Positions 1 through 64,000 of a DNA stretch of 64,000 nucleotides are shown one piece after another (position 1 is the first letter of the stretch; each line of letters opens with the position of its first letter). The DNA comes from Marsupella aquatica (taxonomy: Eukaryota > Plantae > Marchantiophyta). The stretch is from contig OZ316891.1 in NCBI GenBank assembly GCA_973895155.1, positions 24,675,899-24,739,898 of the forward strand, written 5' to 3'. Under the pieces are notes generated by a model that was not told where the DNA came from, made no database searches, and saw nothing but the letters and a program-made list of their open reading frames with translations. The position numbers and the translations under genes were made by a program.

Positions 1-1206
1 GCATCGACCCCAGACAGGGTCACGGCTAAGGATCCAACTACCCTAGGGGAAGGGGAGGCCGAAGCCGAGGGAGTGGCTGAAGCCGAAGCCGTGGGAGTGG
101 CTGAGGCCGAAGCCGTGGGTATTGCCGAGGCCGGTGTCGAGGCTGAAGCCGAAGGTGGACCCAGTCAGGCCGATGGAGAGTTGACTCGGTCAAGGGCAGG
201 TAATCTGTCAGTAGGCGGGCCAACGGCAGTGGCTGAGGAGGAAGTGTTGGGGGCGTCCATTGAGGATCCACCACCGGTGTCGTGACGGTGCAAGGGCGCC
301 GTTCCTTTTAGGGAGGGCGGACGTGGAGGGAGGAGGCGTGAGTGGGCAGGGCGGGCACGGATCTCCACGTTTAGGATTAGGATCAGAACCAGGAGCGGCC
401 CTGACACTTAGCTTAGTGGGATTGCGGTTCCACTGGTAGGAGCAACACTTGTGCTCCTGCCTTGCTGTACATAGGTAGATTCGGGCAAGTAGATTACTGT
501 CAGGTAGATTAGGCTTACGATGCAAAGAATGGCGGATCCACTACCAGGATAAGTACCTGGGCAGCGGGGAGCTCAGGGCCTCTTCTTTAGCAAGTTTTTA
601 GTTTGCACCAGCCGGGCTGGGATCAAGTAGTACGAGAAGCTCTCGGTTAGTCATACAGTGACCCTTGTGTATATTCATGTTTCCTCATGCCTAAGAGCTG
701 AATAGAGTTGGCCTCACGGCTTAGTTCGCAGAACTTGTGTATGAGATGTACTGTTTGTATGGCAAGTGCATGGTATGACTCAGTCAGAATGAGTCATTTT
801 GCTATTTGTGTGTCGCATTAACTTGTGTGAAGAGTGCCCACATCAACAGAAGGAAGGAAAGTAAGCAGGGGAGTGATAGTTGGATGTGTCGAGCTGAGAG
901 AGGTCTTAGCGGCTTAACCAAGCCTATTGGGGATCATTCCGGCGGCGGAATCCAAACATACCTAACAAGACGGAGGGGAAGACAGGGGAAGACAAGGGAA
1001 GGCCTATATTAGGCCGGCTACGTATCTCATGACCTGATGAAGGATCTGTCCAGTATATGTGTGTAAAATGTTAATAGTAGTAGTAGAAGGTTAGCAGCGT
1101 CCCATGCCGCTAAGCCGCGGAAACGGCCTCGCCAAGCACGAAACCTACGGGAATCGGCTTGAGCTGGGGGGTTTCTTGGGTTTAGGGAGCCATGGGACGC
1201 ACCACA
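1..1206 (+). repeat. Family A 5' LTR, 3' part
   Basis: Near-identical to 10885-12066 apart from a few substitutions and a 24-nt in-frame repeat-unit indel near 67-90; ends in CA. Confidence 0.95.
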
Positions 1207-1210
1207 TTTT

Positions 1211-1228
1211 TGGCGCTAGATGGAGGGG
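1211..1228 (+). promoter_or_regulatory. Primer-binding site, tRNA-Asn type
   Basis: TGGCGCTAGATGGAGGGG 4 nt after the LTR; complementary, with one mismatch, to the plant tRNA-Asn(GUU) 3' end as I recall it (...CCCUCCUUCUAGCGCCA); same motif in family B. Confidence 0.8.
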
Positions 1229-1275
1229 GCATTTCTTAAGCCGTGAGATATGAAGTTAGAACGGAAGCGTAGGTA

Positions 1276-4269
1276 ATGACTGACCTTACGCCGAGGGAAG
1301 AAAGAGTGATTCAACGGGAGAGAGCTCGACTGCAGCAGCTCGCCGGGTGGCATGATACACAGCGACTGAGAGGGGCAGAAAGAGCTGGTAGCTCCGAAAC
1401 TGGAAGTGGCGTCGAAGAAGACATACCAGAAGAAGAGTCGGTAAGGAGAAGTGAGTCTCCAACCGACATGGGGGAACCAGAGGCACAGCCAGACGAGAGG
1501 CCAGGGACCAGATTGAGCCAGCGGTCGCGCATACATTACAAGGCATTTCATGGGAGAGGAGATGAGGATCCGGACGAATGGTTGGATGATTTCGAGGGAA
1601 CCGCTGCAGCAAATGGAGAATCGGCCATCAAGATGCAGATTCTTCCCGGCCTGTTCAAGGGTGAGGCTAGGCCTTGGTACAGAGCATTAGATGTGGAAGA
1701 TCAAGCCATCTGGGATATCTTCAAAACACTCTTTGTTAAGGAGTTTCGACCCATTGGAACTTCAGAACTAGCAGTGCTGAAGTTGGGACAACTTCGGTTC
1801 AAGGAGAACAAATCCTTCAGGAAGTTCTTGCAACGCTTTCAGAAACTGGTAAGACGTACAAAGACCAATGCATCTGAAGGTATGCAACTTCAATGGTTGG
1901 TGAATGCTTTGCCACAGAAGATGAGTTTTGCAATTAGAAAGGAGAACCCGGAGACTTTAGCCGAAGCAATTAAGGATATTCAATTATACATTAATGCAGA
2001 TATCACAAGCCGGAAGAAAGAGCTTAAGTCTGAGAGTTCCTCATCAGAGGAGGGATCACCCCATAAGAAAAAAGATAAGAAGAAGAAACATTCCAAGAAG
2101 TCTAGAAGTGATAAGTCAAGCTCGGATAGTGGGAGTAGCAAGAGTGAGTCATCTTCTAGTTCTGAAGAAGAAAAAACTAGGAAAAGGAAGGGCAGAAGGA
2201 GAGGGAAGACGAAAGTCAAGATGGAGGCTAAGCCACCAGATAACATCGTAGCCCTTACCGAGCAACTTAAGGCTATCATTGCAGAGGTAAAACCAAAGAA
2301 GAAGGTAGTACAGGAGGATAGCTCTGTATGGTGTGCCTTATGTTATAAAACCGGACACCATAAAGATGCGTGTCCTAAGCTTAATACTAATCATGTTCGG
2401 CATGTGGCCGAGATCAGACCATGTCAGGGAGAAGTAGAGTACTTTTTGGGAGATGCCGCTGATAGTGTTTTCGGCATCAGTGAGACTGGAGCACGAGACC
2501 TATCCAACAGACCTGCATCTCTGTGGTCAGGATTAAGGAACAATCCAGGAGAGATGTATCCTCGGATTATTCAGAAACCGTCAGTACCTCCTAGGCCGAA
2601 TGTGCAAAGATTTGCGGCGTGCTATAATTGTGGTCAACCTGGCCATTTTGCTAGAGAATGCCCGAATGCACGCAAACAGGGTGATGGACAACCAGCTCAG
2701 CTATGTATGGGATGCCGACAGGAAGGTCATATGCTAGGGCAATGTCCTACTTGGTTGGCAGGCCTGGCCGCAAATCATAAGCTTTTGCCGATCAAGATCT
2801 TACCGCCAGGTACTACCCCCGGAGGAGTTCAAATCAACCACATCGAACTAGGATGGCAAGAGGATGCCGAGGCAGAGTTCGTACCATCTGATGATGAGGC
2901 CGAAGCCCTATCAACCTTCTTAGAGGAGGATTTAGATCATGATTGCTACCGGGTCTCTACTCGATCTACCAGAAGGAAGGAAAGGTGGGATGGGCTGGCC
3001 AAAAATAAAGGGAAGGTTACGGAGGAAAGGATCGACTCTTCGTCAACATCAACAGAAGGAGAAGGGAGGGCTCCGGCAATACAGGTAAGCCATGAGCCCA
3101 CCAGTGAAACCAATCCTTCACAAGATAGCGACTTCAATCGAGATCATCCTAAGTTGTTCTACCCCTCTGTTACGGCTAGTGTTAAGGAACAACTAAGAGA
3201 ATTAGAAACCCTGGAGAATACCGAAGCCATTGCCAAGGATGTAAAACGAGCAAAAGCATTGTTTGCTTCGGAAGACCCAACAGCTGTGGAGACTAGCGTG
3301 GCAAAACTGGCCGAATCCAAGACGGAAACACCACCAGAAGAGAAGCCGATTGTTCCCTATGACCTGGCTAAAGATGTACTAGAATCTAGAGTCTCGGCAA
3401 CAGTAGGTCAACTATTGAAAAATAGCCCGTACTTCCGGAAGCAATTAAGGAAGGCTATTCTCGGCAAGCCGAGATTACCCAAGGTAGCAACCAGATCCGA
3501 CGTACTAATGATAGAAGAAGATCAAGGAGCCCCAGCATTACCATTAATGATTCAAGGAGAATTATTACTACGGGTACCCATCGATGGAGGATCAGGGGTA
3601 TGTATTATGATTGATTCAACAGCAAAAGGGTGGGGTCTAACACCGGAGATGACTGGAAGAGTGTTGAACATGGCCAATGGATATCAGGTCATTCCGACGG
3701 GAGTGTTAACCGGCATCAAGACAGAGATAGGAGGTATCTTCTTTAGCATTAACTATGTAGTAATGAAGCCGGTAAATCCTACGTCATTCCGGCTATTGAT
3801 TGGTAGGCCATGGCTGTACCTAGCCGAGGTAATAGAAGATTGGGGTAAAAAGCAGTTCACTTTCGGGACCCCCTCTATCACGGTATCCTGGGACACTAAG
3901 GATGACCGTAGGAAAAGCATAAGGGAAGTAGATGGGTACGATAGTGGACTGGAGTCAGCCGATGAAGTACGTTGGTTAGAATGCCTCACTAACCTAACCG
4001 AAGAAGGTGTCTTTGGACCAGAGGTACCCCCCAGCGGATTATGGCAAGAACCAATGGAAGGTGACTTGGAAGAAGAAGACGAAGAGGTCGAGGACTGCTT
4101 TACAATAGAATCCACCTTTTTAGCTGCAATTCCGGAGGAAGTTAAGGATGTAGACCAATTGGATGAAACGGCTAAGTGGGGAGCAGTAGCAGGGACAGTG
4201 GATTTTCTGCAGGCGTTGTGGCAGAGCCGACGGGGTCCACAACGCCATCGATCATCGGCAAGGAATTAA
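1276..4269 (+). CDS. gag: Gag-protease polyprotein (997 aa)
   Basis: Capsid-like DPDEWLDDF...ARPWY; three CCHC knuckles (CALCYKTGHHKDAC, CYNCGQPGHFAREC, CMGCRQEGHMLGQC); aspartic protease IDGGSG...LIGRPWL. Confidence 0.92.
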   Translation: MTDLTPREERVIQRERARLQQLAGWHDTQRLRGAERAGSSETGSGVEEDIPEEESVRRSESPTDMGEPEAQPDERPGTRLSQRSRIHYKAFHGRGDEDPDEWLDDFEGTAAANGESAIKMQILPGLFKGEARPWYRALDVEDQAIWDIFKTLFVKEFRPIGTSELAVLKLGQLRFKENKSFRKFLQRFQKLVRRTKTNASEGMQLQWLVNALPQKMSFAIRKENPETLAEAIKDIQLYINADITSRKKELKSESSSSEEGSPHKKKDKKKKHSKKSRSDKSSSDSGSSKSESSSSSEEEKTRKRKGRRRGKTKVKMEAKPPDNIVALTEQLKAIIAEVKPKKKVVQEDSSVWCALCYKTGHHKDACPKLNTNHVRHVAEIRPCQGEVEYFLGDAADSVFGISETGARDLSNRPASLWSGLRNNPGEMYPRIIQKPSVPPRPNVQRFAACYNCGQPGHFARECPNARKQGDGQPAQLCMGCRQEGHMLGQCPTWLAGLAANHKLLPIKILPPGTTPGGVQINHIELGWQEDAEAEFVPSDDEAEALSTFLEEDLDHDCYRVSTRSTRRKERWDGLAKNKGKVTEERIDSSSTSTEGEGRAPAIQVSHEPTSETNPSQDSDFNRDHPKLFYPSVTASVKEQLRELETLENTEAIAKDVKRAKALFASEDPTAVETSVAKLAESKTETPPEEKPIVPYDLAKDVLESRVSATVGQLLKNSPYFRKQLRKAILGKPRLPKVATRSDVLMIEEDQGAPALPLMIQGELLLRVPIDGGSGVCIMIDSTAKGWGLTPEMTGRVLNMANGYQVIPTGVLTGIKTEIGGIFFSINYVVMKPVNPTSFRLLIGRPWLYLAEVIEDWGKKQFTFGTPSITVSWDTKDDRRKSIREVDGYDSGLESADEVRWLECLTNLTEEGVFGPEVPPSGLWQEPMEGDLEEEDEEVEDCFTIESTFLAAIPEEVKDVDQLDETAKWGAVAGTVDFLQALWQSRRGPQRHRSSARN

Positions 4270-7200
4270 ATACCAAGGGATCGGCATACAAGCCGATTAC
4301 AAGGGCAGAACAAATTGAGGCCCTATTAGAAGCCGAGAGAGCACAGCGGCCTAACTCTCAGGAGCAAGAGGTGGATGAGATGGACAGACATGATCTAGAG
4401 CCAAGGCAGGAAGGGGAGCCAACCACTAATTCAAAACTGAATAGACCGGTAAGGGGACAATCTATGGACACCAAGGAAGGGACCGACTCGGCTAGTCCAG
4501 CCGAGATCCCAGTTTATGGAGGTATGAGATTAGAGAGACTGGAAGCCGAACTGGACCCGAATTTGAAGAAGCAGATTAATATGATCCAAGCACGGCAATA
4601 TCGGAAGCTCGACTTAGGAGAGGGAAGAGAACTGAACTTAGGGAGAAACCTAGCACCTGAGCTCGAGAAAGAGATCAGTGACTTATTGATTGAATTTCAG
4701 GATGTGTTTGCATGGAGTCACCAAGATCTAAAGGGAGTAGATCCAACACTAGGGGAACATCGAATTGATCTCATGTTAGGAGCCAAATCATTTCGACAAC
4801 CAATTCGAAGGATGAACCCGAAGTATTCCCTGCTGGTCAAAACAGAAATCGACAAACTAGTGGAAGCTGGATTCATCACTCCAGTCCTGCATTCAGACTG
4901 GGTGTCTCCAATTGTGATAGTGCCCAAGAAAGCTGGACCCGATGGTAAACCCAAGATCCGGGTTTGTCAGGATTACAGGAAGCTGAATGAAGCAACATTA
5001 AAAGACCATTTTCCTTTACCGTTTACTGATATGGTACTAGACATGGTAGCCAGTCATGAACTATATTCATTCATGGATGGATACTCTGGTTATAACCAAA
5101 TCAGGATTCGGCAGGAAGACCAAATCAAGACGGCCTTCATCACGGAATGGGGGATCTATGTCTTCAATCGTATGCCGTTTGGACTCTGCAATGCACCAGC
5201 TATGTTCCAACGATTAATGGTGAACATTTTTCATGATTACTTGAGAAAGTTCATGGAAATCTTCATTGATGACTTTGCAGTATTCGGGAAGGCATCGAAA
5301 CATGCTAAATACCTCAGGAAAACCTTCATGAGATGTAGAGAGGTGGGTCTCAAGTTACACCCAGATAAATGTTTTTTTGCAGTAACCGAGGGGGTGCTAC
5401 TAGGTCACAAGGTATCAAGGAAGGGCATTGAGATTGACAAAGGTAAGCTAGCAGTATGGCTAGATATCATGCAACCTAAGAACATAAAGGATGTAAGATC
5501 CTTCTTGGGATGCATTGGTTACTATCGCCGGTTCATCAAGGATTTTGCCAAGCTAGCTTTACCATTAACCAATATGCTCAAGGCAGGAGCAGACTTCGAA
5601 CCCACACCCGAACGAGTCACAGCGGTGGTAGAATTGAAGCAGATGTTAGTAGAGGCCCCAGTCATGATAGCACCGGACTGGAACAAAGATTTTCATGTTT
5701 TTGTAGATGTCTCGGGCTTCTGTATTGGCTCAGTACTAAGTCAGTTGGATGAGAAAGGAAGGGACCATCCCATATACTTCGCAAGCCGTCAGCTTGCCGA
5801 TGCCAAACGGAACTACTCTACCACGAAAAGAGAAGCATTAGGAGTCATTTATTCTTGTAAAAAGTTTAGGCATTATTTACTAGGGTACAAGGTAATCTTT
5901 CATACTGATCATGAAAGTTTGAAGTACCTAGTCAATAAGCCGGACCTTACAGGCAGAGTAGCAAGATGGATTTTGCTATTACAGGAGTTTGACTATGAGC
6001 TGAGGATCAAGCCGGGAAAGTTACATGCCAATGCCGACTTCTTTTCAAGGATCACAGGTAAACCTGCCATGGATTGCATCGATGATCGATTCCCCGACGA
6101 GGAGCTATTCGTTGTGGAAATAGCTGGTACATGGTACCCTGAGATTTTACAATTTCTCAGCACTTCCAGATTACAGCCAGGATTAAGCCGAGAGCAAGCC
6201 GCAGTCTTTGTGCGGAAGGTCAGACAGTATCAGTGCATTAAAGGCATACTGCACAAGCATGGAATCAACGGCACGATTCAAAGGTGTTTGGAAAAGAGAG
6301 AGGTAAAACGAGTCCTACGGGCCATGCATGGAGAGGAGGCCGGAGGACATTTTGCCCCAGTAACCACGTCTAAGAAGATATTAAATGCCGGTTACTGGTG
6401 GCCCACCTTGCACAAAGATGTCTATCAGTTTATCAAACAATGCGATCCTTGTCAACGAGCGGGAGGACCAAGGGCGTCCACCAGGCATCCACTGCACCCT
6501 ATTCTACCTCTGGCACCATTCGAGAAGTGGGGTATTGATTACATTGAACCTCTGAAACCACTGACCCACCCTCGACGGAACAAGTACATAATCCTGGCTA
6601 CGGATTATGCAACTAAATGGGTAGAGGCCAGACCAACAATGAAGGATGATGCAATTACTACGGCTAGATTCATGTATGAGCAGATCTTCACCAGGTATGG
6701 AGCACCCCTAGAATTAGTTAGTGATAGAGGAACCCATTTTTTGAATGATATAATTAGTCGTTTAAATGAGCAGTATTTAGTTAAACATAGGCCTACTACT
6801 CCCTACCATCCAAAGGCAAACGGGTTGACAGAACGAGCAAACGGAATCATAGGAAAGATATTGAACAAGACAGTAGCTCAGAACAAACTCGATTGGGATG
6901 ATAAATTGTTTGCTGCTGTTTTTGCTTACGATCTTGCCTATAAATCCACTACCGGTCATACACCCTTCTTCTTAACCTTTGGACAAGAAGCCCTGGTACC
7001 CATGCAACTTGAGATACCGACATTTCAAGTTACAATTGAGGAAAGAGCCTCAGCGGAGGAGAGCCTAAAGGAGCGAGAATATAGGTTAGAAGCTTTAGAG
7101 GAAGCGAGAATGATTTCAGCCGAGAGAGTAGAATATAGACAGAATATCATGAAGCAGCAGTATGATAAAAGGTTAAAAGTAGTTAGTATTCATACCGGTG

Positions 7201-7442
7201 ATCTTGTGCTACTTTATGACAGTAGGTATAGTAGGTTTCCAGGAAAGCTTTACACTCGCTGGTTAGGACCCTTTAGAGTAACCATGATGTTCCCCAATGG
7301 CTCCGTGCAATTGGCCAACATTACGGGAGAGGTATATCCAGTTCGCATCCATTATGACCGCCTCAAGAAATACTATATGGACGAAGATGAAGTTGTTCGC
7401 AAGGACGCTTCACAATTAAGTGGGGAGCTATGTGATGCCTAG
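4176..7442 (+). CDS. pol: Pol (RT-RNase H-integrase), in the -1 frame relative to gag
   Basis: RT motifs [31 protein letters not shown]; RH VDVS...TDH...NADFFSR; integrase HHCC, WGID, SDRG, ERAN, GPF; stop codon lies inside the 3' LTR. Confidence 0.95.
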   Translation: MGSSSRDSGFSAGVVAEPTGSTTPSIIGKELNTKGSAYKPITRAEQIEALLEAERAQRPNSQEQEVDEMDRHDLEPRQEGEPTTNSKLNRPVRGQSMDTKEGTDSASPAEIPVYGGMRLERLEAELDPNLKKQINMIQARQYRKLDLGEGRELNLGRNLAPELEKEISDLLIEFQDVFAWSHQDLKGVDPTLGEHRIDLMLGAKSFRQPIRRMNPKYSLLVKTEIDKLVEAGFITPVLHSDWVSPIVIVPKKAGPDGKPKIRVCQDYRKLNEATLKDHFPLPFTDMVLDMVASHELYSFMDGYSGYNQIRIRQEDQIKTAFITEWGIYVFNRMPFGLCNAPAMFQRLMVNIFHDYLRKFMEIFIDDFAVFGKASKHAKYLRKTFMRCREVGLKLHPDKCFFAVTEGVLLGHKVSRKGIEIDKGKLAVWLDIMQPKNIKDVRSFLGCIGYYRRFIKDFAKLALPLTNMLKAGADFEPTPERVTAVVELKQMLVEAPVMIAPDWNKDFHVFVDVSGFCIGSVLSQLDEKGRDHPIYFASRQLADAKRNYSTTKREALGVIYSCKKFRHYLLGYKVIFHTDHESLKYLVNKPDLTGRVARWILLLQEFDYELRIKPGKLHANADFFSRITGKPAMDCIDDRFPDEELFVVEIAGTWYPEILQFLSTSRLQPGLSREQAAVFVRKVRQYQCIKGILHKHGINGTIQRCLEKREVKRVLRAMHGEEAGGHFAPVTTSKKILNAGYWWPTLHKDVYQFIKQCDPCQRAGGPRASTRHPLHPILPLAPFEKWGIDYIEPLKPLTHPRRNKYIILATDYATKWVEARPTMKDDAITTARFMYEQIFTRYGAPLELVSDRGTHFLNDIISRLNEQYLVKHRPTTPYHPKANGLTERANGIIGKILNKTVAQNKLDWDDKLFAAVFAYDLAYKSTTGHTPFFLTFGQEALVPMQLEIPTFQVTIEERASAEESLKEREYRLEALEEARMISAERVEYRQNIMKQQYDKRLKVVSIHTGDLVLLYDSRYSRFPGKLYTRWLGPFRVTMMFPNGSVQLANITGEVYPVRIHYDRLKKYYMDEDEVVRKDASQLSGELCDA
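4200..4259 (+). promoter_or_regulatory. Candidate -1 programmed ribosomal frameshift signal
   Basis: G_GAT_TTT (4200-4206) in gag phase; 5-nt spacer; perfect stem GGCGTTGTGG (4212-4221) / CCACAACGCC (4237-4246); loop GCCGA can pair with TCGGC (4255-4259). Confidence 0.7.
7395..7430 (+). promoter_or_regulatory. Polypurine-tract region, conserved with family B
   Basis: GTTCGCAAGGACGCTTCACAATTAAGTGGGGAGCTA directly before the LTR start TGTGA. Confidence 0.7.
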
Positions 7443-10400
7443 ACAGGAATCACTCGGCCGGTTAAGTGGGTAAAGCAGGAAGGCACCCTAGGAACACCTT
7501 AGTATAGTGACAAAACAAGGAAAATATAAACAATTAGGGGCAACCATGGAACCCGGGCAGAGGCCGGAGGTAAGGCTGAGGGTGAAAACCCGATTAGGGT
7601 TAGGGCGCGTTAAGCGTCGGCGGCTAGGAAGGATCAACGGGAAGAAGGACCGGCAGAGGAGAGGGGTAAGGAGCGCTTGCAGGAGATGGTGGCTCATTTG
7701 CGAGCACGAACTAGGCAGACGACTACGGGAGGCCAACTACTGTCAGCTGCTTAGGCAAGCACTCGGGGAGAGAGTAGATACCGACGATCGACCTAAGGAG
7801 GGTATGAGCAACGTCAATCAAGTGGCACATTTCTGGGGATGCTTGTTCGAACGGGCAACTGAGTACATCAAGACTTACGAGGACGAGGAGTCAGAAAGGG
7901 CAGCTCGAGAATGGCAGGAGCTCGCTTGATTGTGGGAGCTGCAGAAGACGGCTTTCTTAGGAGGCGAACTCATCAAGGACGAGTTCCTGTGGACGCCTAC
8001 TTCCAATCAACTCGACAATCTTCTGTTTTGCAAAGACAGCGTCGTCGGCATCCGAGAGGCCATCAAGAACTGCAACGACATACACTGGGAATTAAAGGGT
8101 AGCACGGAAAGGTGGACCCGGGCAACGGTGCTAGGAGAAACCTCCACGGCAGCAGAGATGAAGAGGAAGGGGGCCGTCAACGATGAAGCCACCCCGGCAA
8201 AAAGAACGAGGTCGGCGGCACCAAAGAAGCCAGCCGAGCAGCAGAGCAGGAGGCAGGGAGAAGCCGAAGAGGAGGAGGTCGATCCCATCAAGGCCATTCC
8301 AACCAGGGATGACACCTGGAAGGGCTGGGCGGCAACCCTACCGGTGGGGGTGCAACTACATTTTGCACGGGAGGAGGATGCATGCTTTACGGCCATGCAG
8401 ACCAAGAAGTACCAAGGCTTCATGGCCGGATCCGGCTTGGAGGCCTTTGTAAGATTACCATGGCTGAAGCCGGAGGTACCGGAGTCAGACCTATTAGAAT
8501 TCGTGGGGTCATGGGAACCCGAGACCAATTGCACGAGGATATATGGGAAGGATTTCTATCTTACTCCCAAGGTGATTGCCGAAGTGTTTGGCTTGCCGAT
8601 GGGCAATAAGACCAAAGTTGATACCAGGAAGACCTTGCCTGACAAGGAGTTCCGGTCGTTCCCCGGGCCATCAACGAAGAATGGCTTCTTCCGGAACACC
8701 TGCACCAACCCGCACATAGGAGAGATGATCGACTTCTTGCGGGTGACCATGCATTGTAACTTACCGAGGGTAGAGATCGGCAAGGCACAGGTCTATCTGG
8801 CAGAAAGGCCAGACCCAAGCCGGGACTACAACGGGTACCTCCTCAACCAATTGAAGAAGATCTTAAAGGAGGAGCAGTAGGTAATCGGCATGGGGAGCAT
8901 GTCGCGGCTTGGCTATCACATGCCGCTGTTGTGCCGGTATGCCAGAGGTCAGACTTTTGCCCCGGTACTTCCCCTGCAGGTAAGGGCACCCGAGGAAGCT
9001 CCAACGCCGAGGCCGTTGGCTGAGAAGCCTCAACCACCTGTTAGTCCTACGATCGAGCAGGTGTTTAGGCCCAGGAAGGAAGACTTGCCGATGCAGCAAC
9101 CAGGCATGCAGAGTCTGCTGAAACTACTGGAGAAAGAAAAGAAATCGGCATCGACAACAACAACGGCAACGGCAACAATGCAGGACACTACTACAGAGGT
9201 AGGCCTACACCGGCTCACAAGAGAAAACCCCTTTGCTGGAGACAAGAAGAGAATCAGGCCGGAATCCAAGCCAGGTGTTCGAATGTACGTGGGAACCTCA
9301 AGCTCCGAATCTGAGGCAGAATTGCCTGAAGCTCCTACCGAGGAAGAGGAGAGGGAGAAGCCGGACGTCCAAGAGGTAGAGGAGGCAGTGGAGGACTGCA
9401 GCCATGATAATTCCGGCTATGGGTCGGACCATCACGTTCCAGGAGTAAGGACCTGTGGCCGGTTTGTCCCCACACTTCCAAGGGTAGTGCGAGGGGACCC
9501 CAACCAGCAGAGTAGCCCTGAGTCTCCCCCACCAGATGTCGCTCCCCCGAGCTTCGACGGCATAAAACAGACGGTGCAGGAATTTCAGGAGCGAATCAAG
9601 CAGGAGGAAGAGGCCGCCCTGGCTAAGGAAAAGGATTTACCAGGAGGAGATTGGCCGGAGGACATCAGGCAGCTAGCCGAAAAAGGAAGCAAACCTCTAG
9701 CCACGATTGAAGAGATCCGCAAGACGGCGTGGGAGCAGAGGCCACGATGGGCGATGCCGATCACTTCTACTTACTCCACCTACGCTAAGAATAGAGCCAT
9801 GGAGTATGGTGAGATGTGTGGGGAACTTGCGCTCGGCATCTTTGGAGAGGAGTTGGAGGTAGGACCCTTTTTTCACAGGGAGCAGTTGGAGAAGCACCAA
9901 TTAGAAGAAGCGGTGGCTTTAGAGAGAAGCAAGAAGGACGAGGTCATTCGGCGGCTTAGGAGGATGGAAGCCGAGATTGAAAATCTAAGGGCGGCCAAGA
10001 AAGCCCAAGATGAACTGCGGATTAAACGACATGAGCTGAACATCATGTAGGGGCAGTTGGACGCCGCGCAGGCTGATAATCAGAATATCAAGGATAAACT
10101 GACTCAGACGCAGGAAGAGTTGGCCGACACGATCAAAGAGAGGGAGAAGTGGAAGCAAGAGCTGAAGAATACAGAGGAGGCCCACATAACAGCCAACAAC
10201 CGGGCCATGGCGGAGACCCAAAGAAAGGAATGGGCGTTGAAAGGGGAGCTCGAGAAAATCCGCGGAGCCCTTGAGCAGAAGGAGGTCGAGTTAGGGAAAT
10301 CCTATCAAGGGATTATGGCGCTGCAGCAGGAGCTTGCGTCCCTGACGGCCAGCTTCAAGGCCGACCTAAGGGAGAAGGACGAGATGCTCGAACAGACTTA

Positions 10401-12066
10401 CGCCAAGATGAACCAGATGGAGTCTGTCATCATTGCAGAGCTCGACAAGGAGCTAAGAGCAACCCAGGAGGAGAGGGCTACCTTGAAGAAGGAATTGGAG
10501 GAAGCCCACAGGGAGCAGGAGGAGGCCAAAAACGAGCTGGAGGGGGCACGTAAGGACCTGGATGAAACCCAAGAGGAGTTGGAGGAAATCACGAGGAAGA
10601 TGGAGAACCTACAGCGGCGGGCCGACAACCAAACAGAGCGGCTGAAGAAACAAGCCGCAGTATTTAAATGCTTAGCTGCAGCAGGTCCATCTCCCGTTGG
10701 GACAAACCAGTTACCAGGGGTGGTAATTGCCGAAGGACAAGCCGCGTCAACTGCACCAGTGCCGGAAGTAAGTGGGAAGGGGAAGGGACCAGCTGCCGAG
10801 CCACCAACGAAGAAGAAGCGGAAACCTCCAGGGTCAAGGAGTAATACGACTTCACAGGCCGTGGTGATCAAGGAGGTAGACCCAGCACCGACCCCAGACA
10901 GGGTCACGGCTAAGGATCCAACTACCCTAGGGGAAGGGGAGGCCGAAGCCGTGGGAGTGGCTGAGGCCGAAGCCGTGGGTATTGCCGAGGCCGGTGTCGA
11001 GGCTGAAGCCGAAGGTGGACCCAGTCAGGCCGATGGAGAGTTGACTCGGTCAAGGGCAGGTAATCTGTCAGTAGGCGGGCCAACGGCAGTGGTTGAGGAG
11101 GAAGTGTTGGGGGCGTCCATTGAGGATCCACCACCGGTGTCGTGACGGTGCAAGGGCGTCGTTCCTTTTAGGGAGGGCGGACGTGGAGGGAGGAGGCGTG
11201 AGTGGGCAGGGCGGGCGCGGATCTCCACGTTTAGGATTAGGATCAGAACCAGGAGCGGCCCTGACACTTAGCTTAGTGGGATTGGGGTTCCACTGGTAGG
11301 AGCAACACTTGTGCTCCTGCCTTGCTGTACATAGGTAGATTCGGGCAAGTAGATTACTGTCAGGTAGATTAGGCTTACGATGCAAAGAATGGCGGATCCA
11401 CTACCAGGATAAGTACCTGGGCAGCGGGGAGCTCAGGGCCTCTTCTTTAGCAAGTTTTTAGTTTGCACCAGCCGGGCTGGGATCAAGTAGTACGAGAAGC
11501 TCTCGGTTAGTCATACAGTGACCCTTGTGTATATTCATGTTTCCTCATGCCTAAGAGCTGAATAGAGTTGGCCTCACGGCTTAGTTCGCAGAACTTGTGT
11601 ATGAGATGTACTGTTTGTATGGCAAGTGCATGGTATGACTCAGTCAGAATGAGTCATTTTGCTATTTGTGTGTCGCATTAACTTGTGTGAAGAGTGCCCA
11701 CATCAACAGAAGGAAGGAAAGTAAGCAGGGGAGTGATAGTTGGATGTGTCGAGCTGAGAGAGGTCTTAGCGGCTTAACCAAGCCTATTGGGGATCATTCC
11801 GGCGGCGGAATCCAAACATACCTAACAAGACGGAGGGGAAGACAGGGGAAGACAAGGGAAGGCCTATATTAGGCCGGCTACGTATCTCATGACCTGATGA
11901 AGGATCTGTCCAGTATATGTGTGTAAAATGTTAATAGTAGTAGTAGAAGGTTAGCAGCGTCCCATGCCGCTAAGCCGCGGAAACGGCCTCGCCAAGCACG
12001 AAACCTGCGGGAATCGGCTTGAGCTGGGGGGTTTCTTGGGTTTAGGGAGCCATGGGACGCACCACA
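7431..12066 (+). repeat. Family A 3' LTR, 4636 bp
   Basis: TGTGATGCC...GCACCACA; same termini as the solo LTR at 18046-22705 that has a clean TSD. Confidence 0.95.
7546..11145 (+). pseudogene. LTR-encoded accessory ORF (~1199 aa consensus), interrupted by three in-frame stops
   Basis: ORFs 7507-7929, 7930-8880, 8890-10050 and 10057-11145 share one frame; the stops (TGA 7927, TAG 8878, TAG 10048) are CGA/CAG in other copies; long C-terminal coiled coil. Confidence 0.85.
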
Positions 12067-13290
12067 CAAGTCAAGGAGTTTACAAGAGAGTAGGCCTTCT
12101 TAGTGAGCCATCTCTAATGCAAGACTCCCAAGCTTCAACAAGATTAGGTCTCATCTCCTCTAAGCTTTCAAAAATCTCCTACAAGTCCATTCTCCTCAAA
12201 ACTTGAAGCAACAAACCTACATTCGAGTATGCCTTCTTGTGGGCAATCTCTCATGCAAGCTCCTTATACTTCCTACTCACATCCTACCTCCTTCCTAAGG
12301 CTTCGAGTCAGCCTCTCCTACATTCGAAATCTCTCTCCAAATCCCTAGAAAAACCGTCACGTACAAAACTCAATCTCTTCACATTCAAAGCTTCTCCATC
12401 TATCTCTTCACAAAATTGCCTCTACATCTCCTACCCTCAAAACCCTAAGGCCACGGCCAAGGAGGAGGGCTACCCCTTCACTCATGCCTCATGCTCGAGC
12501 TCCCCTCAAGAGGTTCGCTCCTACAACTAAAAATGGGACTTAACACTCCAAAACGGCAGCACTTCAGCAGCATCTAACTTCCGAACCCTTGGCCCCTCGA
12601 ACTTCCTCCTTTAGTACCCACGTGGGAAGGCCCAGGGCACCCACAAGCCCCTCCACTTATGGTTTTAATCCTCGTTGAATCACAGCCCTCGATCTCACAC
12701 CAATTAGATCAAACGGCCAAAAAATGAGCCAAAAAACCCCTCCTTAGTAACTTGTAAACCAAATGAGCTTTGACCTTTTTGAAAAAGCCACGACCTCCAC
12801 CAAGCCCTAACTCATATCTCCACCTTCAATCCAAACCATCCATTAACCAAAACCCAGATCCACCGTTGAAGTAGATACATTGAATTTGGTCAATTTAACA
12901 CAAAAATCTGAATCTGGTCCAAATCTCACAAAACTGATGCACTTGGATCAAACCCTCTTACATGCCTTGAACCTGGTCACCTCCTCCATGTATTCAATGA
13001 ACCTGGTCACCATGTTGCCAAAACCCTAAATACCTTGCTTGTTGAGCAAGCAACCTCCATTCCGCCAATCCGCCAAATGATAACTTAATCGCTGGTCACA
13101 AATGAAAAACATACCCCACAATAGTAACAAGGGTGGGTAGGCTCGACCTCATCCCTACCTTGACCCTCATAACTCTACTTCCTCCTTCACCTTGGTCAAG
13201 TTAGCTCAAGTCAAGTCAACTTGCCCAAGTTAGAAGCAAAATTGGTTTCAACTTCCTTCACAAAACATGAGGATTCCTCCTTTAGGAGAG
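12067..13290. other. Unassigned C/T-skewed non-coding DNA, probably an older LTR or TE fragment
   Basis: Composition resembles the 15880-17813 element; no credible ORF; boundaries approximate. Confidence 0.3.
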
Positions 13291-15879
13291 ACGTGCGAAG
13301 TGCGTATAATTTTCCCAGACTAGTGCTAAGTGCGCATACATTTACTTACAAGCACGCTTAGGTATGCTTTGTGTTCCGCCGCCGGAACATACCTTAGTCG
13401 ACACGGGGTCGACCCCGACTTACAGACTTCTAAGTCTTTGTGTTACCGCCTTCAATCCGGATCCATTAGTACAAGTGCTCAACCCTGGCTCGCAACCCCG
13501 TACCCGTAACCTGCACCCCGTGCACTCTTGGCATAACGTGTTTGGCCCGACATTGATACTTGCACACGAGACTCATACATGCATTCATACATAAATCAAG
13601 AACATATATGAATGAACCCTTTATGTATGATCATATACTTACGATTGGGTGACCCGACACCTCGTGAATGAACGGGCCCAAGGTCAAGGAGTATACACTA
13701 CAACGGAGCTCGGCTCCGCACTCACCCAACAAGCTTAGTCGTATACCCTCTCCTTGGCACTCCGGCACTTCACCAAGTTTGGGACTTCCCGTGCGTACTG
13801 CGAATGGCCAACTTTTGAGTCTAAAATCCCCCCCCCCCGTGCCTCTACTGGGGGGCTGCTAAATACTAAGGCTGAGGATCAGCCTGGCCTTGTGCCCAAA
13901 TCTGCGCTAACTTATATCTTCGCTAAGCTGGTTACTGCTTGTCCTATTAGTCTAACCTATTCTACACAGGCTGGCTAATGTGTCAGCGCCACTATCTTCT
14001 GGCCGGCACTTGTCCTAACAGCCTATTTTAGCTACTCCTAGTTCTATTCTAGTCCTAACCCTCCGCTAATGCCTGGTGCGCTTGCTAGAGCCGTCCAAGT
14101 GGGAGCGGCCATCCCGCTGCCTACGGAGTCTGTCGTTGTCCATCTTGAGGAGCTGGACTTGGTCTAGCAGAGATTCGTTCTCTCACTTTGCCACATTTGT
14201 CTCCTCAGTTGCCTCCTAGCATGCCTCTTCTAGTTGCTGGGCGTTGCTCGTCAGCTTGTCCACCATTTGGGTCTGCCTCTCGGCTTTGGTTTGAAGCCGC
14301 GCTACTTTGGCCTGTAGGGCATCAATCTCCAAAGTGTCACGTTGGGCCCGCTTGTCGGCCTCCTCCAGGTCTTTCTGCCAGATGACAGTTTGATTCTTCA
14401 AACTGTCAATCTGGGCCCGGAGCCGTGCAATCTCGGCCTCCTTCCCAGCTTTGGCCTGTTTGGCTAAGGCGATAAGGGTGCGTGCATCTGCTAACAACTC
14501 ATTGGCGGTTGCAACCTTGGGTCATAGTTGCAGATGCTCAGCCTCTTGAGTCTCAATTTTTCCCTTTAGGTACACGGACTCAACCCGGTACGGCTCTATC
14601 CTCTGAAGGGCCTCCGACTGGGCCCGGCCTGCCTTTACTGCGGTAACCAACTCCTGGTTGAAGAAGTAGGCTACCTTCTGGGCCATGAACTCCCCGGTAT
14701 CCCAGGAAATCTGTTGGGAGAAATCTCCCAACAGCCCGTTCAGAAATGTACCCGGTACAAAGAGTTCCGGGTGGTCCAGGTTGTGCCTCGTCCGGTACCT
14801 CTTCGGCCATGGTTACGACTACTTTGTGGAGGTGGGGTGGGTGAGGCCTGCATGGCCGCCGGACTTTGGGCCTCGGGTTGAGGCCGTCTCTCCATGGTCG
14901 GGAAGATGCACCTAGACGGGACCAACTTAGTTACGTTGGCTCGGGGAAGGGTTCGTCGATCAAACCGGGCGTACCACTCAAGAACGATCTCAATGTGGCT
15001 CGTGAAATACACCTTCCCGCCAATCTACAGCGCCTTCCTTCGCCGTTCCATCTCTTCATGGAACTTCTTAGCGAAGTATGACGCCCACTTCCTAGGCCGA
15101 TAATTCTCAACCTGGATAACCTGGGCAGCGAAGATCTTGCCCCGGGGTTCCATCATGTGGAGGGCATACCTCTGGAACTCCAATCGCTTGGCTATCTTGG
15201 GGATGAGGCAGGTCCTCATCACAAACCCGTTGTCCACTGACCCCTTAGAGGGGAAACTCGAGGATTGGTACTTGGCTCCTTTGCCCCCGGGAGCCCATGA
15301 TTTGACTCGTTGATCTCCCTCGGGTAGCCCAAAGATCATCCTGAGCCGCTCCTCTATGAGGGACATGTTCCTCCCCGTAGTCAAGTATGCTGACGGACGT
15401 CGTCATAATTTTTGACAAACTCTGTCATGTCCTCCCCGTAGTACCTGCAGGTGTTCCAGGGGAGAGAGGCAAGGTGCTCAAACCCCTGAGTCTTCAAGTA
15501 CACCACATGTTTGAAGTGGAGGATTTCTTATGCACGTTCTCTTCCATGCGGTGCATTGTCACCTTGGCCGCGGCTACCGTGGCCATGGTTAACCTGAATA
15601 CAGTTGCGGGTTCCTTCCTCTTCTTTCCCTGAGACTGGCTCCCGCGATGGCTTGGAGAGGGTGACATCTCCCCATCCTCCCGATCGGGTATGGGTAGTGC
15701 CACCGCCGTTAGTATTGGGTCCGGGGTGGCTATGGTCACCGTGTTGTCCACCGGAGCTGCTACTCGGGTCCGGGCCTAGGGAGGGGGCGATGGAGTGCCG
15801 CCTCCCTGGGTGCTCACTCCTCTGGGCCGCTTGAGCAGGGGTGGGGTAGCCTCGTCGTCCTCGTTGCGGTCCACATTGT

Positions 15880-17813
15880 TGTCAAACACTTGTCAAGGAG
15901 CTTAAGCGGCTCTTCTCCCCAAAAGACTACCTAATACCTGCTCCATATCATACCAGGGTCACAAAGGATTGACAAAACTTCTGAAATGTGCCTACATGTC
16001 TAATCACTCCATACATAAGTAGTTTCAACTCTCCACTTCTAGAGAGGTAGTCCCCTTGACTACTTTTGTACTCACACCCTTCCCCTCTCCTCTACTCCAA
16101 GGATCAGCAAGGGGGATCTCCGCTCCAAGCTATCACCTTAGAGAAGAGTCTCACACAAACACCCAAGAACCAAAGTACTTTCCTCTTCAAGCTTAAGTCT
16201 CCTCAAGACCCTCAAAGTAGTGTTACCCCTCAACCTTGCCCCCCTGGCCTTGGTTTGGGTCCACACATCCCCTTTGAGCTCTAGAGAAGGCTCCTCTATC
16301 TAAGGACTCTTCCTCTTGTTCTTACTTCTTGTTAACACCACACACCAAGCAAAATACTTACCACCCTCAAGCTATAATCCTTTCTAAGTCTCAAAGTAGT
16401 GCTCTACCTTAACCTTGCCTCCTTGGCCTTGGTTTTGTACTAGCACATCCCCTTCAAGCTTAGACCAAGATTACATCATAGCATGGACTCTTCTCTTGCT
16501 CTCATATACTTCAAATGCACTCACACTTAATGGTCACAATGAAGATTGACAAGTCTTCTTTTATTGCATCACCTTTACAACAAAAGTTCACTACACATTC
16601 TCCACACTAAGCATGGACCACCTCTCCCTTCTCAAGCTTAGCCCTACCTTGGCAAGGTAGAGATTCCACTTAAGAGATGAGACTCCCGGTCCCTAACAAA
16701 TGAAAACTTCCTCCTTATATACTATTCTCCTTCCACACCACACCAAGGTAGCCCACCAAGGACCAAGGACCAAAGTAGCCCACCAAGGACCAAGGTAGCC
16801 CACCAAAGACCAAGGACCAACGTAACCCACCAAGGACCAAGGTAGCCCATCAAGGACCAAGGACCAAGGTAGCCCACCAAGGACCAAGGACCAAAGTAGC
16901 CCACCAAGGACCAAGGACCAAAGTAGCCCACCAACTACCACTCCTACTCAAGCTCCTTCACCTTGTGGTTGCCTGGTCTATTCAACCATCTCCTAGCCGC
17001 CCTTGTGCTTGACTTATTCCTGCCTTGTGGTAGCCTCGTCGAAGCGTTTTTACACTTAGTCGGATTTTGTTATTTTGGAAAAACTATAATTCCCTGGCCC
17101 ATATTGTACCCACCACCAAAAATCACCCATAAGGCCAAAAGGACTTTTGAGTAGATCCATAGATTCTCTTGACATAGGGCTATGTCCCGGTTTACTAAGA
17201 TCTAAACAAAACCCTATAACCAATTTTCTAAAATTAGGTAAAGAGGGTTAATTCTTATGTTTTCCAAAATTCTTCTCAACTTTGAGATGCTCCCCAAAAG
17301 TAACCAAAGGTAACCAAGTTCTCCCACAAGTTTCCAGGGATAGAGTGGACCATATTTAACCTATTTTGCAACTTGGAACCCCTATCTTTTCCCATCAGCT
17401 ATTTTTCCCGAGACCCGCTATTTGGTAACTTTAAGTTTTGCCAAAATACTTACAACTCCTAGGTTAAGACCCCACTTGACTTTGTGACTTTTATGTGTGG
17501 TCTAGGGACTATCTAGCACCTATAGGGTGAGTCTTAGCAAAAATTATCACTCAAAAGTATCGGTCATGCCTTCGGCCCAACTTGCCGACTACCGTAACTT
17601 TTTTCCGCCCTTACCAAATAACTTACTCAACTCTTGATACTTCTTAGAGAAACATGTCCTCTCCCTCAATTTATTTCCCTACTCTACTTCCCTAGTTATT
17701 AAGTTACCTTAAACCTAACAACTCCGCTAATCACTAAAACTATGTAATTACTACTCCTTGAAAGCAAAAAACTAAAGCATTTCCTACTCAAGCCTCCTTT
17801 GAGCCATTCCACA
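15880..17813. mobile_element. Solo-LTR-like insertion (family D), 1934 bp
   Basis: TGTCAAACAC...CCATTCCACA flanked by 5-bp TSD ATTGT (15875-15879 and 17814-17818); removing it restores the B LTR sequence. Confidence 0.8.
16740..16935. repeat. Composite minisatellite of CCAAGGA and CCAAGGTAGCCCA units
   Basis: Directly visible tandem array. Confidence 0.9.
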
Positions 17814-18045
17814 ATTGTTGACGATGGATTGCACCTATATGGGCGAGGCGACCAGCGGTGGGGGTTGGCTAGGCTGAGGCAGAGCTTGAGCCTGAGCCTG
17901 AGCCGGTGTTGGTGCGGGTACAGGCACGGGCTCGGCTGGGCCGGCACCGGTGGTTGATGGTATGGTTGCCATGACGTTTTGCAGGTGCCGGTAGAGGATT
18001 TCTGAAGCAAGTGTAGACGGCCTTGTCGACTGGGTAGTGTTGAAC

Positions 18046-21000
18046 TGTGGTGCGTCCAATGGCTCCCTAAACCCAAGAAACCCCCCAGCTCAAGCTGATT
18101 CCCGCAGGTTTCGCGCTTGGCGAGGCCGTTTCCACGGCTTAGCGGCATGGGACGCTGCTAACCTTCTACTACTACTATTAACATTTTACACACATATACT
18201 GGACAGATCCTTCATCGGGTCATGAGATACGTAGCCGGCCTAATCTAGGCCTTCCCCTGTCTTCCCCTCCGTCTTGTTAGGTATGTTTGGATTCCGCCGC
18301 CGGAATGATCCCCAATAGGCTTGGTTAAGCCGCTAAGACCTCTCTCAGCTCGACACATCCAACTCTCACTCCCCTGCTTACTTTCCTTCCTTCTGGTAGA
18401 TGTGGGCACTCTTCACACAAGTTAATGCGACACACAAATAGCAAAATGACTCATTCTGACTGAGTCATACCATGCACTTGCCATACAAACAGTACATCTC
18501 ATACACAAGTTCTGCGAACTAAGCCGTGAGGCCAACTCTATTCAGCTCTTAGGCATGAGGAAACATGAATATACACAAGGGTCACTGTATGACTAACCGA
18601 GAGCTTCTCGTACTACTTGATCCCAGCCCGGCTGGTGCAAACTAAAAACTTGCTAAAGAAGAGGCCCTGAGCTCCCCGCTGCCCAGGTACTTATCCTGGT
18701 AGTGGATCCGCCATTCTTTGCATCGTAAGCCTAATCTACTTAACAGTAATCTACTTGCCCAAATCTACCTATGTACAGCAAGGCAGGAGCACAAGTGTTG
18801 CTCCTACCAGTGGGACCGTAATCCCACTAAGCTAAGTGTCAGGGCCGCTCTTGGTCCTGACCCTAATCCTAAACTTGGAGATCAGCGCCCGCCCTGCCCA
18901 CTCACGCCTCCTCCCTCCACGTCCGCCCTCCCTAAAAGGAACGGCGCCCTTGCACCGTCACGACACCGGTGGTGGATCCTTAATGGACGCCCCCAACGCT
19001 TCCTCCTCAGCCACTGCTGTAGGCTCATTCTCTGACAGATTACCTGCCCTTGACTGAGTCAACTCTCCATCGGCCTGACTGGGTCCACCATCGGCGTCGG
19101 CATCGGCTCGGGAATCGGTTACGGCCTCAGCCTCGGCTACGGTCTCCCCGGCCTGCTCAAGAGGCGGATCTGGAATACCGGCCTCATTACTGAGTAGTTT
19201 GGCTTGGGCCGCACCACCCCCACCTGTGATGATAGCGGGATCTATTGCCGTATTCATGCCGGAGGATGGTGCTGGTTCTACCTCCTTGGTCACCACGGCT
19301 TGTGGAGTCGGATTACTCCTTGACCCTGAAGGTTTCCACTTTTTCTTTTTTTCTGGTTCGGCAGCTGGTCCCTTCCCCTTCCCACTTACCTCCGGCACTG
19401 GTGCAGTTGGCGCGGCTTTTTCGGCCAGTACCACTCCTAGTAACTTGGTTGCCCCAATTGGAGTTGGGCCTGATGAAGACAAGCACTTAAATACTGCGGC
19501 TTGTTTCTTCAGCCGCTCCGTTTGGTTGTCGGCCCGCCGCTGGAGGTTCTCCATCTTCCTCGTGATTTCCTCCAACTCCTCCTGGGTCTCATCCAGGTCC
19601 TTGCGTGCCTCCTTTAGTTCCTTCTGGGCTTCCTCCCGTTCTTGTTTCAAGGTAGTCCTCTCCTCCTGGGTTGCTCTTAGCTCCTTGTCGAGCTCTGCAA
19701 TGATGACAGACTCCATCTGGTTCATCTTGGCGTAAGTCTGTTCGAGCATCTCGTCCTTCTCCCTTAGGTTGGCCTTGAAGCTGGCCGTCAAGGACGCAAG
19801 CTCCTGCTGCAGCGCCATAATCCCTTGATAGGATTTCCCTAACTCGGCCTCCTTCTGCTCAAGGGCTCCGTGGATTTTCTCGAGCTCCCCCTTCAACGCC
19901 CATTCCTTTCTTTGGGTCTCCGCCATGGCCCGGCTGTTGGCTGTTATGTGGGCCTCCTCTGTATTCTTCAGCTCTTGCTTCCACTTCTCCCTCTCTTTGA
20001 TCGTGTCGGCCAACTCTCCCTGCGTCTGAGTCAGTTTATCCTTGATATTCTGATTATCAGCCTGCGCGGTGTCCAACTGCCCCTGCATGATGTTCAGCTC
20101 ATGTCGTTTAATCCGCAGTTCATCTTGGGCTTTCTTGGCCGCCCTTAGATCTTCAATCTCGGCTTCCATCCTCCTAAGCCGCCGAATGACCTCGTCCTTC
20201 TTGCTTCTCTCTAAAGCCACCGCTTCTTCTAATTGGTGCTTCTCCAACTGCTCCTTATGGAAAAAGGGTCCTACCTCCAACTCCTCTCCAAAGATGCCGA
20301 GCGCAAGTTCCCCACACATCTCACCATACTCCATGGCTCTATTCTTAGCGTAGGTGGAGTAAGTAGAAGTGATCGGCATTGCCCATCGCGGCCTCTGCTC
20401 CCAAGCCGTCTTGCGGATCTCTTCAATCGTGGCTAGAGGTTTGCTTCCTTTTTTGGCTAGCCGCCTGATGTCCTCCGGCCAATCTCCTCCTGGTAAATCC
20501 TTTTCCCTAGCCAGGGCTGCCTCCTCTTCCTGCTTGATTCGCTCCTGAAATTCCTGCATCGTCTGTTTTATGCCGTCGAAGCTCGGGGGAGCAACATCTG
20601 GTGGGGGAGACTCAGGGCTACTCTGCTGGTTGGGGTCCCCTCGCACTACCCTTGGAAGTGTGGGGACAAACCGGCCATAGGTCCTTACTCCTGGGACGTG
20701 ATGGTCCGACCCATAGCCGGAATTATCATGGTTGCAGTCCTCCACTGCCTCCTCTACTTCTTGGCCGTCCGGCTTCTCCCTCTCCTCTTCGTCGGTAGGA
20801 GCTTCAGGCAATTCTGCCTCAGATTTGGAGCTTGAGATTCCCACATACATTCGAACACCTGGCTTGGATTCAGGCCTGATTCTCTTCTTGTCTCCAGCAA
20901 AGGGGTTTTCTCTTGTGAGCCGGTGTAGGCCTACCTCTGTAGTAGTGTCCTGCATTGTTGCCGTTGCCGTTGTTGTTGCCGATGCCAATTTCTTCTCTTT

Positions 21001-22705
21001 CTCCAATAGTTTCAGCAGACTCTGCATGCCTGGTTGCTGCATCGGCAAGTCCTCCTTCCTGGGCCTAAACACCTGCTCGATCGTAGGGCTAACAGGTGGT
21101 TGAGGCTTCTCAACCAACGGCCTTGGCGTTGGAGCTTCCTCGGGTGCCCTTACCTGCAGGGGAAGTACCGGGGCAAAAGTCTGACCTCTGGCATACCGGC
21201 ACAACAGCGGCATGTGATAGCCAAGCCGCGACACGCTCCCCATGCCGATTACCTGCTACTCCTCCTTTAAGATCTTCTTCAATTGGTTGAGAAGGTACCC
21301 GTTGTAGTCCCGGCTTGGGTCTGGCCTTTCTGCCAGATAGACCTGTGCCTTGCCGATCTCTGCCCTCAGCAAGTTACAATGCATGGTCACCCGCAAGAAG
21401 TCGATCATCTCTCCTATGTGCGGGTTGGTGCAGGTGTTCCGGAAGAAGCCATTCTTCGTTGATGGCCCGGGGAACGACCGGAACTCCTTGTCAGGCAAGG
21501 TCTTCCTGGTATCAACTTTGGTCTTATTGCCTATCGGCAAGCCAAACACTTCGGCAATTACCTTGGGAGTAAGATAGAAATCCTTCCCATATATCCTCGT
21601 GCAATTGGTCTCGGGTTCCCATGACCCCACGAATTCTAATAGGTCTGACTCCGGTACCTCCGGCTTCAGCCATGGTAATCTTACAAAGGCCTCTAAGCCG
21701 GATCCGGCCATGAAGCCTTGGTACTTCTTGGTCTGCATGGCCGTGAAGCATGCATCCTCCTCCCGTGCAAAATGTAGTTGCACCTCCACCGGTAGGGTTG
21801 CCGCCCAGCCCTTCCAGGTGTCATCCCTGGTTGGAATGGCCTTGATGGGATCGACCTCCTCCTCTTCGGCTTCTCCCTGCCTCCTGCTCTGCTGCTCGGC
21901 TGGCTTCTTTGGTGCCGCCGACCTCGTTCTTTTTGCCGGGGTGGCTTCATCGTTGACGGCTCCCTTCCTCTTCATCTCTGCTGCCGTGGAGGTTTCTCCT
22001 AGCACCGTTGCCTGGGTCCACCTTTCCGTGCTACCCTTTAATTCCCAGTGTATGTCGTTGCAGTTCTTGATGGCCTCTCGGATGCCGACGACGCTGTCTT
22101 TGCAAAACAGAAGATCGTCGAGTTGATTGGAAGTAGGCGTCCACAGGAACTCGTCCTTGATGAGTTCGCCTCCTAAGAAAGCCGTCTTCTACAGCTCCCA
22201 CAATCGAGCGAGCTCCTGCCGTTCTCGAGCTGCCCTTTCTGATTCCTCATCCTCGTAAGTCTTGATGTACTCAGTTGCCCGTTCGAACAGGCATCCCCAG
22301 AAATGTGCCGCTTGATTGACGTTGCTCATACCCTCCTTAGGTCGATCATCGGTATCTACTCTCTCCCCGAGTGCTTGCTTAAGCAACTGACAGTAGTTGG
22401 CCTCCCGTAGTCGTCTGCCTAGTTCGTGCTCGCAAATGAGCCACCATCTCCTGCAAGCGCTCCTTACCCCTCTCCTCTGCCGGTCCTTCTTCCCATTGAT
22501 CCTTCCTAGCCGCCGACGCTTAACGTGCCCTAACCCTAATCTAGTTTTCACCCTCAGCGTCCTTACCTCCGGCCTCGGCCCGGGTTCCATGGTTGCCCCT
22601 AATGGTTTATATTTTCCTTGTTTTGTCCCTATACTAAGGTGTTCCTAGGGTGCCTTCCTGCTTTACCCACTTAACTGGCCGAGTGATTCCTGTCTAGGCA
22701 TCACA
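18046..22705 (-). mobile_element. Family A solo LTR, 4660 bp
   Basis: TGTGGTGCGTCC...CTAGGCATCACA flanked by TSD TGAAC (18041-18045 and 22706-22710); no PBS or PPT adjacent. Confidence 0.95.
18958..22590 (-). pseudogene. LTR-encoded accessory ORF in the solo LTR (two in-frame stops)
   Basis: ORFs 22189-22590, 21256-22005 and 18958-21243 are collinear with 7546-11145; the stops are at different codons from element 1. Confidence 0.85.
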
Positions 22706-23671
22706 TGAACTCGCTGTTGATGATGGCCTGGACCCAAGCGGGGATGTGGTCAAAGTGGTGCCGCTGTAAGTCGATCATGCCCGGGATAGTGAAGACCAAG
22801 TTCAGAAGCCAAAGCAATGCCTCCTAGAAGCCGATGTATTTGTCCCCGTCAAAGAAGTACCCTGATATTTCTTTGGGTCGGTAAAGCTCGCTCTAGGATG
22901 GGTGATCAAAGTTAAGGAGATAGTGGTGGCGGCCTGCTAGGCAGATGGCTCTCTCGTACTCGTGTTCAATTTTGTATCCGTGCAGGTTCATTGGTGTGTT
23001 TTAATGAGTCGGCCAAGTGCCCCCCGATAGACAAGAACTGCATCCAAAATTGTATGGCCGAACTGGAAAGGATCGTGTGTGGCAGCTAGAGAAGATAGAA
23101 GGCGACTAAGGATGGGCAAGAGAACTGGGGTCGAAGCTGGCACGTGGACTGAAGAACTGGTGCACTACAAAGGATCGACCCCCTTTTTATACCCTGAGAG
23201 CTCGTCAGTCGCCCGACACCTCCTCGTCGCTTATAGGCCGAGCCTTTCATGCTTGTAGTGTACCGGCCACTCCGCCAGTCCGGGTCAGCGCGTGTCAATG
23301 GCTGCCTCCCGGAGTTTGTTATACGGACCCGAGGGGGGGGGCCCATTACACGCTCGCAACACGGGTGTGCAAATGGCGACCCACCGCCAGCCCAAACACG
23401 AATGCCCTTATTGACTAATGATTTCCTACTCATAATGGCTACCTAAATACTGTCATTACGCTAATAATTACAGCCTAAGATACCCCTAACGCGTGTGCTA
23501 AGCATGGTTAGGCCAAATCACTCATTACCCGCCGTACCGGCGGCGTCACAGGTTGGCCCATGTGGCCACTTTTGATTGGCTGTCTCGCTAAACAACAAAA
23601 TAGCAGGGAAGGGTATATTTCTTGGATTTCCAATTTGATTCTTAAACGTGCATTATGGCAAAATTATGTAG

Positions 23672-23833
23672 TTTTGAAATTTAAGCAATAAATTTATCTG
23701 ATGTTGGTATTGCAAAAAGTGTTTCCTTCATATGGATAGTTGCAATTTTGAAATTTAAGCGATAAATTTATATGATGTTGGTATTGCAAAAAGTGTTTTC
23801 TTCATATGGATAGTTGCAATTTTGAAATTTAAC
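23672..23833. repeat. 74-bp AT-rich tandem duplication (~2.2 copies)
   Basis: Unit TTTTGAAATTTAAGC...GGATAGTTGCAA starts at 23672, 23746 and 23820. Confidence 0.9.
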
Positions 23834-24429
23834 CAATGAACCAAAGGATCTTAGTATTGTCGGCAAGTATTTTTGTCGTCTGGAGTTTTCACAATAATTT
23901 TATCAGAGTGCGCATTGCTATTGAGACAACGACATGTTGACTATGCATGTATGTGGTTACTATGGTCAATTGCAGAGGTAACTGCAAGGTAAGTTTGACA
24001 AACCGTGTGGTAATTTCTTATCGGCTGTGATGTAAATAGTTACGGTAAATAACCAAAAATTGGGAAAACTAAGATTCGGTTGGAACTTTCATGGTTGAAA
24101 TCCAAAGTCCGATACGGGTATTGGACTTTGCTTGAAAAGTGGATATGGATTTCTAGATAAGACCTTTCATATAACTTTGGAGAGAGTGAATATGAGGTTC
24201 TGGCGAACATTTTTCAGATCTAATTTTTCCATGATAAATTGAATGTTTGTGACCATTAATTTCAGTGGTTTGGACCATTCTTGAATTTCCTGATTCAATC
24301 CAAACTCCGATACAGATTACATTATTTCCCCAAAAACCTGTTTTTGATAAAAAAAACCATCAATTTTGCGAGATTTGGCGGAAAATGAAAACACACTTCT
24401 CGTTTTTGGAAATAGTTCTCGTCGGAAAT

Positions 24430-25875
24430 CGTGTTTCCCATTCCTTGATCTCCTTCAACTTGTCTTGACTAGGCGTAATCCCCTCCGGGGTAAAAGTATG
24501 GCCAAGGAACTGAATCTCATTCATTGCAAACTTGCACTTGCTAGGTTTAGCAAAGAGACAAGCCTTACGAAGGCAAGAGAACACTTCTCTGAGCAATTGC
24601 TCACGTTCCTCCAACGTTTTTGAGTATATTAGGATGTTGTCAATAAAGACAACCACTCCTTGGTCCAACAAGTCATGAAAGATGGTATTCATCATCTTCA
24701 TGAACGTTGCGGTTGCATTACACAACCCAAACGGCATAACCAAAATTTTGTAGAATCCGAACCTTGTGCGCATCGCGGTCTTATACTCGTCTCCCTTAGC
24801 CATGCGGATTGGGTAATACCCAGACTGCAAGTCCACCTTTGAAAACTTCTTAGGCCCGGAGAGGAAATCAAAGAGGTCATCCATATGAGGTAACAGGTAC
24901 TTGTTCTTTACCATCTGCTTATTAAGGCCCCGGTAATCTGTGCACAATCTCACAGTCCAATCCTTTTTGGACACAAACAGCGCGGGCGCCCCATAAGGAC
25001 TCTTACTAGGATCAATGAACCCTAGGTCGATCAACTCTTCCAAGGCGTTCTTCAACATCATTCATTCATTCAAGTTCAGACGATAAGGAGCTTTAGCCTA
25101 AGGAGCCAAACTTGGCTCCAACTCAACTTGGTGATCCACTTCTCTCCGCGGGGGTAAACCTATAGGTAGCTTTTGCGAGAGCACGTCATTGAATTCCTCT
25201 AAAATTTCAGGAATTTGACTGCAGTCGGGCCCGACCTTAGCTGACTTAACCTTTGGCTGCAAAACAGCCTCCTTAACTGGGTGGAGATGAAAGAAGAAAC
25301 ATTCATGTCCACCCTTGAAGTCTTTCCACCATTGCTTCGTCGCTATACACGGAGACAACCACAACACTTTACTTACTTTGAGAAATCTTTCTTTATTTTT
25401 GGTAATTTTGTGTACAACAATGGGCTCACCGCCCTTATTGGGAAAATGGAGCACCTCATCCCCCAGTTTCAAGGTAACATTGTGCTTTCTAAGATAACCT
25501 ATCGACAAAATGAAGTCTACGACTAGACCGTCTAGAACGTAGAACATCTCCTGACTAACAAAATTTTGTTGTTTGCCTATGACCTCTACTCAAAGTCTAT
25601 GTACCACTCTCAACACTCTCCCTTTTGTGTCGTTGGCAAACTTGCACACTAACGGTTGTAGCAACTCTTGCCCATCTACCCCGTGCCACCGCCTGCCCAC
25701 TTATGAAGTAGGCGGTCGTGCCTGTATCCACCAAAGCAAGTATTTCAAAAAGTATGATATGACGGGAGTTCCATTTCATAATAGCTGCGAGATCATTACG
25801 GTTACCGTACCCAATCAGTAAAGTTCTCCTACCCCGGACTAAACCTAACTTCCAGATTACCGTTATAAGTGACAT
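24430..25875 (-). pseudogene. pol: Frameshifted protease-RT remnant
   Basis: ORF fragments 25597-25875, 25098-25547 (LPPRREVDHQVEL) and 24360-25061; catalytic motif decayed to FIDNI; truncated after RT. Confidence 0.85.
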
Positions 25876-26935
25876 TCACAAAAATCAGCATTTTAGGATC
25901 CATTGTCTTAACTTTAGGTATCTTCTCTCACAACAACACCTTCTCTCCGGCAGGAACGTCCCCTATTGGGACCTTGTTAGCTACGAAGGGTTCGGTTAGA
26001 GTGATACTTACCTTAATGCTCTTCTGCCCTCCATCTCCGCTCGGCTTGCCTCCCTTCAAGGGGCAGTCCTTACTTTGACGGTCCATGGCACCATACGTGT
26101 AGCACAAACCTTCAGCCCACCTCTGCTCCGTGAGCGCCTGCTTCTTTTCTTTCTACGCCGATGAGGTTCCTTTCTTGAAGTTGTCAGCCTTCCGGTTTTG
26201 CTTAGCTTCTCCATTTTGGGGTTGGGGATCCGAACCACCGGCCCCCGCCCCCTCAGGTTGCTTACGCTTATTCCCGGGACCTTTTGCTTTCCTAGCTTCC
26301 CCCTCGGATCCCTTGCCACCCACCTTCGCCAAGTCTGGCTAGTTATTCAGCAACGTAGTGGCCTTGTCAAAGGCGTCAAAAAATGTTTTGAACTCATGAC
26401 GCTTTTCCTGTAACTTTTCCCTTAGCAACGGCGGGAGCTTCACTATAAAGTTGTGAAGCTATGTATGTAGGGTATTTGTTCCTCCTCTGGGTCTTGACCC
26501 TCTTCCTCCCATTCAACTTCTGCATCATTGTCGCTTCCATCCACGTTGGAGCTGTCGTCATCCGACCTGTCCTCTGAAGGGTGGGCCACCTCCTTCCCTT
26601 TAAGTCAACGATGTTTTGCACCCCGTTTTGCACTTGACGTGTATGTTGCGGCTATTGACGGTTTGGCCGCCATGTCTTTGTCGTCTTGCTTATACGTTCG
26701 TCTAGGGAAGTTGACCCATCCTCCTTCTGTTCATCTCAAACTTGGGCTCTCTCCTTGGCGGGGGGAGCCTGTTTGCCACTGTTTGATCGAGTGTTTTCAG
26801 CCATGTTCCCACCGACTGAATCTGCCCGCAGTCGACCCGTCGGGCACGTTGAAGCACTAAGTCCCTGCAAAAATCTGTTAAGATTTTTGGATTCCGATTT
26901 AGCACCACCCCGGCCCGGTGTCTATGCCAGCAATC

Positions 26936-26947
26936 GCTTTGATACCA
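26936..26947 (-). promoter_or_regulatory. Primer-binding site, initiator tRNA-Met type
   Basis: Minus strand reads TGGTATCAAAGC (canonical TGGTATCAGAGC, one mismatch), upstream of the gag/pol remnants. Confidence 0.75.
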
Positions 26948-28600
26948 CAAGTGGTGGACCTTGCCACCCTACGCCCTCACCAATCCCAGCACTCACGCCT
27001 AAGTGGCCCTGGTACTTGAATGCCTCCACGGAATACCTCGAGCAAGCAACCTAGTGCCCCTTGCACCTCCGGCGGCAACTCCCATACGAAGCCGCACTTG
27101 CTCTCTAACACGACCGCCACTCAATGGTCCTCACTGTCTACACAAGCAGCCAAGCATTTTGGTAAGTAACCCTTCAGGATCTAGAACCCGCCAAGTTCTA
27201 GCATCCTAACTCAAGCTCAACAAACTTTGGTAAATAGGTCAGCGATAGGTCCTCCCAATGCAATAAGCCGAAACCAAAACCCACGCCGATTGTTTGTCCA
27301 GAACAACTCCCTCCTTGGGCGCGGCCCGGGTTTCCTCTTGTACCTATCCACCACCAACTGACCGCCCTGACCCCAGGATATGCTCATGGCCCAAGTAGCG
27401 TAGCTTGTCCTAAAGCTTGTCCCAAGCTTGTCCCAACACGCCGGGATCATAATGGCCTCGACTCTAGCACCCAACTCCCGGTTTGCCCCAATGATGGTCT
27501 AGGGGCGGAGCACCCTTGGAACTCAACCTCTAGGCCTACTTGGCCTTGCCTCCCCAATGCAAGCTCCCTTGGGAGACTGAACGCGGCTTGGCTGCTATTT
27601 GGCAGGATTTGGCAAGCGAGCAAGCTAACACCCGCAAACCTCGAGAACCCATGGCACCCCAGACCCATCTGATCTCAGGAGGACGTAGCCTTCCTTGAGA
27701 GCTTTCCAACGCATCCAAGAAGTCCTCCAACGGACTTCCCGTTGGGAAGATATCATCGTTTCCGTTTGGCGCTTTCCTTTAGTGTTGCGACTATCGCGGC
27801 TCACGACTTCGGCTCGCCCTTAGCCCCTAGGGAGACACCACTCCCCTCATATATGCTTCTGGAGACCTGCCACCCCCTGACCAACTTTGGTCCCTAAACT
27901 TTTGGCCTCCAACCCGGATCCCATCGCGCATACTGGGCGCGCCACCAACTGGCAACGCCCATAACTTTATGGTTTACTTAGGTGTCCGCAAGTGGAGTGC
28001 CTTAGCCCGTTGTGATCAGGCCGACCCAGTGCTCATGCCTAGGCCCTCAAGTCTCATTGCCGCTTGGGGTCCCCGATCAGCCAAACCCGGATTGGGCCAT
28101 AACTCACGCCCCAAGCATCCGTTGCCCATGGCGTCAACTCCATTGGCCTTGGGCCCAAGAGGAGCTCACACTCAAGCCCTCAGAACTCAAAGTCCGTCCG
28201 GGGGTCCGGCCAGTCAACCTTGAGCCCGGCCCCTTTTCCCCTGACCCGACCAGCTCCCAGCTAGCCTAAGTCCTTAATGTGTATCACCAGCTTGGCTCCT
28301 TGCCCCTTCGCTAGTGCCACGTCTCATGGCCCACAAGTCTCCCCATGCTAAGTCTTCCCAGGATGGCCTATCCGGGCCTGGACCATAAGGGAGCTTGACG
28401 TCGGAGTCAGCGATGCCGGAGCTAAGTGTTAAGGTAGTCAAGTTCCGCGACTAATGAGAAAAAGATTTTGAGAAGAGAAAAAAATTGAGGAGAGAAAAGA
28501 TGTCAACGTGAGTGAAGGAGATAAAAACATTTTGAGATAAGGAAAAGATGTTTAGGCAAGGCAAAGATGTTAAGGAAAAAGAAGACAAAAATGTTGAGGC

Positions 28601-28776
28601 TGTTATGACATGTAGATTACACTGTAAGTGACCATTACATTAGACCCTAATGTAATACTTAGAGGTTAAGGTAGTTACTTAACCGCCTCATCATGTAACA
28701 CATAAAGGATTTCATTCCTAATAGAAGAGACATTGATGTTGGTGTAATCTATGGAGTAGAACACGTTATCAGCACG
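28601..28776 (+). mobile_element. Possible short Ty1/copia (Bianca-type) LTR plus PBS remnant
   Basis: TGTTA...GAACA (28601-28763) followed by CGTTATCAGCACG, a motif I recall from Bianca-lineage elements; no coding support in the window. Confidence 0.4.
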
Positions 28777-31700
28777 AGCTGCTGGAGGGCATTAGTTTTT
28801 TTATTGAGATGGTAGCGAATCCAATTAATTTTTATTGATCGAATCCAACAATTTGCGGTCGATCTGATTAGGAAAGATTCATTAAATTGGACCACCAGAA
28901 TTGTGATGCCTAGCCAGGAATCACTCGGCTAGTTTAAGTGGAAAAGGGAAGGGTACCCTAGAAACACCTTAGTATAGTTACAGAAATAAGGAAAATATAA
29001 ACAATTAAGGGTGACTATGGAACCCGAGCCGAGGCCGGAAGTAAGGACGCCAGGGGAGAGAACACGATTAGGGTTAGGGCACGATAAGTGCCGGCGGCTA
29101 CGGGTCACCAACGGGATAGAAACGCCAAGGAGGAGAGGGGTAAGGGCAGCTCGCGAGGAGTTGTGGCTCATTTGCAGGCACGAACTGGGCAGACAACTAC
29201 GGGCGGCCAACTACTGTCAGCTGCTTAAGCAAGCACTCAGGGGGGAGCAGATACCGACTATCAACTCGATAAGGGTATGAGCAATGTCAATCAAGTGGCA
29301 CATTTTTGGGGATGCCTATTCGAACGGGCAACTGAGTACATTGGGACTTACGAGGACGAAGAATCGGAGAGAGCAGCTTGAGAACGGCAGGAGCTAGCTC
29401 GGTTGTGGGAGCCGCAGAAAGCTGCCTTCTTAGGAGGAGAACTCATCAAGGCCGAATTCTTGTGGACTCCTACTACCAATCAACTCGACGACCTTCTATT
29501 TTGCGAAGACAGAGTCGTCGGCATCCGCGAGGCCATCAAACGCTGCAACGACATACACTGGGAGTTGAAGGGTAGCACGGAGGGGTGGACAAAGGCAACC
29601 GTGCTTGGAGAGACATCCACGGCAGTCGAGATGAAGAGGAAGGGAATTAACAACGACGAGGCCACCCCGACAAAAAGAACAAGGTCGGCGGCACCAAAGA
29701 GGCCAGCCGCAGCAGAGCAGGAGGCAGAGAGAAGCCGAGGAGGAGGAGGTCGACCCCATCAATGCCGTTCCAACGAGAGATGACACCTGGAAAGGCTGGG
29801 CGGCGATCCTCCCCGAGGAGGTCCAATTACACTTTGCAAGAGAGGAGGATGCATGCTTTACGGCTATGCAGACTCAGAAATATCAAGGATTCATGGCCAG
29901 ATTCGGCTTGGAAGCCTTCGTAAGGTTACCGTGGCTGAAGCTAGAGGTGCCGAATTCAGACTTACTTGAATTCATGGGATCATGGGAGTCCGAGACCAAT
30001 TCCACAAGGGTGTATGGGAAGGAATTCTATCTCACTCCCCAGGTGATTGCCGAAGTGTTTGGCTTGCCGATGGGCAATAAGACCAAGGTAGATACCAGGA
30101 AGACCTTGCCAGACACGGAGTTCAGGTTGTTCCCAGGGCCTTCAACAAAGAATGGCTTCTTCCGTAATACTTGCACCAACCCGCATATAGGAGAGATGAT
30201 CGATTTCTTGCGGGTGACCATGCATTGCAACTGGCCAATAGCAGAGATCGGCAAGGCACAGGTCTATCTGGCAGAGAGGCCAGACCCAAGCCGGGACTAC
30301 AACGGCTACCTCCTCACTCAACTAAAGAAGATCTTGAAGGAGGAACAGCTGGTGATCGGCAAGGGAAGCGTGTCCCGGCTTGGCTATCACATGCCGCTAT
30401 TGTGCCGGTATGCCCGAAGTAAGACCTTTGCCCCGGTACTTCCCCTACAGGCAAGGGCACCAGAGGAGGTTCCGGAATAGAGGCCGGCAACGGAGAAACC
30501 CAACCCACCCGACAGTCCTACAATCGAGCAGGTGTTTAGGCCAAGGACGAAGGACTTGCCGATGCAGCAACCAGGCATGCAGAATCTGCTGAAACTATTG
30601 GAGAAAGAAAAGAGATCGGCATCGGCAATGACAACGGCATCGGCAATGACAACGGCAACGGCAACGGCAACAATGCAGGACACTGCTCCAGAGGTAGGCC
30701 TAAACCAGCTTACAAGGGAAAACCCCTTTACTGGAGTCAAGGAGAGAAGGAGGCCGGAACACGAGCCGGGAGTCTGGATGTATGTAGGAGCCTCTAGACC
30801 CGAAGCCGAGGAGAAGCAAGCCGTAACTCCCGGCCACGACAAGGAGAACAGGAGATCAACACGGAAGCCGGAGGAGGAACCAAGACCGGCAGGAGGTGAA
30901 GCCGTGTTCAGGCCAAAACCAGGAGAGGAGCGGGAGAAGCCGGTAGTCCAAGCCAAGGAGGAGGCGGTGGAGGACTACAGCAATGATAACTCCGGCTATG
31001 GGTCGGATCATCATGTTCCAGGAGTAAGGATATGTGGCCGGTTCATCCCCACGCTCCCAAGAGTAGTCCGAGGGGACCCGAGCCAGCAGAGCAGCCCCGA
31101 GTCTCCCCCACCAGATGTCGCTCCCCCGAGCTTTGACGGCATAAAACAGACGGTGCAGGAATTTCAGGAGCAAATCAAGGAGGAAGAGGAGGCAGCCCTG
31201 GCTAGAGAGAAGGATTTACCAGGAGGAGAATGGCCAGAGAACATCAGGCGGCTTGCAGAAAAACGAGGCAGCCCGCCAGCCACAATAGAAGAGATCCGCA
31301 AGGCGGCTTGGGAACAAAGGCCGCGATGGATGATGCCGATGACTTCTACTTCCTCCACCTATGCTAAAGATAGAGCCATGGAGTACGGGGAGATGTGTGG
31401 GGAATTGGCGCTCAGCATCTTTGGGGAGGAGTTGGAGCAGGGACCCTTTTTCCAGAGGGAGATGTTGGAGAAGCGCCAATTAGAAGAAGCAGTGGCCTTG
31501 GAAAGAAGCAAGAAGGACGAGGTCATCCGTCGGCTTAGGGAAAGGGAAGCCAAAATCAAGGACCTGAGGGCGGCCAAGAAAGCCCAAGATGAGCTGCGGA
31601 TTAAGCGGCATGAGCTAAATATCATGCAGGGCCAGTTGGATACCGCACAATCTGATAATCGGATGATCAAGAATCTACTGACGCGGACCCAAGGAGAGTT

Positions 31701-31869
31701 GGCCGATGCAATCAAAGAGAGGGAGAAGTGGAAGCGAGAGCTGAGGAATGCAGAGGAGGCCCACATAACAGCCAACAACCGGGCCATGGCGGAGACCCAA
31801 AGAAAGGAATGGGCGTTGAAGGGGGAGCTCGAAAAAATCTGCGGAGCCCTTCACTAGTACATTATGAGG

Positions 31870-32370
31870 CCAATTTCCGATATGGACACCTTCGGATCCC
31901 TTTGTAAAATTTTTCCAAGAAAAACATCTCATCTGACTCTAAACGTATCGCAAATTCCGACTCTCAACCCATCGGATAACGACAATCGGAAGATAATCGG
32001 ACTTTGCGATACAAAACTTAACGCACTTTGCGTACCCAAAAATAACGGAAAATCAGCCGTCCGATATTCTCCAAATCGGAAATGGAAGAGGGGAGCCGAT
32101 ACACTTCCGATCCACTTCCGATACGTAAAGAATCGGACTTTGGGTAACTTTGAATATCGCATATTGCGTATCAAAAGGTTACACAAAGACCGTAAATTAA
32201 AGTATCGAACATACCATTGTTATAAAGATCGAAAATACCGTTACTAGAAGTATCGGAAAGACCGTAACCAAGGGTATCAGAAAGATCGATTCTCTGGGGA
32301 TGGCAAATTCCGAGTTTGGGAGAATCGGACATTCCGATATTTTTAAGATCGGAGGAGTATCGGATAATTG
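31870..32370. repeat. CACTA left subterminal repeats (ATCGGA/TCCGAT core, both orientations)
   Basis: Dense TCCGAT/ATCGGA/ATCGCA motifs. Confidence 0.85.
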
Positions 32371-33408
32371 AAGGGGTAAAATTTCCAATTATTAATTTTG
32401 GGGGTGTGGGGGTTACAATGTTGGGATGCATGGAAGTGAGCATGGGTAGCAAGAATGGTAGTGAGACTCAAAAGGGGGAAACCCCTGCCATTATATATAC
32501 AAAAGAGGATGGCCTCCTCTAGCATGGAAAGTACAACCTTTACATGTACAGGTGTATAATCCATCTCAACCTGCATGGTATCGTGGCCTACCTACAAATG
32601 GTTCTATGCTAAGCTACCTGGCCTATCCATATGTTGGTGCATGTCGTCCCTTCCTCTTCTTGGCACGAGGGCGATAACTCTCTGGTCGGGTAGTGGCATC
32701 TGGCACTAACCCTAGGACCCTATCAATGACAGCATGAGATGCAGTTGCAACTATGGTGCTTGGAGCTATCGCGGTACCAACGTCACCAACATCACCTTCT
32801 AAGTCATGAGAAGGCACTGTAACACCCCCAGCATCGGAGCAAGTATGAAATGATGCACTTCCACTACCCCCTTGGGCTGCAGAGTGGTGAGACCCTGCAC
32901 CTCCACTAGCCCCTGACTGGTGAGATGGAGTCCCATCACCAATGCCACCAACTGCAGTCCCACTCACCCTATTGGCCCCTGAATGACCACGAGCAGTGCT
33001 CCCACCCCCACTAGCCCCTCCACCACTAGCCCCTGAATGGCGAGAACCATTGTGACGCCGCCGGTACGGCGGTTAATGAGTGATTCAGTCTAACTGCGCT
33101 CGGCACGCGCGTTAGGTGGGTCTTAGGCCGCTATTATTAGCATAACGACAGTATTTAGGTAATCATTAGGGGTAGGACATCATTAGGCAATAAGGGGGAC
33201 TTCAGGTTCGGGCTGGCGGCGGGTCGCTATTCGCACACCCGGGTTATGAGCATGGAGGGGCCCCTCCCTCGGGTCCGTATAACGAACTTAAGGAAGCGGC
33301 CACTGACGCACGCTGACTCAGACCGGCGGAGTGGCCGATACACCACAAGCGTGAGCGGTTCAACCTATGGGCGTCGAGGAGACGTCGGGGATCGACAAGC
33401 CCTCAAAG

Positions 33409-33416
33409 TATAAAAG
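33409..33416 (+). promoter_or_regulatory. Candidate TATA box for the LTR ORF
   Basis: TATAAAAG ~100 nt upstream of ATG 33517; also present in the 3' LTR and, reverse-complemented, in the diverged copy near 23184-23191. Confidence 0.55.
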
Positions 33417-33516
33417 GGGAGCCAACCCTTTGTAGTGCACCAGTCCATCAGTCCGCGCGCCAGCTTCGACCCCAGCTCTCTCGTTCTCTCTAGGTTGCCA
33501 CTACTATCTCCTCTGA

Positions 33517-36159
33517 ATGTCGCACGCGATCCTCTCCAGCTCGGCCATTCGATTCTGGACGCAGTTCCTATCTACCGGAAGGCACTTGGCCGATTCATTG
33601 AAACACGCCAACCCGCGCCGATACGAGATCGAACGCGAATACGAGAGAGCCATCTGCCTAGCAGGACGACACCACTACGTCCTTAACTTTGACTACCCGT
33701 CTCAGAGCGAGCTTTACTGACCAGCTGAGGTATCTGGGTACTTCTTTGACGGAGACAAATATATCGGGTTCTGGGAAGCATTGCTTCGGCTTCCGGACGA
33801 GGTCTTCAATATCCCGGGTACAATCGACCTGCAGCGACATCACTTCGACCACATCCCTGCCCAGGTTCGGGCAGTCATTAACGGCGAGTCCAGTACCAAC
33901 CGTTCGACAAGGGCATCCGCACTCGCTTCGGAGAACTTCTACCAGCACCTACAGAGCTTCATGGGAACTCGGCCATCAACCAACATGACCAACTCAGCCG
34001 GACCCGTACCCGTACCCGTACCTGTGCCCATGCAACCTCAGCTTCAGCTTCAGCCTCAGCCGCAGCCTAGCCAAACCCCACCACCTATCACCCAGCCAGC
34101 ACAGGTACGCTCCGTCATCAACGCTGTGGATCTTAGCGATGACGACGAGGCTACCCCACCCTTGACCAGGCGGCCCAGAGGAACAAGCGCTCGGGGGGCC
34201 GACACTATATTGTCCCCACCCCCTGCTCTGACCCCAGGAGCGGCCCCAGCAGACAACATGGTGACCGTGGCCGCCCCGGGCCCGTTACCAACTGCAGTGG
34301 CACTCCCCAGGCCCGATCGGGAGGATGGGGAAGTATCACCTTCCCCGAGTCAGTCACGGGGAAAGAAGAGGAAGGAATCCGCCAGTGCATCCGGGTTACC
34401 GTTGGCCACGGTAGCCGTAGCCAAGGTAACGATGCATCGCATGGGGGAAAACGTTCACAGCAACATCCTCCATCCCAAGCATGCGGTGTACCTGAAGACT
34501 CAGGGATTTGAGCACCTCGCCTCTCTCCCCTGGAACACTTGCAGGTACTACGGGGAGGACATGACAGAATTCGTCAAGAATTATGACGACGTACGTCAAC
34601 AGACTCGACTGCGGGGAAGGAATATGTCCCTCACAGAAGAACGGCTCAAGATGATCTTCGGGTTACCCGAAGGTGACCATCGAGTCGAATCACGGGCTCC
34701 CGGGGGCAAGGGGGCCAAGTACCAATCTTCAAGTTTTCCCTCAGAGGGATCAGTAGACAACGGGTTCGTGATGAGGACCTGCCTCATGCCCGAGATAGCT
34801 GAGCGGCTGGAGTTCCAGAGGTACGCTCTCCACATGATGGAACCCCGGGGGGAGATCTCCGCCGCCCAGGTCATCCAGGTCGAGAACTATCGACCTAGGA
34901 AGTGGGCGTCGTACTTCGCTAAGAAATTCCATGAAGAGATGGAGCGGCGAAGGAAGACGCTGTACATTGGCGGGAAGGCGTATTTCGCTAGCCACATCGA
35001 AATCATTCTTGAGTGGTACGCCCGGTTTGATTGACGAACCCTTCCCCGCATCAACGTTACAAAGCTGGTCCCAGCTAGGTGGGTTTTTCCGGCATTGGAG
35101 AGACGGCCCCAACCCGAGGCCCGAAGTCCAGTGGACACGCCAGCTTCACCCACCCCACCTCCACAAATAGCTGTAATCATAACCGAGGAGGCGCCGGAGG
35201 GGTCGGTCGTCGCAACCGTTGATGCGACCCAACTAGCCGGGCTAAGTACAGAAGTTGGTACGGCAGAGGTCTTACCCGAACCCGGGTCTCCCAAGGACCC
35301 GCCGGTGGCAATTTCGGAGAACCGGACATCGCTGCAGGAGGATACTCCGGCCCCTTCCAACGTTATGTCCCCAGGGCTGGACGTCACTGCCGCGGCCCCT
35401 GCGCGTGTTGATGTCTGCCCGTGCCCAAATCCGGACAGGCACAACTTGGACCACCCGGAACTCTTCGTACAGGGTACGTTTCTGAACGGGCTTCTGGGAG
35501 ATTTCTCTCATCAAATTGCCCGGGATACCGGGGAGTTCATGGCTCGGAAGGTAGCCTGTTTCTTCAATCAGGAGTTGGTTGCCGCCGTAAAGGCAGGGCG
35601 GGCCCAGTCGGAGGCCCTTCAGAGGATAGAGCGGTACCGGGTGGAGTCCGTGTACCTAAAGAACGAAGTGGCGGCTCAAGAGGCTGAGCTTCTGCAACTA
35701 CGACCCAAGGTTGCAGCCGCCGATGAGTTGTTAGCAAAGGCGTACGCTCTTACCGCCCTAGCCGAACAGGCCAAAGCTGGGAACGAGGCCGAGATTACAC
35801 GACTCCGGAACCAGATTGACAGTTTGAAGAAACAAGCTGTCACCTGGCAGAAAGACCTGGAGGAGGCCGAGGAGCGAGCCCAGCGGGACGCGACGGAGAT
35901 AGCCACGCTGCAGGCCGAGATGGCGCGGCTCCAAACCGAGGCCGAGAAGCAGGACCAGCTGGCGAGTAAATTGGCGAGCGACGCCCAGCAGCTGGAGGAG
36001 GCATGTCAGGAGGCAGCAGAGGAGACGGACGCGGCGAGGCGAGAGAACGAATCTCTGCTGGACCAGGTCCAGCTCCTCAAAGCGGACAATGACAGGCTTC
36101 GAAGGCAGCGGGATGGCCGTTCCCATTCGGGCGGCTCTGGCAAGCGTGCCAGGCATTAG
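33517..36159 (+). pseudogene. Family B LTR-encoded accessory ORF (880 aa consensus), two in-frame TGA stops
   Basis: ORFs 33517-33720, 33781-35034 and 35095-36159 share one frame; both TGA codons are CGA in the 3' LTR. Confidence 0.88.
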
Positions 36160-37071
36160 CGGCGGAGTAGGAATAGATTAGGATTAGGATTGGCTTAGTC
36201 AGGCTCTTGGGACAGGCACCTGCCTTAGGTACGGCAGCGCTGCCCTGCTGTCCAGCCTGCGTAGATTAGGATCTTCTAATAAGACACAGCCGTTTTCCAG
36301 CCTGACTGTCAGCTTAGTTAGGACCTTGGTCAACGAATCTTCGGCGGGAGGACACCCCGTTCCTCGGCTCTTAGTATTTAGTGCACCCCTCGGTAGAGGC
36401 AGGGGGGGTTTTTTAGTTTCAGAGTCGGACATCCGCGGGACATGCGGGGAGTCCCGACCTCTGGGAATGACAGAGAGCCAAGGGGAGGGGGTAGGACTAA
36501 GCTTGCCGGGCGAGTGCGGAGCCGGGCTCCGTTGTAGTGTGCACCCTTGGCCTTGAACCTGTGCATTCCAGGGCTATCGTGTCAACTAAGTGTACGCATA
36601 TGTTCCCTTTGTAGTAAAAATCCTTTCCCATCATTTTTCCTTCGTGTAAATCGAGATTGTATGCATGTGTGCGCATATGTGTGTGGGTTTCTCGTATATG
36701 GGTGGCAGCGCCGGGCCGAACGCACTACCCGAGACGTGCACAGGGTGCAGCCTGCGGGTAAGTGGTTGCGAGCACGGGTTGAGGACCTGTATCATCGAAT
36801 CCGGATCGAAGGCGGACAGCACGAAGGCTTAGAAGCCCTTAAGCCGGGGTCGATCCTGCTATCGACTAGGGTACGTTCCGGCGACGGAACACAAACCATA
36901 CCTAGGAGGTGTCCGTATTTAGCAGTATGCGCACTTAGCGCTAGTTTACGAGAATGAGGTGCATTACGTGCTTCCCTTCCTGCCTGAACCCTCAGATTTA
37001 CGAGGGATGTGCCCGTCTAAGCTGAAGTCTGAGTTAAGGCCGAAGCCTACGACGTGACATAGCCTTTGTTT

Positions 37072-37089
37072 TGGCGCTAGATGGAGGGG
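37072..37089 (+). promoter_or_regulatory. Primer-binding site, tRNA-Asn type
   Basis: TGGCGCTAGATGGAGGGG, identical to family A, 12 nt after the LTR end. Confidence 0.8.
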
Positions 37090-37182
37090 GCACTCTACAT
37101 ATCGTAGAGGGGAGACATGTGCGTATTCACCTAGGCAGGATACATCAGGACGTAGTACTAACCATTGCATTTATATGAGTAA

Positions 37183-40100
37183 ATGCCCGTCACTCGTTCT
37201 CAAGCAGCTTACTTGAGGAGATTGACCAGCGAACGAGAAAGTGCAACCACAACAAGCTCCAACTCGTCGGGCTCGGAGGACTCGCAATCGTCCCGACGTA
37301 TGAACATACCCCCGGGATCTTTGGGGTCCGGTTCGACCGGCCCTGCTGCGGTTCCACCACCACCACCACCACCACCACCACCACCACCACCTATGGCAGC
37401 CGCTCCACCGGTGGCCTGCGCTGCTCAGGCGCCTCCACAAATATCGCAACGATCGCGATTTCATTATCGACCTTTCAAAGGGCGTCATGGGGATGATCCG
37501 GATGAATGGTTGGATGAGTTTGAAGCCACTGCTAAAGCTAATGGGGAAGACGCCATTAAGCTAACCGTCCTCCCGGGAGTAATGCGGGGAGAAGCTCGTC
37601 CATGGTACAACTCGTTACCACCCGGGACTACCTGGGCACAATTCCAAGCTGCATTGCTGCAGGAGTTTTGTGCCATTGGATCAGAACAACGTTCTCTATT
37701 AAAGATTGGCCAGCTTCGCATGGGAAAAAAAGAGTCCCTGCGGAAGTTCATTCAGAAGTTTCAGAAACTTGCAGCCAAGATCCGGCCCAGGCCAGGAGAC
37801 GCGCTCCAGCTTACATGGTTCCTTCATGGTTTGCCCACGAATATGCAATTCTGGGTACGCCAGAATAATCCAATTTCAATGCAGGCGGCCATAGCGTGCG
37901 CCGAAACTTACCGGGAGTCCACCTATAACTCTCGGCGGAGCCAGCGAGCACGCCGCAGGAAGGGTAAGTACGAAACCTTCAGTGACAGTGACTCCGAATC
38001 GGACGACGAGAGGAAGAAGAAACGGAAGAAGAAGAAGAAGAAACATCGTTCGACCTCGTCCAGCTCCGAGACGGAATCCAGTTCGGATTCAGCTTCAAGC
38101 ATCGGATCCTCTACCTCCAGTTCATCAGGAAGTGACTTGGAGAGCGAAAGCCGGAGCAAAAAGAAGAAGAGACGAGTGAAGAAGGAGGGGAAGATTAAAC
38201 CCCGGGCGCGAAGAACGATACCAGATCCAAAGGCTGCCGAAGCAGACAAGCTGAACAAAATCACGGATCGACTCAAAGCACTGTCAGTACATCTTGCGGA
38301 GAAGCCGGTGGAGAAGAAGAAGCCATCTGAGATTCGAGCCTATGCGTGGTGTTCAAAGTGCTTCCAATCCGGCCATGTGGTGCAGGAATGCCCAAGGTGG
38401 AAGAACCGAGTTCACCAAGTAGAGCTGGATGATGTTGACAACCCGGGCCCCGAATCGGAGTCCACGGAGTATTTCTTTGAGGACCCTCCTGATTTCGTGT
38501 ACCAGATTTCAACGGTTGGTCCGCGTAATTTAGCGGGTAGAACTGCGTACCCCTACCCAAGTAATGGCCGGAGTTTCCAGGTTATCAGTAACCCGAGCAT
38601 CCCTCCTAAGCCAGGGATTTGGCGGTCCCCGGTTTGTTACAACTGTGAAAAGCCAGGACACTTTGCGAGGGAATGCACCGAACCAAGACGTCAGGGAGAT
38701 GGCCGAGGCACCCCACTATGTCAAGTTTGCAAAACGGAGGCTCATTCCACGGCCAACTGTCCGTTGGTAATCGCTGCTCGAACGAGTGCGGCTAGACCGG
38801 CCCAGGCTGGACCAGTCACGAGTGATGCAGTCGTCCAAATGATTGCTGTAGAATGGCAAGATGACAACACCGAGTGGGTGAATCTGGTGGACGTGGCGGA
38901 ACACCCTAATCCATTGGATGAGGCCGAGTGCTACCGAGTGTCGACAAGGGCCGAACGGAAGGAAGAAAAGACGGAGGAGAAACGGAGGAAAAAGCAAGAT
39001 ACTACTCCGGTGCAGCCAGCGATAAATATACCCCCGGAAAAGGACGATGACTACCGACGGGACGACCCGAAGCTATTTTTCCCCCGCATCGAAGAATTGG
39101 TAAAGAAACAGCTGGAGGCTTACGAAGCTCGGGAATACCAGAAGGCAATCGATAAGGACATCAAAGCAGCCGAGACAGCCCGGCGTCAGGAGCAAGAAAA
39201 GCAAGATAAACAAGAGGAAGCCAAGCAGCAGCCAACGAAAGAAACAAAGGAGGACTATGATATTAAGGAGGACGTGAAGAGTTGCCCGGTTACAGCGACG
39301 GTGGGGCAACTGCTGCAGAACAACCCACAGTACAGACGACAACTGAGGGAGTTGCTCATGGGTCGCCGAAGGAGAAGACTACCCCGAGTTGGGAGTGCGG
39401 ACTGCAACATGATATGCGAGGACCTTGGAGCGCCGGACATCTCGATCGAAATTAATAACTGTACCATCAAGATGGTCCTTGTAGACAGAGGAGCGGGAGT
39501 CAACATCATGACTGAAGAAACGTCAGTCAAGTTAGGATACCTCACGTATCAACCCACGGCCCGAGCTATCAGATTAGCAAACGGGGCAAGGGTCCTCCCA
39601 TTAGGCACGCTCACACGAGTGCTCACTCTGGTGGGAGGGGTAGAGTTCTATCTCAACTTCTTAGTCATGAGGCCGGTTCGTCCCTCCTCTTATCCGGTTC
39701 TTCTGGGCAGGCTGTGGCTGTACGGTGGCCGTGTAGTCACGGATTGGGGAAAGAAGGAGCTACGGTTCGGGGAACCCACCGTACGGGTATCCTGGGCAAT
39801 GGACGATTATCAGGGAGAAACCCCACAAGGACTCGAGGAATATGATTCGGAGACCTCGGAGGAAGAGGAACTCAATATGATCGAACTCATCTCGTCCCTA
39901 TCCGAGGAAGATGTCTTCGGAGTTGAAGCAACCCGAGAAACACATCTCCTAAATTACCCGAGGGCTGCCATTGAGTCCACCCCAAGTACATCTACTGTCG
40001 GGGATGAGGAAACGCACGAACAACTCGTCGAGACGGAGGACACGGCTCCAGCCAAGCAGGGAGCCGTGGCTACTCCTTCCATTTCAGAGCCTTGTAACCA

Positions 40101-43100
40101 TGAACCAGCCCAACAACCGCCTGAGGCCGAAAACTCGAGACCGAGACATAAAAAGCGAGTCTCATGGGATCCGTCCATTCCGCAATTGGAGGAAGTAAAC
40201 CCCATCCCGAGACCAATCCCGGTCCCACCCATGTACGGAGGGGTTCGGTTAGCTGAGCTTGACGCGAGCCTGGACCCGAGTCTGCGAAACCAGGTTGAAG
40301 TCATCAGGAAGGAGCACTACCGGAAGTACACTATTGGGATGGACAAATCTTTTAACCTGGGCCACGCTTTGACGGGGAAGGCTGAAAAAGCCATCCAAGC
40401 TTTGCTCAAGGAATATGAAGATGTGTTTGCATGGAGTCATCATGATTTAACAGGCGTCTCCCCCGAGTTGGGAGAACACACAATCGATCTGAACCTAGGA
40501 GCCCATGCGGTACGACAGCGACAACGTCGCATGAATCCGAGGTACTCCATCTTAGTGAAGGAGGAAATTGATCGTCTCCTCGCCGCCGATATCATTTACC
40601 CGGTAATGGCCAGCGACTGGGTCTCTCCCATTGTCATTGTACCAAAGAAGGGAGGTACGGATGGAAAACCTAAGATTCGTATCTGTCAGGACTACCGTAA
40701 GCTGAATGACGCAACCCGAAAAGACCATTACCCATTACCATTCACGGATATGGTTCTAGATATGGTGGCCCGAAATGAAATCTATACATTTCTTGACGGG
40801 TATTCAGGTTATAACCAAATCTGGATTCGTCTCGCGGATCAGCTCAAAACAACGTTCACTACGGAGTGGGGAACGTTCGCATTTCGGAGGATGCCTTTTG
40901 GTCTGTGTAACGCCCCGGCTATGTTTCAGCGCCTTATGATGAATATCTTCCACGATTTCCTACGAGAATTTTTGGAGATATTTATCGATGACTTTGCCAT
41001 CTTCGGAACCGTTGCCATGCACCCCGAACACCTACGACGAATGTTGCAACGATGCCGAGATGTTAACCTCAAACTACATCCCGCCAAATGCTTCTTCGGG
41101 GTAGAGGAGGGGGTGTTACTCGGGCATCGTGTGTCCAAACGGGGCATTGAGGTGGACCAAGAGAAAGTTGCGGCCTGGATGGCGGTGGTGTTCCCCTTGG
41201 ATCAAAAAGCAGTACGATCCTTCTTGGGCTGCGTAGGGTATTACCGCCGGTTCATTAAAGACTTTGCTAAAATTGCGTTGCCCTTAACTGAGATGATGAA
41301 GAACGACGCAGCGGTCGAGGAAACACCCCGGAGACGGATTGCTTTTGAGGAACTCCGTAAACGACTCACCACCGCGCCTATCATGGTCACCCCAGACTGG
41401 AATAAGGAGTTCCACGTGTATGTCGATGTGTCAGGGTTCTGTATCGGATCCGTACTTAGTCAGCTAGATGAGGATGGACGTGATCACCCCATCTATTTCG
41501 CTAGCCGTCAACTATTTGCAGCCGAAAAGAATTATTCCCCCACTGATCGAGAAGCTTTGGGAATAATCTACTCGTGTAAAAAGTTCCGACACTATCTGCT
41601 AGGCTACAAGGTCATTTTCCACACGGATCATGATAGCCTGAAGTACATGGTCAACAAAGCGGATGTGACAGGACGGATAGCCCGGTGGGTGCTACTTCTC
41701 CAGGAATTTAATTACGAAGTTCAGGTTCGGCCAGGAAGGGTACACCTCAATGCCGATTTCTTTTCACGACTGGACGGCGTACCAGTCGATCAGCCAATTG
41801 ATGATATTTTTCCGGATGAGGAGTTGTTCCACGTAGGGGAAGGGACACCAACGTGGTACGGCTCAATAATCACCTTCCTTTTAACGGGCCGCATCCCTGA
41901 CGGCATCAATCAGGAGGCCGCCGCTGTGTTTTTACGAAAAGCCGGGCCTTACGTCATGATACAGGGTCACCTACATAAGGAAGGTATTAACGGAAAGTTA
42001 CGACGCTGCTTAGAGTATAAGGAGACACTTATCGTGATACGGGCCCTGCATGAAGAAGAAGCTGGAGGCCATTTCGCGGCAGTTACGACAACCCGAAAGA
42101 TTCTGGACTCGGGGTATTGGTGGCCTACGTTGCATCGGGATGTACAGCGCTTCATTAAGGGCTGTGACTTGTGTCAGCGAGCGGGGGCCCCGAGGCGGGC
42201 TCATCATCACCCGCTCACATCTGTGCTTCCATTGGCACCATTCAAAAAATGGGGAATTGATTATATCGGACCGTTCACTCCCGTTACCCGAAGGCGAAGG
42301 TGCAGGTACATCCTATTAGCTATTGATTACTCCACCAAATGGGTCGAAGCGCGGGCTACGGTAAAGGACGATGCCGCAACCAGTGCCAGATTCTTATACG
42401 AACAGATTTTCACCCGATTCGGACCGCCCTTAGAATTGGTAAGCGACCGTGGAACCCACTTCCTCAATGACACCGTAGCCCAGCTTACGGAGCGTTACCT
42501 AGTCAAGCACCGCAAGACTACCCCATATCATCCTAAAGCCAACGGGATGGCGGAGAGAGCAAATGGTATCATTGGGAAGATCCTCAACAAAACTGTAGCT
42601 GCGCACAAAACGGATTGGGATGATAAGTTGTACGCGGCGGTGTACTCGTATAATCTAGCTTACAAAACTACTACGAGTCATAGCCCGTACTTTCTGGTGT
42701 TCGGCCAACATTCGTTGGTGCCCGTCGAATTTGAAGTGCACACTCCACGGGTCAGCATTCGGGATCGCTTACCTGAATCTGAAAGTCTGTCAGACCGAGC
42801 TTATCAGATTGAAGCCTTGGAAGAAGCACGGCTACTGGCAGCTCGACACACCGTGAAGAAACAAGCAACTTCGAAGAAGCAGCACGACAAAGGACTACGG
42901 AGGGTCGACGTCGTGGCAGGCGATCTAGTCCTTCTGTACGATAGTAGGTACATGCAGTTTCCAGGGAAGCTGCATACCCGGTGGTTGGGGCCCTTCCTTG
43001 TCAATCAGATCTACCGAAACGGATCTTTGGAGCTTGCGACGTATGCCGGCGATTTACTCCCCACGCGAATCAGCTACGATCGTGTAAAAAAGTACCACCA

Positions 43101-43194
43101 TCAAGATGACGACGCCGATAGCGATGTTCGCGAGGACGCTTCACAATTAAGCAGGGAGCTATGTGACGCCGCCGGTACGGCGGTTAATGAGTGA
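37183..43194 (+). CDS. gag-pol: Gag-Pol polyprotein, single ORF of 2003 aa
   Basis: DPDEWLDEF; three CCHC knuckles; protease LVDRGAG; RT FIDDF; RH; integrase HHCC plus DDE; GPF motif; reads 33 nt into the 3' LTR. Confidence 0.96.
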   Translation: MPVTRSQAAYLRRLTSERESATTTSSNSSGSEDSQSSRRMNIPPGSLGSGSTGPAAVPPPPPPPPPPPPPMAAAPPVACAAQAPPQISQRSRFHYRPFKGRHGDDPDEWLDEFEATAKANGEDAIKLTVLPGVMRGEARPWYNSLPPGTTWAQFQAALLQEFCAIGSEQRSLLKIGQLRMGKKESLRKFIQKFQKLAAKIRPRPGDALQLTWFLHGLPTNMQFWVRQNNPISMQAAIACAETYRESTYNSRRSQRARRRKGKYETFSDSDSESDDERKKKRKKKKKKHRSTSSSSETESSSDSASSIGSSTSSSSGSDLESESRSKKKKRRVKKEGKIKPRARRTIPDPKAAEADKLNKITDRLKALSVHLAEKPVEKKKPSEIRAYAWCSKCFQSGHVVQECPRWKNRVHQVELDDVDNPGPESESTEYFFEDPPDFVYQISTVGPRNLAGRTAYPYPSNGRSFQVISNPSIPPKPGIWRSPVCYNCEKPGHFARECTEPRRQGDGRGTPLCQVCKTEAHSTANCPLVIAARTSAARPAQAGPVTSDAVVQMIAVEWQDDNTEWVNLVDVAEHPNPLDEAECYRVSTRAERKEEKTEEKRRKKQDTTPVQPAINIPPEKDDDYRRDDPKLFFPRIEELVKKQLEAYEAREYQKAIDKDIKAAETARRQEQEKQDKQEEAKQQPTKETKEDYDIKEDVKSCPVTATVGQLLQNNPQYRRQLRELLMGRRRRRLPRVGSADCNMICEDLGAPDISIEINNCTIKMVLVDRGAGVNIMTEETSVKLGYLTYQPTARAIRLANGARVLPLGTLTRVLTLVGGVEFYLNFLVMRPVRPSSYPVLLGRLWLYGGRVVTDWGKKELRFGEPTVRVSWAMDDYQGETPQGLEEYDSETSEEEELNMIELISSLSEEDVFGVEATRETHLLNYPRAAIESTPSTSTVGDEETHEQLVETEDTAPAKQGAVATPSISEPCNHEPAQQPPEAENSRPRHKKRVSWDPSIPQLEEVNPIPRPIPVPPMYGGVRLAELDASLDPSLRNQVEVIRKEHYRKYTIGMDKSFNLGHALTGKAEKAIQALLKEYEDVFAWSHHDLTGVSPELGEHTIDLNLGAHAVRQRQRRMNPRYSILVKEEIDRLLAADIIYPVMASDWVSPIVIVPKKGGTDGKPKIRICQDYRKLNDATRKDHYPLPFTDMVLDMVARNEIYTFLDGYSGYNQIWIRLADQLKTTFTTEWGTFAFRRMPFGLCNAPAMFQRLMMNIFHDFLREFLEIFIDDFAIFGTVAMHPEHLRRMLQRCRDVNLKLHPAKCFFGVEEGVLLGHRVSKRGIEVDQEKVAAWMAVVFPLDQKAVRSFLGCVGYYRRFIKDFAKIALPLTEMMKNDAAVEETPRRRIAFEELRKRLTTAPIMVTPDWNKEFHVYVDVSGFCIGSVLSQLDEDGRDHPIYFASRQLFAAEKNYSPTDREALGIIYSCKKFRHYLLGYKVIFHTDHDSLKYMVNKADVTGRIARWVLLLQEFNYEVQVRPGRVHLNADFFSRLDGVPVDQPIDDIFPDEELFHVGEGTPTWYGSIITFLLTGRIPDGINQEAAAVFLRKAGPYVMIQGHLHKEGINGKLRRCLEYKETLIVIRALHEEEAGGHFAAVTTTRKILDSGYWWPTLHRDVQRFIKGCDLCQRAGAPRRAHHHPLTSVLPLAPFKKWGIDYIGPFTPVTRRRRCRYILLAIDYSTKWVEARATVKDDAATSARFLYEQIFTRFGPPLELVSDRGTHFLNDTVAQLTERYLVKHRKTTPYHPKANGMAERANGIIGKILNKTVAAHKTDWDDKLYAAVYSYNLAYKTTTSHSPYFLVFGQHSLVPVEFEVHTPRVSIRDRLPESESLSDRAYQIEALEEARLLAARHTVKKQATSKKQHDKGLRRVDVVAGDLVLLYDSRYMQFPGKLHTRWLGPFLVNQIYRNGSLELATYAGDLLPTRISYDRVKKYHHQDDDADSDVREDASQLSRELCDAAGTAVNE

Positions 43195-46100
43195 TTCAGT
43201 CTAACTGCGCTCGGCACGCGCGTTAGGTGGGTCTTAGGCCGCTATTATTAGCATAACGACAGTATTTAGGTAATCATTAGGGGTAGGACATCATTAGGCA
43301 ATAAGGGGGACTTCAGGTTCGGGCTGGCGGCGGGTCGCTATTCGCACACCCGGGTTATGAGCATGGAGGGGCCCCTCCCTCGGGTCCGTATAACGAACTT
43401 AAGGAAGCGGCCACTGACACACGCTGACTCAGACCGGCGCAGTGGCCGGTACACCACAAGCGTGAGCGGTTCAACCTATGGGCGTCGAGGAGACGTCGGG
43501 GATCGACAAGCCCTCAAAGTATAAAAGGGGAGCCAACCCTTTGTAGTGCACCAGTCCATCAGTCCGCGCGCCAGCTTCCACCCCAGCTCTCTCGTTCTCT
43601 CTAGGTCGCCACTACTATCTCCTCTGAATGTCGCACGCGATCCTCTCCAGCTCGGCCATTCAATTCTGGACGCAGTTCCTATCTACCGGAAGGCACTTGG
43701 CTGATTCATTGAAACACGCCAACCCGCGCCGATACGAGATCGAACGCGAATACGAGAGAGCCATCCGCCTAGCAGGACGACACCACTACGTCCTTAACTC
43801 AGAGCGAGCTTTACCGACCAGCTGAGGTATCTGGGTACTTCTTTGACGGAGACAAATATATCGGGTTCTGGGAAGCATTGCTTCGGCTTCCGGACGAGGT
43901 CTTCAATATCCCGGGTACAATCGACCTGCAGCGACATCACTTCGACCACATCCCTGCCCAGGTTCGGGCAGTCATTAACGGCGAGTCCAATACCAACCGT
44001 TCGACAAGGGCGTCCGCACTCGCTTCGGAGAACTTCTACCAGCACCTACAGAGCTTCATGGGAACTCGGCCATCAACCAACATGACCAACTCAGCCGGAC
44101 CCGTACCCGTACCCGTACCCGTGCCCATGCAACCTCAGCTTCAGCTTCAGCCTCAGCCGCAGCCTAGCCAAACCCCACCACCTATCACCCAGCCAGCACA
44201 GGTACGCTCCGTCATCAACGCTGTGGATCTTAGCGATGACGACGAGGCTACCCCACCCTTGACCAGGCGGCCCAGAGGAACAAGCGCTCGGGGGGCCGAC
44301 ACTATATCGTCCCCACCCCCTGCTCTGACCCCAGGAGCGGCCCCAGCAGACAACATGGTGACCGTGGCCGCCCCGGGCCCGTTACCAACCGCAGTGGCAC
44401 TCCCCAGGCCCGATCGGGAGGATGGGGAAGTATCACCTTCCCCGAGTCAGTCACGGGGAAAGAAGAGGAAGGAATCCGCCAGTGCATCCGGGTTACCGTT
44501 GGCCACGGTAGCCGTAGCCAAGGTAACGATGCATCGCATGGGGGAAAACGTTCACAGCAACATCCTCCATCCCAAGCATGCGGTGTACCTGAAGACTCAG
44601 GGATTTGAGCACCTCGCCTCTCTCCCCTGGAACACTTGCAGGTACTACGGGGAGGACATGACAGAATTCGTCAAGAATTATGACGACGTACGTCAACAGA
44701 CTCGACTGCGGGGAAGGAATATGTCCCTCACAGAAGAACGGCTCAAGATGATCTTCGGGTTACCCGAAGGTGACCATCGAGTCGAATCACGGGCTCCCGG
44801 GGGCAAGGGGGCCAAGTACCAATCTTCAAGTTTTCCCTCAGAGGGATCAGTAGACAACGGGTTCGTGATGAGGACCTGCCTCATGCCCGAGATAGCTGAG
44901 CGGCTGGAGTTCCAGAGGTACGCTCTCCACATGATGGAACCCCGGGGGGAGATCTCCGCCGCCCAGGTCATCCAGGTCGAGAACTATCGACCTAGGAAGT
45001 GGGCGTCGTACTTCGCTAAGAAATTCCATGAAGAGATGGAGCGGCGAAGGAAGACGCTGTACATTGGCGGGAAGGCGTATTTCGCTAGCCACATCGAAAT
45101 CATTCTTGAGTGGTACGCCCGGTTTGATCGACGAACCCTTCCCCGCATCAACGTTACAAAGCTGGTCCCAGCTAGGTGGGTTTTTCCGGCATTGGAGAGA
45201 CGGCCCCAACCCGAGGCCCGAAGTCCAGTGGACACGCCAGCTTCACCCACCCCACCTCCACAAATAGCTGTAATCGTAACCGAGGAGGCGCCGGAGGGGT
45301 CGGTCGTCGCAACCGTTGATGCGACCCAACTAGCCGGGCTAAGTACAGAAGTTGGTACGGCAGAGGTCTTACCCGAACCCGGGTCTCCCAAGGACCCGCC
45401 GGTGGCAATTTCGGAGAACCGGACATCGCTGCAGGAGGATACTCCGGCCCCTTCCAACGTTATGTCCCCAGGGCTGGACGTCACTGCCGCGGCCCCTGCG
45501 CGTGTTGATGTCTGCCCGTGCCCAAATCCGGACAGGCACAACTTGGACCACCCGGAACTCTTCGTACAGGGTACGTTTCTGAACGGGCTTCTGGGAGATT
45601 TCTCTCATCAAATTGCCCGGGATACCGGGGAGTTCATGGCTCGGAAGGTAGCCTGTTTCTTCAATCAGGAGTTGGTTGCCGCCGTAAAGGCAGGGCGGGC
45701 CCAGTCGGAGGCCCTTCAGAGGATAGAGCGGTACCGGGTGGAGTCCGTGTACCTAAAGAACGAAGTGGCGGCTCAAGAGGCTGAGCTTCTGTAACTACGA
45801 CCCAAGGTTGCAGCTGCCGATGAGTTGTTAGCAAAGGCGTACGCTCTTACCGCCCTAGCCGAACAGGCCAAAGCTGGGAACGAGGCCGAGATTACACGAC
45901 TCCAGAACCAGATTGACAGTTTGAAGAAACAAGCTGTCACCTGGCAGAAAGACCTGGAGGAGGCCGAGGAGCGAGCCCAGCGGGACGCGACGGAGATAGC
46001 CACGCTGCAGGCCGAGATGGCGCGGCTCCAAACCGAGGCCGAGAAGCAGGACCAGCTGGCGAGTAAACTGGCGAGCGACGCCCAGCAGCTGGAGGAGGCA

Positions 46101-47156
46101 TGTCAGGAGGCAGCAGAGGAGACGGACGCGGCGAGGCGAGAGAACGAATCTCTGCTGGACCAGGTCCAGCTCCTCAAAGCGGACAATGACAGGCTTCGAA
46201 GGCAGCGGGATGGCTGTTCCCATTCGGGCGGCTCTGGCAAGCGTGCCAGGCATTAGCGGCGGAGTAGGAATAGATTAGGATTAGGATTGGCTTAGTCAGG
46301 CTCTTGGGACAGGCACCTGCCTTAGGTACGGCAGTGCTGCCCTGCTGTCCAGCCTGCGTAGATTAGGATCTTCTAATAAGACACAGCCGTTTTCCGGCCT
46401 GACTGTCAGCTTAGTTAGGACCTTGGTCAGCGAATCTTCGGCGGGAGGACACCCCGTTCCTCGGCTCTTAGTATTTAGTGCACCCCTCGGTAGAGGCAGG
46501 GGGGGTTTTTTAGTTTCAGAGTCGGACATCCGCGGGACATGCGGGGAGTCCCGACCTCTGGGAATGACAGAGTACCAAGGGGAGGGGGTAGGACTAAGCT
46601 TGCCGGGCGAGTGCGGAGCCGGGCTCCGTTGTAGTGTGCACCCTTGGCCTTGAACCTGTGCATTCCAGGGTTGTCGTGTCAACTAAGTGTACGCATATGT
46701 TCCCTTTGTAGTAAAAATCCTTTCCCATCATTTTTCCTTCGTGTAAATCGAGATTGTATGCATGTGTGCGCATATGTGTGTGGGTTTCTCGTATATGGGT
46801 GGCAGCGCCGGGCCGAACGCACTACCCGAGACGTGCACAGGGTGCAGCCTGCGGGTAAGTGGTTGCGAGCACGGGTTGAGGACCTGTATCATCGAATCCG
46901 GATCGAAGGCGGACAGCACGAAGGCTTAGAAGCCCTTAAGCCGGGGTCGATCCTGCTATCGACTAGGGTACGTTCCGGCGGCGGAACACAAACCATACCT
47001 AGGAGGTGTCCGTATTTAGCAGTATGCGCACTTAGCGCTAGTTTACGAGAATGAGGTGCATTACGTGCTTCCCTTCCTGCCCGAACCCTCAGATTTACGA
47101 GGGATGTGCCCGTCTAAGCTGAAGTCTGAGTTAAGGCCGAAGCCTACGACGTGACA
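43162..47156 (+). repeat. Family B 3' LTR, 3995 bp
   Basis: Copy of the 5' LTR with a 14-nt deletion near 43799 and scattered transitions. Confidence 0.96.
43628..46256 (+). pseudogene. Family B LTR ORF, 3' copy (14-nt deletion frameshift and one TAA)
   Basis: ORFs 43628-43825, 43878-45794 and 45825-46256; TAA 45792 is CAA in the 5' LTR. Confidence 0.88.
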
Positions 47157-50100
47157 ACCATTCCCGCCAACAACCCCTGAATGGCGGCGAGAACCACCAT
47201 GGGGCCCACTACCAACCCCCCCACCAGACCCGGGCCTGTGAGAACCACTATGGGCCCCAGTACTACCCCGCCCACCAGCACCTGCAGATCGATCAAAACC
47301 GCCCCGACGCCCACTACCACTTGTCCCAACACCACCTCCAGCAGCTGTAGCACCCCCACTACCTCCTGCTGCTCTACGGCCACCTACATCACCATCAGTC
47401 CTCCGTCTAGAATGACTACCTCGAGTCCCTCGGGATGTGCCGCCAATCAAGCAAACAGGGGTGGGTGCCACACTCCCCTCCTCAGCCTCAGACTCTGAAT
47501 CTGAGGCCCCCGAACCCTCCTCGACTGAGTCCAAACCCTCCGACTCCTCATTTGACTCCTACATACATGTAAGCAACCATGAACCCAAGTGTTAGTGTTG
47601 AAAATGACCTACAAGGGAGTGATTATAACCATGTTGCATCAAAGGTTAGAAATATGGTTTTCAATTGTGCATATACTTACCGACCCCAACTCGTCCTGCA
47701 TGTGAAGTTTCAGAGCCCGCGTTCCAAATTTCTTAGCCAACTCTCTCTCAGGTGGCAAGATTGGGCGTCCATGCTCTCGCTCCTGCACCATACTCAAGAT
47801 AATAATTAACCCCCCTCCCCGGCAAATGAGAATAAAATTGAAACCCCCCATTACTTGAAATACATTATTTTAAAAGTTAATCCCTACCAAATCCCCCACA
47901 TTACTTAATGAATAATAATCCCTACCTAGCCCCACACATTACTTAGAAAAATTCCCTAACACCCCCACATCCCTTTCAACTCATGGGTATCACTACCCAC
48001 TCTACCTATATAAAATACTCCCTTATTATCGTGGCCTAACTATCGCAAAAAGCAACGACAACCTAAGCCCGGCACTCCTTAAAAAAAACAAACCCCCCGG
48101 CGTGGCCTAAAACAGTCAAATATTCAAAATTTTGAATTTTTCCGATGCTTCCCTAATCGGACCCCTCCACCCTAAACCCCAAAACCTAAGGTCCAATGCA
48201 GGGTCCGATTCTCAGGTAATTGGACCATAATCGGAAGCCTTGCGTCCAAAACCCATAAGAGAGAGTCCCACTCCATTTCCAACTCTTCAGCAATCGGAAT
48301 AGAATCGGAAACAGAAAAAAATAAGGACACATCAAAACTTGCGATACAGGCTCGATAACAAACGCACAGGGATAAGAGGGGAGGTCTGGGAGGACTTATG
48401 CAGGCATAGCCAAGGTTGTGCCTGAGGTGATCAGGGAGAGGGAGGACCCAATTTCAAGGTGAAAATTCAGCAAGGAGGCGAGCAAGGAGGAGGGGAGCAG
48501 AGGACTTACAAACTCTGCTTTGAGACGATGCGCTCCACCCTGCCCCATTCGGTGAGTAACTGCAGGTCTCTTCTCCACCCTCTCAATTGCATTTTGAATG
48601 TAAAGTGGAGGGTCTCCAAGCAGTGCTAATTTGGCCTCCCATTCCATTAAGTTTTGCTGCAGGAGGGGGATGTCAACAGTCTGTCCTGAAAGGACCCTCT
48701 TCTCTGCCTCATCGAGCTCAGCCTGCCAGTGACGTCTCGCTTGCCAAGCACGAACCTGTAGCTCAGCATCAATCCAAGCAGACCAGGCATCAGCTGGTAT
48801 CTCATCCGGGGGATCTCTCTGCCTGATCACCTCTGCCTCCTCCTTACAATCTGCCAGGTACTTCCTCATCTTTTCTCTCACATTATTACGTCTATCTGCA
48901 AGTGAACGTGAGATCTTCTTATTCAGCCATTGATCATCCAGGAAGCAGCCATTACAGAATCGCCTTTTCACTTGCTCCCTTGCTTGAAATTTCTCCTCTT
49001 CTTTCTTCTTCCCCCAGTAGTCTAAGGGGCTGAAATTTGCCCTCAACACCTGCCCTAGCTGACTTCTGAACAAATTGTAGCTCTTTGTCATCGGAGCTCC
49101 TCCCTTATTAATGAACAATTTTGGCCGTTTGGCCCTTTCCTCTGCTCGTAGCCTCTCTTCCTCAATCCTTGCCCTCTCTGCAGCTCGAGCCTCCTTTCTA
49201 AGCCTCTTCTCTCTTTCTTGTGGTGAGAGGGCGTCCACTGGCCTGCCTTTCCTCTCCTCCTTCCTCTTTCTTTTTTTCTCCTTTCCTTTCTCTAGCCTCT
49301 CCATGAAAGCCTTCTCTGCTTCACTTATGGCAGATTGCCTGGATTCGTCAATCAGGCCCTGGGTCAATTGAGCTGCTATGGCCGCAGCTTCAGCAGACAG
49401 GCCTGCTTGCCTCTTGAAAATCTCTGCCATAATGTCTGAGATCTGCTGTGACGGCCCTGCTCCATCTCCACCCACCCTGGCTGCTCCGTCTCCTCCCCCC
49501 CAGCTGTGCCATTCCCCTCCATAGCCTCGACCTCCAATGCGTGCTCCTCCACTTTGTGTTCACTCAGCAGCTCCTCCCAAGTTGCATCCGAAACCAAGCC
49601 CGATACAAAGACATTCATACTTTAGTTGGGAAAAGTACCAAACCCTATTGTGCCCTCCATCCAACTTTTTAAGAATCGGAACATCCGATACTTGAACTAT
49701 CGAAAACGGGATCGGAAATAGCGATGCTTAAAGTATCGGACCCCTCTTCCAATATGATCGGACTTAGCTTGTCCATTATTTTTTATGCCTTTAAGGATGG
49801 ATTTATAATAAGTTAGTCAATGGGGGGGGGGGGGCTGGGGATGTGGTAAGGAAATGTAAGTTTAGTTGATGTGAAAACTTGCATTGTAATTGTAGGCCTG
49901 GTTGAGTAGCCGGATTTTGTTTGGGCGGTGGGGTTCTTGAATAAAAGCCGGTTATAGGTGCGGTAACGTCCCCCTTACAACAACATACTTTTGGGGTTGA
50001 ACGGTATGATCATTGACCCACTCACATTAAAAGTTTTGACAAATTTGTCCACCTTGTATGTGGATTTAATTTTGGGGGCCAAACAAAGTTAACCTCATGT

Positions 50101-50579
50101 GCGTGTATTGTGCAGTATTTTTTTGCGGAGGGTTGGGTCATTCTCTTTGTTTGTATTTTTGTAGGTCCATTTTTGCAATGCATTATGCATCGCGATAGGC
50201 CGTGCATCCGAAAGGTATGATATACTCCCTTTATCATTTGGAGGTGAGCACTTTAAGTATATATTTGGCTAAAGTTTTTTCATTGATGGCCACAATATAT
50301 AGTGGATATGATTCTATGGGGACATATGTATAGATAAATTCTGATGGTATTCCTTTAATTGTGCAGACATTTCGGATATTGTCTTAGCATATATTCTAAG
50401 GCCAAGATCCTAGTAGGCATTGTTCAGTGCGGATATCATTTAGGTAAGATGCACAGTCATTATTTTTAATTATTCGCTTAGTGTAAACTAGGTTCCAATC
50501 TTGACATATTGTATTTAGGGTACTTAATATGAGTGGGAAAGATTTTTGACATGTGATTAATTTTCACATTGATGGGCAG

Positions 50580-51897
50580 ATGTCAAATTCTGGGAGTTCC
50601 GAGTCAGATTCTGACTCGGACTTGTCATCTTCTGAGGGGGACATTCCTCCCCCCCCCCCCCCTCGGAGGCCGCATCCTCCTCCTCCTCCTCTAGGCCCCA
50701 TTCCATGTTGGTGTGTGCGATGTAAGGGAATGGTGGTTCGTCAAGCTTGGGAGTGTATTGAGCATATTGAGAATTATGGGCAACACCAACCTGATTTACC
50801 AGGACATTTAGCTCACCAGGTATGCACCCCATACTCTCATCCCACACATTTCAATGAAGGAAACATAATTTGCCACTTACAATCATGGCCACTATCATCA
50901 TATATTTATTAATTTTGGATTTTTTTTGAATGAATAGGTGCCCCGTAGGCCCCCTCCTCCATTGATCTCTAAAGAGCTATGGCTAGACACATTCTTGGCT
51001 AGTGCAAGACGGATGCTTGCATCAACATCTACACCCCCTCCTCCTGCCCCGTGCCCCAATGGTGAGGGCGGGAGTGTACCTGTAGCAAGGGTGGAGGACA
51101 TTGAGCAAGGTGACCTGGAGGTACCTCCATCTAGGGTTTTACGCACCGGCCCATGCTCCCATAGGCATAGGAGACATTATGAACCATTGGGCACTCGTGA
51201 GTCTCAAGACCCAAACTTGGTAGGTCCGCCTATGATGAAGCCAGGTGAGGGTTATGTGGTAGTGGAGGGTAGGTTGGGATTGTCATATCTCACTGGAAAG
51301 GCGTTGCCTCTTGTGAAGGACTTCTTGTCTGAGATATTCAAAATCCCTCAAGGCATACCCACTAATGCCCCTATAGAGATATGGGGCCGTCATTGGATAG
51401 TGCAGTCATCTTCCCTTGGTGTTGATGTAGGATTTGGGTTATTTGCTTTGGAGGACATTGTGGTCCATCCAAAGCCATGGCGAAGAGGTTATGATGGGGA
51501 ACACTTATTTCCTTATATTGGCCCTATATACACTGCCAAGAATTGGAACATTATTTTACGGCAACAACCATCATGGGGAGTGTATGCATTGCAAATGGAT
51601 TCCGATCCGGATGAGGTCCTCAAGAGGCCTTGGCATTGTAGGATGATTGATGGTGATCCTGTGCGATGTGATAACATCGCTGGGTATATCAATAGTACCA
51701 AAGGGAGAGGACGAGGACTTCAACCAAATGTAGAGTGGGTTCAGATTTTTGGGGCACCGCCACCACCTTACTATGTGAAGCATATGGATGACCATGTTAT
51801 GACTGTAGCCATTAGGACTATTAGGGCTGGTGAGGAACTCTTTTGTGACTATGATTGGAACGCGCCTAAGATGGCCATACGGTGTCGTCCTTCATAG
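50580..51897 (+). CDS. SET-domain protein inside the CACTA (exon 50580-50819 plus exon 50938-51897)
   Basis: SET motifs VGFGLFALEDI, FPYIG, IDG...NIAGYINS...PNVE, AIRTIRAGEELFCDY; phase-0 intron CAG|GTATGC...AATAG|GTG. Confidence 0.82.
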
Positions 51898-52069
51898 CAC
51901 ATACAAACATGTGTATATGTTCACTTTTATAAAAATATTACTTGAGTCATTCTCTAATTGGTTTCAAGAGCTATGGAGTCTTTTGACTCATTCATATATG
52001 GATGTCTCAATTGTTGGTTGAGAGACCTGGACTTATATCATTCTCATTGTTTTCTTTTGTGTATGATAG

Positions 52070-55000
52070 AATGCATTTGTTCAGCCAGATATTGAGGTAT
52101 TATCACGAGCTGTGCGACAACATCTCCTTCAGGCCATGGATGGTAGGCAAGGGGGTCAACCTTTTGAGGATATGGACATTCCACATGAACTACCTAATGC
52201 TACCCAAGAAAGAGTGGATGAGGACCGGGCTATGGATGAGTTGATGCACCAATTCATGGATGCAGATGAGGGTGATCCCCGGGGTGATCATGACCCAGGT
52301 GACTGGGAGGACATTGACTTACCTCCTCCTCATAGGCATACTCCTTCACGGAATCGACACTTGCACCAGTGGGAGGAGGCTCAGGAGCATGCACGGACTC
52401 GTCTTTTTGAGGGGTCTAGATTATCTCGTCTTTCAGCAATCATGTTATTACTGAACTTGCAGCAAAGACATGGAGCAAGCAACTTGCTTCTTGATGATAT
52501 TTTCAGGACATTGCATGATCGTATGTTACCAGAGGGGAATAACTTGCCAGCATCATGGAAAGAGGCAAAGAAAGTGTTGAAGTCCATAGGCCTCAAGTAT
52601 GAGGTCATACATGCTTGTGTGAATGATTGTGTTTTGTTCAGGAAGGAGCACTCAAATGCTCTTACATGTCCTGTGTGCAACGTGCCAAGATATTGTGAGG
52701 ATATGTTGACAGGAAGAGTACCTCAAAAGGTTATGAGGTACTTTCCCCTTATTCCTCGTTTGCGTCACCAGTTTCGATGTGCAGAGTTGGCTAAGTATAT
52801 GGTATGGCATTCCCAACACCGTTCAGACACTACTCAGGATCCAACCATGCGCATGATGGTTGACTCTCCTGCAAACAGATTTGTGGAAGAGCGTTGGGGT
52901 GAGTTCAAGACTGACCCTCGTCATGTTCGCCTTGGTTTGGCATCAGACGGCATTAGCCCATTTGCACTGGCCAGCAAGGCCAAACCATACTCTGTATGGC
53001 CAGTAGTCCTCACTAACTACAACATCCCACCATGGATGGCCATGAAGAAGGGTCATTTGCTCCTATCTATGATTATTCCTGGCCCTAAGCAAGTGAAGAA
53101 GATTGATGTATACTTGCAACCGTTGATTGAGGAGCTACAGAAACTTTGGGGGGGAGTGGATTGATATGATGGTCGAGTGCGTACAGGGGGCTTACCCCGT
53201 GAGTTTCAGCTCAAAGCCATTCTTATGTGGACCATGCATGATCGTCCAGGTACCCAACTCTTTATAAATTAAGTATGGCTTGTGCAGCTACCCATATATA
53301 TATATATCGTTCTGTTTATTTTTTTTCCCTTTGGTTTGGTTTCAAAACTTAATGGGTTTTAATTTGTGACCATTGTTTGTGAAGGGTTTGGATATATTTC
53401 TGGCTTGCAAACTTCTGGATATCGTGCTTGCCCAACTTGTGGACCAGACTTGGAGGGAGTGGCACGCCCAAAGTCTACCACCCTGCGGAAGATAGTTTAC
53501 ATTGGTCACACAAAGTATCTTCCTGAGGGGCATGACTGGAGGTATGATCCATTTTTGTATGACACGGATGAGGGCCAGCCAGACACAAGACCTCAACCTT
53601 TACCGAAGGACCCAATATATTGGAAGGAGGTATGGGAGAGGGTGACTGATCCAGATGACCCATTACCCTTGGCTAGATGTGGCATGACCTGTTTGTCTGC
53701 ATTGGCACAACTTCCATATTGGGAACACATGCCGATAAATCATCTATTGGACCCTATGCATATTGAGGGGAATGTTGGGAGGTCATTGATCCGCCATCTA
53801 TATGGAGAGAAAAACAACAATTGGAGGGAGAGTTGTGAGGAGATGGGGATGCATGACCTTCATGGTTTTTGGCCATCTATGGACCCTGACCCTCCCCTTA
53901 CTATCCATCCCCCATGGGTTTTCACAAGGAGTGAGCGAATAGAGTTTCGCAAGCGGATAGGGTCAATGCAGTTTCCTACAGGGTATGGTGCCAATCTTTG
54001 CAAGGCATTTGGTGGAGATGACTCTCCAAAATGGCCAGCTTTCTTGAAGACCCACGATTATCATCGTCTATTGCAGCACGTTATTCCAGTTGCTATTATT
54101 GGATTGGGCAGCGAGGATCTTTGGGATGCACTTTGGTCATTGGGTAGATTGTTGAGATGGGTTTGTCAAAAGGAGGTCAACGAGGGAGAGATTGCTGCCA
54201 TGGAGGTATTTGGAGTGGAGGTTGTGTGCAAGTTGGAGCGAGCACTCCCTCCTTCCTTCTTTGATGGTCAAGTTCATTTTCTTGTACATCTAGTGCGTGA
54301 AGTAGCCATTGCAGGCCCAGTACATTGTCGTTGGATGTATTGGGTAGAGCGATTCATGGGAGTCATGAAATCATATGTATCAAACCGTGCTAGGGTGGAA
54401 GGTAGCATTGCCGAACGTCACCTTGGAGCAGAGAGTATGTTCTATTGTACGAACATTGTGGCTACACTTGATCCAAATGCTCCAAGGGGTTGGATAGATG
54501 AGTCAGCACGAGAGGCAGATTATGAAGAGGATAGACTCACTGGAGCAAAGGGAGAACGACTACTAGGCTCTGCTGAACGTCTGCAACTCACCACATTCAT
54601 GTTGTATAACTCACCAGAGATTGCAGGGGAGTGGACTGCATTTTATGAGGAGGAGAAGAGTAATAGTCGTCGGCCACGCCTCTTCCCCAAGTTTCTCCCA
54701 TATATGAAGGAGAAGTTGACAGAGATTGATGCCTTGTTGGGTCAGGGTGAGAGTGTTTTGCACTTTCCAAAGGTCACCAATGACATTCGCACCCTTGTTC
54801 ATGGTCCATTACTCATGGTCACGACTCGAACAGCCATGTGGTCAAAGGGGAGGCATTTTCAAATCCAACATCTTGATATGAAGAGAGCAGCAACACAAGA
54901 TTGTGGGGTGATGGGGTGGTTCACCCAAGAGTCACAAAGTAGCACTTCTGACCGGAATCCAATACGTTCAACTGTGGCCCACTATGGGAAGATAGAGGAG

Positions 55001-55339
55001 ATTCTTATCGTAAATTATCATGCCCATACAACCTTGGAGGAGGTGGTGTTCAAGTGCAAATGGTTTCGGATGAATCTTGTTGGCCATAATCGGACCTGTG
55101 AAGAAGATGCATGTGGGTTCACACGATTGAAGACCAGTGCAACTAGTGTCATTAGTTCCAATTGGAGGACCTCAGATCCATTTGCATTTCCCCATCATTT
55201 GGAGCAATCTTTCTATCTTCCTTATCCGAATGACCTAGAGTGGTCCATTGTTATGCCTTACATCCCTTGCTCACGATCCATTGTTCAAGACAAGCCAAGT
55301 GTAGTTGTAGTAGAGGATTTGGACCCCTCATTACAATAG
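52070..55339 (+). pseudogene. tnpD: CACTA TnpD/Tnp2-type transposase with one premature stop (53162-53164) and an intron (53250-53384)
   Basis: IHACVNDCVLF...CPVC, RYFPLIPRL, RLGLASDG, SVWPVVLTNYNIPPW, IDVYLQPLIEEL, LDPMHIEGNV, LKTHDYH, GPVHCRWMYWVERFM, FKCKWF; the intron joins DRP-G-FGYISG in frame. Confidence 0.93.
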
Positions 55340-55524
55340 ATGCAACCTAGGTAAAACCCCTATATGTTTTATCTTCATGGATATCATATACATTTTGTCA
55401 TGTCATTTCACACATGCCCAAAGATTCATTGGTTGGATATAATTTTGGATACAACTGTATATAGTCCCTTGACACAATCCAAATTGCAATCCCTAAGTAA
55501 TATATGCATTTGAGTCACGTCCAT

Positions 55525-56015
55525 TTATTCCCGATACCATTTCCCATGCTTAAAACAACGGAAGCCCATCGGAACACCTCCTTGTTCAAATCTTGACCTC
55601 GAACCACATCTATCCGATATAAACCCTTTCGGACTCCATTTCCGATTCTTGTAGCATCGGACTTATTTGTGATACACACTACTTCGGAAAACATTTCCGA
55701 TACCCAACCTATCGGAAGCACTAAGCAATACATTTTCGATCGCAATATTTCCGTAATTTACTCAATCGGACATCAAATGCGATACTTCAGGGATCGGAAA
55801 TTTAGTAACAATTTTTAGAAGAGGGGTCCGATAGTCAAGACATCGGATATGTTCCGATATTAGGAGTATCGCAAATTATGTCCGATGTTTTGGAAATCGG
55901 ATACTGTGTTTCCGAAGCTGTGGGGATCGCAAGTTCTGATATTTTTGTGAACGAAAGTTTGCGTAACTCTGGCTATCGGACGCCTGTTTCATGTTTCAGC
56001 GGGAGCATCGGAAAA
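55525..56015. repeat. CACTA right subterminal repeats
   Basis: Many TCCGAT/ATCGGA motifs in both orientations. Confidence 0.85.
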
Positions 56016-56955
56016 TGAGCAAAAATGTACTAGTGCTTGAGCAGAAGGAGGCCGAGTTAGGGAAATCCTATCAAGGGATTATTGCGCTGCAGCAGGAGCT
56101 TGCGTCCCTGACGGCCAGCTTCAAGGCCGACCTAAGGAAGAAGGACAATATGCTCGATCAGACTTACGCCAAGATGAACTAGATGGAGTCTGTCATCATT
56201 GCAGAGCTCGACAAGGAGCTAAGAGCAACCCGGGAGGAGAGGGCTACCTTGAAGAAAGAACTGGAGGAGGCGCGCAAGGACCTGGACGAGGTGCAGGAGG
56301 AGTTGGAGGAAAGCACGCGGAGGCTGGAGAATTTACAACGACGAGCCGACAACCAAACGGAGCGGCTGAAAAAACAAGCCGCAGTATTTAAGTGCTTGTC
56401 TTCATCAGGCCCAACTCCAATTGGGGCAACTAAGTTACCAGGAGTGGTACTGGCCGAAGAACAAGACGCGCCACCTGCACCAGTGCCGGAAGTAAGTGGG
56501 AAGGGGAAGGGACCAGCTGCCAAACCAGAAAAGAAGAAGAAGCGGAAACCTTCAGGGTCAAGGAGTAATACGACTCCACAGGCCGTGGTGACCAAGGAGG
56601 TAGACCTAGCACCGACCCCAGACAGAGTCACGGCAAAGGATCCAACTACCCTAGAAGGAGGGGAGGCTGAAGCCGTTGCTGATGCCGAGGCCGGTGCCAA
56701 GGCCAAAGCCAAAGGTGGACCCAGTCAGGCCGATGGAGAGTTGACTAAGTCCGGGGCAGGTAATCTGTCAGAGAACGAACCTACGGCAGTGGCTGAGGAG
56801 GAAGCGTTGGGGGCGTCTACTGAGGAATAGACACCGCTGCCATGACGGTGGTGGAGGGCCGCTCCTTTCAAGGAGGGCGGACGTGGAGGGAGGAGGCATG
56901 AGTGGGCAGGGCGGGCTCAGATCTCTAAGTTTAGGATTAGGATCAGGACGAGGAG

Positions 56956-59900
56956 TGTGGTGCATCCCATGGCTCCCTAAACCCAAGAAACCCCCCAGCT
57001 CAAGCCGATTCCCGCAGGTTTCGCGCTTGGCGGGGCCATTTCCGCGGCTTAGCGGCATGGGACGCTACTAATCTCCTCTACATCTATTAACAATTTACAC
57101 ACATATACTGGACAGATCCTTCACCGGGTCATGAGATATGAAGCCGATCTACTCTAGGCCTTCCCTTGTCTTCCTCTCCTTCTGGTTAGGTATATTTGGA
57201 TTCCGCCGCCGGAATGATCCCCAATAGGCTTGGTTAAGCCGCTAAGACCTCTCTCAGCTCGACACATCCAACTCTCACTCCTTGCTTACTTTCCTTCTCC
57301 TATTAGTTGATGTGGGCACTCTTCACACAAGTTAATGCGACACACAAATAGTAAAATGACTCCTTCTGACTGAGTCATACCATGCACTTGCCATACAAAC
57401 AGTACATCTCATACACAAGCTCTGCGAACTAAGCCGTGAGGCCAACTCTATTCAGCTCTTAGGCATGAGGAAACATGAATATACACAAGGTCACTGTATG
57501 ACTAACCGAGAGCTTCTCTTACTACTTGATCCCAGCCCGGCTGGTGCAAACTAAAAACTTGCTAAAGAAGAGGCCCTGAGCTCCCCGCAGCCCAGGTATT
57601 TATCCTGGTAGCGGATCTGCCTAATTCTTTGCAGCGTAAGCCTAATCTACCTAACAGTAATCTACCTGCCCGGATCTACCTATGTACAACAAGGCAGGGG
57701 CACAAGTGTTGCTCCTACCAGTGGAACCGCAATCCCACTAAGCTAAGTGTCAGGGCTGCTCCTGGTCCTGATCCTAATCTTAAACTTGGAGATCAGCGCC
57801 CGCCCTGCCCACTCACGCCTCCTACCTCCACGTCTGCCCTTCCTAAAAGGAACGGCGCCCTTGCACCGTCACGACACCATTGGTGGATCCTCAATGGACG
57901 CCCCCAACGCTTCCTCCTTAGCCACTGCCGTTGGCCCGCCTACTGACAGATTACCTGCCCTTGACCGAGTCAACTCTCCATCGGCCTGACTGGGTCCACC
58001 TTCGGCTTCGGCCTCGACACCGGCCTCGGCAACACCCACGGCTTTGGCCTCAGCCACTCCCATGGCTTCGGCCTCCCCTTCTTCTAGGGTAGTTGGATCC
58101 TTTGCCGTGACCCTGTCTGGGGTCGGTGCTGGGTCTACCTCCTTGGTCACCACGGCCTATGGAGTCGTATTACTCCTTGACCCTGAAGGTTTCCGCTTCT
58201 TCTTTGTTTCCGGCTTGGCAGCTGGTCCCTTCCCCTTCCCACTTACTTTTGGCACTGGTGCAGGTGGCGCGGCTTGTTCTTCGGCCAGTACCACTCCTGG
58301 TAACTGGTTCGCCCCAACAGGAGATGGACTTGTTGCAGCTAAGCATTTAAATACTACGGCTTGTTTCTTCAGCCGCTCTGTTTGGTTGTCGGCCCGCCGC
58401 TGTAGGTTCTCCATCTTCCTTGTGATTTCCTCCAACTCCTCCTGGGTCTCATCCAGGTCCTTACGTGCCCCCTCCAACTCGTTTTTGGCCTCCTCTTGCT
58501 CCCTGTGGGCTTCCTCCAATTCCTTCTTCAAGGTAGCCCTCTCCTCCTGGGTTGCTCTTAGCTCTTTGTCGAGCTCTGTCACGATCTCAGACTCTATTTT
58601 ATTCATCTTGGCATAAGTCTGATCGAGCATATCGTCCTTCTCCCTTAGGTTGGCCTTGAAGCTGGCCGTTAGGGACGCAAGCTCCTGCTGCAGCGCAATA
58701 ATCCCTTGATAGGATTTCCCTAACTCAGCCTCCTTCTGCTCAAGGGCTCCGCGGCTTTTCTCGAGCTCCCCCTTCAACGCCCATTCCTTTCTTTGGGTCT
58801 CCGCCATGACCCGGTTGTTGACTGCTATATGGGCCTCCTCTGCGTCTCTCAGCTCCTTCTTCCATTTCTCCCTGTCCTTGATTGCGTCGGCCAATTCTCC
58901 CTGGGTCTGAGTCAGTTTATCCTTGATAATCTGACTATAAGCCTGCGTTGTGTCCAACTGCCCCTGCATGATGTTCAGCTCATGCCGCTTAATCCGTAGT
59001 TCATCTTGGGCTTTCTTGGCCGCCCTTAGATCTTCAATCTCGGCTTCCATCCTCCTAAGCCGCCGGATGACCTCGTCCTTCTTGTTTCTCTCTAAAACCA
59101 CCGCTTCATCTAATTGGTGCTTCTCCAACTGCTCCCTATGGAAAAAGGGTCCTACCTCCAACTCCTCCCCAAAGATGCCGAGCGCAAGTTCCCCACACAT
59201 CTCACCATACTCCATGGCTCTATTCTTAGCGTAGGTGGAGTAAGTAGAAGTGATCGGCATCGCCCATTGCGGCCTCTACTCCCAAGCCGTCTTGCGGATC
59301 TCTTCAATCGTGGCTAGAGGTTTGCTTCCTTTTTTGGCTAGCCGCCTGATGTCCTTCGGCCAATCTCCTCCTGGTAAATCCTTTTCCCTAGCCAGGGCTC
59401 CCTCCTCTTCCTGCCTGATTTGCTCCTGAAATTCCTGCGCCGTCTGTTTTATGCCGTCAAAGCTCGGGGGAGCAACATCTGGTGGGGGAGACTCAGGGCT
59501 ACTCTGCTGGTTGGGGTCCCCTCGTACTACCCTTGGAAGTGTGGGGATAAATCGGCCACAGGTCCTTACTCCTGGAACGTGATGGTCCGACCCATAGCCA
59601 GAGTTATCATGGCTGCAGTCCTCCATTGCCTCCTGCTCTACTGCTCGGCTGGCTTCGTTGGTGCCGCCGACCTTGTTCTTTTGGCCGGGGTGGCTTCATT
59701 GTTGACGGCTCCCTTCCTCTTCATCTCGGTTGCCATGGAGGTTTCTCCTAGCACCGTTGCCTGGGTCCACCTTTCCGTGCTACCCTTCAATTCCCAGTGT
59801 ATGTCGTTGCAGTTCTTGATGGCCTCTCGAATGCCGATGATTCTGTCTTCGCAAAACAAAAGATCGTCGAGCTGATTGGAAGTAGGAGTCCACAAGAACT

Positions 59901-60641
59901 CGGCCTTGATGAGTTTGCCTCCTAAGAAAGCCATTTTCTGCAGCTCCCACAATCGAGCGAGCTCTTGTCGTTCTCAAGCTGCCCTTTCTGATTCTTCATC
60001 CTCGTAAGTCTTGATGTACTCAGTTGCCCGTTCGAACAGGCATCCCCAGAAATGTGCCGCTTGATTGACGTTGCTCATACCCTCCTTAGGTCGATCGTCG
60101 GTATCTACTCTCTCCCCGAGTGCTTGCCTAAGCAGCTGACAGTAGTTGGCCTCCCGTAGTCGTCTACCTAGTTCGTGCTCGCAAATGAGCCACCATCTCC
60201 TGCAAGCGCTCCTTACCCCTCTCCTCTTCCGGTCCTTCCTCCCGTTGATCCTTCCTAGCCGCCGACGCTTAGCGCACCCTAACCCTAATCGAGTTTTCAC
60301 CCCCAGCGTCCTTACCTCCGGCCTCGGCCCGGGTTCCATAGTCGCCCATAATTGTTTATATTTTCCTTGTTTTGTCCCTATACTAAGGTGTTTCCAGGGT
60401 GCATTCCTGCTTTACCTACTTAACTGGCCGAGTGATTCCTGGCTAGGCATCACATAGCTCCCCACTTAATTGTGAAGCGTCCTCGCGAACAACTTCAATT
60501 TCATCCATATAGTATTTCTTGAGGCGGTCATAATGGATGCAAACTGGATACACTTCTCCCGTAATGTTGGCCAATTGTACGGAGCCATTGGAGAACTTCA
60601 TGGTTACTCTAAAGGGTCCTAACCAGCGAGTGTAAAGCTTC
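56956..60641 (-). mobile_element. Inverted family A element: 3' LTR (56956-60454, internal ~1.13-kb deletion), PPT and integrase C-terminus (60455-60641)
   Basis: TGTGGTGCATCCCATGG at 56956; CTAGGCATCACA ending 60454; minus-strand ORF KLYTRWLGPFRV...SQLSGELCDA. Confidence 0.92.
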
Positions 60642-62992
60642 TGTGACACGGGTAATGTGTCACTTGACCAAACCCAGGTCGTAGATTAGGACTTATACGA
60701 TCATTAGGACCGTAGCCATAGCGTAGAATAGCACGTATAGCCGTCAAGTTGCCATTATGATTAGATTAGGAGTAGGTTAAGATAACCGAATAATTACGAG
60801 TTCAGGAAAGGGATTATTACGCACGACCGAGGTACGGTGGCGGCAGCGGAGTAAAAATCAGTTAGAAAAATCACGCTTGGACCGAGACGCCGACTTCAGC
60901 TCGTTATCAATGACCAAACGGCCTGACCTTCTCACGCTCGGGCTCGTCCTAGCACCTCCATAAGAGAGGAGCCGATGGCACTGCGGGCCATTCGCTCACG
61001 TTTACCTTTTTGGAATTCACGGACGCTGCCATCCGCTCGCCTTTTCGATTGAATCCAGTCGACCTTTACGAGGAAATTATCGAGGGAGAAGAGCGGAATG
61101 TGGCGAGATTTAGTCAGGATGAGCGAGGCCTCCGCAAAAAAGGACCAGCCAGGTGGGAACGTGGACGCAACGAACCGGACTACGAGGTTAGTATGACCCT
61201 CACAGCCTTGGGATTTTGGACCTTGTTTGGCGAGGTAGGTGCTAAGTTCTCCGAGACTTATTGGTACTCTTGCCCCGAGAAAGCCGCTTACGAACGAAGG
61301 TACGCGAAGCTGGTAACCAACGTAGCACTGGTTAATTGCGAAAGGACAGCCATCACCAGGGATTCTAGCTATAACGAGCTGCGAGACTACATCACCGAAC
61401 TATATCTCAGCGAGGAAGGGCTTAGATCGGTAGCAGAGGCGATTCTTGAGGTTCCAGCTAAGTTCTTTAAGCTGAAGGGCAACCAGCGGCTTACTCAAGC
61501 GGAGTTCGACAAGATTCCGGGGTACCTAGACCAGCAGATCGCAGCTGAAAAGCGCCAAGAAGACATCAACAGACAACGGGAAGCGGTGCGTAATCTCACG
61601 TTCCTCAGGGAAAGCTCCAACGCCTTCAATTGGGATATGGCTACCCCAGCGCCTCAACCGATGACCACCGGAGTACCGCCAAACCAGTCCCAAGTCCGTC
61701 CAGTAATCAACGCGGAGTGTTCTTCGGGTTCCGAGCGAGCTAGTCCGCAACTCGAACAGCGTCCTCGTAAGCGGTCAAGGACTACGACGGCCCCCGAATC
61801 AACACGGACCGACGCCACGCCTGCACCTGCCCCGGCAAACCCCCCGGCCAACCAGACCCGACGGCCCCCGGATAACCCGAAGTCCAACTTATTACAGGTA
61901 ATCCGCGTCCCCGAGGTAGTCTAGATCGCGATCAAGAAACTCGAACATGCGGACTATCTCAAGGAGCATCAGTTGGAGCGGTTCGCCCACTTACTATGGA
62001 GGCCGTGCGCCGCCGGGCCGAAGGAGATTTGTGAGTTCATCTCCAATTTTGACACTGATGCGTCAACCACCAAGGTTTCGGGGCAGACCTTATCACTCAC
62101 GGAGCATCGGTTAACGCAAATTTTTGGCCTACCAACCGGGCCGGTGCCAGTGGAAATCCGAATTCGGGATAAGGAGTATACGCCGCGGCACTTCAAACCC
62201 GAGGGTAAGACGGACAACGGATACAAGCAGGGGGCGTGCACCAACTTAACCTGTATGGAGCGGCTTAACTTCATACGGACTACCCTACACATGATTGAGC
62301 CACGATCCGAGATTTCCCTCTGCACGATAGTGCAGGTGGAACAGTACAAATGACGAAACTGGGCCCAATTCTTCTACTGAAGATTCTCGGGGGAGCTGAA
62401 GCGGGCTCAGGGTGGTATGGCTATTGGAGGGAAGACTTACTTGGGGAGTCATATCGCCATTATCCTCGCCTGGTACAAGGCACGATGGGAGGCCAGAGGA
62501 AAGAATACGGCCACCTCAGCCCCGGGTAATGACACCCCCGCCCAAGAGGAGGCAACCCCGACTACGCGGACTATTGTCCCTCGGACAAACCCCGAGTCAG
62601 AAGCCCCGACTAATACTCCGCAACCGCACCCTGCGGAAATTCCACCGCCTCCTTCCGTTGAGCCTCCGCTACCTGCAGTACAACCACCCCCAATCCCTCC
62701 ACCACCTGAAGAAACCTTCCCCTCCCCAGCGCTGACTACGGAGGAGCTCATTGCCCCTGCCGAGGAACCACCGGTACCCGAGAGGATGGAGGACTACCAA
62801 GTAGCCCCGGGGACCATGGCCTACGACCTGGTCCAGAAGTTTAGCCAGACTATGTCTGGGGAGTTGGCGACATACATCGGACAACAAGTCTCGGCGTACT
62901 TTCAGCCAGCCTTCTTCATGTTAGAGCACCAACCACGGATTGTCTGCCGCTTGGAAGAAGAACTCATGGCGAAGGGGAATGAGATCGGGCGT
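60642..62992 (+). mobile_element. Family C LTR (5' part), inserted in the family A integrase
   Basis: Starts TGTGACACG where A pol homology stops; encodes a homologue of the A/B LTR protein. Confidence 0.8.
61010..62992 (+). pseudogene. Family C LTR-encoded accessory ORF (in-frame stops; cut by the A insertion)
   Basis: ORFs 61010-61924, 61973-62353 and 62417 onward share one frame; EFISNFD...LSLTEHRLTQIFGLP...DNGY...LHMIEPRSEIS...IGGKTYLGSHI aligns with family B. Confidence 0.82.
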
Positions 62993-64000
62993 TGTGATGC
63001 CTAGACAGGAATCACTCGGCCGGTTAAGTGGGTAAAGCAGGAAGGCACCCTAGGAACACCTTAGTATAGTGACAAAACAAGGAAAATATAAACAATTAGG
63101 GGCAACCATGGAACCCGGGCCGAGGCCGGAGGTAAGGCTGAGGGTGAAAACCCGATTAGGGTTAGGGCGCGTTAAGCGTCGGCGGCTAGGAAGGATCAAC
63201 GGGAAGAAGGACCGGCAGAGGAGAGGGGTAAGGAGCGCTTGCAGGAGATGGTGGCTCATTTGCGAGCACGAACTAGGCAGACGACTACGGGAGGCCAACT
63301 ACTATCAGCTGCTTAGGCAAGCACTCGGGGAGAGAATTGATACCGACGATCGACCTAAGGAGGGTATGAGCAACGTCAATCAAGCGGCACATTTCTGGGG
63401 ATGCCTGTTCGAACGGGCAACTGAGTACATCAAGACTTACGAGGATGAGGAGTCAGAAAGGGCAGCTCGAGAACGGCAAGAGCTCGCTCGATTGTGGGAG
63501 CTGCAGAAGACGGCTTTCTTAGGAGGCGAACTCATCAAGGACGAGTTCCTGTGGACGCCTACTTCCAATCAACTCGACGATCTTCTGTTTTGCAAAGACA
63601 GCGTCGTCGGCATCCGAGAGGCCATCAAGAACTGCAACGACATACACTGGGAATTAAAGGGTAGCACGGAAAGGTGGACCCGGGCAACGGTGCTAGGAGA
63701 AACCTCCACGGCAGCAGAGATGAAGAGGAAGGGAGCCATCAACGATGAAGCCACCCCGGCAAAAAGAACAAGGTCGGCGGCACCAAAGAAGCCAGCCGAG
63801 CAGCAGAGCAGGAGGCAGGGAGAAGCCGAAGAGGAGGAGGTCGATCCCATCAAGGCCATTCCAACCAGGGATGACACCTGGAAGGGCTGGGCGGCAACCC
63901 TACCGGTGGGGGTGCAACTACATTTTGCACGGGAGGAGGATGCATGCTTTACGGCCATGCAGACCAAGAAGTACCAAGGCTTCATGGCCGGATCCGGCTT
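62993..64000 (+). mobile_element. Family A LTR, 5' part, running off the window; its ORF appears open from ATG 63108
   Basis: TGTGATGCCTAGACAGG at 62993; near-identical to 7431-8438; has CGA where element 1 has TGA. Confidence 0.93.

What the first reader, a model, noticed from the sequence alone, without database searches (positions are those of the whole stretch)
33517..36159. Three divergent families (A, B, C) keep a homologous LTR protein with the same modular design
Seen: the LTR DNAs are not alignable by eye, but the proteins share a core. A: GLEAFVRLPW...EFVGSWE...GKDFYLTPKVIAEVFGLP...NGF...C...MHCNLPRVEI. B: GFEHLASLPW...EFVKNYD...GRNMSLTEERLKMIFGLP...NGF...C...LHMMEPRGEI. C: QLERFAHLLW...EFISNFD...GQTLSLTEHRLTQIFGLP...NGY...C...LHMIEPRSEI. 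Layout: variable N-domain, Pro-rich/basic linker, core, Pro/Glu-rich linker, coiled coil (cut off in C). Inference: long-term protein-level selection. The EF...G..LT....IFGLP pattern resembles plant-transposon accessory domains (Athila ORF1 / Transposase_32 / plant-mobile-domain-like).
Basis: partly seen in the sequence, partly recalled or inferred. Interest (0 to 1): 0.85.

Follow-up and report, generated by a model that had tools for sequence, protein, structure and literature searches.

The report
Anti-silencing-like gene inside retrotransposon LTRs
Three families of plant jumping-gene repeats in this DNA carry, inside an end-repeat that is normally non-coding, a conserved protein gene whose core is predicted to fold like a transposon protein known to undo host gene silencing, so each leftover end-repeat would likely be a small cassette that helps keep its family switched on.

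Summary
Confirmed and extended. B (33051-47156) is a whole Ty3 retrotransposon. Its 4.0-kb LTRs each hold an 880-codon ORF, and gag-pol fills the interior. Family A (4.6-kb LTRs) and repeat C carry homologues. The cores are 27-42% identical although the LTR DNA does not align, and core dN/dS is 0.10 in both A and B.

Correction: the N-domain is not variable but a second conserved domain shared by A, B and C.

A profile search found 84 relatives; all organism-named clusters were liverworts (7 of 19 looked up). The core model (pLDDT 95) best matches the anti-silencing factor VANC21 (Z 7.8, next hit 2.7; Foldseek E 0.13). Transposase_32 is reached only through intermediates, below cut-off. A sense-strand ATTAGG motif is enriched in the non-coding LTR parts.

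Best reading: an LTR-borne, likely DNA-binding anti-silencing or transactivating factor (about 50%); function untested.

Against: no RNA data; every LTR copy that spans most of the ORF is broken; C's 3' end is unseen.

The scan noted LTR-internal genes before, in fungal and invertebrate DNA. New variant of a known kind.

The parts
33051..47156 (+). Element B: whole Ty3/Gypsy non-chromovirus LTR retrotransposon, TSD ACCAT at 33046-33050 and 47157-47161
33051..37059 (+). B 5' LTR, 4009 nt, TG..CA
   Evidence: mixed flanks before 33051 in run X3 contigs
33110..33190 (+). 5' cluster of sense-strand TTAGG/ATTAGG motifs in the non-coding start of the B LTR
33409..33415 (+). TATAAAA, 108 nt upstream of the ORF's ATG; candidate promoter (inferred)
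33517..36159 (+). B LTR ORF, 880 codons, two in-frame stops in this copy: N-domain, Pro-rich basic linker, core, Pro/Glu linker, short helix, coiled coil
33538..33876 (+). Conserved N-domain of about 110 aa, shared by A, B and C; helical, no clear fold match
34438..35046 (+). Conserved core of about 200 aa; predicted VANC21-like fold (modelled from the 3' LTR copy, 44535-45152)
35434..36111 (+). Pre-coil helix and coiled coil
   Evidence: weak coiled-coil Pfam hits; dN/dS 0.14 and 0.37
36160..37059 (+). 3' non-coding part of the LTR: ATTAGG cluster just after the stop, then a U-rich TGTA-bearing stretch about 370-500 nt downstream (candidate 3'-end signal, inferred)
37072..37089 (+). Primer-binding site, same sequence as in A (from 1211); 12-nt spacer after the LTR
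   Evidence: tRNA identity (Asn) recalled, not tested
37183..43194 (+). B gag-pol, 2003 aa, open: gag, zinc knuckle, protease, RT, RNase H, integrase; runs into the 3' LTR
43162..47156 (+). B 3' LTR; its ORF copy (43628-46256) has a 14-nt deletion and one stop
1273..7442 (+). Element A interior: gag (1273-4269) and pol (4176-7442), both open; pol 65% identical to B
7431..12066 (+). A 3' LTR, 4.6 kb, holding ORF 7804-11145 (1113 codons, three stops); core about 8356-9036
18046..22705 (-). A solo LTR with TSD TGAAC, inserted into the ORF of a divergent B-type LTR; ORF 22329-18958 (1123 codons, two stops)
28902..31851 (+). Divergent partial A-type LTR (about 85% identity) used for dN/dS
13300..23550 (-). 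Divergent B-type LTR (about 80%) in three pieces: 22709-23550, 17952-18041, 13300-15880
56036..60640 (.). A-type LTR fragment (56036-56955, +) and an internally deleted A-type 3' LTR with an integrase-end remnant (56956-60640, -)
60642..62992 (+). Repeat C: TG start, about 550 nt non-coding with an ATTAGG cluster, ORF 61193-62992 (N-domain 61193-61570, core 61892-62497, three stops), cut by an A LTR
62993..64000 (+). A-type LTR inserted into C's ORF, running off the window

Best explanation
These Ty3 retrotransposons carry a conserved accessory gene of about 880-1120 codons wholly inside each LTR, and its product is likely a nuclear, sequence-specific DNA-binding protein with a predicted VANC21-like core that would bind the family's own LTRs and keep them transcribed against host silencing. 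Shown: the gene lies within the LTR in A and B, is under purifying selection, and is homologous in A, B and C in both the N-domain and the core. Predicted: the core fold resembles VANC21, and the C-terminal coiled coil would oligomerise the protein. Inferred: the LTR's own upstream promoter and a 3'-end signal after the stop make the gene a self-contained unit, so 5', 3' and solo LTRs could all express it and it would act in trans; the strand-biased ATTAGG clusters flanking the gene are the candidate binding sites. Whether the gene sits in U3 (with its own promoter) or in a very long R region is not resolved.
For: Element anatomy. dN/dS 0.10 in both cores and 0.09-0.18 in the N-domains at dS 0.5-0.7. 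Core model pLDDT 94.9 from 52 sequences. Foldseek rank 1 is the VANC21-DNA complex 9lnj (E 0.13, prob 0.87, TMq 0.51; the other listed rows have TMq<=0.20). VIA-align against 48,161 chains: VANC21 9lnk is the only hit with Z>=5 (Z 7.8, 192 of 206 aligned, rmsd 4.1; next Z 2.7). 6 of 84 homologues hit PF20167 below cut-off, and a profile built without five of them still finds all six at E<=2e-7 except P0155, which was not re-tested. No transmembrane stretch (maximum 19-residue hydropathy 1.13) and basic NLS-like clusters in all three. ATTAGG seen 12 times against 1.2 expected in the non-coding LTR parts of A, B and C; its score of 8.2 beats the best hexamer in each of 500 shuffles (maximum 5.8). 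VANC21 binds short motifs accumulated in non-coding parts of its own element (PMC5735166, passages). PMD proteins share the VANC fold and act through promoter motifs (10.1101/2024.09.27.615353 and PMC13547354, passages).
Against: The fold match is middling (Z just under 8, Foldseek E 0.13, 8-10% identity), and a shared fold shows no function. The same fold also serves silencing in MAIN/MAIL1 (PMC5418596, passages). The A, B and C cores hit no Pfam family of this group, and the core profile did not find the three PF20167-bearing angiosperm proteins among the 120 pol hits. The A core is not basic overall (27 K+R, 27 D+E). The ATTAGG motif was picked after looking, is shared across families rather than family-specific as VANC motifs are, is absent from the divergent B copy, and its strand bias suits an RNA-level signal equally well. 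A TATA box near the ATG is seen only in B. All five LTR copies that span most of the ORF are broken, and the two gag-pol-bearing elements have 6 stops in their LTR ORFs against 0 in gag-pol (223 vs 292 stop-prone codons, p about 0.007, post hoc), which this model does not explain.
Confidence: 0.5

Rival explanations
1. The protein acts on the element's RNA, for example by controlling read-through of the 5' LTR's 3'-end signal, nuclear export or packaging, and binds the sense-strand UUAGG motifs.
For: All 12 ATTAGG hits lie on the sense strand, with none on the reverse strand in those parts. A gene ahead of gag or inside R would need an RNA-level switch (inference). An accessory export factor is known in the C. 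elegans element Cer1 (PMC10309623, search listing only).
Against: The only solved relative of the fold is a double-stranded DNA-binding protein. B's 5' motif cluster lies upstream of its TATA-like box.
Confidence: 0.2
2. The protein is a chromatin tether or scaffold that steers integration, for example into other copies of these LTRs, or aids particle assembly through its coiled coil.
For: Three nested insertions: A into a B-type LTR ORF, A into C's ORF, C into an A-type integrase end. Long coiled coil; the integrase has no chromodomain hit.
Against: Nesting is expected in any repeat-dense region. No contact with integrase or Gag was tested.
Confidence: 0.12
3. The protein represses its own family, as a copy-number brake working like MAIN/MAIL1 in silencing.
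For: MAIN and MAIL1, of the related PMD fold, were found as silencing factors (PMC5418596, passages). Contig depth over the LTR is about 4.5 times that over the interior in run X1 (weak hint of many solo LTRs that could supply a repressor).
Against: Strong purifying selection along multiplying lineages is easier to explain by a benefit to transposition. The TE-encoded member with a tested function is an activator.
Confidence: 0.1
4. The ORF is an env-like membrane protein or a functionless captured passenger.
For: All copies that span most of the ORF are broken. Athila-type extra ORFs have been called env-like (PMC7264820, first 10,000 characters).
Against: No transmembrane stretch. dN/dS about 0.1 in two families and two domains. 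Confident globular models for two domains.
Confidence: 0.04

Closest known systems
VANC proteins of VANDAL Mutator-like DNA transposons (VANC21, PDB 9lnj/9lnk)
   Same: Best structural match of the core. TE-encoded accessory protein with a conserved domain, variable low-complexity regions and a coiled coil (PMC5735166, PMC13547354, passages). A short motif is enriched in non-coding parts of the element.
   Different: Here the carrier is a retrotransposon, the gene lies inside the terminal repeat and appears intron-less, and the lineage is liverwort-like, whereas VANC is described as dicot-specific. Identity is 8-10%, there is an extra N-domain, and the motif is shared across families. Anti-silencing is untested.
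Extra ORFs of OTA non-chromoviruses: Athila ORF1 (PF03078), Transposase_32 (PF20167), PMD of Ogre (PF10536), Transposase_28 of Retand (PF04195)
   Same: Accessory ORF of a plant non-chromovirus Ty3 element; 6 of 84 homologues hit PF20167 below cut-off; 5-bp TSD.
   Different: The passages read place these ORFs in the internal region, before gag or between pol and the 3' LTR (PMC6317226, PMC7264820, PMC11963269). Here there is no such region: pol runs into the 3' LTR and the gene is duplicated within both LTRs.
MAIN/MAIL1/MAIL2 plant-mobile-domain proteins
   Same: Reported structural homology to VANC's DUF1985; they work through promoter DNA motifs against Polycomb silencing.
   Different: Host genes described from angiosperms; no PF10536 hit here.
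Phygy and Selgy clades (moss, lycophyte)
   Same: Non-seed-plant non-chromoviruses whose polyprotein fills the interior.
   Different: They have 4-bp TSDs, other primers, no listed extra ORFs and sizes of 4.4-10 kb; B is 14.1 kb with a 5-bp TSD.
Retroviral genes in or at the LTR: MMTV sag, HIV nef, foamy-virus Tas (recalled, no call)
   Same: A regulatory or accessory gene placed in or next to U3; Tas activates its own LTR.
   Different: Unrelated proteins, much shorter, in vertebrate retroviruses.

Membership tests
Ty3/Gypsy LTR retrotransposon (A, B) | gag-PR-RT-RH-INT order between direct TG..CA repeats, with PBS, PPT and TSD | tested here: met
   TSD seen for B and the solo A LTR (A's 5' end is outside the window)
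Non-chromovirus | no chromodomain on integrase; RT groups with non-chromoviruses | tested here: met
   no chromodomain hit; nearest named pol hits are liverwort and seed-plant elements; lineage labels for these hits are recalled
Athila (OTA) | 5-bp TSD, no added archaeal RNase H | tested here: met
Athila (OTA) | extra ORF and large non-coding region between pol and the 3' LTR | tested here: not met
   pol ends inside the 3' LTR in A and B
Athila (OTA) | RT-RH-INT phylogeny places it in the Athila clade | tested here: inconclusive
   FastTree of 25 sequences puts A and B with Riccia and unnamed contigs (support 0.998), apart from the angiosperm and pine group; no labelled REXdb references in the tree
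Phygy / Selgy | 4-bp TSD, tRNA-Trp or tRNA-Ala primer, no extra ORF | tested here: not met
   5-bp TSDs and a long ORF, against the table
Transposase_32 (PF20167) | score at or above the gathering cut-off of 45 bits | tested here: not met
   no hit for the A, B, C cores; best homologue 31.8 bits
ATHILA (PF03078), PMD (PF10536), DUF1985 | Pfam profile match | tested here: not met
   none; Atlas lead only (score 0.81)
VANC anti-silencing factors | VANC21 fold | tested here: met
   Z 7.8, rmsd 4.1, 192 aligned, next hit 2.7; Foldseek rank 1, E 0.13; middling strength, predicted model
VANC anti-silencing factors | encoded by VANDAL Mutator-like DNA transposons, with DUF1985 and DUF287 | tested here: not met
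   carrier is an LTR retrotransposon; no such Pfam hits
VANC anti-silencing factors | sequence-specific DNA binding that causes loss of methylation and derepression | not testable with these tools
   needs EMSA, ChIP and methylome data; motif enrichment only
LTR (repeat C) | sharp TG 5' terminus with varied flanks in many copies | tested here: met
   contigs start at 60642 in runs X2-X4; loose ends before it agree at only 0.54-0.56 in X1 and X4; A-type integrase continues differently in other copies
LTR (repeat C) | CA 3' end, TSD, linkage to PBS, PPT and gag-pol | tested here: inconclusive
   cut by an A LTR at 62993; no PPT junction among the rows shown (111 rows not shown)

The most novel reading that the evidence does not exclude
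A liverwort lineage of Ty3 retrotransposons has its own VANC-type anti-silencing system built into the LTR. Every LTR, solo LTRs included, is a promoter-gene-terminator cassette whose product binds a shared ATTAGG motif and shields several families in trans. This would be the retrotransposon counterpart of VANDAL/VANC and would push the VANC/PMD fold back to early land-plant retrotransposons, favouring a Gypsy origin for the host MAIN/MAIL genes.
Probability: 0.3. Interest if true: 0.88.

Novelty: new variant of a known kind. Interest (0 to 1): 0.72.

Why it matters
What the extra ORFs of plant Ty3 elements do is a stated open question (PMC6317226, PMC7264820, PMC11963269). So is whether the plant mobile domain began in a retrotransposon or a host gene (PMC5418596). 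This family links such an ORF to a solved anti-silencing fold, supplies a candidate DNA motif and extends the fold to liverwort-like plants, which makes both questions testable in Marchantia. Placing the gene inside the LTR means that solo-LTR formation, usually the end of an element's coding capacity, would leave expression cassettes behind. It also explains the 4-4.6 kb LTRs, and annotation tools that look only between the LTRs would likely miss the gene.

Tried and rejected
No whole genome is held for this window, so hits could not be checked genome-wide for lying in LTRs.

Word-based homologue searches for the core found nothing: single sequence, 370-1178 aa; alignment, 1368-3905 aa (weak evidence against fusion to gag-pol). 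The PDB sequence search gave only coiled-coil noise. The viral structure library gave no credible match. A viral-contig scan did not complete and then could not be built from the alignment.

The metagenome scan with B's pol returned 11 loci of 2.9-9.2 kb, at 30-48% identity. None matched the LTR proteins better than E 0.83, so they are too distant or too short to test gene placement.

N-domain: Atlas scores were under 0.8; Foldseek gave no E<=0.001; VIA best Z 5.5 among generic helical proteins. No fold was assigned, and this does not show the fold is new.

No RNA holder was listed, so there are no data on expression.

The core profile did not find the PF20167-bearing angiosperm proteins P0014, P0105 or P0108.

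The core tree (rows under 120 aligned residues dropped) is poorly supported at depth. It was not used to claim co-evolution with RT, since C's RT is unknown and A and B give one pair.

A family-specific motif was sought and not found; the top motif is shared. The upstream ATG of A was rejected as the start. An env-like role was rejected. No complex prediction was run.

The VANC21 structure paper and Sasaki 2022 were not held. No look-alike earlier finding by place.
Full report
ANATOMY. The window is eukaryotic, repeat-dense DNA; no genome is held for it. Self-BLAST shows two LTR families and a third repeat. Element B spans 33051-47156. Its LTRs are 4009 and 3995 nt, 98.9% identical (30 substitutions and one 14-nt deletion), with TG..CA ends, the 5-bp TSD ACCAT, a primer-binding site 12 nt after the 5' LTR and a purine tract before the 3' LTR. 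An open 2003-aa gag-pol with the Ty3 domain order and no chromodomain hit fills the interior and ends inside the 3' LTR. Element A has gag (1273-4269), pol (4176-7442), the same primer site and a 4.6-kb 3' LTR (7431-12066). Its pol is 65% identical to B's over 980 aa, and its gag-protease region 36% over 610 aa. Further A-type LTRs include a solo copy with TSD TGAAC at 18046-22705. A divergent B-type LTR lies in three pieces at 13300-23550. Repeat C starts with TG at 60642 inside an A-type integrase remnant and is cut by an A LTR at 62993.

THE OBSERVATION. Each LTR carries one long sense ORF: B 33517-36159 (880 codons), A 7804-11145 (1113), and C 61193-62992 (600, cut off). The cores align at 28.6% (A-B), 41.8% (B-C) and 26.9% (A-C), with E from 1e-16 to 6e-41, and score 173-381 against at most 53 in 1000 shuffles. 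The LTR DNAs share nothing better than 29 nt at E 0.012. Nei-Gojobori estimates between divergent copies give core dN/dS 0.10 in B (dN 0.050, dS 0.503, 198 codons) and 0.10 in A (0.053, 0.535, 194 codons). N-domains give 0.18 (B, 122 codons) and 0.09 (A, 111 codons); linkers, coils and tails give 0.16-0.63 across the pairs. This also moves A's start to the second ATG; the 87 codons before it evolve near-neutrally in the divergent pair (0.78, one frameshift). All three LTRs thus share a layout: 380-550 nt non-coding, N-domain, linker, core, linker, short helix, coiled coil (cut in C), and about 900 nt non-coding (A, B). For C, contigs from public runs start sharply at 60642 with mixed flanks, while the A-type integrase continues differently in other copies. 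C is therefore a mobile repeat with an LTR-type 5' end; its 3' end is unseen.

RELATIVES. An HMM of four core copies found 84 proteins at E<=0.001 among 1.84 billion representatives. Several repeat the full layout, for example the 906-aa P0208. Among the 120 listed pol hits the highest named identity is Riccia at 55%, with Marchantia at 47% and unnamed contigs up to 74%. A and B group with Riccia and unnamed sequences, apart from the seed-plant group. The host is therefore likely a liverwort or another bryophyte (inference). Whether the homologues lie in LTRs could not be tested. The two Riccia gene models join the core to a DDE_Tnp_4 fragment, so some relatives may ride DNA transposons, or these are annotation chimeras.

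FOLD. The B core, modelled with 52 sequences, has pLDDT 94.9 and pTM 0.90. Foldseek's first hit in the PDB is VANC21 bound to DNA (9lnj; E 0.13, probability 0.87, TMq 0.51), with the other listed rows at TMq 0.20 or less. An aligner that does not rely on Foldseek, run on 48,161 chains, returns VANC21 (9lnk) as the only Z>=5 match: Z 7.8, rmsd 4.1, 192 of 206 residues; the next is 2.7. The tool warns that Z under 8 can be a common arrangement, but the gap and the coverage argue for a real relationship. By sequence, the A, B and C cores hit no relevant Pfam family. Six of 84 homologues hit Transposase_32 at 17-32 bits (cut-off 45). A profile built without P0177, P0186, P0194, P0202, P0155, P0157 and P0175 finds P0177, P0186, P0191, P0194, P0202 and P0175 at E<=2e-7, yet neither profile finds three PF20167-bearing angiosperm proteins among the pol hits. 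The link to Transposase_32 is thus transitive only. The N-domain models well (pLDDT 91.1, 14 sequences) but has no clear match. There is no transmembrane stretch, and all three proteins have basic clusters.

CIS SIGNALS. B has TATAAAA 108 nt before the ATG; A and C have no box at the same place. A and B have a U-rich, TGTA-bearing stretch roughly 370-500 nt after the stop. In the non-coding LTR parts of one copy per family, ATTAGG occurs 12 times against 1.2 expected, all on the sense strand. Its score beats the best hexamer in each of 500 dinucleotide shuffles (in that test A's 5' part was taken as the first 115 nt only). Seven control stretches outside the LTRs (14.4 kb) hold 5 plus-strand and 4 minus-strand copies. 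The motif was noticed by eye first, and the divergent B copy has TTAGG but no ATTAGG.

MECHANISM. VANC21 binds a 9-base motif accumulated in non-coding parts of its own transposon and causes loss of methylation (PMC5735166, passages). VANC and the plant mobile domain of MAIN/MAIL are reported to be structurally homologous, and MAIN/MAIL work through promoter motifs against Polycomb silencing (10.1101/2024.09.27.615353, passages; PMC13547354, passages, which also predicts coiled-coil oligomers for VANC and the Athila domain). The most likely reading is a nuclear DNA-binding factor that keeps cognate LTRs active, expressed from a unit contained in the LTR and acting in trans. Coding, homology and selection are shown (about 0.95). 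The fold is predicted (about 0.8). The anti-silencing or transactivating role is inferred (about 0.5). Rivals are an RNA-level regulator (0.2), an integration or assembly scaffold (0.12), a self-repressor (0.1), and env-like or functionless (0.04).

AGAINST AND UNEXPLAINED. No RNA run was listed, so expression is untested. All five LTR copies that span most of the ORF are broken: A 3' has three stops, A solo two, B 5' two, B 3' one plus a deletion, and C three. The elements with open gag-pol have 6 stops in their LTR ORFs and none in gag-pol (223 vs 292 stop-prone codons; p about 0.007, post hoc and open to selection bias). Faster decay of methylated LTRs, trans-complementation, or host selection against intact copies could each explain this; none was tested. 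Summed contig depth over B's LTR is about 4.5 times that over its interior in run X1 (my average of the bins). The tool says this is no copy number, so it is only a hint of many solo LTRs.

KNOWN VERSUS NEW. Extra ORFs in plant non-chromoviruses are well known, including PMD, Transposase_28 and Athila ORF1 domains, but the texts I read place them in the internal region (PMC6317226, passages and supplementary file 3; PMC7264820, first 10,000 of 24,095 characters; PMC11963269, passages; PMC11728184, passages). Phygy and Selgy differ in TSD, primer and lack of extra ORFs. PMD is described from angiosperms (PMC5418596, passages) and VANC as dicot-specific. The Apopellia genome paper lists Athila, Phygy and Tat labels, and the passages read mention no LTR genes (PMC12885004). 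Nine searches listed no paper that, by title, abstract start or the passages read, describes an LTR-internal gene of this kind in plants. Four listed papers holding 'located in the LTR' were not read, most subscription journals and bioRxiv supplements are not held, and the VANC21 structure paper was not available. Genes in or next to retroviral LTRs (MMTV sag, HIV nef, foamy Tas) are recalled. Earlier notes of this scan report LTR-internal genes in fungal and invertebrate DNA; I did not test them, and they are not support.

VERDICT. Real, under selection, and better defined than first reported. It is a new variant of a known kind: an accessory gene with a predicted VANC/PMD-type fold, moved wholly into the LTR, in a liverwort-like Ty3 lineage. 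It is not filed as VANC, PF20167, Athila or Phygy/Selgy. Interest 0.72.

Noticed in passing
window 48396-55339: A CACTA-like transposon (Transposase_21, DUF4218, DUF4216 pieces at 52070-55339) has an open SET-domain ORF directly upstream (50938-51897; PF00856 at 32.7 bits, above cut-off) and a coiled-coil ORF on the minus strand (48396-49559): possibly a transposon-borne histone methyltransferase-like gene.
   Followed up: no
window 7804-11145, 33517-36159, 43797-46253 versus the gag-pol ORFs: LTR ORFs carry 6 premature stops while the gag-pol ORFs of the same two elements carry none (p about 0.007, post hoc). Unexplained.
   Followed up: partly
window 18046-22705, 60642, 62993: Three nested insertions among these families: A into a B-type LTR ORF, A into C's ORF, and C into an A-type integrase end.
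   Followed up: partly
proteins P0175, P0191 (Riccia sorocarpa): Core homologues are joined to a DDE_Tnp_4 (Harbinger-type) fragment in two gene models, so the domain may also travel with DNA transposons, or the models are chimeric.
   Followed up: no
proteins P0133, P0216-P0218 (Calypogeia fissa CAM6101869, -870, -879, -880): N-domain-only and core-bearing gene models have neighbouring accession numbers, twice, on contigs of one length, as expected for split annotation of repeated copies.
   Followed up: no
window 16742-16934: Tandem array of 27/20-nt ACCAAGG-rich units inside the 2-kb stretch that interrupts the divergent B-type LTR.
   Followed up: no
window 24360-25589 (-): Decayed protease and RT fragments of another Ty3 element, chromovirus-like by eye.
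   Followed up: no
window 37060-37071 and 1207-1210: The primer-binding site is separated from the LTR end by 12 nt in B and 4 nt in A; contigs show length variation at 37068.
   Followed up: no
window 33051-33075, 60642-60665: B and C LTRs begin with TGTGAC followed by a short inverted repeat; A begins TGTGAT.
   Followed up: no

What the first reader, a model, noticed from the sequence alone, without database searches (positions are those of the whole stretch)
50580..55339. CACTA transposon carrying a SET-domain exon that can be spliced alternatively with the transposase
Seen: exon 1 (CWCVRC zinc-like motif) ends at a phase-0 donor (50819|GT). Two downstream AG acceptors are both in frame: 50937, leading to an intact SET exon with its own stop, and 52069, leading to the TnpD transposase. 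Known: En/Spm makes TnpA and TnpD by alternative splicing; SET domains are lysine methyltransferases; SETMAR is a SET-mariner fusion; VANDAL elements encode anti-silencing VANC proteins. Inference: this element may encode its own chromatin writer or decoy. The terminal EELxxDY tyrosine is present, but the usual NH(S) motif reads NST, so catalytic activity is uncertain.
Basis: partly seen in the sequence, partly recalled or inferred. Interest (0 to 1): 0.88.

Follow-up and report, generated by a model that had tools for sequence, protein, structure and literature searches.

The report
Jumping gene with shared-exon SET enzyme
A cut-and-paste (CACTA) transposon, likely of a liverwort, carries a conserved SET-domain exon between the first two coding exons of its transposase; that exon is predicted to be spliced to the transposase's own zinc-binding first exon to give a likely protein-lysine methyltransferase, which would let the element mark its own chromatin.

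Summary
Observation confirmed and widened. A complete CACTA element spans 31852-56035 (12-bp TIRs, CTT duplication; 10.07 kb without a nested LTR element). Exon 1 is a shortened form of the usual N-terminal zinc domain of TnpD. Splicing past the SET exon would rebuild a normal 1124-codon transposase; splicing into it gives a 399-aa zinc-SET protein. The layout and splice phases recur in a metagenome family about 40% identical in SET, and Calypogeia and Riccia gene models hold the exon1-SET join. SET dN/dS is about 0.33; the fold is confidently SET, tied between subfamilies. The missing His is a family trait (Ser in 74 of 76), and the active enzyme LegAS4 lacks it too. No RNA run was listed, so splicing, activity and substrate are untested. 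SET-carrying transposons are known (HarbingerS, oomycete MuDR, Helitrons, red-algal Plavaka); a land-plant CACTA with a shared exon was not found in 10 paper searches. This scan had already noted the same design on peat-moss DNA (4 notes).

The parts
31849..31851 (.). Left copy of 3-bp target-site duplication CTT
   Evidence: a paralogous empty site at about 10250-10295 has one CTT
31852..31863 (+). 5' terminal inverted repeat CACTAGTACATT
31852..32400 (.). 5' subterminal region, 14 TCCGAT/ATCGGA copies (25.5 per kb; 0.13-0.35 per kb in the flanks, nested element and coding region)
32623..33045 (-). Distal part of predicted exon 2 (Gly/Ser-rich) of the minus-strand gene, ending in its stop
   Evidence: predicted, not tested in relatives
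33051..47156 (+). Nested LTR retrotransposon, a later insertion and not part of the family: LTRs about 4.0 kb, 98.9% identical, TSD ACCAT
47157..47558 (-). Proximal part of predicted exon 2 of the minus-strand gene (phase-0 acceptor at 47559)
48101..48400 (.). Internal cluster of 6 TCCGAT/ATCGGA repeats, inside the predicted intron of the minus-strand gene
48510..49430 (-). Exon 1 (307 codons from first ATG) of a divergently oriented accessory gene, possibly TnpA-like; phase-0 donor TTT|GTAAGT also in the metagenome family
   Evidence: no Pfam hit; TnpA similarity weak
49551..49800 (.). Internal cluster of 5 TCCGAT/ATCGGA repeats between the two divergent genes, likely the promoter region
   Evidence: promoter role inferred
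50165..50443 (+). Two candidate non-coding 5' exons (50165-50214, 50367-50443)
   Evidence: splice-like contexts only
50580..50819 (+). Shared coding exon 1: Ser/acidic and Pro-rich stretch, then C-x-C-x2-C-x13-H-x4-G (from 50706), a shortened homolog of the TnpD N-terminal domain PF13963
50820..50937 (+). 118-nt intron to the SET exon (GT..AG, 32% GC)
   Evidence: same phase in 9 of 10 loci shown
50938..51897 (+). SET exon, 319 codons plus stop; folded core residues 100-307; G165/G167, Y193, Y216, N252, S253, E300, Y305 (numbered in this exon)
51898..52069 (+). 172-nt T-rich gap: predicted 3' end of the SET message and acceptor of the long intron
   Evidence: polyadenylation inferred
52070..53249 (+). 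TnpD exon 2 (PF02992; catalytic D at 52946 and 53240); premature TGA at 53162-53164 in this copy
53250..53384 (+). 135-nt phase-1 intron
   Evidence: gap at the same place in L003, L006, L013, L016, L020
53385..55339 (+). TnpD exon 3 (rest of PF02992, PF13960, PF13952; CxxC at 53429, HxxxH at 54275, catalytic E at 54347)
55501..56035 (.). 3' subterminal region (15 TCCGAT/ATCGGA copies) and 3' TIR 56024-56035
56036..56038 (.). Right copy of target-site duplication CTT

Best explanation
This is a now-broken copy of an old CACTA family that holds a SET-domain exon between the first two coding exons of its transposase and is predicted to make two proteins from one gene by a choice of 3' splice site: the transposase, or a zinc-domain-SET protein that likely transfers methyl groups to lysines, most likely on histones at the element's own copies. 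Shown here: element ends, exon layout, homology of exon 1 to the TnpD zinc domain, SET fold by prediction, conservation and purifying selection. Inferred, with my odds: both splices occur (0.85); the SET message ends in the 172-nt gap after its stop (0.6); the protein is catalytically active (0.65); its substrate is a histone tail (0.6 if active); it reaches the element through the shared zinc domain, the transposase, or the minus-strand protein bound to the TCCGAT repeats (0.5); the net effect favours expression or mobility of the element (0.5). The lysine target cannot be named.
For: Linkage: TnpD follows SET in 11 of 12 metagenome loci with 500 nt or more downstream; the minus-strand gene precedes it in 8 of 9 with 1800 nt or more upstream. 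Riccia sorocarpa models P0083, P0107, P0120 hold SET-family and TnpD sequence together. Exon1-to-SET: phase-0 donor and in-frame acceptor in 9 of 10 loci shown; the Calypogeia fissa model P0001 joins at the same junction; the 25 residues before the first Met of the SET exon are 13-18 of 25 identical in 4 relatives, 3 of which have Leu at that Met position. Exon1-to-TnpD: exon 1 matches a profile of 88 seed-plant-type TnpD N-terminal domains (window 12.4 bits; 10 of 10 peptides 8.1-15.1; best of 2000 shuffles 9.5; hhalign probability 90%, same C-to-H spacing); TnpD acceptor in phase 0 in 8 of 11 loci, the other 3 decayed; residues before the first Met of exon 2 resemble those of L002, L009 and P0186. 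Selection: SET core dN/dS 0.32 (0.20-0.49) and 0.34 (0.22-0.54) between two subfamilies. Enzyme: model pLDDT 90.9; Z 10.9-11.9 to Set1, SETD8, SET7/9, PRC2, LegAS4; 4 of 6 LegAS4 cofactor/active-site residues named (Y135, Y159, N181, Y220) align to Y193, Y216, N252, Y305, kept in 53 of 73 (plus 19 F), 73 of 76, 68 of 76 and 63 of 66 rows. SET and TnpD trees group the same lineages. Splice partitioning of Spm functions is documented in Arabidopsis and maize.
Against: No spliced junction among the 15 joints shown (14 more not shown); the bridging contigs keep the introns, as DNA would. Gene models in Calypogeia and Riccia may be ab initio (Riccia annotation merged cDNA and ab initio evidence). 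No named model joins exon 1 cleanly to TnpD: P0107 does so only with half of the SET exon between, and P0186 starts at exon 2. Exon 1 misses Pfam PF13963 in the window and reaches only E=0.031 in P0081; my profile was seeded on a CPCxxC pattern. Whole exon 1 dN/dS is 0.77 (0.43-1.42) and its zinc part 0.30 (0.09-1.01), neither clearly under 1. The canonical His and Arg of the R-F-x-N-H motif (motif recalled) are Ser and Gly; there is no post-SET Cys cluster and no clear equivalent of LegAS4 Y231; several members stop within 1-3 residues of Y-x-W. No reader domain or known DNA-binding domain is attached. Nearly all of the 25 loci are one family, so independent lineages number about five. TnpD clade support is 88, quick tree only.
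Confidence: 0.5

Rival explanations
1. Same two splice products, but the SET protein is catalytically dead or weak and works as a reader or decoy: it binds a histone tail or a host silencing enzyme and shields the element.
For: His-to-Ser and Arg-to-Gly in the cofactor motif, no post-SET lid; 19 of 73 rows have Phe for Y193; P0106 lacks the terminal Tyr; SET dN (0.55) exceeds TnpD dN (0.29-0.36) between window and metagenome family.
Against: Y305 in 63 of 66, N252 in 68 of 76, G165/G167 in 66 of 70 and 69 of 71; LegAS4 is active without the His.
Confidence: 0.2
2. The SET protein is an active methyltransferase whose substrate is not a histone but the element's own transposase or accessory protein, or a host factor, and it tunes transposition.
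For: Fold ties equally with SET7/9 and SETD8, which have non-histone substrates (recalled); the core is not strongly acidic (24 D+E, 22 K+R); the shared exon could bring it to the transposase.
Against: No direct support; other transposon-borne SET genes are described as histone methyltransferases, though by annotation.
Confidence: 0.15
3. No alternative splicing: exon 1 serves only the SET protein, and TnpD is made from its own internal start, as two head-to-tail genes.
For: Some Arabidopsis En/Spm families use separate head-to-tail genes; P0186 starts at exon 2; exon 2 has a Met at residue 23.
Against: TnpD would lose a domain found on most seed-plant TnpDs (88 of 118 listed carry the CPCxxC pattern); the TnpD acceptor is phase 0 in two families; only 172 nt separate SET stop and exon 2; coding similarity lies upstream of the Met.
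Confidence: 0.1
4. A captured host-gene fragment drifting neutrally inside a transposon intron.
For: CACTA elements do capture gene fragments (reference title seen); within the main metagenome family pN 0.041 against pS 0.056 over 45 pairs, as after insertion.
Against: dN/dS 0.32-0.34 with intervals under 1 between subfamilies; open frame and position kept at 40% identity; 143 cluster representatives at E up to 0.001; no close host SET class found.
Confidence: 0.02

Closest known systems
Maize En/Spm and Arabidopsis EN/SPM3, EN/SPM7 (TnpD and TnpA by alternative splicing; PMC13547354 passages; bioRxiv 10.64898/2026.08.24.746577 abstract, section 6, passages)
   Same: CACTA ends, 3-bp TSD, subterminal repeats, TnpD domain order, one gene predicted to give a transposase and an accessory protein.
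   Different: The alternative product is a SET-domain protein, not a helix-turn-helix TnpA; its exon lies upstream, between TnpD exons 1 and 2; the possible TnpA-like gene is separate and divergent. Both papers place TnpA-like proteins in flowering plants only.
Red-algal Plavaka elements, accessory gene PAG2 (bioRxiv 10.1101/2025.02.11.637652, passages)
   Same: EnSpm/CACTA superfamily element carrying a PF00856 SET domain; function untested there too.
   Different: Plavaka lineage in red algae; PAG2 is a separate gene with SET fused to a DNA methylase domain; no shared exon described in the passages read.
HarbingerS and Phytophthora MuDR families, SET-carrying Helitrons (named in PMC12730594 and the Plavaka preprint; the Repbase Reports themselves not seen)
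   Same: A DNA transposon keeps a SET gene as cargo.
   Different: Other superfamilies and hosts; homology of their SET domains to this family was not tested.
VANDAL/VANC anti-silencing system (mentioned in passages)
   Same: Element-encoded accessory protein proposed to act on the chromatin of its own family; internal short repeat clusters.
   Different: MuDR superfamily; no SET fold; anti-silencing shown by experiment there and only inferred here.
SETMAR/Metnase (recalled; structure 3bo5 appears at Z 8.8, rmsd 2.9, 136 aligned)
   Same: SET and transposase sequence at one locus.
   Different: SETMAR is a domesticated host fusion protein; here SET has its own stop, the products would be mutually exclusive, and the unit is a multi-copy element.
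Legionella LegAS4/RomA (PDB 5czy, 8sr6; bioRxiv 10.64898/2026.05.29.728679 passages)
   Same: Best sequence match among solved structures (E=2e-4); lacks the motif His; four active-site residues align.
   Different: 28-30% identity only and tied with eukaryotic SETs by fold; no ankyrin domain here; not evidence of origin or of H3K14 specificity.

Membership tests
CACTA (En/Spm) transposon | Terminal inverted repeats beginning CACTA/CACTG | tested here: met
   12-bp CACTAGTACATT at 31852 and 56035
CACTA (En/Spm) transposon | 3-bp target-site duplication | tested here: met
   CTT on both sides; one CTT at the paralogous empty site
CACTA (En/Spm) transposon | Subterminal repeats at both ends | tested here: met
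   TCCGAT/ATCGGA 25.5 and 28 per kb at the ends against 0.13-0.35 per kb in flanks and coding region
CACTA (En/Spm) transposon | TnpD with DDE triad, C(2)C and H(3-4)H motifs (definition from PMC12730594 passages) | tested here: met
   PF02992 and PF13960 above cut-off, PF13952 E=8.9e-6 under cut-off; motifs located by pattern. This copy has a premature stop
CACTA (En/Spm) transposon | TnpA-like second protein | tested here: inconclusive
   Minus-strand gene: no Pfam hit, no Atlas hit; hhalign to 3 TnpA regions score 23.1 against best 17.5 of 40 shuffles but probability 2.6%
CACTA (En/Spm) transposon | Present mobility | not testable with these tools
   No whole genome held; hundreds of related contigs per run point to many copies but give no copy number
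SET domain (PF00856) | Profile match above curated cut-off | tested here: met
   32.7 bits against 22.4
SET domain (PF00856) | SET fold | tested here: met
   pLDDT 90.9; Z 11.9, rmsd 2.6, 125 aligned to Set1; 40 chains at Z 8 or more, the listed top ones SET/PR domains
SET domain (PF00856) | GxG cofactor motif, motif II Tyr, terminal GEEL-x-x-x-Y Tyr (motif names recalled) | tested here: met
   G165, G167, Y193, E300, Y305 present and conserved; aligned to LegAS4
SET domain (PF00856) | N-H-S motif (recalled) | tested here: not met
   N kept in 68 of 76, His in 0 of 76, Ser in 74 of 76. LegAS4 has N-F-S, so this lowers 'canonical SET', not 'works as a methyltransferase'
SET domain (PF00856) | Lysine methyltransferase activity | not testable with these tools
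   Needs an assay
Host SET classes E(z), Trx, Ash, Su(var) (PMC5725981 passages) | Class-specific partner domains (pre-SET, AWS, post-SET, SRA, PHD) | tested here: not met
   Only PF00856 found in the SET exon at E up to 1
Host SET classes E(z), Trx, Ash, Su(var) (PMC5725981 passages) | Closest structural or phylogenetic affinity to one class | tested here: inconclusive
   Top Z values tied within 1; no tree with host SETs was built, as no host SET sequences were held
PF13963 transposase-associated domain (exon 1) | Pfam gathering score | tested here: not met
   No hit in window exon; 14.9 bits against 27.7 in P0081. The N-terminal helix of the domain is missing
PF13963 transposase-associated domain (exon 1) | C-x-C-x2-C-x13-H-x4-G core at the TnpD N-terminus | tested here: met
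   Own profile and hhalign
SETMAR-type SET-transposase fusion | SET and transposase in one polypeptide | tested here: not met
   Stop at 51895-51897; all 6 donor-like GTs in the SET exon at 7 of 9 consensus or better are phase 1, out of frame with the TnpD acceptor; no longer homolog among 7972 candidates (weak). Three Riccia models fuse partial SET and TnpD sequence, likely annotation of broken copies

The most novel reading that the evidence does not exclude
An ancient CACTA lineage of seed-free land plants encodes its own active histone methyltransferase, built by lending it the transposase's zinc-domain exon, so that one splice-site choice switches the element between making the enzyme that moves it and the enzyme that rewrites the chromatin of its copies; the SET family forms its own His-less class outside the known plant classes.
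Probability: 0.3. Interest if true: 0.85.

Novelty: new variant of a known kind. Interest (0 to 1): 0.62.

Why it matters
Plant transposons are known to counter silencing with DNA-binding proteins (TnpA, VANC) that call on host enzymes. A transposon that brings its own histone-modifying enzyme has not been shown to work in any plant, as far as my 10 searches reach. In bryophytes PRC2 (H3K27me3) represses transposons (bioRxiv 10.1101/2022.10.24.513474, abstract), so an element-borne methyltransferase would be a plausible countermeasure, and it is testable in Marchantia. The SET core is about 210 residues with no partner domains, easy to express, and would be a new enzyme class. The shared exon also gives a handle on the function of the TnpD N-terminal zinc domain.

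Tried and rejected
No whole genome is held, so copy number and intact copies could not be counted. RNA search: no RNA holder listed; this is no evidence on expression. The four runs laid are contigs of unrecorded kind from 2 studies, and the best may be the window's own sample. Search for longer fused forms with A1: none among 7972 candidates (weak). Viral contigs: 0 of 103 pattern matches confirmed; prokaryote genomes: 0 of 25; these searches reach only close relatives. Viral structure library: SET proteins at 13-22% identity, none standing out. First fold on 16 sequences with the disordered N-terminus was poor (pLDDT 57.6) and was not used. Minus-strand gene: no Atlas hit; own profile found nothing significant among 313 stored proteins. 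Complex prediction of SET core with the minus-strand protein was not available, so binding is untested. The sigma-70 promoter scan does not apply to a plant and was at chance level. The 31 exon variants taken table 3 (40 rows shown, 496 more not shown) are a biased list and were not used for dN/dS. The exon-1 dN/dS used a wrong frame for L001 and was redone. Paper searches; none of the listed titles or the passages read describes a SET exon in a land-plant CACTA. Listings were partial (20 of 34, 15 of 16, 20 of 26, 20 of 27, 30 of 68); Repbase entries and Reports, subscription papers and preprint supplements were not seen and could hold such a description. A PR-domain-like reading of the motif (recalled) got no paper and no better fold score.
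Full report
The observation. Exon 1 runs 50580-50819 and ends at CAG|GTATGC in phase 0. The acceptor at 50937 opens a 319-codon frame with its own stop at 51895-51897, which matches Pfam SET above the curated cut-off (E=1e-7). The acceptor at 52069 opens the TnpD frame. Of 73 AG dinucleotides in that stretch only 3 combine a T-rich upstream with a long open frame: these two and one 15 nt into TnpD exon 2. Joined by coordinates, the products are 399 aa with no internal stop and 1124 codons with one stop at codon 445. Contigs of 4 of 4 public runs read TGC there at full depth, and CTT for CGT next to the second catalytic Asp, so the window holds a decayed copy of a family whose common form is open there.

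The element. CACTAGTACATT starts at 31852 and its inverse ends at 56035, with CTT on both sides. The target is a coiled-coil gene of an LTR element that has other copies in the window, one showing a single CTT at the empty site. A 14.1-kb LTR retrotransposon with 98.9% identical LTRs and an ACCAT duplication lies inside, at 33051-47156; without it the element is 10,073 nt. TCCGAT repeats are dense at both ends and in two internal clusters around exon 1 of a third gene on the minus strand. That gene is conserved in place and orientation in 8 of 9 informative loci at 31-33% identity and may be TnpA-like, but the test is inconclusive. The nearest named SET relative is from the leafy liverwort Calypogeia fissa (61% identity; clade of 4 rows at 100/100) and the nearest named TnpD from Riccia sorocarpa, so a liverwort or other bryophyte is inferred.

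A family, not an accident. The SET exon found 15 relatives, and their profile 143 cluster representatives at E up to 0.001, 45 at 1e-30. Named members come from Calypogeia, Riccia and, more distantly, the fern Adiantum nelumboides (30 clusters looked up). The ESM Atlas holds two streptophyte clusters of 50 and 126 members with TM 0.7 to P0001. A metagenome scan confirmed 25 loci among 222 pattern matches, at 33-47% identity. TnpD follows SET in 11 of 12 loci with enough downstream DNA; in the twelfth the SET is cut off by foreign sequence. Nearly all of these loci are one family plus a second subfamily (L001), so independent lineages number about five: window, two metagenome subfamilies, two Riccia groups. 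In trees, window and metagenome family group together for SET (within 23 rows at 100/98; 68 of 80 rows used, short fragments dropped) and for TnpD (95; 40 of 41 rows, quick tree), with the two Riccia groups outside in both; the 9 SET-linked or Riccia TnpDs form one side of a branch at support 88. This fits one old capture, but the sample is small. Between subfamilies the SET core has dN/dS 0.32 (95% bootstrap 0.20-0.49) and 0.34 (0.22-0.54), an upper bound because decay after insertion is included.

Splicing. No RNA run was listed and no spliced joint is among the 15 shown, so the evidence is comparative. For exon 1 to SET: donor and acceptor are in phase 0 in 9 of 10 loci shown (the tenth has a frameshift); the Calypogeia model joins at the same junction; Riccia P0047 and P0056 and the Logan protein P0052 carry the exon-1 motif in front of SET; and the 25 residues before the first Met of the SET exon are conserved while that Met is not. 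For exon 1 to TnpD: exon 1 is a shortened form of the domain that starts seed-plant TnpDs. A profile of 88 such domains scores all 10 exon-1 peptides at 8.1-15.1 bits, 9 of them above the best of 2000 shuffles, with the same C-x-C-x2-C-x13-H-x4-G spacing. Pfam's own PF13963 model misses the window exon and gives only E=0.031 in one relative. The TnpD acceptor is in phase 0 in 8 of 11 loci, with 3 decayed. The simplest history is that a SET coding exon entered the first intron of TnpD and kept its own stop. Against: no named model shows a clean exon1-TnpD join, and the gene models may be ab initio.

The SET protein. With 76 sequences the core folds at pLDDT 90.9 and matches SET domains at Z up to 11.9, with Set1, SETD8, SET7/9, PRC2, NSD2 and LegAS4 tied, so no target lysine can be read off. 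The His of the usual N-H-S motif is Ser in 74 of 76 rows and His in none: a fixed trait, not decay. LegAS4, the best sequence match in the PDB (E=2e-4), reads Y-I-N-F-S there and methylates H3K14. Counting along the printed alignment, its Y135, Y159, N181 and Y220, four of six residues changed in the catalytically defective allele of that paper, fall on Y193, Y216, N252 and Y305; S158 falls on a variable column and Y231 has no clear match. There is no post-SET Cys cluster, and several members end just after Y-x-W. A conserved stretch of about 60 residues before the GxG motif is specific to this family and might supply the lid; that is a guess. I put catalytic activity at about 0.65.

How it likely works. 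One transcript from the region between the divergent genes (inferred from layout and the repeat cluster at 49551-49800) gives either the zinc-SET protein or the transposase. The zinc-SET protein would reach element copies through the domain it shares with TnpD or through the minus-strand protein, and would methylate a histone lysine there. Whether that opens or dampens the element is unknown; opening is my lean, by analogy with TnpA and VANC. Rivals are a catalytically dead decoy, a non-histone substrate, two separate genes, and neutral capture (rejected).

What is known. Alternative splicing of En/Spm into TnpD and TnpA is documented (PMC13547354, passages; bioRxiv 10.64898/2026.08.24.746577, abstract, section 6 and passages, which mention no SET domain, bryophyte or moss in the main text by word search). 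SET genes on transposons are known from HarbingerS and oomycete MuDR (PMC12730594, passages), and from Helitrons and red-algal Plavaka elements of the EnSpm superfamily (bioRxiv 10.1101/2025.02.11.637652, passages). Also seen as passages only: PMC10714607, PMC4158355, PMC11982613, PMC5725981, PMC11735767, bioRxiv 10.64898/2026.05.29.728679; as abstract only: bioRxiv 10.1101/2022.10.24.513474. No supplements were read. Ten searches showed no description of a SET exon in a land-plant CACTA; Repbase was not searchable. This scan's earlier notes report the same design on peat-moss DNA, seen after I had reached my reading; they are unchecked AI notes and not independent support.

Verdict. Real, conserved and under selection; a new variant of a known kind. 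The distinctive part is the shared zinc-domain exon in a canonical land-plant CACTA and a His-less SET family of its own. Splicing, activity and target remain untested. Interest 0.62.

Noticed in passing
window 33051-47156: Nested LTR retrotransposon with unusually long LTRs (about 4.0 kb, 98.9% identical) that themselves hold long open frames (for example 43773-45794, 673 aa, no Pfam hit); related LTR copies lie at about 13319-15881 on the other strand.
   Followed up: partly
window 7430-12066, 18046-22706, 28902-31851 with 56036-56955, 56956-60640, 62993-64000: At least five copies, in both orientations, of the coiled-coil-encoding LTR-like repeat into which the CACTA inserted, 82-98% identical.
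   Followed up: partly
window 48101-48400 and 49551-49800: The subterminal TCCGAT repeat also forms two internal clusters (20 per kb) on either side of exon 1 of the minus-strand gene; the metagenome family shows only a few such sites.
   Followed up: partly
window 50165-50214 and 50367-50443: Two candidate non-coding 5' exons; divergent contigs stay similar up to about 50446-50451 and resume near exon 1, which fits a conserved upstream exon.
   Followed up: no
proteins P0096, P0106 (Calypogeia fissa), P0164 (Adiantum nelumboides): Distant members of the same SET family: P0096 has Cys/His repeats in front (DUF5763 at E=0.09), P0106 lacks the terminal Tyr. Whether they sit in transposons or are domesticated was not tested.
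   Followed up: partly
L016 2186-3110; L017 from about 545: L016 has about 850 extra bases in the TnpD intron; in L017 the SET exon is cut off by sequence that looks like a reverse-strand retroelement (by eye).
   Followed up: no
L003, L016, L020 near TnpD exon-3 residue 205: The metagenome family appears to have one more TnpD intron than the window's family (split hits).
   Followed up: no
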